Source: Octopus sinensis (Eukaryota). Taken from it: a stretch of 64,000 nt of DNA. This document shows, in pieces, positions 1-64,000 of this stretch (position 1 is its first letter; every line of letters starts with the position of its first letter). The stretch is taken from assembly GCF_006345805.1 (NCBI RefSeq), contig NC_043002.1:48050001-48114000 (forward strand), given 5' to 3'. Under the pieces are notes generated by a model. The model was given only the letters and a program-made list of their open reading frames with translations, searched no databases and was not told the DNA's origin. Position numbers and translations under genes: made by a program.

Positions 1-950
1 TTGGGAATCTCTACTGAATTTTTGTGCATATTTGTCTTTCCAGAATTCTACTGCTTGAAATCCTGATCCATGGATATTTGTGTAGAGGCTGGTTATGTCA
101 AAGGTAACAAGGATTGTCTCTTTATTCATTCTGGAATATGGTTTAGGAAGTCTGATGAAACTAGGAATTAATTTGCATGAAAGTTTCAAAATGATGTCAA
201 GTTGCTTAATCATTGGGTGCTGGATGCTGGTTCTGCAGCAATTGAATGTAATTTTAGATTAGAGGATTTGGGGATATCTATATATGGTGTATAGAGGCTT
301 TTTTAGCAGTTAATGATTTCTTTAGATTTATGGAGTTTTTGAAGTACATAGAACTTACTTGTTTTTGCCTCAAAATTAGTGAGGTAATCCAACTTCTTTT
401 TTTGGTGAGTCATTTTAAAATTCATTAATTTACCAGTTTTACTCATTGTTCATTTATCTGCATTGGTATCTAATTTTTTGAAATGTTGGTCATTTAATTG
501 TTCTAAGACCATTTCCCAGCAATGAGTCTTGTCCATTATTACAATGGCTTCTCCTTTGCTGGATTCTATAATGATCATTCAGGAGTGTTTTTGTAGACAT
601 CTCAGTGATTTTTGTTTTTCATTTGTAATGTTTGATTTTATCTGGCTTGGAATATTTGAGTTTGCAGATCTTTTTAGACATTATATATTCCTCTAAGTGT
701 TTATTCCTGTTTATCAGAGCTTTAAATCCTGTTTAATCTGTCACAAGTGATGGATTTCCATAATATTTGTTTTGGAAGAATTTTTGTAGACAAATTTTTT
801 TAGGAAATTCCTCAGTATCTTTTATAAGATCTGTCATGATTGGTTTGGGACCTGGTGTAAATGTTTGTCCATATTCCAGAAGTTTTATTCGTTTTGGACC
901 AGTTGGTCCAATATTTTCTTTGGGGGATATTCCTAATATTGTTATTTTTA
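1..950 (-). mobile_element. Penelope-like element (PLE), N-terminal half of RT, decayed
   Basis: Minus-strand frames give KLLEYGQTFTPGPKP..DLIKDTEEF, KGEAIVIMDKTH.WEMVLEQLND and ETILVTFDITSLYTNIH.GFQAVEFW, which match PLE RT motifs (LLxKGLxFxPTP, ADKGxxxVxM, SFDVxSLYTNIP). Many stops and frameshifts; runs off the window edge. Confidence 0.7.
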
Positions 951-1500
951 TTGTGGTTGAATATAATCGATCCTATATTGGGAGGCAGCTATTGCTAACT
1001 TTAACCATATTTATATTGAAGATCTTAAGATATTTTGTGAATGTGAGAAGTGGTTATCTATTAGTTTTAGGAATTTTCTAGCTATGTTTGTAGCTCCATT
1101 CAAATTATATGGGAGATTGTACCATAAAATTTTCCTCTACCTGCATCTTCATGGTCTATCTTCATTTGGTTCAGTGTAATTTATGCTATTCTTAAAGTTG
1201 GACCTTTCTAATGTGGCATTGTAGTATGGGGCAACCTTGTTGAAAGTGACTTAATCAGAGGATAGGTTGGAAATGTATCTACTAATGTTATTAATTAATT
1301 GTTTTATGATTGACAGTGGGTGGGAGGTTGGAACCTATGTTGATGTAGGAAGCATCCACATTTGGTTTATGGCAGGATTTAAAATTGCCTGCACTAAGGT
1401 TCATGTTAATACCAAGGAAATTCACCTCTTCAAGGTCAGTGTTAATTGTAGTTCTTAGATTTAGTTGGCTAAATATTTTGCATAATTTTTTTTTATCCTA
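950..1500 (-). mobile_element. Penelope-like element, RT C-terminal/thumb fragment (different subgroup from 1-950)
   Basis: IKKKLCKIFSQLNLRTTINTDLEEVNFLGINMNL, SNLPP, FNKVAPYYNATLERS, RKILWYNLPY..ATNIARKFLKLIDNHF, KVSNSCLPNIGSII match PLE NFLDVTLNL/SNHPP/IIWFNPPY motifs. Confidence 0.7.
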
Positions 1501-1989
1501 TCCATGTTCTGTTCATCTTTGTATCACTACCATTTAAGTAATTTCTTTCATTTCTACCATTCTATGTAAACATATCAGCCATGAGGAAATATTAACTTGC
1601 ATGAAAACAGATGAGGTTTAGCAACAGGAAGGGCATCCAAAGGAAAAAAATCTGGGCCAATAAATTTCATCAGACCCAAGAAAGCATGAAAAAGGAGAAG
1701 CAAAAAGAATTATGATATATATAACGTTGCTATTATGTTAAACTGTTGTATGTCCAAATTTGGGCAAATGCATTTTTTTAATATTCATATTTGCTTTCAA
1801 TAGCTGATTCTTTTGGTCAAACTATCATATCTCCAGCTGCTTCAGATATCAATAATTATCAAAGTTTAGTACAATGGTTTTGCTATGGAATGGTGAAACC
1901 ATTTGTTTCATTTTCTGAAAAAGCAGCATTTTGAACTTATGACGCTTTTGCATAATAGCAACAACACACACACACATATATATATATAT

Positions 1990-2450
1990 TCTCAAAGAAA
2001 ACCAGGGCAGAATGGAAGGCATTTAACTCAATAAAGGGTGAACTCCTAACAAAGCTGACAATGTCATATGTGCCAGACTATTTAACAGCACTGTCCTACC
2101 TGCACTCTTATACACTAGTGAGATGTGGGTTACTAAGAAAAGGATAGAACATTGACTGGCTAGAACACAAAGCACCATGCTAGGAATATCATGAAGAGGG
2201 AGCATTCAAAATGAGATAATTTGAGAACAAAGTGGTGTGAACGATGTAATTGCAGAGTTCTGAAAACACAAGATCCATTGGGCAAGATATGTGACAAAGT
2301 TCACAGACAACAGACAGACATGTGGAACAGCTGAGTGGTATTCATGACATTGAAAAAGGCCATCTGGAAGGTCTCCATGACGATGGGAAAGAATAGTACA
2401 ATAGAGACAGAATTGGAAGCACCTTGTAACCAGCAGCATATGACAGCATC
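1990..2450 (+). mobile_element. RTE-clade LINE 3' fragment
   Basis: RLFNSTVLPALLYTSEMW..MLGIS.REHIQNEII..SGVNDV..KIHWARYVTKFTDNR..RPSGRSP.RW, the RTE post-RT domain, with stops. Confidence 0.75.
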
Positions 2451-3334
2451 TATTGGTCTGATTGATACTGTGATATATATATATATATATATATAATATT
2501 ACCACATACACCATGTCATGTTTTAAATCCATAATCATAAATGAAAAATTGCTTAAATGATACAAAAATGCATATTTCCTTTAATGCTTAACAAATGCAT
2601 AGTGTTTCCAAAATTATTTCTTGTTGACTAAATTATACTTTATCAATAAGACAAATTGCCATAAATATACTTTAGAATGATATAATTGCATGGTTTTTGT
2701 TTATGTTCACTTGCCTTTTTTTATTGAATTATTTTATTCTTAAATTGCAGAAAGAATTTTGAAGTAATTTTTCAATTAAAGCAAACTGTTTCCTGTATCA
2801 AGATAAGATTCGATAATAATTTCTGCATTTGCTTGTAAAATTGCAGCACTGAACTGGTTTAAATCACAAGACACATAAATACACGAGAATGAACACAAAG
2901 CTATTAATTAGAAATAAAATATTTTCATGTTCCACAGACCAGTTAATAAATGTGAAAAACTAAGAAACAGCCAAAATGGTACTTAAAAGCATAGGCTTGT
3001 TACTTGTAATATTAAGCTTTTCCCCACATAAAATATGTTATATCATGGTACTTAAAGAATAGATATAAAAAATATTTCTGAAAGACATTGAGTATTCATT
3101 TATTTTATTTTTATTTTAATCTTCATTTTCACAGTGAAACACAAATGAAGTTCACACATAGTTTGATCAAAGTTAATTTTAACTTTGTTAGATAATGCAT
3201 AAAATCTGGGTCATTCCTGTCATAAACATTTTCCTGAATATGATTATGGTCATTCATTTTATCACTCTATGCAAGATGAGGAGTATAGTTGATCTCAGCA
3301 AAATGTAAAGATATTATGAAAATAGCGCAAATAA

Positions 3335-3725
3335 GGTTGTGTAGTTAAGAAGCTCACTTTGAAACCATGTGGTTTGGGGTTCAGCTCTATTGCAGAGCAC
3401 CTTGGGTAAGTGTTGTCTACTATAGTCCCAGATTGATCAATGGCATGTAAATGAATTTGATAGATGGGAACTTGGTGGAAACCTATTGTGTGTTTGTGTG
3501 TGTGTGTGTGTGTGTATTTGTGTTGTGTTTATCCCCACCTCACCACTTGACAATCACTGTTGGTTCAGTTATGTCTCTATAACTTAGTAGTTTGGCAAAA
3601 GAAACCTATAGAATAAGTACCAGGCTTATAAAAGTAAGTACTGGGGTCGATCTGTTTGACTAAACCTTGCACAGCAGTGCCCCAACATGGCCCTACTCCA
3701 ATGACTTAAACAAGTAAAAGATAAA
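3335..3725 (+). mobile_element. tRNA-derived SINE (composite type), decayed
   Basis: tRNA-like head, caccttgggtaagtg core, internal (GT)n, ataagtaccagg..actggggtcgat body and gtaaaagataaa tail shared with copies at 25040 and 39582. Confidence 0.7.
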
Positions 3726-3878
3726 GATTTATCTTGCATAGTCTGAAAGTAGCAATACTTTGTGCAGTTTTGCAATTTTTAAAAAATTCTTCTGGCTTAA
3801 CAAAACTTAAATTCCATCATATTCTCCTGAACCCAACATTAATATATTTTTCAATCATAAGTATTCACTATTAAGAAA

Positions 3879-3917
<39 letters not shown>
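3879..3917. repeat. (ATT)n microsatellite
   Basis: Direct reading. Confidence 0.95.
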
Positions 3918-4161
3918 GTTCTCATTTAATCACAAGCATTCACCAAGATTATAATTAATTAGATCTCACCAAATGTTAGCAAACAAGTGAATAAAATGCA
4001 TGAATCTAAAGCCAGTCATGGCAAATTCCATTCTACTAATTTGATATCACTTCTGATGAAAATTGTCAATTGCAGTTAACTAAAAAATTGACTACCATTC
4101 TGTCCAACAAATATATATATAAGATCTGCCCTCAACTTATAGAGAATTTCTGAACTGCTGA

Positions 4162-4378
4162 CCCTTTAGCATTTAAACAGGTCATATATGGCCCAAATTT
4201 TCTACCTGTTTTGTGTTCAAACCAGCAAGATCAGGTTTCTCACACCTACTATACAATATGATGCTAAAATAAACAATCACATTTTTGAAATCTCAATGTT
4301 ACAAGATAATACATGATTAATTCAAACCAATGTGAAAAAAAGGCCTACATTTGACAGAGTAATCTAAATGCTAAAGGG
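4162..4378 (+). mobile_element. ~215-bp MITE, piggyBac-like termini, copy 1
   Basis: TIR CCCTTTAGCATTTA...TAAATGCTAAAGGG; interior homologous to 5443 and 6122 copies; flanks are degenerate TTAA. Confidence 0.7.
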
Positions 4379-5083
4379 TTATAGTAAAATTTCACTCAAA
4401 ATTTATTTGGAGAAGACAGAAACATACTAGAAATGGTAAAATAATTATACTTAGACTATATGACACACGATTGAACAATAAACCATAACCATTATTCATG
4501 CCTCTTAAAATTCTTCTAAGTATAAATATTCCATTTTCACTCAAAATTATGTTTTTTGAAATATTGAAGAAGTTGTGTCTGTATTATTACATTTGACAAT
4601 TGTTTATCAAATAATATTGAAAACAAAAGATATATCAACAAATTACACAGTTAAGTTGAAAAGTTGCAATTTTTTAGCTAAAAGATTCTTTGAAAACTGA
4701 AATTATTTTACAGCTGTTTTTGAAGTGACTTCCAATTGAAAAATACAATAAATTAATATATTCAAGAAAGTTCTAAGAAATGTTATGGTTTCTATCAAAG
4801 AACAAATTATTTCAGAAAACACAAACAAAAATGTTAAACAAACAGTATATACTTAACAAAAATATTTCAAATTAGGATGACAGTCTTTTTGAAAATGATG
4901 CACTTTAAAATTAAAATCATTTAACAAATTTAGAATTCCTTCAAGCAAATTTTATCCTTCCATTTTGCTATGTGAACTATGTTATGTGTGCATCATTTTT
5001 TTTTCTCTCTTTTTTCTTCTTTACACAAATCTGGATATGATTTGTTGAAGTATATGATTTTCCAGCAGGATACATAGCCTTAC

Positions 5084-5116
5084 TTCAACCATTCAGTAGT
5101 GAAGTGGGAATGGTAT
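5084..5116 (-). CDS. Candidate 33-nt internal exon (xYHSHFTTEWLx) of the putative minus-strand gene
   Basis: Minus strand: ctctctttctcttgttgaaaatag|ATACC...TTGAA|gtaagg, open in phase 2-2. No homology recognised. Confidence 0.3.
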
Positions 5117-5442
5117 CTATTTTCAACAAGAGAAAGAGAGTTATGAACCTTTTGCTAGAGGCACAACTTATTTCATTATTTTCCTTTAAAATCATGGATT
5201 GACAGAATCAGTAGAGCGTTACACAAAATGGCTTACAGGATGAAGCTGTTCTATTTAAGTTTTGAGTTCTTATCACAGAATTGTCAGTACTAACTGACAT
5301 TGTTTGATTGTCAGTTACTACCAAAATTTGTGACTTTGTCTCTATGATGCAAACAATTATCATTGTTGGATGGCAGAATCAGTAGATTACCATATGAGTT
5401 GCTTTGATGTATTTAGTCATACCTCTGTTGCTCTGAGTCTAA

Positions 5443-5643
5443 CCATTTAGCATTTAAACCAGTCATATCCAGCCACAATATTCTACTTATCTTAAGTTCA
5501 GCCTGATCAGATCCAATTTCTAACACATACCCCACAATGTTATTCTAAAGCTAAACAATTACATCATTGAAATTTCAAAGTTATAAGATAAAGCATGATT
5601 AATTCAAAACAAGGTGAATAAATAAGCATTAAATTTTAAAGGG
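5443..5643 (+). mobile_element. piggyBac-like MITE copy 2
   Basis: ccatttagcatttaaacc...ttttaaaggg followed by TTAA. Confidence 0.65.
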
Positions 5644-6121
5644 TTAAATATAACTGATGTCACCTTTGCATTTTGTCCCTCCATGTTCTACAAAGCAATT
5701 ACTAATTGAATGTAAGTGGAAATGAGTGAATAAAGCAACTATTCTCTTCCAATCAAATATGTGGTGATTTATCAATATAGGAAGTCATTTATAACGTTTG
5801 AGTAGTTAAGAAGCCCACTTCACAACTATATGGTTTTATGTTCAATCAGGCTCTTCCGTACCTTAGATAAACATCTTCCACCAAAGTTTGAGGCACTACA
5901 TTTCTGGTATCTGATATACCATCTACCTAATGGGGTTTTCTTATTCACTTATTAACCAACTTTAATCTGTTCTATTATTTATTTAAAAATTTCAAAAATT
6001 AGAAAAAAAGAAAAACGGTTATTTGTACATAGAATTTGACATCCTCCAGCCTTGTTAGAAAGAAGAGTTCAATCTTGAATCAAAACTGAGACTTTCTAAT
6101 GCTATATTTAAATAACTTTAA

Positions 6122-6336
6122 CCCTTTCAGATTACTTTGTCAAAGGTGATGCTTATTTATTCATATTTTTTGAAAATTAATCCTTTACTATCTTGTAGCT
6201 TTGAGATTTCGAAGATGTGATTGTTTATTTTTAGAATGACATGGCATGGTAGATATGAAAAATTGGATCTTGCCAGTTTGAACATAAAACAGGTAGAATA
6301 TTTGGGCTGGATGTGGTCAGTTTAAATGCTAAAGGG
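6122..6336 (-). mobile_element. piggyBac-like MITE copy 3 (inverted)
   Basis: TTAA|CCCTTT...AAAGGG|TTAA with a perfect TTAA TSD; interior is the reverse complement of copies 1 and 2. Confidence 0.75.
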
Positions 6337-7104
6337 TTAAAATATTTTACTATAAGTGGTTAGTAATAATTACTTCTTAAAGTAATAATTTTCTTGATAA
6401 CCTAGAAGTTTCCAATAACTTTAAAATATTAGTTTCCAGAAGTTTTAAAATTGTAATAGAATTTGGATATTATTAATTTTAAAATACATTATTTTTTAGA
6501 TAACTTAGGAATTAATTTTGAATAAGAATTTTAAGCATTATTTTATAACCAAGTTGTTATAGAAAACTTCTGAGATGAAAGCAAATATACTTTCAAACAG
6601 ATTAAATTTAAGCCATTAGTATAATAACTAACACAGACCTCTAAAAGTTTCTGATAATTAACAAAAAGATATTTAATTTGGAGTAATATTAATTAAGCAT
6701 AACATTGCAAAATGATCTGAACACAAATATCCATCATAATAATTAATTTTGTAAAATGAAATGAAGTTTAAAATTGATAATATAGTTTATTTGTAAGATT
6801 CTAAGATACTCTAAAAATAACAATTATTAAGACATATCAAAACGGATCAATACAAAAATGAAATTTTAAAAAATGAGATGATTTGAATTAAGTAAAATGA
6901 CTAGAATTTGAGAAGATTGGTGCTGCTGCATATCAGCAAGAGTATAAGATAAAGACTATGTTCTAAATATCAAATAATTTTCCTTGCGTTACATATTTTT
7001 TCCATTTAATATTGATTGCTAGTATTCAGTAATTTACTTAAACAAACCCCATTTGTGAACTATATAGATGTATTTTCATAGTCAATTTCTATTTTGTAAA
7101 CTTA

Positions 7105-7685
7105 AGGCAAAATTGATGTTGGAAGAATTTGAACTCAGAACGTAAATATAGACAAAATGTCATTAAGCATTTTGCCTGGTATGCTAACAATTCTGCTAGC
7201 TTGCCACCTTACACACAGAACTAATACTGGTTACAAATTTTGGCACAAGGCCAGCAATTTCAAGGACAGGGGGAAGATTGATTACATCAATCCCTGTCTT
7301 CAACTTGTGCTTATTTTATTAATCCTGAAAGTTGAAAGGCAAAGTTGACCTTGGTGGAATTTGAACTCAGAAAATAAATATAGACAAAATGTTGCTATGC
7401 ATTACACCTGGTATGCTAACGATTCTGCCATATTGCCACCTTGCACACAGAACCAATACTAGTTTCAACTTTTGGCACAATGCCAGAAATTTCGGGGAGG
7501 GGCTGGCTAAGTCAATTAGATCGACCCCAGTGCTGAACTGGTACTTAATTTATTGACTCCAAAAGGATGAAAGGCAAAGTTGACCCTGGCAGTATTTGAA
7601 CTCAGAATATAAAGATGGACAAAATACCTTTAGATATTTTGCCCTGCATGCTAATGAGTCTGCCAGCTTGCTTTCTTATGCACAG
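7105..7685 (-). mobile_element. Three tandem tRNA-derived SINE copies, CpG-decayed
   Basis: Repeated aaggcaaagttgacc..gaatttgaactcagaa..gctaacgattctgcc..gccacctt blocks; same family as 31855 and 39780. Confidence 0.75.
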
Positions 7686-8654
7686 AACTAATATTGCTTA
7701 AGAAAATTGCTTACATTTTGCATTTATAATCCGCTTTATACTTTCATTTATAAACCTTTCATAATCATACACTTCCAGTTGTTGTGGTGATAAACTTTTT
7801 GTGTTGTTAATGATAATTAGAAGAATGAATCCATTTCAAATGGAACAAAATATGAAAGAAAATTAATGCAAGGTCAAACATGATTTATGTCTTAGAATTT
7901 AATTTTATAACAGAGGATATTAACCCTTCATATATTTCTAATTTGTATTTACCAAAAGTAATTTTACAATATTCTAAGGAGATTTCATGTTCCTTATTTT
8001 ATATTTATTCTGACACAATTACTTACAATATAAACATTGATTTAAATTCTATACAAATTTTATAAATTTACTCAACAGGGCACAGCAAACATATCTTCTC
8101 TGATGTTTTAAGAGCAATCTCAATGTTGAAGTGTATTTATTATGTTTGCAAATTAAACTAACACAAACAGGAAGGTAAATAAGAGAAGAACTAGAAGTGA
8201 AAAAAATTGATAACATAACAGCATAGCTGTTAGACAGAGTAACGGAAGTGAAAATTTCAATGTGAATGCCTATATATTATATATTCAAAAATTAATGACA
8301 AAAATGCAAATAGTCAAAATAACTTAATAACCAAGTGTAAATACATAAAAAAGCTTGAATTGAACTGAAAACAAAAGAATGAAACTGAAGGAAGGAATCA
8401 TAGAAAAATGTAATTAGAGATACAGTTTATTTAAATGTAGAACTGAAATTGATGATTCAATGAAAAGTGTGTGTATGTATGTAATATATAACACATATAC
8501 AGATAGATATACATATGTGTATATGTGTGTATGCATATATATATGTATATGTTATATATGTATGTATATATATATGTGTGTGTGTATATATGTATGTATG
8601 TATATATATTAATATATATATGTATGTCTGTATTAATAAATATATATATATATA

Positions 8655-9003
8655 CTAGCTGTTGGACCCGACATTGCTCATGTTTTCTGTGTTGAAGTTA
8701 AGCTCACCTCTGACCTTGTATTGAATAAGCATTTCCTTAGAGACTATTCTATCGATTTTGTTGAAATTTTACAGGTGAAAAAAAGCAAAAACTGCAGGAA
8801 AAATAACATCATTATGGAAATTTCCATTCAAATGCCAACTGAGCATTATCGAGTTTTCGAAAAATTCTGGCCTTATTTGAACTTCAGGGCATGTGATAAA
8901 CCTGTGCCAAAAATCATTAAATTCTATTGGATGGTGTGGGAGGAATCAGAGTAACCCCAAACACACAAACAGACAGACACCATTACACATTTATGTATAT
9001 AGA
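8655..9003 (-). mobile_element. Non-autonomous Helitron
   Basis: Minus strand starts A|TCTATATACATAAA..gtctgtctgtttgtgtg and ends gagcaatgtcgggtccaacagCTAG|T (degenerate 3' hairpin plus CTAG), inserted in an AT site. Confidence 0.65.
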
Positions 9004-9041
9004 TGTCTGTATTTATTTATATATATATATATGTTTATATT

Positions 9042-9316
9042 ATAATTAGGGATCAGCAAACGATTTGCGTCACCACATACTGAAGTTTAGAAATAGCAGT
9101 CAAATTCTTGGCTATTCTTTCTACTTTAAAGGGAGATCCCAGAGAAACCGAAGCACTCAAAAGCAAACCACGCAGGTAGAAGGGAAAAAAAGATGAAAAT
9201 CATTCTATAATAAGTTATTATAGAATGATTAAAGTAGAAAGAATAGCCAAGAATTTGACTGCTATTTCTAAACTTCAGTATGTGGTGACGCAAATCGTTT
9301 GCTGATCCCTAATTAT
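9042..9316. mobile_element. Young MITE with ~87-bp near-perfect TIRs and an internal 33-bp palindrome
   Basis: Arms attagggatcagcaaacg...ctactttaa and ttaaagtag...cgtttgctgatccctaat differ by one T; inner aatcattctataataa-g-ttattatagaatgatt. Confidence 0.75.
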
Positions 9317-9423
9317 TTAGTATTACTTAACTTACCATGAATTGGTCCTTTACATGCTGAATTCTACTTGGTGAAATTAATGATTACTTCGTAATTAATT
9401 AATTTCACCCTTTTGTTATTACT

Positions 9424-9461
<38 letters not shown>

Positions 9462-9465
9462 GTAA

Positions 9466-9508
<43 letters not shown>

Positions 9509-9509
9509 A

Positions 9510-10259
9510 GGTGCGTAAGGTATTTGAGGACATGTTAATTTTACTATGCCAGTATATTTATCAACTTAGTATTTTCTGCATTTCAGAATTATTAATGGTA
9601 GACCCTATGATTACACAAGAAATGAAGAGGCATGCAGTCATCAATGGTTATAAAGGCTGAACATGGCAATTCAGAAGTAGCATAATTTTTAAAAGTTGCG
9701 AAATCCTTCATCTACAAAATTCGCAGGATTTAGAGGCTAAAGACGGAAATGTGTTGCCAGTATCAAAATGTAAGAAACATTGTAGATGCACTGAAATTAT
9801 TAGAACACCAGAATTTATTCAAAAAGTAAAGCAGACCATTGATGACAATCCTAGATGACCCATGAGGTTGATTGCAAAAGAACACCATTTTGTCAGAGGG
9901 AACAATCTGAAATGTCCACAAAAACATCAGATACAAATTATATGCAATGAGAAAAGGTCATTTCATGTCAGAAACAAATCTAAAAGACTCCTGAACAAAC
10001 TGAAAATCTCGGCAGACATCAATGTCACTTGGTTCTTCTCAGACAAAACTTTGATCAAGATCAGAACTTAAACAGAAGAAATGATAGATGGCTATGTACA
10101 GACCCAAAAGTAATGCATGCAAAATTTCCTGCAACTGTTTTGGGGGTTGTCAGCAATGAAAAACATGTGATGCCTCCTCACTTCTTACCACAAAGTCTTT
10201 GAGTAAACTCTGCTGCCTACATAGATGTTCTGAATACAGTAGTTAAGCCATGGATCAAT

Positions 10260-10262
<3 letters not shown>
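9510..10262 (+). mobile_element. Tc1/mariner transposase fragment, maT (DD37D)-like, truncated
   Basis: RTPEFIQKVKQTIDDNP, KRLLNKLK, WFFSD(E)K, RNDRWLC, KFPATV.GVVSNE.HVMPPHF, VNSAAYIDVLNTVVKPWI across frames. Second and third catalytic Asp are absent, so the subfamily call rests on motif similarity only. Confidence 0.7.
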
Positions 10263-10318
<56 letters not shown>

Positions 10319-10928
10319 CATAGCAAAAATTTAGATTCAGATGAATTAGGTACTTAAGTTGAAGCACCAGAATTTAGTATGGTATTATCCAAACAATTTC
10401 AAAGTAAGGTGATTAACATCAAAATAAGCAACAAGATATCCAGAGGTAATACAGTATGATCATTTCATGCGACTCCATTTAATTGAACAACGCAACCATT
10501 ACATCAATTTAAATACAGAGCAATCCTCAGCTGCATAAATACATAGAATTAAATTAAATCAAAACAGATGGACAGATTAGTATAATTTTACCTAAAACCT
10601 CCAAGAAGGTAAGGAGATAGACTAAGATCATACTGTCTTCACTTCAGCTTAGAAACTACTCTTAGAATCATGCCAAACCAGATGGGTGCCAGACGTAGCC
10701 CCTGGCTTGTTGGCCCCTGTCAAACTGTCCAACCCATGCAAGCATGGAAAGCAGACATTAAATCATGATGATATGCATATATATATATACATACATATTT
10801 ATATACATACACATATATATTTATTTATATATATATATATACATACACATATATTTATATACATACACACATGTATTTATATACATACACACACACATAT
10901 ATATATATATATATACACACACACATAC

Positions 10929-10962
<34 letters not shown>

Positions 10963-12069
10963 AGTTTTTTATTCTCTCTGTTTATTAGATATTCAGATTA
11001 TAATAATCAATAGATAATTTGAATGTATTATTTCAGATTTAAATAAACTCTAATGATTATAAGTGGGTCTGTTTACTTCTGTCATGTTTGTGTAGTTTAT
11101 CATTACTTATACTTTAAACAAGTTCTCAAATAATTAAATCTGTACAGTGTTAAAACTCGCATAAATTTTTGAGGCTATATCCAGACAGTTTTGACCAAAA
11201 CAGGCTCATAACTAATGACATGGGTAGGAAGTTAAATCACCTATATGCTTCCACAGACTTTTATTACACAATATTTCCTCATAAAGAAAAAGACTTGTTT
11301 ATAATGTATAAATAATGCATTCCACAACAGCTTTTTGCATTAGACAAAATTGACAATTAGATGAGAAGGTAAATTAACTATATATTTGTACAGACTCATT
11401 TACACGTTCCTGTATCCAATATGAATAAGCAGATATTTATTCTCAGAAATAGATAAAATATTTCAAAACAGCTTTTCTTTTTTTTGTCATCACAGATTTG
11501 CAAACATCTAAATTGCTATACAGGTATAAGTTAAAAATTTATATATATATATGTACTGTTGCATTAACCCTCAGCAATCACATATTGACATTTATTCCTT
11601 TTTTCCATGGCATGTAAAAGAGATGAAATACATATTAAGCTATTAAGTACAAGTAAATCTAGTTTCATGTGATGTCGCAAGTGCTATTAAAAATAAGGAG
11701 TATGGAACTAAATGTAAAATGGATTACCTATCAATTTCATTGATAGGTATATAATGTTTCAGTCAGTGTACTATATATCTAATGCCAACCAAAAGGTATA
11801 AATTTGAAATATCTACAAACTTGGCAATATCTTTGATATTGGTATGGCTTGCTGCATGACAGAGTTTTGTATGTGTTATATGCCTATTACATTTTTAAAA
11901 CCATATGTGTACAGATTAAAGGTGTAGCTGATTATCAATTGGAGTTATTAAAACATTGCCTATGTTGATTAAAGGAATTTCAAAAAGATTCAGCAGTTAA
12001 TTCTACCCATAGAAAAGATGTATTTAGGAGAGTTAAGTATTAACTATTGTGCAAAATATTAGGATTTTA

Positions 12070-12400
12070 CCAAGGTATTTCTGTGTAAATACCCGTGTCT
12101 AACACCCGTGGACATGTTTAAAAAGTCAGAAAACAGCACAGCTCCAATGACTTTCAGAAACATCTTTTCCCGCTAAGAGTTGCTGAAGTATGGAACTAAC
12201 TGCCAGCATCAGTTGTTAGTTGTCAGAGCACTGCATCTTTCAAAACTTCCATGCTTCCTGAGATTCACCAACACTACACCTGATTTTCTCTCCATACACA
12301 TGCAAGCATGTATCTGACTCATACACTGTTCACTTTCCAGACATGTGTACATTACTGCATGTGCTTTATATGCACTTTTGACAAGTTGTGGTGCACCCAA
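12070..12400 (+). mobile_element. CR1/L2-clade LINE 3' end
   Basis: NTRGHV.KVRKQHSSNDFQKHLFPLRVAEVWN.LPASVVSCQSTASFK matches TRGH..KL..RKHFFSNRVVNxWNxLP. Confidence 0.65.
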
Positions 12401-12469
12401 GCACTGTATACAATAATTTCATTATTATTTATTATATATAAATAAGAATAAATATCTTTCATATTGTGA

Positions 12470-13250
12470 AAACTTGAGAGTGGTTGTAAATGAAATTTTT
12501 GTCATCGTGCTTGAGAACTTTATGGCTGTGTAAATTGTTTATTTAAAGAAAATTTCTATGATGACGGATATATGTATATTGTAGGATTGATTATATCACA
12601 CCATTTTTCTTTTCTAGCATGTGGCTGGGGGATTCATGATGTTCTGATAGTATGGTGGGTTTTTTTCAGTGAATCCATTTGTTCTTCCTGCCTTATGGTA
12701 ACAGTACAAATTGCCCGTGAAAATTTCTTCATTGGAAGATAATTTGGAGGTTTAAAGGGATATATTTCTAATTTATTAGTGGCATTTTTGGGGGTGGATA
12801 AGTAATCCTCAATATACTGTAATTTTTCTGAAGACTATTTATGAAAGCAGTGAATTGATTTATCTAAGTTAAGGGTGACGTCTAAAAAAATAATTAGATT
12901 TCATAGTCTTCCAGGGTAACTTTGAATCCGAATTCTCAAAAGAGTTTGTAGATATTCCTTTGATAGCTGAAATTCTGGAGCGCAATATGCCCATTATCAT
13001 CAGGATAAATCACCAGATATTATAAGGGTATCCACATGAAATGACTTCAGTATTAAAAATCCATTTGGTAGTTCACTTCTGTTGAGTTTATCATTCTCAT
13101 AGTCACATCAAAGAGTTCACTAATTTGTTTTTTATCCATGGAACATTACTGATGAATAGAATGGATTTTCTAGCACGAAAAATTATTTCTCTATCATTAA
13201 GTTATAGTAAAGTTTATAGCAGCATTAAGGTTAGATTTAGTGATAGGTAG
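12470..13250 (-). mobile_element. Penelope-like RT fragment, decayed
   Basis: REIIFRARKSILF..PWIK, LFDVTM, FGFKVT, YFLDVTLNL on the minus strand; same subgroup as 950-1500. Confidence 0.6.
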
Positions 13251-13509
13251 ATGATACACATTCACACATATGTAAGTATGTATGTATGTGTGTATGTATC
13301 TATGTATCTATGTATGTGTGTGTGTCTGTGTCAAAGAACAAAGAGCAACATTAGTTTTCATTTTGGATTGAATTAAACCAATTATGAAAGTTCAATTATT
13401 CCACAGGGGTAAACATGATAATAATCTACTATTAGTTAAGAGACAGTTATAGATTTACTGTTCCATTGTCTGTTTTAGAAGTATTTATATGTTCATATAC
13501 ATATCTTTC

Positions 13510-13690
13510 TTTTTATTTTTTATCTTTTTACTTGTTTCAGTCATTAGACTGTGGTCATACTGGGGTGCCACTTTGAGAAAGTAGTAGTCAAATGAACTGA
13601 CCCCAGTACTTTTTTAAGCCAGGTACTTATACCATCGGTCTCTTTTGCTGAACTTCAAAAATTTACGTGGATGGTAGTGGGGGACAAAAA
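13510..13690 (-). mobile_element. SINE 3' portion
   Basis: tcttttacttgtttcagtcatt..gaccccagtactt..ggtactta, the reverse complement of the SINE tail. Confidence 0.6.
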
Positions 13691-13889
13691 CACACACACA
13701 CACACACACATGTATATGATATATATGTAAACAGAACAGATAAGGGAAGTGAGGTAAGAGAGTAAATGTTTATTACATTTGTTTACAGCTGTTTCATAAT
13801 CTTGTTAGTTTTGTAATAGATATTACATCAACATTAACATGCATATAAGGTGTATATATAAATATGTACATAAATATATATATATATAA

Positions 13890-15255
13890 GGACCCTTCAT
13901 ATGGTCAGAGATTTACAGACACCCTTACTGAGAAATTTGTTGAGAAGCTGGAGGAGCTACAAACTTGTGACATGGAGGGAAACTGGGAATTCCTGTGGGA
14001 CAGCTTGCTGAGTACCACAGACCAAATCTGTGGGTGGTGTAAAGTCCCAACTAGACCTAGGGTAATGTGATTGCAGAACATTACTGTAGACAGGACCATT
14101 AGAGCAAAGAAACAGGCCTGGAAGCCCTGGAAGAGTTGAGGTAGTAGGGAGCAGTATCAGATAGCCAGAAGAGAAGCTAGGAGACGGATATATCTAGTCA
14201 AGGGAGAAGCAGAAAAAGGAAGTTTTCCTATGTTCAGTGACCTGAGGACCAAAGAACTGAAGTGTTCAGATTGCAAGACAGTGTGTGAGAGAAAATTGTG
14301 ATGTCATAGAAGAGAAATGTGTCCACATGGATGATGATGCATTTGCATTTAGTGATTCTGCAAAGACAGAGGCTTGGAAATGTCATTATGAAAGATTGCT
14401 GGATGTAGAGAATGAACGGAAGAAGGGGAGTCTGCCAAATATTGACCGAACTGAGGGACCAGCTACCCAAATCAACAGTACTTTGGTAGATAAAGCAATT
14501 AAGGACATGAAGACAGGGAAAGCCTTCAGCCCTTCATAAATCACTGCTGAGATGCTTAAAATATCTGGTGGTGTAGATTATGGTCTAGTTACCTGTATTG
14601 TAAATCAGATGATTCATGAAGGAGTCATATCCAATGACTGATGTAGCAGCCCCATAGTCAGCTGCTACAAAGGCAAAAGTGATGCCTTAGGTAGAAATAA
14701 TTACAGAGGTATCAAATTGTTGGACTAGGTGATGAAAGTTACAGAGAGAATCATAGTCCAACTAATTAGTCTAGATGAGATGCTGTTTGGTTTTGTGCCA
14801 CTGATGCTATATTTCTGGTAAGGCAGCTGCAGGAGAAATACCTAGCCAAAGGTAAACCTCTTTAGCTTTTGTCGACTTGAAGAAAGCTTTTGAAAGGGTC
14901 CACTTATCCCTTATCTGGTTGTCAATGCAGAAACTAGGGATAGATGAATGGCTGGTGAGAGCTGTACAAGAGCCATGTACAGAGACACTACCAGTAAGGT
15001 GAGGATTGGCAATAAGTACTGAGAAGAATTCAGGGCACAAGCAGGGGTTCACCAAGGATTGTTCTTAAGCCATCTCTTGTTCATCATAGTCCTTCAGGCA
15101 ATAACAGAGGAATTTAAGACAGGCTGATCTTGGGAGCTCCTCCACACTGATGACCTTGTTCTTACAGCAGAATCACTACCAGAACTGGAGAAGTTTTAGG
15201 TATGGAAGCAAGTTCTAGAAGCAAAAGGACCTAGAGTTAACCTAGCAAAAAACCA
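13890..15255 (+). mobile_element. RTE-clade LINE RT fragment, decayed, truncated at both ends
   Basis: WKCHYERLLDVENE, YRGIKLLD, FGFVP, DAIFLVRQLQEKYLAKGKP, FVDLKKAFE, GVHQG, ELL(Y)xDDLVL, GPRVNLAKT. Confidence 0.85.
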
Positions 15256-15413
15256 AATTAGAAAACACTTCTTTACAGGATTCTTATAGTCCTTAAGAAT
15301 TTTGGTATCTCTGTGATGCAGATCTTGCAACGAGCACTTCCATTAATATACAGGCCCAGTCCCTTGATCTTTGAGGTGTCACACATGTGTATGTATATAT
15401 ATATATATATATG

Positions 15414-15740
15414 TTGAGACCCCCTTCAGTCATGACTGACCATGGGATTGCACCTAGAAAGTTACCCTCCCAGGCACAAGTCCAGGCAAGGTTGTTTATG
15501 GAAGATCAGCAGTTGGCCATGCATACCAGCCTTCCCTTTCCATGCAACTGATGTTATCCAAGGGAAAGGCAAAAGCCGATACAGCTTGCCACCTGTGACG
15601 TCTCAACTCATTTCTACACCTGAGTGAACTGGAGCAATGTGAAATAAAGTGTCTTGCTCATGCAGCCCAGTCCAGGATTCGAACTCACAACCTCACGATC
15701 TTAAGCCCAATGCTCTAACCACTGAGCCATGTGCTTTCAC
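15414..15740 (-). mobile_element. tRNA-derived SINE (second family)
   Basis: Minus head tggctcagtggttagagc..gagttcgaatcctgg (A and B boxes), then gagcaagacactttatttcacattgctccagt core; related copy at 43670. Confidence 0.75.
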
Positions 15741-15769
15741 ATACATATGTGTGTATATATGTATGTATG

Positions 15770-16310
15770 TATTTATACATACTTCTGCATTTGCTCCAAG
15801 AAGAAAGCAATCGTAGTCATTTTTCCTAGGTACAAAACCAAGATGCATTTCATTTAGTTTAACTCTCTAATTGAGCTATAACACTTTCTGTAAATTTGAT
15901 GATTAGATCCAGTAATCTGATACCTCTGTAATCTCTCTCAAAGCATCTTTGTAGAGAGTTACTCTTGTAACTATTGACTAGAATGCTGCTATGTAAATCA
16001 TTGGGTATGGGCTTCCTTTCCCACCTGATTGAATACACATCTAACTACGCTGTATATTATGCTGCTAAATACTTTAAACATCACAGCAGTAATTCCTGAT
16101 GAACCAGGAAATTTACCTGCCTTCATATTTTTAATTGCTTTAACAATATTGTTGTCAGCTAGAATAGATGCTCCCGCAGTTGGGTTCACACTAGGAAGAT
16201 ATTCTTTCTCATAGGCATTCTCAACATTTAGTAACCTTTCACAGCATCACTTCCACGCCTCTTTCTTTTTAGAATCACTAAGTGCAAGTGTACTCAGGGC
16301 CAGCCTTAGG
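15770..16310 (-). mobile_element. RTE-clade LINE RT fragment, inverted relative to the 13890 copy
   Basis: ERLLNVEN, VKAIKNMKAGKFPGSSGITAVMFK, DYRGIRLLD, MHLGFVPRK. Confidence 0.75.
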
Positions 16311-17526
16311 AGGTGAGGGGCCCAACTGGAAACAATTTTGGTGGTCCCAGGTTCTCAGTCAACTCATACCTCAGAAATTCCCTCCACCCCAACCATGGAA
16401 TTATTTTTTTTCGTTGTTTTGTTTTCAGATGCTATCAACTAATTTCGCCTCCTAATACACTGCAGAGAACATTTTTTCCCCTTTGGGGCATTTAGGTGAT
16501 CAGAATAGAAGCTGTTTTGTATGTTTAATAACTGCTATTTTTAGTATACAAAACAGCCACATTAAGGATGGGCTGCCTTTCAGTTTATTTAAAACAGAGC
16601 ATAACGATTCTGTATGTGTGTATGTGTGTGTGTGCATATGTGTTTGTATATATATATATATGTTTGTGTGTATATGTGTGTGTGAGTATGATGCATATGA
16701 GTGTATGTATGTGTCTGTATCTATCTATATCTATATATATATATATGGCACTGTGTTGGTGTCGTGTAAAAGCATCCAGTCCACGCTATAAAGTAGTGGT
16801 GTTAGGAAAGGTATCCAGCCATTGAAACTATGCTACTGTGTGGTGACACATAAAAACACTCAGTCCACGGTGTAAAGTGGTGGCATTTAGAAGGGTATCC
16901 AACAGCAAAAACCATGCCAAACCAGACAGGTGCCAGATGTATATGTGTATATATATATATGTGTGTGTATGTGTGGTAACTTTCTGAAACATGGATAATT
17001 TGTTAATAAAGTTTTCTACATGTAGATTACGATTATATTGGAATTTGTTGTGTAAAACATTTTTCTTCCTCCTTTAAATAAACTCAAAGGTAGCCGGTCT
17101 TTAACATGGTTGTTTAGTATGCTAGAAATAGCAGTTATTAGGCATAAAAAAACAGCCACTATACGCAGCAAAGGTGGGGAAAAGCCCTTTGCAGTATATT
17201 AGGAGCCAAGATTAGCTGATAGTGCACACACAAAAAAAAAAAACGAGGAAGAAATATAACTCCGAAATGAGAGGAGGATTGCTGTATATTAGATGAGATT
17301 AGTTGATAGCACAAGAATAAAGAAAAATGAGGAAAAATATTATTTCTCATCCAAATCAAGTTGGGTGTTGTTAAACTATAAATTTAAACTACATCTAAAT
17401 TACACCTTTTAAATTACGCCTTTTAAAAATTATTAATTAGAATTTTTCAGAAGCTATATACATTTTATTGAAATATATATACACTATATTGAAATAATAA
17501 AGTTTTCCCCAAATTAAACACATTCA

Positions 17527-17573
<47 letters not shown>

Positions 17574-17809
17574 TATACACACAAACACACACATATATAT
17601 AAAAAACACTTTATTGAAATAAAGTTTCCCTAAAATTAAACATATACAAACACACACATACAAGCACGCAACATATACAAACATATACATATATATATCA
17701 TATATATATACATACACTGTATTGCAATAAAAATGTTTCCTCCAAAATTAAACATATTTATAGAAACTGACACACACCAAACATGTATATATATATGTAT
17801 ATATATGTA

Positions 17810-18347
17810 TGGTTTCTGCCGGAGTCTCCTTCCATTCACAAGTTCTCCATAGAGCATCTGCTTAGGAATCCTTCTATCCTCCATTCTAATAAGGTGTCCA
17901 TTCCAACGCAGGAGGATAGAAGGATTCCTAAGCAGATGCTCTATGGAGAACTTCTGAATGGAAGGAGACTCCGGCAGAAACCAAGGCTGCGATTTAAGGA
18001 CTGTGTCAAGTCCTCGTTAAAGGCCTTTGATATGCAGGACACTGACTGGGAGAACAATGCTTGTCATCGCCACAGATGGAGGAAGCAGGTTAAGGAGGGG
18101 ATCGACACTTTTGAGAGAGCACGTATCCAGCATGAAGAACTTAAGCGAGCTGCGCGAAAGCGCACGGCTCGTATAGTGAATGGGGAAAGCTTGGTCTGCA
18201 ATGTTTGCAGTCGTGTATGCTTGTCATGAGCAGGGCTCATTAGCCACCAACGGAGCCGCAAATGCAAAATATAAGTTAGTCCTAGAGCGCACAATGTTCC
18301 TGAAGGTCGGCAATGGTCTTCCTCGGTCACGAGTGGACGGCCATCAT
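17810..18347 (+). mobile_element. Young BovB-like RTE 3' end with inverted 5' segment
   Basis: [40 protein letters not shown] (C-terminal zinc finger with an in-frame TGA, probably from CGA). 17810-17910 is the inverted LRWNGHLIRMEDRRIPKQ segment. Confidence 0.85.
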
Positions 18348-19199
18348 TATATGTGTATATATATATATGTATATATATGTATATATGTATATACATATAT
18401 ACATATATATATATATATGTATATATATATGCATACATATATATGTAGGTGCGTGTGTGTATATATATATTGATATATATATTGCATCATCCCATAAATA
18501 ATGTGGTTTTTAAAATTGCATGAACTAAAATTCGGACATGGATGGGATAAGCTACCAAGTTGCTATAAAAGCAGGTAGTAATTTTATCTTGTACTTATTC
18601 TTAGTGCAAGTTCTGAAAAGTGCTGTTTTACCCACATACATACTCTCACAGACACAAATATTTTACCCAAACATCCCCATAAACACTCCCAAACATTCAC
18701 ATACAAACATACGACCCTTACACTAAAAATACAATAAGTTTCTTCAAATCCAGCAGCTAACCCAAGCTGGGTTTATCTTTTGATATCTTGTGTTGCTAAA
18801 GTGTAGAAAGTATGTTTTTTTCTTTTTCTTTGAAAGACCATGTGGATTTTTTTAAAAGACATCAGGAAGACCATCTTTATGAAATGTTGCAGTATAGAAT
18901 GTGGCCCTTTGAGGATAGGGCCTCTTTTGGTACAGGGCCCAATTGGGAGAATCAGCCCAATCAGCTTAATACAGGCCCTGAGTATACCTATACATCTATA
19001 CACACCTATCTCACATATCTTGATTTTCTGATATGTTATTGCCTTGCAATCAAGAACACTACATGTTTCAATCTTTATAAAGTAGAAACCTCTCACTTTC
19101 TACTTCTCTCCTTGCTAAACAAACCTGTTGCCTAGTTTCTCCTTAAGCTACCTCATGTAATTCTCTGCTATCCTATTTCTTCCAATCATTCTAAGCCTG

Positions 19200-19695
19200 T
19201 CTCTTAACTTTTATGGCTCTGTCTACTTCCCTGTTCTATCACATTACCCTTGGTCTAGCTAGTACTTTGCAGTTGTCACAAATTTAGTATACAGCTCTCA
19301 ATAGGTTGTTCCCTGGGAACTGATAGTTGTCCTCCTTGTTATATGTCTCCATCTCATTTTTCTTCTCTTTAAATGCTTCAACTATTACTTCTCTAAATCT
19401 CTAACTGTTGAATGCACCTTTGTACTTCCATAACTTCCTTTTCCAGACTGGTTTGTATCTCTGAATTCTTGTAGTTCTATGTCTAAAGTTACTAACCAAA
19501 ACCCTATGCTGCATTGTACATTCTTCACTAGGAAAGAATTTTGCATTTGCAACCATCTGTCTGTTTCACATTCTGGTGAGATAGTCCATCTGGATTGTGT
19601 GCTTAACAGATTTGTAAGTGATAGAAGACTGGCTGGTTTCCTGAAATTAGCGTTGCAGATCATCAGGTCATTTGCTTCATAGAGTTTCAGCAATC
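19200..19695 (-). mobile_element. RTE APE-endonuclease fragment
   Basis: EANDLMICNANFRKPAS, QMDY, DRW, EECTMQHRVLVSNFR, WKRKLWK across frames. Confidence 0.65.
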
Positions 19696-19858
19696 ACACA
19701 CGCTCACAATATTTGTACATATATATATATATATACATATACAAGCATATACACACACAATATGTATGTGTATATATGCGTGCATGGTTGTGTGTGTATT
19801 TGTGTGCATGTATGTAGGTATAAATACACATATACGCTCATACACACAGAGGCCTTAC

Positions 19859-19951
19859 TGTAAGTAATGCAAAAGTAGAATAACTCTTTCAGTAACAGAC
19901 AGAGATTGTAATTCTTCTTCTGTAGAGAGTCTTCTTCATTGCTGGCAAATA
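19859..19951 (-). CDS. Candidate 93-nt internal exon (xFASNEEDSLQKKNYNLCLLLKELFYFCITY); alternative 61-nt form from 19919 (EELQSLSVTERVILLLHYL)
   Basis: catttctgttttgactcag| acceptor and |gtaagg donor, open in phase 1-1, compatible with the phase-1 end of the 29851 exon. No homology recognised. Confidence 0.3.
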
Positions 19952-20619
19952 CTGAGTCAAAACAGAAATGTCTTTATTGAGTACTGGATGAAGGTAGTTT
20001 ATGAGAAATGCATAGACAGATGAAAAAAATCACAGTGTTTGACCATAAACACTGACATGAGTTATTAGTGAGTTCAACTGATTCATGCAGGCAGATGAGC
20101 TTACTGCTCAAGTATTACTCTGATTACAATGTATTATAGAAAATGATACACATCTATGGGTATTAGAAAGTGTGCAAACTGAGAATGTCATCTGTTGATA
20201 CAGAAATTGCAGGAAAGGGGGACGTCGTCATATATATATACACATATATATATATATATATGTATACTCATAAAGCAAAATATGCTGAATATGTCACTTC
20301 CATTATAGATTTGAAAAACTAACTGTTAAAATAAAACTGCACTCTTCAGAACTTGCACTAAGAAGAAGTACAACATAAAATTACTACCTGCTTTTATAGC
20401 AAGTTGATGCAGGCAGTTTATCCCATCCCTGTCAGAATTTTAGTTTATGCAATTGTAAAAACCACATTATTAATAAGATGATGCAATATATATATATATT
20501 GGATGCTCAGGAAAGAAGGAAAGAAGGAGGGTTTAACGTTTCGAGTGGAGCTCTTCGTCAGAAACATAGGAGAAGGAAAGATCCAGAGAAGGGAAGACAG
20601 AGGAAAAAAAGTCACCAAC

Positions 20620-20990
20620 GAGGTCACATACACACATATATATATACACATATATATATATAATATATATATATACATATATACACACATATATACACAT
20701 ATATATACATACATATATATATATACACACATATACATATATATATAGACATGTATATACACACACACACATTATATATCATATATATACACATATATAT
20801 ATACATATATATATACACATATATATATACATATATACATACATATATATAATATATATACCCTATCACCATCATCATCGTTTAACGTCCACTTTCCATG
20901 CTACCATGGGTTGGACATATACATATATATAAATATATATATACAATATATACAACATGTATACACATATATACATATATAAATATATAT

Positions 20991-21021
<31 letters not shown>

Positions 21022-21410
21022 CACACTCACATAAATACATATATAAACATAATACATATATATACACATACATATATATATATATATATACACAAACATA
21101 TATATATAGATACATATATATATATATATATATACAAACATATATATATATATATATACACAAACATATATATATATAATTACACAAACATAATATATAC
21201 ACAACATATATATATAGATACATATATATATATATATATATATATACAAACATATATATATACATACATATATATATATATATATATAACATACATATAA
21301 TTACATATATATATATACATATATATATATACATATATATATATACATATGTATATATATATACAATATATATACATATATGCATATATATACATACATA
21401 TATACATACA
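20620..21410. repeat. Compound (TA)/(CA) microsatellite field
   Basis: Direct reading; source of many spurious YI-rich ORFs. Confidence 0.9.
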
Positions 21411-22139
21411 TCCACCTAAATTTGAAAAACTTGTAATTGTTTAAATCAAATTTATTTACGTATATACCAAACTAGTTTCAACAGTATGTTTTGTTTATCA
21501 ATAGCAAAAAATTTTAATTATGAATTAGGAAAACATGTTCAAAAGTTTCAATGTTGACAAATTAAAATGTTCCGAACAGACAAATTTAGAATTATGAATT
21601 AGAGAGACATGTTCAGAAATTTCTATGTTGACAAGTTTAAATGTTCATAACAGTCAATAATATTAAAACTGTACATCAATTTGTTTGAATGTACAAAGCT
21701 CATTAGTGTTAGTAGTGATCGACAAGAAATGAATACCATCAAAGTTTCAGTGATATTGAGTTAAGAGGGAAAAAAACAAGAGAGAAATGAAGATAGTAAA
21801 AAAAAAATGGTTATTTGGTTTACAATTTCACTGATCCTCTTCTTCTTGTATGTAGGAACTTTCGCTTGTAGCGGTGTGTTTTGGAATCTGGTGTATTCAT
21901 AATATTTTTGATGAGTGCATCTGATTTTTGATTCGTTAAATTACTGGTAATGTCTTGTTTTTCTGGTGGTCAAGTTTGCCATTCTGACTGGTTGGCATCC
22001 TTGGGGGAACAGTCATCAGTCATTCTGCTTGACAGCCAAAAACTGAAGCAAATGCAATTCCAGGTCATCATCATTACTGAAAGTTTTACAATTCAAACAC
22101 TTTTGCAAACTTCGAAATAATTGGTAATCTGATGGTGCA

Positions 22140-22900
22140 AGGCTGTGACATCAGCTCCAATAATTTTTCATGTGTTAGCAAAGTTGTGTGTGGTCTAGTG
22201 TTGTCATGGTGGAACATGATTCCTTTATGATTTGCCATTTCTAGCTGTTTTACTTTGATTGCTGCCTCCGGTTTTATTAGTTGTTGACAGTAAACATCTG
22301 AATTGATTGTTTGACTCCTTGGATGCAGCTCAAAATACACAACACCTTTGTAATCCCACTAAATTGACAGCATGACCTTTTTTTGATGTAATTCAGCTTT
22401 TGATGTGGTTTCTCCTGGTTCATTATGTTTGAACTATGATCATTTTTTATTGATGTTATTGTAGACAATCCATTTTTCATCACCAGTGATGATTTGTTTC
22501 AAAAACAGGTCAATTTCATTATGCTTAAGATGCATATCGCAAATATTAATTCGTTGTGTTAAGTGAACCACTTTCAATTTATGTGGAACCCATATATTGA
22601 GCTTCTTAATGAGTCCAAAACATTTTCAGTGATTTTCAATTGTGTTTGATACATTTAACCTCTCTGTAAACTTTCACACAGTTATGACAATAAGATTTAA
22701 TTAGGGCTTTGACTCAGTCATCATCAACTTCAGTAGGTCGACCAGAATCTTGGTCAATTTTGAGTGAAAAATTTTTAAAAACCATTTCTCATATGTGTGT
22801 CCTGTTAAGCAATCAACACCATAAGCTTCACATACCTCTTTGTGAGCCTCAGCAACTTTTTGCCTTTACATGAACAAAAAAGTAAAAATATGGCGAACAT
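22140..22900 (-). mobile_element. mariner (DD34D-type) transposase fragment, decayed
   Basis: FLKQIITGDEKWIVYNN, LHQKKVMLSI.WDYKGVVYFEL, TINSDVYCQQL, MFHHDNTRPHT; truncated before the third Asp. Confidence 0.85.
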
Positions 22901-24819
22901 ATGAATATCTCAAAAACATGTGGAATATCCCCATCACTGGAGACAGATGGTGAGAAAGTGAGAGGGTATAGATTATGGAAACGATGGAGAGAAAAAGGAA
23001 AATATATATATATAAATGTTCATAGTTTAAGGTTCCTATAGTTTAAGGTGCTAATCCATTATTAAATTTTGATATGCAAGTATTCTTCCTGGAAATCTAC
23101 AGTATGAGGAATGTTATTTTACCTGGATTTACATTGGATTGTACCTAATAGCTCATGGATTAACACTATTGGAAACTTAAGCTGTGAACTTCTATAAATA
23201 TTTTTTACCTTTTCTCTTTCTCCTAAGTCTCTCCACTGTTTTCATTGAGGCCTTGCTTGCTAGATCAACTGGCTATCAAATAAAGCTCAATATTCTTCTA
23301 GCCATCACTTATATCTTTTTAACCAAATCCATAGATCTATGCAGGATTGCGCCTAAGGACTCATGCTCTTGTTTCTATAAATTCGGAAAGTTAAACTATG
23401 AAATTTTATGCTTCCTTTCTCTTTATTTTTTCTCCTGAGTTTTTTACTCCCTTTCTGTATGTCATCATCACATTAATATATACCATTCTCATTTCCCTAT
23501 TTTTTCCCTATTTGTCTCTCATGACGGAATATGCCATACTCAGGTATATACCAGAAACAGCTGTAAGACTTTGAAATTTTTCAATGATAACATTGTATAC
23601 AACTTGAGATGTTTGCCTTGTCTTAAGGTTTGTTGTCCTCTAGCAATTATATACATATATATATACACACACACACACATATATATATATGCACACAAAT
23701 ATATACATACATATATATGTATATAAACATAGATAAACATATATATGCATATATATATACATATATATATGCATAAGTATACACACACATATATATATAT
23801 ACAGGTATATATATATACATACATGTATATATACATACATATATATACATATATATATTTGTTCATTTGCATATAAACACACACACACATATATATGTAT
23901 GTATTTATATGGATGTCTGTGTACATATATATCCAGTTAATGATTTGAAATGCCAAATTTAAATTAGTGGCTCTGAGGAGGCAGATGCAATAACCATGAT
24001 GAACTCTGATCTCTTGGGCTTAAATACACTTTAATTTACTCACAAATTACATGCATGTACACACACATACACACTTAAAGACACATTTATGAATAAACTT
24101 GCATGTATGCACATATATATGCATTTATACATATATTTTATATGCATAAAGAATATAATTATTCGTATGCACATATATATGAATATATACATATGCACCT
24201 AAAATTACATATATGCACACGTACATATTATGTATATATACACACATACACATATATATATACACACATATACACAAACATATGAATATCTATCTATCTG
24301 TCTCTTATATATATTTATATATGTATACACACACTTCTATGCATATATTTTTACACATTTACACACAGTGGTATATGCAAATATATGTAATATTTATCTG
24401 ATTCATGCTTGCTTGTGTTTTAACAATGTTCATGAAAGTCAATGCCCTTCCAGATGCCAACCCGCACCTATCTCCAAGCAAGATCATACTTTCATTTAGC
24501 TAGATATGTTTCTGTAGAACATTGGAAATAGATATCACTGCTTGTATGACAGTGACACTCATTTACAACTACCTCACAGCTATGCACACAGACATGGATA
24601 TTCAACTTCAAACACATACAATATTCACACATATACAATATTAATAAAATACAGAATACATATAAATATCTGGTATTTTATTATTATTATTAGACATGTA
24701 TTACACACACAAGTCTCTCTTGCGGTTTGATGCCCCACATCTATTATACCACACAAGATATAGTAGTGAAATGTGAAACCTGCTTGTGACCCTAACTTTC
24801 TTATTCATACTTGCAGTCA

Positions 24820-25010
24820 TGGCAGATACCGGTGTCATGCAACTTGGAACCCATGCTGGTGGCATGTAAAAGCACCCATTACACTATTGGAGGGGTTTGT
24901 GTTTGGAAGGGCATCCAGCCATAGAAAACCATGCCAAATCAAACTGGAGTCTGGTGCAGCCGACTCCTATGCCAGCATGGACAATGGACGTTAAATGACG
25001 ATGATGATGA
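24820..25010 (+). mobile_element. RTE-tail-related short element
   Basis: gtaaaagcaccc..gaagggcatccagcc..gcatggacaatggacgttaaatgacgatgat, family shared with 10690, 20870, 27880, 29095 and 56683. Confidence 0.6.
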
Positions 25011-25039
25011 CGATATATATATATATATATATATATGTG

Positions 25040-25325
25040 CAAGCATGGCTCTGTGGTTGGAATTTTGCTTCCCAACCACATGATACTGGATTTTGTCCCA
25101 CTGCATAGTACTTCGGGCAAAGTGTCTTCTACTATAGCCTTGGGCTGACCAAAGCCTCATGACTGGATTTGGTAGATGGAAACCGAAAGAAGCCCACCAT
25201 AAAAGAGATCGATAGAATAAGTACCAGCCTTGAAAATAAGAACTAGGGTCAATTAGTATGCCTAAAATTCCTGAAGGCAGTGGCCCAGCATAGCTGCAGT
25301 CTAATGACTAAAACAAGTAAAAGAA
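25040..25325 (+). mobile_element. tRNA-derived SINE
   Basis: gcatggctctgtggtt..ccaaccacatg..gggcaaagtgtcttctactatagcc..ataagtaccag..caagtaaaagaataaa. Confidence 0.7.
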
Positions 25326-25554
25326 TAAAGGAATACATATATATAAATATGTGTGTGTGTGTAAGTATGTATATATGAATAATATATTTGTGATAATATA
25401 TATATATAATTATAAATAATGAAATGATACATACATATGTGTGATTATATCTAGATATACATATATAAATATATATATATAAATAACATTTTTATAAACA
25501 AACCTGGAGAATAAATATCATTATGATATAAATTATATACAGTATATATATATA

Positions 25555-25850
25555 TTCTTTTACTTGTTTCAGTCATTTAACTGCAGCTATGCTGGAGCAC
25601 CGCCTTGAATCAAGCAAATCGACCCCAGGACTTATTCATTGTTAGCCTAGTACTTATTTTATCAATCCCTTTTGCTGAACCGCTAAGTTATAGTGACGTA
25701 AACACACCAGTATTGGTTGTCAAGCGATGGTGGGGAGACAAACATAGACACTCAAACACACACACACACACACACATATATACGACGGGCTTCTTTCAGT
25801 TTCTGTTTACCAAATCCACTCACAAGGCTTTGGTCAGACCAAGGATATAT
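25555..25850 (-). mobile_element. tRNA-derived SINE
   Basis: Reverse-complement SINE tail and core (cgacgggcttctttcagtt..caaggctttggtc). Confidence 0.7.
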
Positions 25851-25873
25851 TTCACACCTTCTATTAATTAACT

Positions 25874-25917
<44 letters not shown>

Positions 25918-26629
25918 AACCTTTAACACTACTTTTCAATCTACCTCTTATTACCTATATTCCAAACATTGTCTCTCTAGTCTCTCACCTACAGTGCTCT
26001 GCAAATCCAATATAACCTGTTTCAGATCTTGATGAAGTATACAACTGAAGCTGATATAGCTGAGAAACAGACCTTCTCAATGAGTCCAGCTACCTAATTC
26101 TTCTTATTACTGATGTTACTTTGTCCCTCTCACCTTCATAGAAATCCCTCACATTACTCTTCTATTCTTCTCAGTGTCAATTATTCAAAACACAGGACTG
26201 TTCCCTCTATTATTTTCTCCTTTACCAATTCTTCTGCAATGAATTTATATCTCTCATCATATAGGGTTTCTTTTCCTTTACAAGTTGCAAGGTAACACCA
26301 ACAGTATTGGTGATTAAGAAAGCACACCATACCTTCTCTAAATTGCTGGTATTTAATTCAAATAATTCAAGCAATGGGTCACAGGACTTGAGAGGGCTGA
26401 GCACAGGGCAACCAGCATATATGCTGGCACCACAAAAATAAAAATGTATCAAGAAGACTCTGTAAAGTGGTTGGAGTTACAAGTATCCAGGTAAAGTAAT
26501 CATGCCAGAACATGGCATTGATGTAAAATAGCATCCAACGACCCCACTGAATCACATTAAACTGTCTTAGCAATGCCACCATGGAATACTTGTTGAAAAG
26601 TGATGACTTATAATTGACAAAATACGTGT

Positions 26630-26687
26630 ATGAACACACACATACAAGTATACATATATGCTTAAGTACATACTTGTGTGTGTGTGT

Positions 26688-26744
<57 letters not shown>

Positions 26745-39955: not shown

Positions 39956-42900
39956 TTTTAAAGTAATTTAAAACAATGACATTAGTAAAATACCCATGGA
40001 TGATTTCTGTGAGAATGGCATTAGACCAAGGGCAAGATATTCGAAAATATTTGTAACTGAGCTTTGCTGATGCTGTTTCTTGTTTGTAAAGTATTTTTCC
40101 TGCTTTAGAGAGCATTTATTTAAATTCAGTCTTGATTCCCATATTAAACTTAAAATCCCAGCTCAAAGCAATCAAGTTTTGACATCTAATTGTTAAAATT
40201 ACATAAAAAAAATTGGGGGTTCTACATTTAATATATCTCGATTTGTAGTCCAGGATTTTGACTGACAAATTATTTACTTCTTTCTGTATAACTAACCTTG
40301 AATCTGTGTATCATTAACTTCTTTTTTTTAGCCAAATAGCGTCACTCTGTGGTCTTGTTAAACAACTGACAATGAAAATTAAACCTGTTTAGATTTCAAA
40401 CTAGATTTTTCTAATTCTTTTTTATGTGCACGACTGGTAAGGTTAGTTGTGACAAAGGTCTATAACTAGTGATAACGTGATGTTGAAAAATCTGGGTCCA
40501 TGTATGCTATTTTATCTTATATTAGTTACCATCATTGACATGAATTTGTCATAACACCTCTAAATCTAGTAACTAAAGGGTGAAACTAAATTAAACTATA
40601 CGTGACAGATCAAATCCCGGGTGAAAAATGAATTGCAGAGACACATTGGATTTAGATGATGATTTGTTATAATTCAGTTTATCGTAGGACCTAACCCTGA
40701 TCTTAATTATTATTGTTAAGCCGTAAATTAGCACCAGGGCATCTGAGAGGAATTTTATCAAGTGACATGAAAAAGTTTCCTTTGGTTCTTTTGCCCTTGT
40801 GTGAATGCTAGTTTTTAATATATGCAAAAACGTTCTGATATCCCAAGTAAATTTGGAACCCGGTTGTGATGTATGTATCGAATCCCATCTCACATGCCCT
40901 GGCATGCATTGATCAAGTAGACTTTATGGCAAAATAGGTCAACTGAAGGATCAGGCACACTCTACAAATCTTCCTGTCGTCGATTAGCTTGCCTTTCTGT
41001 GTCAACTTTTCACAGCCTGAGCGTCATTCCATTTGTGGCTATGGCATTTATTTCACATGTTTGATTTAATTAAGAATTCATAATATTCAATCAGATCTGA
41101 AGGCAAGGGAACAGAGTAGTATAAACGTTCCTCAATATGTAAAATGTTGGGTGGAGGAAGTTACAGAACATGTGAGATGTTGGAAAGATTAGAAAAAGAA
41201 AGGTATGAGAGCAATCAAAGAATGAATCAAGATAAAGGGAACAGTTGTGATTATCTGCTTTAATTATTCTTCACAGATGTGGCAGTGACTTCTGTAAGCA
41301 GGGCTAGGTTACTAATTGGTTCTCCATACAAAATAGAAGTCTCATATGTTTACCATGACAAATTTTCACACATCTTACATGCAGTCTATTTTCTTAATCA
41401 CATTCAGTTAGATCAAAGTGTTCCTATGTGTGATTTGTTCACATCATTGAAAAAATCTTTTAAGAATCGTTTTCTCTTCTTCATGAGTTAGAATAATGTG
41501 CTTTTGTACACTTAACGTAAAGAATGAAATACACAAACAAGTAGTGATATTTTTTTTCTTTAAGCCCCAAACCTATTCTTTATTGATTGCCTTTGGGATA
41601 GTGAGCTGGTAGTCATGAAAGGGACAAAAAAGAATACTTTGTAGTATTTGTTCTGTCACTTAACGTTGAGTTTAAATTGTGCCAAGGTCAGTTCTGTTTT
41701 ACATCATCTGGGGTTGGTAGAAATGGGATCGATGGTATCAACTAAGCACTGCTCCTCAAAACTGCTGGCCTTGTGTTTAAAAGATCAGAAGTTATTATTA
41801 GTAGTAATGACTATAAGAAAAGCATTGGATAGGTAGAATTGTAGGGGAAATGGCTTTGTGATATTTCTTCCAGCTATTCAAGTTCTGAGTTCAAATCCTA
41901 CTGAGGTCAACTCTGCTGGAGTAGATGATACGGCTTATACCCACACCTCAAAATTTCTGGCCTCGTGCCTCTATTAGGAACAATCACTACGATTATGAAT
42001 CTCTCTAAATGGAAATTGAATCGACAACTTCGTTTCATTTCTCGATAAATACATTTCATTCATATCACTTATGTTATTGGAAAAATGCTCACCACTGAAA
42101 AAGTCCCTTTCTATGAAATATTTTAGGTCCCATGCTTATAAAAAAAAAAGGCTAAGTTTCAAATCCTGCACCCTCCATCTATTTTTTCTTCTTGCGGTTT
42201 TCAGATTTTTATTTTGAGCATCAAAAATTCAAAAACTGCAAACATCTTTTTCAATCAAAAGTTTTTATAAAGTGTGTTTTAAGTAAGCGTATTTGTTATA
42301 TGACTGTCTCAGCTATTTTGCGACAATTCAAAATGATTACTACAAGAATGGAAATACTGCACAATTATGAACCAAACGTTGTTGGGTAGCTTTTACGAGT
42401 GAATCGCATTATTGCCGATGACAAGCTGTGTATGTGTGTGAGGAGAGGTATGTGGTCATAAATGTTAATGCAACATTGTCAAAAGTATCTTGACATTATT
42501 TAGAGGCGCTCAAAATATAAAAGGATGGTTTCTTGAATGGGCATTTACATAGGTACCTAAATACCATTGTCTAGAAAGAAGTTATAAATCCTCGAGCCCT
42601 AATTTAGAACAAACAGTGTTTACACTGATGCATAGATCACTTAATTGACCTTAATTCGAGACCGTGCTTATTTAGCTCCCAAAATTCTACTGACGAGAGT
42701 GAATATTTACGTACCAAATGCCGTTGATGAGAATGCAATTGTACCTAATACTAATCAGAAATGGTTAGGATTAGGGAAATTTTTTTACATATAATCAGCA
42801 TTTTCAAAGAGGGTAAGATGGATGCAAGTGATGAGTATCTAATGTTATGGTAAGAGGACACAATTAGTCTAAATCATATAGGGAAAGAAAGAGGAAAAGA

Positions 42901-43009
42901 TATAGCTAAATGTGTAGTAGATTTGAAAACATATGGGATTAAGCCTAATGTAATAATAATAATTGAAAGGGTGTATGATCTGAAATCCCTTATTAGAACT
43001 ATGAAGTAG

Positions 43010-43315
43010 CAACTCATAGTTTAAAAAGTTTGTTTCAAAACCATGTGTTTCTAGGTTCAATCCCGCTGCACAGAACCTTGGGCAAGAGCTTTCTATTATA
43101 GCCTCGAGTTGACCAACGTCTTGTGAGTAAAACTGAGTAGATGGAAACATTGGTGTGATAAATTATTTGTGATATTATGTCCTTAGAGGGGTATAATTGA
43201 ATTGGTAAGCTTAACCATTCTATAAAATGAATACCAGACTTAATATAATTCATAAAACCCCCTTAGAAATGGCATCCCAGTGTGGCTGCGGTTCAATGCA
43301 TGAAACGAGTAAAAG
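43010..43315 (+). mobile_element. tRNA-derived SINE, decayed
   Basis: ccatgtgtttctaggttcaatccc..ccttgggcaag..tatagcctcg..acgagtaaaagcataa. Confidence 0.6.
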
Positions 43316-43669
43316 CATAACAATATGGCTAAGGGGAGCGTGTTCTACATGCTACATCTCACATATGTACAGCAGAATCTCACATATGTAATATAGTGGG
43401 TCGACAATATTCAATCAGTTGAAATTATACTTGCAATTAGAAGAAAAGCTCACTCTAGAGGGTATTTAAAGTTTTAAAACGGCATGTAAAGGAAGCAACT
43501 CCAATACTACCAAGTAATCTAAATTTTTGAAAGATAACAATAGTACTGTTACAAATGGTTTTTACTACTGAAGCAAACTGGTAAAACAGGTGTCGTTTTG
43601 ATGTTGTTAGATCTCATCAAAGACGCATATTCAGCCCAGATGGTAAGACGAGATGATCAGTGTGTGTGC

Positions 43670-43935
43670 GTGTGGTGAAGGTATATGGCTCATGGTTAGG
43701 GTGTTGCACTAACGATCGCAAGATTGTGGTTTTGATTTCCTGACCGGCAGTGCGTTGTGTTCTCGAGCAAAACTCTTCATTTCATGTTGTTTCAGTTCAG
43801 TCAGTTGTGAGTAACAATGCAATGGACTGGTACTCTGTTCGGGGAAAATGTTGGCCTACCAGCCTAGCCAGCAGAATGATATCATTCGAAAGCAGCAACA
43901 ATACGAGGAAAATAATATTCTACAATCAAGTCGAT
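43670..43935 (+). mobile_element. tRNA-derived SINE (family of 15414)
   Basis: gtgaaggtatatggctcatggttagggtgttg..tcgagcaaaactcttcatttcatgttg. Confidence 0.6.
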
Positions 43936-43939
43936 ACAG

Positions 43940-43977
<38 letters not shown>

Positions 43978-46364
43978 CTTCATGGTAAAATGTGACTAAT
44001 TATGAATATCGATAGTGGATCTCAAAGAAATCAGCTCAAGATGGCTCTCTATCCTAAATTCATATTCAGTAGAATTTCACAAATGTAATACAGCAAACTG
44101 AAAAAAATCCAGTGGCTGGGATTCTTCTTGTAATCAGAAAACAAAATCTCGCTTCGTGTTTATAAAGAACGTGCAGTGGCTTCATGCAGGCATGGCATGG
44201 ATTTGATCCTCGATCGCCAAATTTCACATAAGAGTTCAACAGCACTTTTCTCACAGTGAAGCAATAGCTTTTCTGTGACAGCAGCTATATTTACCAGATA
44301 CCTTCGCTAAGCAGAATAATGTCTTTGCCACTTGACCCTTCTAACTGCTTCTAGGCCACCAAAAGTTAGAATTGAAATAACAGACACCACCAACGAAACC
44401 TATTGTCCTCAACAATATGTCTCTCCTGACTGGTTTTGCATGGTTATAAATACTAGAATTTGGTAAGGCAAAATCAATTAGTGAACCAAGACAACTAGTC
44501 ATGGCTATAAGTAGGCAGCCACTAAAGACAAATGGCCAGAGTGAGAAAGAAGGTTACAATCAGCCAACTATGAGGCACAACTTCACTCGACTTCATTAAC
44601 TTTCACTAGCTCAATTTCTTTTCTCTCACAGCATCATTCGATCACTGCCTATAGTTTACTACTAAAATAAGAACGTGTACACACATACAGGCCAAAATTA
44701 ACTTTCTTAACCTTACATACTCTTTCAATTACATCACACCTGCACGTCAAGGCATGGCATTACATTAAGTAACGTTAAATAAATATTTCTTTACAATTTC
44801 GATCACTGTTCTTCTTCCATCTTGCACATCTGGTGTCCACTGATTTCACCTCAACTAAAAACATTACCGTCACAAACGCTTTAAAATCTTATTTAAGACT
44901 AACTATAGATGTACTATCTTAGCTCTTGTAAGAATATGCGATATTATTAGACATACTGAAGTGCTAACGATAGATTCCTGTGGTGTAAAATATCTATCGT
45001 GCTGTGGAAAGGGGATAGTAGATGTGTCTGTGTGAGAGAGAAAGAAAGAAAGAGAGAGAGATTTAAATGAATGCTACAGGTACATATATACATTTACTCA
45101 CATACGAAAGCAATTGGTGCGTGCATGACGATTAGCTGTATGTGAGAAAGTAGGGTTGGATATGTGTACATATCCCCACGCCATTAACGTTCGTATGTGT
45201 ATGAATGTGAGTATGTGTGAACATAGATAAGGAGTTTTCCCAACTATCTATTATTTTAATAACTGTGTTCTTAACTCGCTTGCTAAAAGATGTGTAATGG
45301 TATCTATTGGTCACGGGTGTTATCAACTATGTAATATCAAGCGCTTCTTAAATTATTTTATTATCGAAACGGAATTTGATGTGTTATGTCGGACAATGAT
45401 CATAGAACACGACAGCAAGAATTCGATCGAGAGAGGCGGAGAACGTATAGGGTAATATTAAGAAAAGAGTAAGGAGGAGAAATAAGAATTAGGGATAAAG
45501 AGACATGAAACATTAATTCAGGAGAACATGAATAAAATTAAGGCACGAAACGGAGCTAGAAGGTGTCGTATGACGAACAACAAAACTGAAGCTATAAGGA
45601 AATAAAACGAGAATTGTTAATCAAGTAAGACGGTAGAGTATAAACGATAATGAAAGGCAAGAATATTTTGCGTCAGGCAAAATGAGGAATCAAGCTTGAA
45701 AAAAAAACATGACCGAATCTGATTTATCTTTACAGAAATTAATCAAAGAATTATGGGAGAAATGACAGTGGGGAGATGTTTATGGCTGATATTGTACTAC
45801 AAAACGGGCCGTAGAATTTCTATGGGTACCGCTATTAATATATCATTGCGTATAAATATGATACTATAGGATTGACATGTGATATCTCCTGGGCCAAACA
45901 TACGAGAATTAATAATTCTCTCCGAGTCGCACTATGTGCAATCAAACTTCATAGAATAAAGGTGTTATTTTCCAACTGAAATATAATGAAGTAGCTGCAT
46001 ATGAGACTTGTTAATCGCCTCTTTTAACAACATCAGAAGCGATGACAAATTATATCAACCTTAAGAGACTGAACTGTGTATTAAACTGATGTTGTCTGTC
46101 GCAAACATGTGAGAAGAAATAAAGGCGATTCTTATCGGGTGTCAAATAAATAATTGAATAACTTCAAATAAATTTTTTTTTAAATTCCGAAGTGTTGGAT
46201 TTGTCAATGTTAATTAGCAAAATGCGCGTACGTAGAACCATAAGCACACGCAAATTTCTACTCCAATATCATATATTATCTCTAAGAGTTGGATTTATGG
46301 AAGCGTGAATCACTGTGAAGTAGAATTAACTTCTAACTCTCAAGAGAGAATTACTACATGGCTG

Positions 46365-46545
46365 CTCAGTATGCTAGAAATAGAAGCCAAATGTTTAAAT
46401 CATGTCGTGCCGTCCTGAAAAAAGAAATGACTCATTGGGGAATGTAATTGTAGATATACTATGCCTGAAAACAAGACAGTTTGATGACAGCTGGAATGTA
46501 CTTCTCCCTAGGTCTACTCGACCAGCGTTGATTTGAACTAAACAA
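46365..46545 (+). repeat. Dispersed (CAA)n-tailed repeat copy
   Basis: tacatggctgctcagtatgctagaaatagaagccaaa...ggtctactcgaccag..ctaaacaacaa. Confidence 0.5.
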
Positions 46546-47789
46546 CAAAAATGAGATGACTGTGTGGACACACAACGAAGTTGCCATAGTGCTCTGGTTC
46601 CCCCCACTTATTTTGCTGTGGAAAAACCTATACGATTTTCTATCAATTAATGCTATTGACATCAAACGTTGCCACATTTGTGATGAACAGTTATTAACAA
46701 CCAAACAAAAAAGAAAATACTTAAAGTCAATATTGTTGATGTTTTAACGAGAATGCCTCCATACTATAAAAGAAATATTCCAACTGAGTCAGGTCTTTAG
46801 ATAGCTTTCAGTTTGTTTTTCTTCTAGAGATTTCCGTAACTACAGAACATAGTTTTAACTGCAATTCCTTTGGCAGTGTTTCCAGTTATTGAAGTTAAGT
46901 TTTACATCATTCCTGAAATTATCAACCAATAAGCATAGGCTTCACCGTTTCAGATTAAGAGATATATAAGTTCTATGTTACGAAGTTTGTTTTTCCACAT
47001 CCGAATAATTGAAATGCATATACTTCGGAACAGTATTAAAATATATAAATAAATGAAATAAGAAGGGGAAAAAAAGAAAACGATTCACTGGCAACATAAA
47101 GAAGTTAGTCAAATTATAGGTCCACCATTATTAGATTTTGTAAAAGTAACTTAAGATTAGTTTATGTATATCTTTGCTTAACCCAATATCAATCGTGCAA
47201 TCAAGCTTTTCAGCTGACTCTTCCCTCTTCTTGTATAACATGGGAATCCATCGTCAAGTGCGTCATTCTTTTCTTCTAGGACACTAGGATCTGACTTGAA
47301 GGAGAGTCTATTTCCAGCAGATCGAGAGCATATAAGGTTTCTTCGTAAGCTCGCTTCCTCTATGTAGTTTGTAATTATGATCCACCACAATCAAGATAAG
47401 TCGAACTAATTAAAGAAGTATATACAACTTCAGTGTATTCTTGATCAGTTCTTCAATAATTGATGTAACTTCGCTTTTACCAATAAAAATTTCGTAACTA
47501 ATTTTAGACCGCTAAAAGTACCAACACATGCACGCAGAGTGATTTGTTGATTGTTTGCCTTATGAATATATTTGAAATTGTGCAACACTTCAGTCACTTT
47601 TGATTAATCTTATGAAACATACGTAGAAAGCTAGGAATTTGAGGAAGGGTGTGACCTTAGTACTTGACTGGAACTTTATTTTATCGATCCTGGAGCCAAA
47701 GTAGTCTTCGACAATATTTGAAACCAGAAATGTAACGAAAGCTGCAAAGCAACTTTCCGACGCTCTTACGATTCTGATAATGTCACCAA

Positions 47790-47945
47790 CTATCCCTGTT
47801 CATTGCTATCGAGGCGGAGATGGCTGTCCGCAAGTGCGAGCCCTGTGTGTCAGAGTGGCTGTTCCAGCGCATCTTCCTCACACTCCTTCGGAGCAACGCT
47901 TTTTCCATTTTGTCTACTGGTGCCATGAGAAATGTTATTCATTGA
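47790..47945 (+). mobile_element. CRE-like non-LTR retrotransposon, extreme C-terminus
   Basis: Unlisted frame: EAEMAVRKCEPCVSEWLFQRIFLTLLRSNAFSILSTGAMRNVIH*, resembling the (W/F)LFQRISxAxxRGNAxSIL end of restriction-like-endonuclease CRE elements. Confidence 0.55.
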
Positions 47946-48439
47946 CTTTATCAAAGAGTTTAATGACGCTTACTTAACTGCGCATAAAACCATTTTACAG
48001 ATAAAAGCCAGTCTGGTTTTTACGTCTTACTTTTTTTTTTTATTATATTTTTCACCATTTCAGTCTCTGGTAAATACATTAAGACTTCGTATTCATCGGT
48101 AGCTGAGCTGATCGTCGAAACACCAATATATCTTGCAAATTCTTAATTCATCAGAAATCTAGTTTTGTAAACTCCCAAACAATTAACGATTCCATCGTTA
48201 GCCCATTTTCTTTGACCGACCTTTGAGTACATTATAGATGGCTTATTAGGTACCTACTAGTAGTTGAGCTAAATCCAACGGCAGGAACTTACACAGCTCA
48301 CTTCGGCTACAGAATCCAATGACTACTACAATTCGCTATAAATAATGACAAACATCTCTTCCACGGACTCATACTACCTGACTCACTCGGTGTAAATATT
48401 TTTTTCAGTCGTAGTCACAACATTTTTCTAAGTGGTTTC

Positions 48440-48846
48440 GGATTTTTCGGTTTGACCGGCAGTTTTTTAAAATAATTTCCACGTAACTAAACACTTTTAA
48501 ACTTCGTATACTGGTAGAATGTGTTAATAGAACATCTTTTTCTCTTGGCTTTATTGAGAAAATTCTATTGTTTGTAAGATATTTGTTTTTTTCTTCAATT
48601 TCTGCAATTTCAACCAATCAATGACGTCTATTGAGGTGAAAACATTCTGTGCCGTATGAATATGTCTCTCGTTTAAGAAACAGATTGGGTTTATTTACAT
48701 TTCTGAAGAAAAAAAAGATACCTTTCCCCCCACCCCTAACTCTAAAACAGATTGAAATGCAATAGATCGATACTAGGGTCATAATTATGGGTGACAATTT
48801 CATACGACATCGCTAGAAAAAACTGCCGTTCAAACCGAAAATATCC
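48440..48846. mobile_element. MITE, short-TIR member of the 53247 family
   Basis: TIRs ggatttttcggtttgaccggcagtttt / aaaactgccgttcaaaccgaaaatatcc; left part homologous to the 53251 arm. Confidence 0.7.
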
Positions 48847-49224
48847 GGTTAATGTTTAGATCTTGACCCGGAAATGAAATTCCCCACCACTAAAAAAAAA
48901 AAAAAAAAATACTGGAATGGGTGTAAGACAATGTGTAGGAAATGAATATGAAAAAAAAGGAAAGAAATGCGCGCAAAGCAACGGGAGGGTGGGGAGAGGA
49001 CTTCGGAAAATTCACAAAATCCGAGTTTTTCCATCATAACTTTTAGGAAGATGGGGGTTCTTTCAATGAAATTTTATAGAAATACCTTTCAAACGACATA
49101 CATTACAATTATAAAGTAATTTGTGGGGAAAATCTTTTCCAAAGGGTGGATAGAGGACTTCGGAAAATTCACAAGATCCAAGTTTTTCCCTCATAGCTGT
49201 ATGTGTGTGTGTGAGTAATATATA

Positions 49225-49280
<56 letters not shown>

Positions 49281-49281
<1 letters not shown>

Positions 49282-49652
49282 TAGCAGTATCGCCCGGCGT
49301 TGCTCAGGTTTGTAAGGGAAATAACTATAAAGCATTTTTAGAGAGTTATAGCCAAAAAATAGCAAAAAAATGATGGTAAATTTTTTTTGAGTTAAAAAAG
49401 GTTGAGTTGCGTCCCCTAGACAGTCTGTGGTTTGTGTTTCTGATTCTCGACCCCATGTCGATTTTATCGATTTTTTTCAGAACTGGGGGAACTTTTCAAA
49501 ATTTTCGCTGCGTTAGTTTTGAATTATGACATTGGGCTATGTGTGTGTCAAGTTTCATCAGAATCGGTTGAAAGCCGTGGTCAGGGTGAGGGTACAAGCA
49601 AACAGACACACAGAAACACGCACAGACAAACTGCCGTTTATATATAGAGAGA
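49281..49652 (-). mobile_element. Non-autonomous Helitron (372 bp)
   Basis: 5' A|TCTCTCTATATATAAACGGCAG; 3' gagcaacgccgggcgatactgCTAG|T; in a (TA)n tract; no TSD. Confidence 0.8.
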
Positions 49653-49699
49653 TATATATATATATATATGTGTATATATGTATATATATATGTGTGTGT

Positions 49700-49745
49700 G
49701 TATATATATTATGCATGCATAAAAGTATATATATATGCATGTATA

Positions 49746-49789
<44 letters not shown>

Positions 49790-49950
49790 TGTATATAAGT
49801 ATATATATATGCATGCATAAAAGTATATATATATGCATGCATAAAAGTATATATATATGCATGCATAAAAGTATATATATATGCATGTATATAAGTATAT
49901 ATATATATGCATGCATAAATGTATATATATATATATATGCATGTATATAA
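49700..49950. repeat. ~26-bp minisatellite (atgcatgcataaaagtatatatatat)n, continuing at 50770-50915
   Basis: The same unit occurs on both sides of the 49954 Helitron. Confidence 0.8.
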
Positions 49951-49953
49951 GTA

Positions 49954-50736
49954 CTAGCAGCATAGCCCGGCGTTGCCCGGGTATGTAAGAGCCCCTAGTA
50001 GGCAACAACTAATCCTAATCTAGTCCTTTCCCTCTAGGGAACAAAGGCGCATGTGTAGGTTGCAATGTCTTCTCTTCACTCCTAAATAACTATCAAACAA
50101 CTATCGATAATTCAACCCAACCAATTCCTACCAAGAAGAAATTACATTCGAGACTTTACCCCCAACACCATCACTTCTGCTAATAGCTGCTGTAGCCGCA
50201 AGTTATTCGAATACTTTTTTTGTTTACACTTTCTTTATAACTACCACCCCAAACGTTTTACCTTAAATTTTTGACGTACCCTAAGGGTCCTCGGACGCTG
50301 CTTGCAAATTCTTGGTTTATTATAAACCGCTTTTGTCGTGTGCATCAAAAAACCTTTTCCATTCGTTTGTTCAGTTTGGTCACTTTTGACTTTTTCGTTG
50401 TTGTCACTCATATTGCTGCCCGCTTTTTTGCCGTTTTTGTACATTTTTATACACTTTGGGATACTTACCCCACGTGTTCCGAGAGTTAAAAAGGTCGAGT
50501 TGCGTCCCCTAGAGAGTCTGTAGAAAATGTGTTGCATATAAAAAGCTTAGATTCTCGACCCATGTCGAATTTATCGATTTTTTTTTCAGAACTGGGGGAA
50601 CTTTTTAAAATTTTCGCTGCGTTAGTTTTGAATTATGACATTGAGCTACGTGTGTGTCAAGTTTCATCAGAATCGGTTGAAAGCCGTGGTCAGGGTGAGG
50701 GTACAACCTGACAGACACACAGACAGACACACTGCC

Positions 50737-50745
<9 letters not shown>
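49954..50745 (-). mobile_element. Non-autonomous Helitron (~800 bp) sharing its 5' ~250 bp with the 49281 copy
   Basis: 3' cccgggcaacgccgggctatgctgCTAG|T hairpin; 5' tataaacggcagtgtgtctgtctg. Confidence 0.8.
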
Positions 50746-50777
<32 letters not shown>

Positions 50778-53246
50778 TGCATAAAAGTATATATATATGC
50801 ATGCATAAAAGTATATATATATGCATGTATATAAGTATATATATATATGTGCATGCATAAAAGTATGTATATATATATATATATATGCATGCATAAAAGT
50901 ATATATATATGCATATATATATATATATAGGTGAGAAAGTTGGTGTGTGAAAGCACGTGGTTGAATATATAGAAAATAGTAAAAAGTGAAAAAACTACAG
51001 AAGGCTTGTTTTAAAAGGTTAAAAAATATATATTTGAGTCATTATGTCAGAAGAATATTATAAATTTTTTTCATACAATGACATCGTTTTTGAAGAAATG
51101 ACCGGTTTCGCGTTAAGCTTTTCAAATTTCTTACATCGTTATGTTTTCGTTGAGAAGTGTAAATATATATATACATATACATAGATAGATAACTAGAGAG
51201 AGAGAAAGTAATAACGAGTAAATGAGAATAACGACGAAGGGTTAAAAAAGCGTAAAAATAATTGAAAATGAAATAAAATTGAAGCCAAAACATTAAAATA
51301 TTATTGAAAGCGGGTAGAAAGAAACATTACGTAGTGTAGTAGTACTACGCTAGAGTATTTGTAGAAGGTTGAATGTGATTTCGGAACATAACGAGGAAAA
51401 ATTCGAATCTTAGAAATTTTCCGAAAGTCCTTTCCCCACCTCAAGATTTTCCCCACAAATTACTTTATAGTCATAATGTATGCCGTTTCAAAGGTATTTA
51501 TATAAATTTCATTGAAAAAACCCAATTTTCCTAAAAGCTATGAGGGAAAAACTCGAATTTTGTGAATTTTCCGAAGTTCTCACCCCACCTCCTTGGAAAA
51601 TATTTTCCCAATAAATTTCTTCATAACCGTAATGTATGAAAGGTATTTCTATAAAATTTCATTGCAAAAAACCAATCTAATATTATATCGTTACGTAAGA
51701 ATGAGCAAAGACGTAAATCCCACTTGAAAGAATGAAAGTAAAATAACTGATGGGTCAGACGGTGCTGAGGTTTTAATATAAACCATTTACTGTAATGTAA
51801 TTCGAAATAACAATAAATATATACATTCAGTTTGTTGAATGGTAATAAACATTCAGCTTATTGAACTATACTTCGAAAAATATATCAAGCGTGCACTGTA
51901 CTATTAAAAAACAAAAAAGTAATTATGAACAACCACCAGATAAATATTAGGATTAGATTAGTATGAAAGAGAAAAGAAATTATTTTCGATTCTTTAAGTT
52001 AATAAAATATTCCTGTATTATAATTTATCAATTTGTTGACTGGGTTATTTAACTTATTAGGGTATTTTATTATTATCATTATTTTTGCTATCTTTGTACT
52101 TCTTATCAAAGTTATATGCCGGAATTGCTCATTAATCTTCATTCAAAATGAAAATAAAACTCACTCAAACCAATAATTTATTTGCTCACATGCTCTGATT
52201 TGAAAACATTAAAAACACAAAATAGAAATGACGAATTATATTGTAATTACTACTAACTAAATCATTAAGTTTACTATTATCTTTTTTTTAAAACAGTTAT
52301 TTCATTTTTATTTTTCAAATAAACACGGAAACGTATCATTAGAGTATCAAGTTATGGATGATTGACGATATTGAATATGCAAAAGAAAAATATAAAGTTA
52401 ACGTCAGCTTTAATTGGTAGGCTGGAAATTGAAAACATCGCTGGAAGTATAACAAAATAATAATGGAAATAAATAAAGACCAAAAGAAGTCGATGGTGAA
52501 ATAAACTGTTTTTAAAATGTTGCTACAAAAATAGATATTTTCAAGTCATATATATGTAGTCTAATAGAAACGTGTATTTAAAATTAAAAAGGAAGTTATA
52601 TATATATACATACATACAAAATTTAGAAACCTGTACGATCCCTCCCAGTCAGCAGAATTTTTTTTACGCCCACCATTAAAAACCCTGACAAGTCTTTTTC
52701 ATAATCTAGTACTATGCTTACTCTGAAATTAGTTATTAACATCCAGACATACCATACATAACCCAATCTAGCCCTTGTCTTATTAAGCCAACGGTGGTAG
52801 GCAGAGTTAAACTTGATTGCACTGTAATCATTGCAAAAAGGAAATTAACCTGTTTTTCTGTATCTTATTTAAATGCAGTTATTTGAAGTTTGGAATTAAC
52901 TGGTAGTTTTGGCAATTAGACGGAATAACCTACCGAAAATGGATAGAAAATTTCACGTTAACTGATTTTTGTTTTCAACCAAACAGGATTGGCCTCCCAG
53001 ATTTCTCTCTTTTTTTTATTAAGTTAAACGGGTTTGATACCAATCAATAAATCAAATTTAGAAAATAGAACTGAATTTTTCTTCACAGAAACGGGATGTA
53101 TGATTTTAATATTCTCAGTTACAATGGTACACTATATCTAGTGATGCACAACCCTCTTTCCAATGCGGCCCACATTTTTTTTTAACGTTTGTTAACCCTA
53201 GAAATCAAGAAAGCAAAACCCACAATCAATGTTTAACACACAAATA

Positions 53247-53968
53247 AGATCTTTTCCTTTTGAACGGCAGTTTTCAACACAATTTCTAGTTAACTAAATA
53301 CTTTTAAACTTCGTATACTGGTAGAATGTGTCAAAATAAAACATTTTTTCCTCTTGGCTTTCTTGAGAAAATTGCAACTTGTAAGTTTAACGTAGTTTAA
53401 TTTTCCGAATTTTAACCAATCCTATGCCCTCTATTGAACTAAAATCATTTGCTGCGTCTAAAACAGACAACATCCTGTCACTAACCCTAACCCTAAATTT
53501 TAGCCTTTCGTTTTTTTTTCTTAATTGTTAAGGATAACAATGAAGAAAAAAAAAAACGAAAGCAATGGAAAATAATTTTAATTTAACAATTAAGAAAAAA
53601 AAACGAAAGGCTAAAACGAAAGCAAAAACTCAAAACAAAAACAAAACGAATAATTTTAGACACACGCGTAACAATTAAATTAATTTAACAATTAAGAAAA
53701 AAAACGAAAGGCTAAAATTTAGGGTTAGGGTTAGTGACAGGATGTTGTCTGTTTTAGACGCAGCAAATGATTTTAGCTCAATAGAGGGCATAGGATTGGT
53801 TAAAATTCGAAAAATTAAACTACGTTAAACTTACAAATTACAATTTTCTCAAGAAAGCCAAGAGAAAAAATGTTATATTTTGACACATTCTACCAGTATA
53901 CGAAGTTTAAAAGTGTTTAGTTAACTAGAAATTGTGTTGAAAACTGCCGTTCAAAAGGAAAAGCTCCC
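53247..53968. mobile_element. Foldback-type MITE, ~280-bp TIRs, with (TTAGGG)2 at the inner arm ends
   Basis: 53251-53531 is a near-perfect reverse complement of 53685-53963; possible 7-bp TSD acaaata (53240, 53969). Confidence 0.8.
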
Positions 53969-54734
53969 ACAAATATAATTCAAGCTGTAATATATGAAAA
54001 TAAGCGAATAGTAACAGTAGCCATATTTGAAGAGTTAAAATATCAAATTATGTAAAAATAAATAGTGTGATTGTGAAAAGTATTATTAATATGCGTACTT
54101 TTATCTAAATATAGAAATGCTGTTGTGGCCTACTAACAACTGAACGCATAATCTCGTATTATGTTATTGCTGGTCAGACTTGATCGAGTAGATCTATGAT
54201 CAAAATGAAATATAACCGCAAATCTGAGAGAGAAGGAGGAGGAAACGAATCTGTAGAGAGAGAAGAGGAAGGAAACGATCTGTTGTAAGAGGTGACTCTG
54301 ACGAGAATCTCAGGCTATATTAAAATAATCTCTGACGAGTTTAGAATCAAAGCTTTTAACTTAATTATAACAAAAAATTGATGGAATGTTCTGGAACGTT
54401 CTATCATCATTTTGACACTAACAACTTATCACAACCGCAGTGCGATATTATTGGCTAGAATAAATGTTGAAGAGCGTATATGTTTGTGTTAGCGGATTAA
54501 CATTTACAGTTATTTTATTACTAAATATGGTATTGTCGACAAAACAGTACCTTCTTTACATAGACACGTTGCAGATTCGATTCCCAAGAAAGCTGATCCT
54601 GTACAAAAGCATTTCTTCTACACAAGATATTCAAAAGAAAGTTCTAACAATAAGTACTGAAACAATTTTGTGTCATAAATATTTTAATGGCCAATATTTC
54701 TGTCGTATGTAAAAAAAAAAAAAAAAATTCTTTT

Positions 54735-56650
54735 TGTAATAATTCGAACCCTAACCGCTGGATGTTCGCATAAGCAAGAGATTGCAGACCTGTTTCAGAA
54801 TGACTGACAAGATCGCAATCGTCAACGTATAAAAGTTCCCTAATGAGTGAAGTAAAAACCTTCGTTTTGAATTTCAGTCTGATCAGATTAAAAACACTCC
54901 ATGTTGTTCGATGTTTTATGTAAATACCCTCCTCAGAATTTTGAAAATCATGTGATACTACAATAGCAAAGTATATTGCAAAGAGGGTGGATGCATCAAG
55001 ATCTTGCTTTATTCCATTTTCCAAGGCAAAAGATTCAGAGAGCCCACCACCAAAGTTAACTCTAGCTTTCACATCTTGATGTAAAGCCTTGATCATGTTT
55101 ACAAATTTTTCTGGGCAACCTCTTTTCCTTAGAATTAACCACAGAACATTTCGATTAACAGTATCGAATGCTTTGCTCAAATCAACAAAGCAATGGTATA
55201 AAGCAAGATTCTGTTCAATGTAATTTTCTTGTAATTGTAAAGATAAAATCAGCTGTGCCCCTGGAGGAAGGAAAACCACACTGAGACTGAGACACTATAT
55301 TTGGAACTATGAAGGTATTTAAACGTTCTAACAAAATGCGGGCAAACACCTTTCCAACCACAGACAAAAGCGAAATCCCATGAAAATTACACACAAATCC
55401 TTTGGTCCCGATTTATACAAGGTGACTAAAATGGCATCAACCCAGTCTGAGGCACTTTCTCAGTTCTCCAACAGTGACAATTTAATATATTTAAGAGTTC
55501 AAACATTTTGTCACCCCCATATTTCAAGACTTCTGCACACATTCCATCAGACCTTGGAGACTTATTGTTATTCAGCTTATTCACAGCTAAATAAATGTCA
55601 TTCAGAGTTGGTTCAAATGCCATCTCTTCTATAACTGGGAGGTGTTCGATTTTATTCTATCAACCTCATGTCAGCGGATGATGGTCTATTCAAAAGTACA
55701 AAAAAATGTTCTACCCTGCGCTTATGAATAGAAGCGGTGTCAGTCAAGCAAACGTCTATTTGCTGTTTTCACTGGAGCTATTGAAGATTTTGGGCCATAT
55801 ACCTCCTTAACATAAGAGTACAAACCCTTGGCATCATTTCTATCAGCTGCTTCTTGTGCCCCTTTTGTTCTATCATTCCACCATTCCTGTTTAATTTTCC
55901 TTAGAGCAGTCTGCACTTTCCCTTTCAGCATGCTTCGTTTGAGTTGGGGTTCAAGGATGGAGAAAGAAATCTATTGCCTAAGTTTTGTTTTTATAAAAGT
56001 GGATCATGAATTTCTGCTGATCTATCTGAGGACCAGCCACTGGACTTAAGTGATTTAACTCCCACTGATGAACTTGCAGCCTGAAATAGTTTTGTTTTGA
56101 AATCTTCCCATAGATTGTTTGGGTCAAGATTGGTACTTTCTATAGCATCGTGGAATTTTTGCAAGTTGCTTGATAATTTAAAGTTTGCAACATTTAACTT
56201 TTTGGGTACCTTAGGACCAGACTGTCAATTTTTAGGCATTATCGAAAAATCTATTTTTCCACGCACTAGATGATGGTCAGTCCACCTCTCTTTCCCTCTC
56301 ATGGCCCGAACGCTAGAAACATCTTTCGTATCACGTTTTTTGATCAGAATATAATCTATGAGATGCCAGTGCTTAGATCTTGGGTGCATCCAGGTAGTTT
56401 TATATTTATTTTTCTGCTTCAGCAGAATGTTGGTGACAACTAGATTATTCTCAGTACAAAGCGTAAAAAAGGCTACTCCATTTTTATTGCATTTTCCAAT
56501 CCCATGTCGACCTAAAATAGGCCATGAAACATAATCCTTTTCAACTCTTGCATTGAGATATCCCAATATGACCAGCTTGTCAAAACTTGGTATTTTCCTC
56601 AATAATTGTGCTAGTTCATCATAAAACTGTCGTACAGTTTCATCCGGCGA
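54735..56650 (-). mobile_element. BovB-like RTE LINE, APE plus RT, frameshifted, truncated at both ends
   Basis: LVILG.LNARV, GRHGIGKCNKNG, TWMHPRSKHWHLIDYI, WTDH; KSPRSDG; FVDLSKAFDTVNR, GIKQD, IRELLYVDDCDL. Confidence 0.9.
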
Positions 56651-56682
56651 GGATCAAGTTAGTGAACCTACTTATATATATC

Positions 56683-57025
56683 ATCATCGTTTAACGTCCG
56701 CTTTCCATGCTAGCATGGGTTAGACGATTTTGACTGAGGGCCGGCGAGCCAGATGGCTGCACCAGGCTCCAATCTTGATCTGGCAGTTTCTACAGCTGAA
56801 TTCCCTTCCTAACACCAACCACTCCGAGAGTGTAGTGGGTGCTTTTTACGTGCCACTGGCACGGGAGCCAGTCAGGCGGCACTGGCAACGACCTTGCTCG
56901 AATCTTTTTACACGTGCCACCGGCACAGGTGCCAGTGAAGCGACGTTGGTAACGATCACGCTCGAATGGTGCCCTTTTACGTGCCACGGGTACGGAAGCC
57001 AGTTGGCTGCTCTGGCAACGATCAG
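56683..57025 (-). mobile_element. Young RTE-tail-related element with internal ~70-bp subrepeats
   Basis: Minus strand ends catgctagcatggaaagcggacgttaaacgatgatgat; CpG intact. Confidence 0.7.
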
Positions 57026-57077
57026 ATATATATATATATGTGTATATATATATATATTCAGAGTGTACATATATATA

Positions 57078-57963
57078 CAAGGTGTCCCAAGAGTCACCGG
57101 TGGGTTTCAGTTTTTAATAACTTCCTTAACTTTACAAATAAATGCATGAAATTTTGATACAATATAAGAAACATAATGGCAATCAATATGCAACGAGTCA
57201 AATTTTGCAACACCTCTATATCACATATGAAAAATGACATCGCTTAAATGGCAGCCGTTTTCGGCTTTGCACGCTCGTACTCTTTCCAAATGTTGCACCG
57301 TAACACCCTGAAGAGTTTCAGACCCCACTTTTCTGATTTCTCTATTGATATTCTCCTTTAGTTGCACCAGGGTCTCCGGTTTGTTGACGTAAACCCTCCC
57401 TCTCAGGTATACCCACAAAAAAAAAATCCGGGCTAGTCAAGTCTGGAGAACGTGAAGGCCATTCAGGTAGACCTCACACATGGTTCCTGCAAGATGGAGC
57501 AACTGCTCATACCGCAAGAGATATAATGCGGTTGCTACGACAGTACTTTGGAGAGAGAATAATCTCCCGCTACGGCAATGCCAACTGGCCTTCACGTTCC
57601 CGGACTTGACTAGCCCGAATTTTTTCTTGTGGGGATACCTGAAAGAGAGGGTTTACATCAACAAACTGGAGACCCTAGTGCAAATGAAGGAGATCGTCAA
57701 TACAGAAATCAGAGAAGTGGGGTCTAAAACTCTTGAGGGTGTTATGGTGCAACTTTTGGAAAGCGCACGGACGTGCGAAACTGAAAATGGCTGCCATTTA
57801 AGCGATGTCATTTTTTTATTTGTGATGTAGTGGTTTTTCAAAATTTGACTTGTGCATATTAATTTCCATTATGTCCTTTATATTGTATCAAAATTTTATG
57901 TATTTGTAAAGTTAAGGAAGTTATTAAAAACTGAAACCTATCAGTGACTCTTTGGACACCTTG
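57078..57963. mobile_element. Palindromic non-autonomous Tc1/mariner built from two 3' ends of a DD41D (rosa-like) transposase
   Basis: TA|CAAGGTGTCC...GGACACCTTG|TA; arms 57078-57461 and 57586-57963 both encode WPSRSPDLTSP(D/N)FFLWGYLK.RVY; spacer encodes WFLQDGATAHTAR..FGERIISR; D-to-D spacing counts as 41. Confidence 0.85.
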
Positions 57964-57975
57964 TATGTATGTATG

Positions 57976-58028
<53 letters not shown>

Positions 58029-58098
58029 TATATATATATTATAGGATCTTTGTGGTTTTTGGACACCTTGTATGTATGTATGTATGTATGTATGTATG

Positions 58099-58129
<31 letters not shown>

Positions 58130-58177
58130 TATAGGATCTTTGTGGTTTTTGGACACCTTGTATGTATGTATGTATAT

Positions 58178-58212
<35 letters not shown>

Positions 58213-58215
58213 TAT

Positions 58216-58885
58216 AAGATCTTTGTGGTTTTCGTCATTGTTTACAATTATCTTTAAAATGCTTAATGTATCATATAGATGTCACTTTTGACACTGAATC
58301 TGAATTTGTTATTCAGTTATTCCAGAAAAATTTTGCGAAAATGCTACAGGTATTCAAAGTTTGATAATTTTCAGAATTTTTAGCCAATCAGAAAAGAGCG
58401 CGTTCGCTGTCTCTTCCATCATCGGGAAGTGGTGGGGATCGGCACGTCAAAGCATTAAACTAGCTACAGTAAACAGACAACATTCACGTGTAAATTAAAT
58501 ATTTAAAAGCTACGACCAAACAAACCAACAGGAGTTGCTAGAAATAATAGTTAAAACACAGTTTAAAACAGACTTTTATTTTTAAAAAATCAAGAACGAA
58601 ATTTTGCAATATACTCTAGGATTTTATAAAATAAATAATCTTTCTCCTCCTTGTGTGCATGCGCAGCATCTATGGTTACTATGGAAACAATTCTTCGCTA
58701 CAGTGACGTGTAAAATACTCGCTTTTCATTGGCTAAAATACCCAAATTTTGCAAATTTTAAAGGCAAATAACTTTTTAATTATGGATTTATCGGGAAAAT
58801 GAATTTCATTTTCATAATTAATATACAAGACTTAATCCATATACCAAATTTGAAAGCAATTGGAACAAAATTGTAAACGATGACG
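58216..58885. mobile_element. MITE with TIR cgtcattgtttacaatt / aattgtaaacgatgacg; right end abutted by a SINE
   Basis: Direct TIR match with one mismatch; a SINE head starts at ~58885. Confidence 0.55.
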
Positions 58886-59043
58886 CAGGAGTGACTGTGT
58901 GGTAAGAAGCATGCTTCCTAATCACATGGTTCTGGGTTCAGTCCCACTGCATGGTACCTTGGTCAAGTGTCTTCTACTATAACCTCGGGACAATTAAAAC
59001 TTTGTGACCGGATTTGGTAGACAGAAACTGAAAGAAGCCCGTC

Positions 59044-59045
<2 letters not shown>
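58885..59045 (+). mobile_element. tRNA-derived SINE
   Basis: gcaggagtgactgtgtggtaag..ggttctgggttcagtcccactgc..gaaactgaaagaagcccgtcg. Confidence 0.8.
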
Positions 59046-59096
<51 letters not shown>

Positions 59097-59098
<2 letters not shown>

Positions 59099-61465
59099 AG
59101 CAATAGTACCTGGCGTTGCACGGGTCAGAAAGTATTAAATATTTAGAGGGTCTAGTTATGTTGTCAGTCAACATTACAGCAGTCTGGACCTCAATCGGTA
59201 GTGCAAAAATGAATTGGGCATTCTAAAGTTTTATAGAGTTTTATTTAGGTTAAGTTTAGAGTTGACAATGCAATCTAACATCACTAAGTCTATGACAAAT
59301 AAGTGTTTATCCACCGTCCATGTAGTGACTCATGTTGCATACCTCTCTGTATCACTGTTGCCCGGTGCCATTCGATAATGCAAAGTTGTTGTGTGCTTTG
59401 CAATGGTGTGTAGAATTATATTTGGGTTTATCAGATGTAGACACAGAGAGTGGATCAAAACGTGTATTTCACAAGTGAGCATTTTTGAGGATTGGGCTGT
59501 TTAAACAATCGTTAAATATGACAGTCATTAAAATGGGAGTGGGGTTGATTGAATGTTGATTAGTTGTCATGATGTATAGGTAGTATCGTCGTTGAATGTT
59601 TGTCTACACCATTTATGTCGCAGAATTCCCGAAACTGCCATAGCGAATGCGTTCTATGTATCTCTGCCCTTTTCATAAGCCTCTACCAGTTAATTGGAGT
59701 GTAACGAACTTAGTGTGAGTGAATATCTTCTCTTTCGGGGTACAAGAAAGCAATCACTAGCCGTTGCTTTAATAATCCAGAATTCTACCAGTCAGAAACA
59801 ACAAGACGCAGACGTAAAAGATATATATACTACTTTATTCTCTTTCTTGGTAACAGTAACAATAAGTGGTTATCTGATGTCCTTGGTTCTGGGCGCGCAA
59901 GGCTGAAAGTTAATCGATTGTAATATTTACAATGTTCAGCCGCTAAAAACAGAACGGGTCAAAATTGGCGTCCGGAGGAAGAAGATGATGACTACAACAA
60001 TTCAGGTTAAAAGTCTTCGGCCGACTGCTATCAAATACGGACAGAGAGAATATACGTGTAGTACCTTCGATAGCCATGTCCCAAGTCCCCGCTGACTGCT
60101 GCTAGTGGTCAAACGTTCTACGACCCCCTTGCCTCGCTAAATGCCACGTAGGCAAAAGGGTTCTTCCGGTGGTTCGCGCATGCGCGAGAGGGCCCTTCCC
60201 TTTTCTGCCTTGGTAAAGGCACCAACACGCGTGAAATAGAAAATGGACGGTGCGCGAGCGCGCCGTTATAGGATCACTACAGGAGTAACATTGCATGCCT
60301 CCTTTGTGCTTATACATTGAATGTATTAGAAGCGCATAAGAAAACACTAATCGGTTGAAGTTACGTCCTTAAAGATGCTCGATTCCCCCTTAAGCTATTG
60401 TTGGAGTAATTATCCCTCTTTTTTTTTTTTTTGTTAAAAACTAAGAGGAGTGTAACTTAATAGGTTTCTCTTTGTGAAATGGGCTGATTGTGTGCTGTTA
60501 GTTTTAGAGTAAAATCGGATATAAAGCCCATTACACACGTCTGAGAGGATGATGTCTAAATCAGCTGCTTTGTGAAACTGTACGTTACCTTTTCACAGTG
60601 TAAACAGTTATGAAGTCTCATCCTAATACCTCTTGGTAGACAATATTTTTCGTTCTACCCTGGGGTGAGTAAACGAAGAGACTTTCCTTGCTTCTCACCC
60701 GGGAACAACCGACGTATAGTTGACCGTGTGAGAAGCATGGTTCATCTAAATGCAGCCCTGCCACCGATAGTGTCTGCCCCTGTGACTAATTGATTGACAT
60801 TGTAAAACATAGTCTAAGCGGAAACTGCAGACGGCGAAATGCAATGGGAATATCTGCACCAGAGGGAATGAAGGGGATTCTGTGGGTGAAAACGTCCTCT
60901 CCTTTGCCACAGCCGGACAAAATGGTGACTTCAAGAACATAATGCATAACCTTCTTAATAATCAAGCGTGTTCCATTGCAAAGCTTTGGAGGGTCTAAAT
61001 TCCTCAGCAGCATGACAGGAGCTCCGACTTTAACTTCCAGTGTATGAGGAGGTAGCCCAAGTGGGTCAAGGGAATTAAGAAATTGCACTGGATAGTTCAT
61101 TGCCTGGTCGTCGTCGGGTACAGAATCGACTGACCCGTATACGTGCAGCCTTCCAGGAAGCGAATGCAGCAACTTAGCATTGAGAGCGGTCACTGTGCTG
61201 TTGTTTTTTGGAGCCAAAATGGCTCTTTTGGAAATCTAATTCATGTCAAGGTAGTTCCTTCGTAGATTTGGGAAGACGTGTGCCTCTAGTTCATCGGAAT
61301 TACTGACAGTTCTCCGTTTTCATCGAGCGGAACAATACCGTTTCCGATTGACAATGTGTCAGATGCAAAATCTGATGCCTTCTGGGCACCACGAAGCTGC
61401 GCTCTCATGTTTGTTTTGAGAGACAATGTTGTAACATTTTGCCACAGGGGTGTGGGGACTTATTC
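59097..61465 (-). mobile_element. 5'-truncated Helitron derived from an autonomous element
   Basis: Helicase C-terminus at 60618-61460; 3' end cccgtgcaacgccaggtactattgCTTG|T (variant of CTAG) in (TA)n. Confidence 0.8.
60618..61460 (-). pseudogene. Helitron PIF1-like helicase C-terminal fragment, frameshifted
   Basis: LWQNVTTLSLKTNMR, YPVQFLNSLDPLGLPPHTLEVKVGAPVMLLRNLDPPKLCNGTRL, RLQFPLRLCFTMSIN, SQGQTL, FSHGQLYVGCSRV, TKNIVYQEVL*. Confidence 0.92.
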
Positions 61466-61608
61466 TTTTCGGTAATTCAAGAAAGCCACTTTTATTTTTT
61501 GTTTTGTTTTAATTTCTCTATTATTGTTGGATTCATTTTTAATTATATTGCTATACTCAAAGATTGCTGATAAGCTAAAGATCGAGTAACATTGTAACAC
61601 ATATCTTA

Positions 61609-62082
61609 AAAGACAGAACGAAGCAAGCATCATCATTGTTTTAACATCCATTTTTGCATGGTTGCAAAGGACAAACGAAATTAGTTGAGGTAGATTATAT
61701 TATATATTAATGAATAATAATAACAACAACGATAATTAATAAACATCTCAAATTACCTGAAATGAAGTAGCTAATGTGTGAAGCCATAACAGATTTGCTA
61801 ATGATGATTAATACTCAAATTTCTGTTTGTGAGCTTATAAAGTTCTAACTTTATAAGCTCACAAACAGAAATTTGAGTATTAATCATCATTAGCAAATCT
61901 GTTATGGCTTCACACATTAGCTACTTCATTTCAGGTAATTTGAGATGTTTATTAATTATCGTTGTTGTTATTATTATTCATTAATATATAATATAATCTA
62001 CCTCAACTAATTTCGTTTGTCCTTTGCAACCATGCAAAAATGGATGTTAAAACAATGATGATGCTTGCTTCGTTCTGTCTTT
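61609..62082. repeat. Perfect palindrome: 236-bp arms, 2-nt spacer (ct, 61845-61846)
   Basis: Checked block by block: position x pairs with 123691-x with no mismatch or indel from 61609 to 61844. Confidence 0.98.
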
Positions 62083-62246
62083 GGAGCAAGAAATAATGAA
62101 ATGAATTTTCTTAGCCAGTATCCATTTAGTGGACTGAAAATGAAGAAGTTTCTCATTCAAATGGTCAACCAAAAGGAAAGTATTGTCTCTAATTATTAGA
62201 TCTCACCTCAGTTATATGCTCTCTATCTGGTTTTCTCATTTGGTAG

Positions 62247-62381
62247 AGTTCATAATATTTTCACTGGGAACCAAAGTTGAGCAGGCTATACATTCTAAGC
62301 AAATCATTTGGAGTGTCTGTACTTTATTGCATATCCAAAGAGAACACCATGCTTTTGAAACAATTAGAATATATGCGAAGG
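62247..62381 (+). CDS. Weak candidate 135-nt exon (xFIIFSLGTKVEQAIHSKQIIWSVCTLLHIQREHHAFETIRIYAK)
   Basis: ggttttctcatttggtag| acceptor and AGG|gtaaga donor, open in phase 1-1, in CpG-depleted sequence. No homology recognised. Confidence 0.2.
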
Positions 62382-64000
62382 GTAAGAGGATATGGTTCAT
62401 AATGGTTTTGTAAGTCAAATAAATTCCATTTTCTTTTTAGTAAATGAGCTGAGGTAAAAATGATTCAAAGCAAATACCACACAGAAAGAAGAGAGTTAGA
62501 AGCAACTCAGAAGGATGAATTTTAGGACATCAGTTCTTTCAGTCTCAGTTCACATATCAATAATATCAAATATGAAATAAATGGTACTGTTATTGTCTAT
62601 ATCGTTAGCTACAAAAGTCACTTGCCCAATTCTATCCATTTAACTAGCAGATACCCTGAGTTTTAGAGACACAACAGCAATATTAATTACCTTTGATGGT
62701 TGGCCTCATGAGAAAGCTTCTGCATTGTCACTAGACCTGTCTGGAATAGCAGCCAAATTTTTGTTAAATCATTCTTTATTCTATTTTTAAAATGTTGGGA
62801 TGGTTATGATTAGAATGCCTTTGATCATAGGTCTGGTCAATTAAGGCTGACTTGGAGCTAAAAAAATAAACTATTGATCTTTCAAGACTTGAACTCTATT
62901 GGAAAGTTGAAATTAATTCAAGATAATGTAAAAAATATGTTGGAATTGTCACATATTTCATTTGGCAGAGGCACATTATGACTTTGAATTAATTAGTTCT
63001 AACATATTGAACTTTGATGGGAATATTTTTCCATGTAACTTATCATAGAAGGTTGTGAACAACTCACTAAATTGACTCAAATAGATTGTACACCAATGCA
63101 TTTATAACAGACTGCAAAGTTGCCAAAATTATAATTAAATGTGATTGTAGTGAGGTAAAGTATGTGTCAGGCAATTGTTTAGGCTAATAATAGCAGTTTA
63201 TGAATGATTGCACATTAGGAAGTACAAATCAACAATTGTATTTTGGGCTACTCTTACCCAATACCAAGAATGGAATGATTACTTGTCTAGTTTAGGCTCA
63301 ATATTTTTTGTAACTCAGAGCTCAAGATGAGTACTGCAAAATTGAACAGAATGAGGACATTAAAGTTATTCATGATTGTAAACATTAAAAACTTGTTTTT
63401 AATGTATTTTGAGACATACTGCAAATGTGTCTAAGCTTAAAAACAGAGAGAACATAGCATTTGAAGTTTAATTTTTATAGATTAGATTTAAAACCAGTTA
63501 AATGCATTAGCAGAAAACAATCTAGTTGACTTTATAGAATCTGTTACTTAAAGGCAAACAAGAATCATTAACATTGGTAACATTTGTCTGGCTAAATACT
63601 ATGGATATGTGAGTAAGGTTACTTCTTGAAGTAAAATGACAAGAAAAATTATTTGAGAAATTGCAATAGAAGCTATTATTTCCACAGAAGCATCACTACA
63701 GCAGGTGTCCTATTACAGTTAAATCATCTTACTGTTTGCATCAGTCAAGCTGTCAATGAAACTGAAAGAAATTACTCAGATAATGAACATGAATTCAGCT
63801 GAGTGATTCACACACCCACTATATTTCTTGCTTTGTATGAGATTTACTTTCTAGTCAAATGACAAATCATTATAATGTATAGTTACAAATATTGGCTGTT
63901 TCTCATTATGCATCTCAAAAAATTGCTCATTGTACTATATTCAACCACAAATTAGAAATAAAGTATACAAATGACAATAGGATTATTTCATAATAATAGC

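What the first reader, a model, noticed from the sequence alone, without database searches (positions are those of the whole stretch)
61609..62082. Perfect 474-bp palindrome (236-bp arms, 2-nt spacer) at a domain boundary
Seen: zero mismatches between arms of non-repetitive sequence; ~145 bp from the 5' truncation of a Helitron; CpG-retaining DNA lies to the left and CpG-depleted DNA begins immediately to the right. Known: perfect long palindromes are unstable (cruciforms, breakage) and arise by fold-back repair or template switching, but library and assembly fold-backs mimic them. Inference: if real, a very recent rearrangement scar, possibly tied to rolling-circle activity, and an ideal ADAR/Dicer substrate.
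Basis: partly seen in the sequence, partly recalled or inferred. Interest (0 to 1): 0.7.

Follow-up and report, generated by a model that had tools for sequence, protein, structure and literature searches.

The report
Perfect 474-bp palindrome, origin unverified
A 474-base stretch of what looks like octopus DNA is a perfect hairpin-forming palindrome, most simply an inverted copy of the neighbouring 236 bases pasted in during DNA repair or replication, but without the raw reads it cannot be told apart from a sequencing or assembly artefact.

Summary
The arms 61609-61844 and 61847-62082 are 236 nt and 100% complementary, with a 2-nt spacer (CT). The arm sequence is non-repetitive and occurs nowhere else in the window. 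The next largest perfect non-microsatellite palindrome has 16-nt arms. A genuine 5'-truncated Helitron transposase fragment (best solved-structure match Helraiser, E 5e-49) ends 150-335 bp to the left. CpG o/e drops from 0.80 on the left to 0.04 on the right.

My preferred reading (about 0.5) is a recent 238-bp templated insertion: an inverted copy of the adjacent 236 bp made by fold-back priming or template switching, with a zero-microhomology second junction. It fits the absence of a target-site duplication, of other copies and of any complementarity beyond the arms.

Three simple artefact routes do not fit the anatomy:
- a symmetric fold-back read;
- a missed adapter;
- a de Bruijn inverted loop.

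A doubly chimeric molecule or a false join (about 0.35) cannot be excluded, because no reads or second assembly were reachable. Nothing ties the palindrome to Helitron activity, and the ADAR/Dicer idea is untested. The arm cannot be assigned to either CpG domain. If real, this is a young member of a known class, the local fold-back inversion or long palindrome. Interest is moderate to low.

The parts
61609..61844 (+). Left arm of the palindrome (236 nt, GC 28%, 3 CpGs)
61845..61846 (.). Central 2-nt asymmetric spacer CT. In a hairpin the loop would be the 4 nt TCTA.
61847..62082 (+). Right arm, the exact reverse complement of the left arm
61460..61608 (.). AT-rich left flank of unknown origin, between the truncated Helitron fragment and the palindrome. 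No target-site duplication: it ends ...CATATCTTA, while the right flank starts GGAGCAAG.
60624..61459 (-). 5'-truncated Helitron RepHel (Pif1-type helicase) C-terminal fragment. It is a neighbour, not shown to be part of the event.
   Evidence: Homology is alignable to 61274; the stretch to 61459 is motif-level only.
62083..64000 (.). Right flank: strongly CpG-depleted (o/e 0.04), non-coding in all six frames, no similarity to the rest of the window
34144..61608 (.). CpG-retaining block (o/e 0.80) rich in degraded transposons; the palindrome sits at its right edge

Best explanation
The palindrome is a real 238-bp templated insertion in the sequenced animal's DNA. It is an inverted copy of the immediately adjacent 236 bp, plus 2 nt at the turn. 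The ancestral allele was flank-arm-flank with a single arm.

Inferred mechanism: a break or stalled fork arose at the end of that arm. The 3' end then either folded back on a few complementary bases near the tip, or switched to the complementary strand in trans. It copied 236 nt backwards, was displaced, and was joined to the other side without microhomology, as in end joining. The result is a perfect hairpin-capable palindrome with a 2-nt asymmetric centre.

What is shown: the anatomy. What is inferred: the mechanism, which arm is the copy, and the young age. No function is implied; it is most likely a neutral and probably unstable scar.
For: - The inverted copy abuts its template with only 2 nt between, and identity is 236/236.
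- Complementarity ends abruptly at both outer junctions and the two flanks are unrelated (31/100 paired). The structure is therefore A-P-P'-B, not a whole-molecule fold-back.
- Read directly, neither outer junction shows microhomology in either polarity, and there is no target-site duplication.
- The arm has no second copy in the window and no protein or metagenome match, so it does not look like a repeat family.
- This matches the local fold-back inversions described at yeast double-strand breaks: inserts of 10 to over 150 bp, priming from a short inverted microhomology, and a second junction with 0-5 bp of microhomology (PMC11724301). It also matches palindrome formation started by short inverted repeats (review PMC7999016).
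- Simple artefact signatures are absent. Fold-back artefact reads are symmetric about the read midpoint (PMC12338684). A de Bruijn inverted loop needs a self-complementary centre, and CT is not one (PMC9528984).
- The window has no Ns.
Against: - No independent molecule, read set, second haplotype or orthologous empty site could be reached.
- At 236 nt the insert is longer than most documented fold-back inserts.
- Perfect long palindromes with almost no spacer are reported to be fragile (PMC7999016). Finding one intact requires either extreme youth or an artefact.
- Its position within about 250 bp of one of only two CpG-domain boundaries in 64 kb (roughly 1-2% by chance, my estimate) is not explained by this model. 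It would also fit a false join.
Confidence: 0.5

Rival explanations
1. Library or assembly artefact. The A-P-P'-B arrangement existed only in a chimeric molecule (a double template switch during amplification or repair synthesis) or in a false join of a contig end carrying a short fold-back to the next contig. Polishing then made the arms identical.
For: - Fold-back reads are a known class: about 0.55-0.6% of ONT genomic reads, and more after whole-genome amplification (PMC12338684; Pacasus preprint 10.1101/173872, listed).
- Perfect identity and a near-zero spacer are what a consensus of one molecule against itself gives.
- The palindrome coincides with an abrupt change in CpG content, as expected if two unrelated pieces were joined.
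- Near-perfect duplication also marks the other edge of the same block: 34144-34549 against 34731-35137.
- Natural perfect palindromes of this size are expected to be unstable (PMC7999016).
Against: - A simple fold-back read gives arms that run to the read ends with mirrored flanks. Here the arms stop at 236 nt and the flanks are unrelated.
- There is no adapter remnant at the centre or the edges.
- The centre is not self-complementary, so this is not a de Bruijn inverted-loop unitig.
- There are no Ns or gaps in 64 kb.
- From general knowledge of assemblers, consensus polishing normally removes an insertion carried by a single backbone read.
- PacBio HiFi shows virtually no fold-back reads. 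The sequencing platform of this assembly is unknown.
Confidence: 0.35
2. A young copy of a foldback-type or palindromic MITE transposon whose long terminal inverted repeats make up almost the whole element.
For: The same CpG-retaining block contains two inverted-repeat elements of similar arm size:
- 53248-53963, with arms of about 282 nt at 97% identity and a related solo copy at 48444-48646;
- a mariner-derived element at about 57150-57895, with arms 86% alike.
Against: - No target-site duplication of any length: the left flank ends ...TCTTA and the right flank starts GGAGC....
- No other copy or fragment in the window, unlike the 53-kb element.
- The spacer is 2 nt, against about 180 nt in the two elements above.
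- No recognisable terminal motifs.
- No match among 5.8 billion proteins.
Confidence: 0.07
3. By-product of Helitron rolling-circle transposition: strand switching by the replication machinery while the neighbouring Helitron was copied or truncated.
For: A genuine 5'-truncated RepHel fragment ends 150-335 bp away.
Against: - The palindrome has no Helitron sequence, no 5'-TC or CTRR-3' ends and no 16-20-nt subterminal hairpin context.
- 150 bp or more of unrelated AT-rich DNA lies in between.
- The Helitron fragment carries a frameshift and internal stops and is only 87% identical to its best protein match, so it looks far older than a 100%-identical duplication.
Confidence: 0.04
4. A functional hairpin-RNA locus (a long dsRNA, siRNA or miRNA-like precursor, or an ADAR substrate) kept perfect by selection or gene conversion.
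For: If transcribed, it would form a perfect 236-bp duplex. Hairpin covariance models match the centre.
Against: - All Rfam hits fall below the gathering score. They come from unrelated plant and animal miRNA families and hit both strands equally, so they reflect structure alone.
- The arm has no coding or known target similarity.
- There is no evidence of transcription.
- A single perfect copy gives no evidence of conservation.
Confidence: 0.04

Closest known systems
Local fold-back inversions (templated inverted insertions) at repaired double-strand breaks, as described in yeast (PMC11724301), and synthesis-dependent or polymerase-theta 'snap-back' insertions
   Same: An inverted copy lies directly next to its template. 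The turn-around spans a few nucleotides. The far junction has 0-5 bp of microhomology. There is no target-site duplication.
   Different: At 236 nt the insert is above the usual range (mostly 5-34 bp, with some over 150 bp). The priming microhomology cannot be recovered from the product. No empty allele is in hand.
Human palindromic AT-rich repeats (PATRR11, PATRR22, PATRR17)
   Same: Several hundred bp in length, nearly perfect symmetry and essentially no spacer. Strong predicted cruciform or hairpin potential. Expected fragility.
   Different: PATRRs are more than 90% AT (PMC4940405), whereas this palindrome is 72% AT. PATRRs are polymorphic translocation hotspots, which is not testable here.
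Large palindromes started by short inverted repeats next to a break (Tetrahymena rDNA, yeast and CHO models; reviewed in PMC7999016)
   Same: Fold-back at a short inverted repeat, followed by copying of the adjacent sequence.
   Different: Those events duplicate everything out to the chromosome or amplicon end. Here copying stopped after 236 nt and rejoined the other side.
Fold-back (inverted chimeric) long-read artefacts (PMC12338684; Pacasus, 10.1101/173872)
   Same: Forward and reverse copies of the same sequence are joined head to head with almost no spacer.
   Different: Artefact reads are symmetric about the read midpoint and mirror their flanks. Here the arms are short, internal and flanked by unrelated sequences.

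Membership tests
Local fold-back inversion / templated inverted insertion | Inverted copy immediately adjacent to its template | tested here: met
   Arms are separated by 2 nt and are 100% complementary.
Local fold-back inversion / templated inverted insertion | Second junction with little or no microhomology (0-5 bp) and no target-site duplication | tested here: met
   Read. Continuing the template past the right arm would give TAAGAT, but the flank reads GGAGCA. The reciprocal polarity also shows 0 bp.
Local fold-back inversion / templated inverted insertion | Short pre-existing inverted microhomology at the turn-around point | tested here: inconclusive
   The centre reads AAAGTT-CT-AACTTT. 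The product cannot show how much of this existed before the event.
Local fold-back inversion / templated inverted insertion | An allele or orthologue with a single arm (the empty site) | not testable with these tools
   No eukaryotic genome or read collection could be searched by DNA. The protein-based look-ups found nothing.
PATRR-type palindrome | Several hundred bp, near-perfect symmetry, no spacer | tested here: met
   474 bp, 100% identity, 2-nt spacer.
PATRR-type palindrome | Extreme AT-richness (more than 90%) | tested here: not met
   Arm GC is 28.4%, so AT is 72%. The criterion is taken from PMC4940405.
Foldback / palindromic MITE transposon | Target-site duplication flanking the element | tested here: not met
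   The left flank ends ...CATATCTTA and the right flank starts GGAGCAAG....
Foldback / palindromic MITE transposon | Multiple dispersed copies | tested here: inconclusive
   None in this 64-kb window. The rest of the genome is not available.
Fold-back sequencing-read artefact | Arms extend symmetrically to the molecule ends, so the flanks mirror each other | tested here: not met
   Only 31 of 100 flanking bases are complementary. The definition is from PMC12338684.
Fold-back sequencing-read artefact | Adapter remnant at the junction (missed adapter) | tested here: not met
   Adapter alignment scores are no higher than the window background.
Fold-back sequencing-read artefact | No independent reads spanning both junctions | not testable with these tools
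   Raw reads are not available.
De Bruijn-graph palindromic unitig (inverted loop) | Centre is a self-reverse-complementary (k-1)-mer, giving an exact palindrome with no spacer | tested here: not met
   The central CT is asymmetric: TTCTAA is not its own reverse complement. The criterion is from PMC9528984.
Helitron terminal or internal structure | 5'-TC ... CTRR-3' ends with a short subterminal hairpin, or RepHel coding sequence | tested here: not met
   The palindrome starts AAAGAC and ends GTCTTT. No helicase or Rep homology lies right of about 61459.
miRNA or hairpin-RNA gene | Rfam match at the gathering score, or evidence of conservation | tested here: not met
   The best hit is 67.6 bits against a gathering score of 83. 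The families are unrelated and both strands match.

The most novel reading that the evidence does not exclude
The palindrome is a real germline feature sitting exactly where an unmethylated transposon-rich domain meets a methylated domain in a cephalopod genome, and the coincidence is causal. Either the boundary is a recurrent breakage or replication-stalling site that generates fold-back scars, or the palindrome is transcribed into a perfect 236-bp dsRNA that feeds ADAR editing or small-RNA pathways and helps to set the boundary.
Probability: 0.06. Interest if true: 0.65.

Novelty: new member of a known kind. Interest (0 to 1): 0.3.

Why it matters
If real, this is an unusually long and perfectly preserved example of a fold-back templated insertion in an animal germline. 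It would give a snapshot of a mutational process usually seen only as scars of 5-30 bp, and it would predict a fragile site that should be polymorphic between individuals. It would also be a natural test object for cruciform stability and, if transcribed, for dsRNA editing in a cephalopod. If it is an artefact, it marks a possible false join at 61.6-62.1 kb in the assembly. In either case it is a single locus with no sign of function.

Tried and rejected
- Independent copies via exact-protein look-up of the ORFs 60786-61217(-) and 61460-61651(-): not on record.
- Concatenated six-frame peptides of 61362-62803 searched against 5.8 billion proteins, to find any contig from the same or a related species: no hit.
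- A 35-mer from the arm searched against metagenome contigs: no match.
- Species identification from transposon ORFs: the best named cephalopod hits are Octopus bimaculoides at 70-75% amino-acid identity. The taxon is probably an octopod. The species, and therefore the sequencing platform, remain unknown.
- Assigning the arm to the CpG-rich or CpG-poor domain with Markov models and CpG counts per tile, to decide which arm is the original: inconclusive. My first impression, that the arm belongs to the left domain, did not hold up.
- Host exons in the right flank, to reach an orthologous locus: none visible in six frames. No obvious host exon elsewhere in the window either.
- Chance was considered and rejected.
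- Two head-to-head insertions of the same retroelement were rejected, because both would have to be truncated at exactly 236 nt with no homology beyond.
- A retroposed snap-back cDNA was rejected, because the outer ends read 5'-AAA...TTT-3', the wrong polarity, and there are no poly(A)/poly(T) tracts.
- hAT-type hairpin footprints were rejected, because they span only a few nucleotides.
- An integrated hairpin-ended linear element or virus was rejected, because the block consists of ordinary host transposons (LINE, mariner, SINE, Helitron).

Full report
**1. The observation**

- The repeat finder reports arms 61609-61844 and 61847-62082, 236 nt, 100% complementary, with 2 nt between them. A direct string comparison confirms this and gives the spacer as CT.
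- Complementarity does not continue outward: 31 of the next 100 positions pair, which is the random expectation.
- The arm is ordinary, non-repetitive, AT-rich DNA (GC 28%). It has no other copy in the 64-kb window; only short low-complexity hits appear.
- I scanned every possible centre with spacers of 0-12 nt. The next largest perfect palindrome outside microsatellites has 16-nt arms. This one is an isolated outlier, not part of a pattern.
- As single-stranded DNA it folds into one hairpin of -280 kcal/mol with a 4-nt loop (TCTA), z = -50 against shuffles.

**2. The setting**

The window has no Ns. It is full of TA/TG microsatellites and degraded transposon fragments: LINE endonuclease and reverse transcriptase, mariner, SINEs.

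Transposon-derived ORFs find their best named relatives in Octopus bimaculoides at 70-75% amino-acid identity. The source is probably an octopod, but the species, and therefore the sequencing technology, could not be identified.

CpG content defines three domains:

| Region | CpG o/e |
|---|---|
| 1-33500 | 0.24 |
| about 34144-61608 | 0.80 |
| 62083-64000 | 0.04 (2 CpGs in 1918 bp) |

The CpG-retaining block contains old, broken elements. These include a frameshifted LINE, a mariner-derived inverted repeat whose arms are only 86% alike, and a Helitron fragment with a frameshift. Its CpG retention therefore reflects a long-standing lack of germline methylation, not youth. Both edges of the block are sharp at a scale below 1 kb, so a sharp edge at the palindrome needs no rearrangement to explain it.

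**3. The Helitron**

On the minus strand, 60624-61274 aligns to Pif1-type helicases. The best solved-structure match is the Helitron transposase Helraiser (7lcc_A), residues 1271-1461 of 1496, E 4.9e-49. Cellular PIF1 scores about 1e-12.

This is a genuine RepHel fragment lacking roughly its first 1200 codons. A stop-free continuation with a helicase-like motif runs to about 61459 (my recognition, not a test). The truncation point is therefore 150-335 bp left of the palindrome. The intervening 61460-61608 is AT-rich DNA of unknown origin. No Rep or N-terminal helicase homology lies to the right of the palindrome.

**4. Anatomy of the junctions (read)**

- Left junction: ...CACATATCTTA | AAAGACAGAACG...
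- Centre: ...CTTATAAAGTT-CT-AACTTTATAAG...
- Right junction: ...CGTTCTGTCTTT | GGAGCAAGAAAT...

There is no target-site duplication of any length. If copying had continued past either arm, the next bases would not match the actual flank, so both outer junctions show 0 bp of microhomology in either polarity. The structure is A-P-P'-B with unrelated A and B.

**5. Which arm is the original?**

My first reading of the CpG counts (3 per arm, o/e 0.64) suggested that the arm belongs to the left domain. A proper test did not confirm this.
- Markov models trained on the two domain types give a log-likelihood ratio near zero.
- Three CpGs per 236 bp is unremarkable for both tile distributions: 25% of CpG-rich tiles have 3 or fewer, and 17% of CpG-poor tiles have 3 or more.
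- Only the immediate right flank, with 0-1 CpG per tile, looks different.

The polarity of the event is unresolved.

**6. What it is not**

- Transposon. There is no target-site duplication and no second copy. The spacer is 2 nt, whereas the two inverted-repeat elements in the same block have spacers of about 180 nt, diverged arms, and in one case a related solo copy.
- Helitron structure. The palindrome lacks Helitron termini and coding sequence.
- RNA gene. Rfam gives only sub-threshold matches to unrelated plant and animal miRNA hairpin models, on both strands, which is what any perfect hairpin produces.
- Other origins rejected on polarity, length or content: two head-to-head truncated retroelements, a retroposed snap-back cDNA, hairpin-excision footprints, and an integrated hairpin-ended element.

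**7. Real or artefact?**

No reads, second assembly or orthologue could be reached. Exact-protein look-ups, a six-frame peptide search against 5.8 billion proteins and a 35-mer scan of metagenome contigs all came back empty. The question has to be weighed on anatomy alone.

Three common artefact routes do not fit.
- Fold-back artefact reads are defined by a breakpoint at the read midpoint with both halves mapping to the same place. They would give mirrored flanks, not A and B (PMC12338684). Their rate is about 0.55-0.6% of ONT genomic reads and essentially zero in HiFi.
- De Bruijn-graph palindromic unitigs need a self-complementary (k-1)-mer at the centre (PMC9528984). The CT spacer breaks that symmetry.

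What remains on the artefact side is a molecule with two template switches, or a contig end carrying a short fold-back that was then falsely joined to the next contig. Either is possible, especially with amplified or noisy-read libraries.

Several points support the artefact side:
- the palindrome lies within about 250 bp of one of only two CpG-domain boundaries in 64 kb, roughly 1-2% by chance on my estimate;
- the other edge of the same block carries a near-perfect 406-bp tandem duplication;
- perfect long palindromes are reported to be fragile (PMC7999016).

**8. Best explanation**

The most economical biological reading is a 238-bp templated insertion. The ancestral allele was A-P-B. A break or stalled fork arose at the P/B boundary (or, in the mirror polarity, at the A/P boundary). 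The 3' end folded back on a few complementary bases, or switched strands in trans. It copied 236 nt and was then joined to the other side without microhomology.

This is the architecture of the local fold-back inversions recovered at an HO-induced break in yeast. Those inserts ranged from 10 to over 150 bp, were primed from a short inverted microhomology, and had a second junction with 0-5 bp of microhomology (PMC11724301). It is also the architecture of palindrome formation started by short inverted repeats (PMC7999016).

At 236 nt this case is at or beyond the long end of the documented range. Zero differences in 236 positions caps the divergence between the arms at about 1.3% (95% bound, my calculation). 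The event is therefore recent, unless conversion between the arms keeps them identical. For comparison, the other inverted repeats in the block stand at 97% and 86%.

I put this explanation at about 0.5, an artefact at about 0.35, and the remainder on a transposon, a Helitron link or a functional hairpin.

**9. Comparison with known classes**

In size and symmetry the palindrome resembles human PATRRs. It fails their defining AT content of more than 90% (72% here; PMC4940405). It works like a fold-back templated insertion and meets the features of that class that could be tested. The decisive feature, an empty allele, could not be tested.

**10. Verdict**

If real, the palindrome is a new, unusually long and pristine member of a known kind, with no evidence of function and no demonstrated link to the Helitron. 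Interest is moderate to low until reads or a second individual settle whether it exists.

Noticed in passing
window 1-64000: Three sharply bounded CpG domains: o/e 0.24 (1-33500), 0.80 (about 34144-62082) and 0.04 (62083-64000). This is consistent with mosaic germline methylation. The CpG-retaining block is full of old transposon fragments, so its CpG retention is not due to youth.
   Followed up: partly
window 34144-35137: A 406-bp CpG-rich unit (34144-34549) is repeated at 34731-35137 with about 100% identity (one indel). It is embedded in a microsatellite/minisatellite array (33600-35220) exactly at the left edge of the CpG-retaining block. The block therefore has a perfect direct duplication at one edge and a perfect inverted one at the other.
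   Followed up: partly
window 53248-53963 and 48444-48646: A long inverted-repeat element with arms of about 282 nt at 97% identity. Its spacer of about 150-180 nt contains internal short repeats. A diverged solo copy of the arm (76-79%) lies 5 kb away. It is probably a foldback-type or long-TIR transposon family.
   Followed up: partly
window 57150-57895: Two inverted copies of a mariner-like transposase 3' fragment with its terminus. The arms are about 86% alike over 202 nt and extend further, with a 182-nt spacer. It looks like a palindromic deletion derivative of a mariner element.
   Followed up: partly
window 39450-39562 (+): Full-length 5S rRNA match (73 bits against a gathering score of 38). 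About 20 bp downstream lies a SINE-like module (39585-39741) that recurs at 58884-59007, 25030-25168 and 43056-43131 without the 5S part. Whether this is a 5S gene, a pseudogene or a 5S-headed SINE was not resolved.
   Followed up: partly
window 54647-56653 (-): Degraded LINE with endonuclease and reverse-transcriptase fragments in several frames. Its best relatives are jockey/CR1-like elements, often annotated as 'craniofacial development protein 2-like'.
   Followed up: partly
window 56848-56967: A 64-bp unit repeated 1.9 times at 78% identity, in a GC-richer stretch next to microsatellites.
   Followed up: no
window 61792-61899: Sub-threshold Rfam matches to unrelated miRNA precursor families (MIR7504, MIR774, mir-181 and others) on both strands, centred on the palindrome axis. 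They show how a perfect hairpin draws false miRNA hits.
   Followed up: yes
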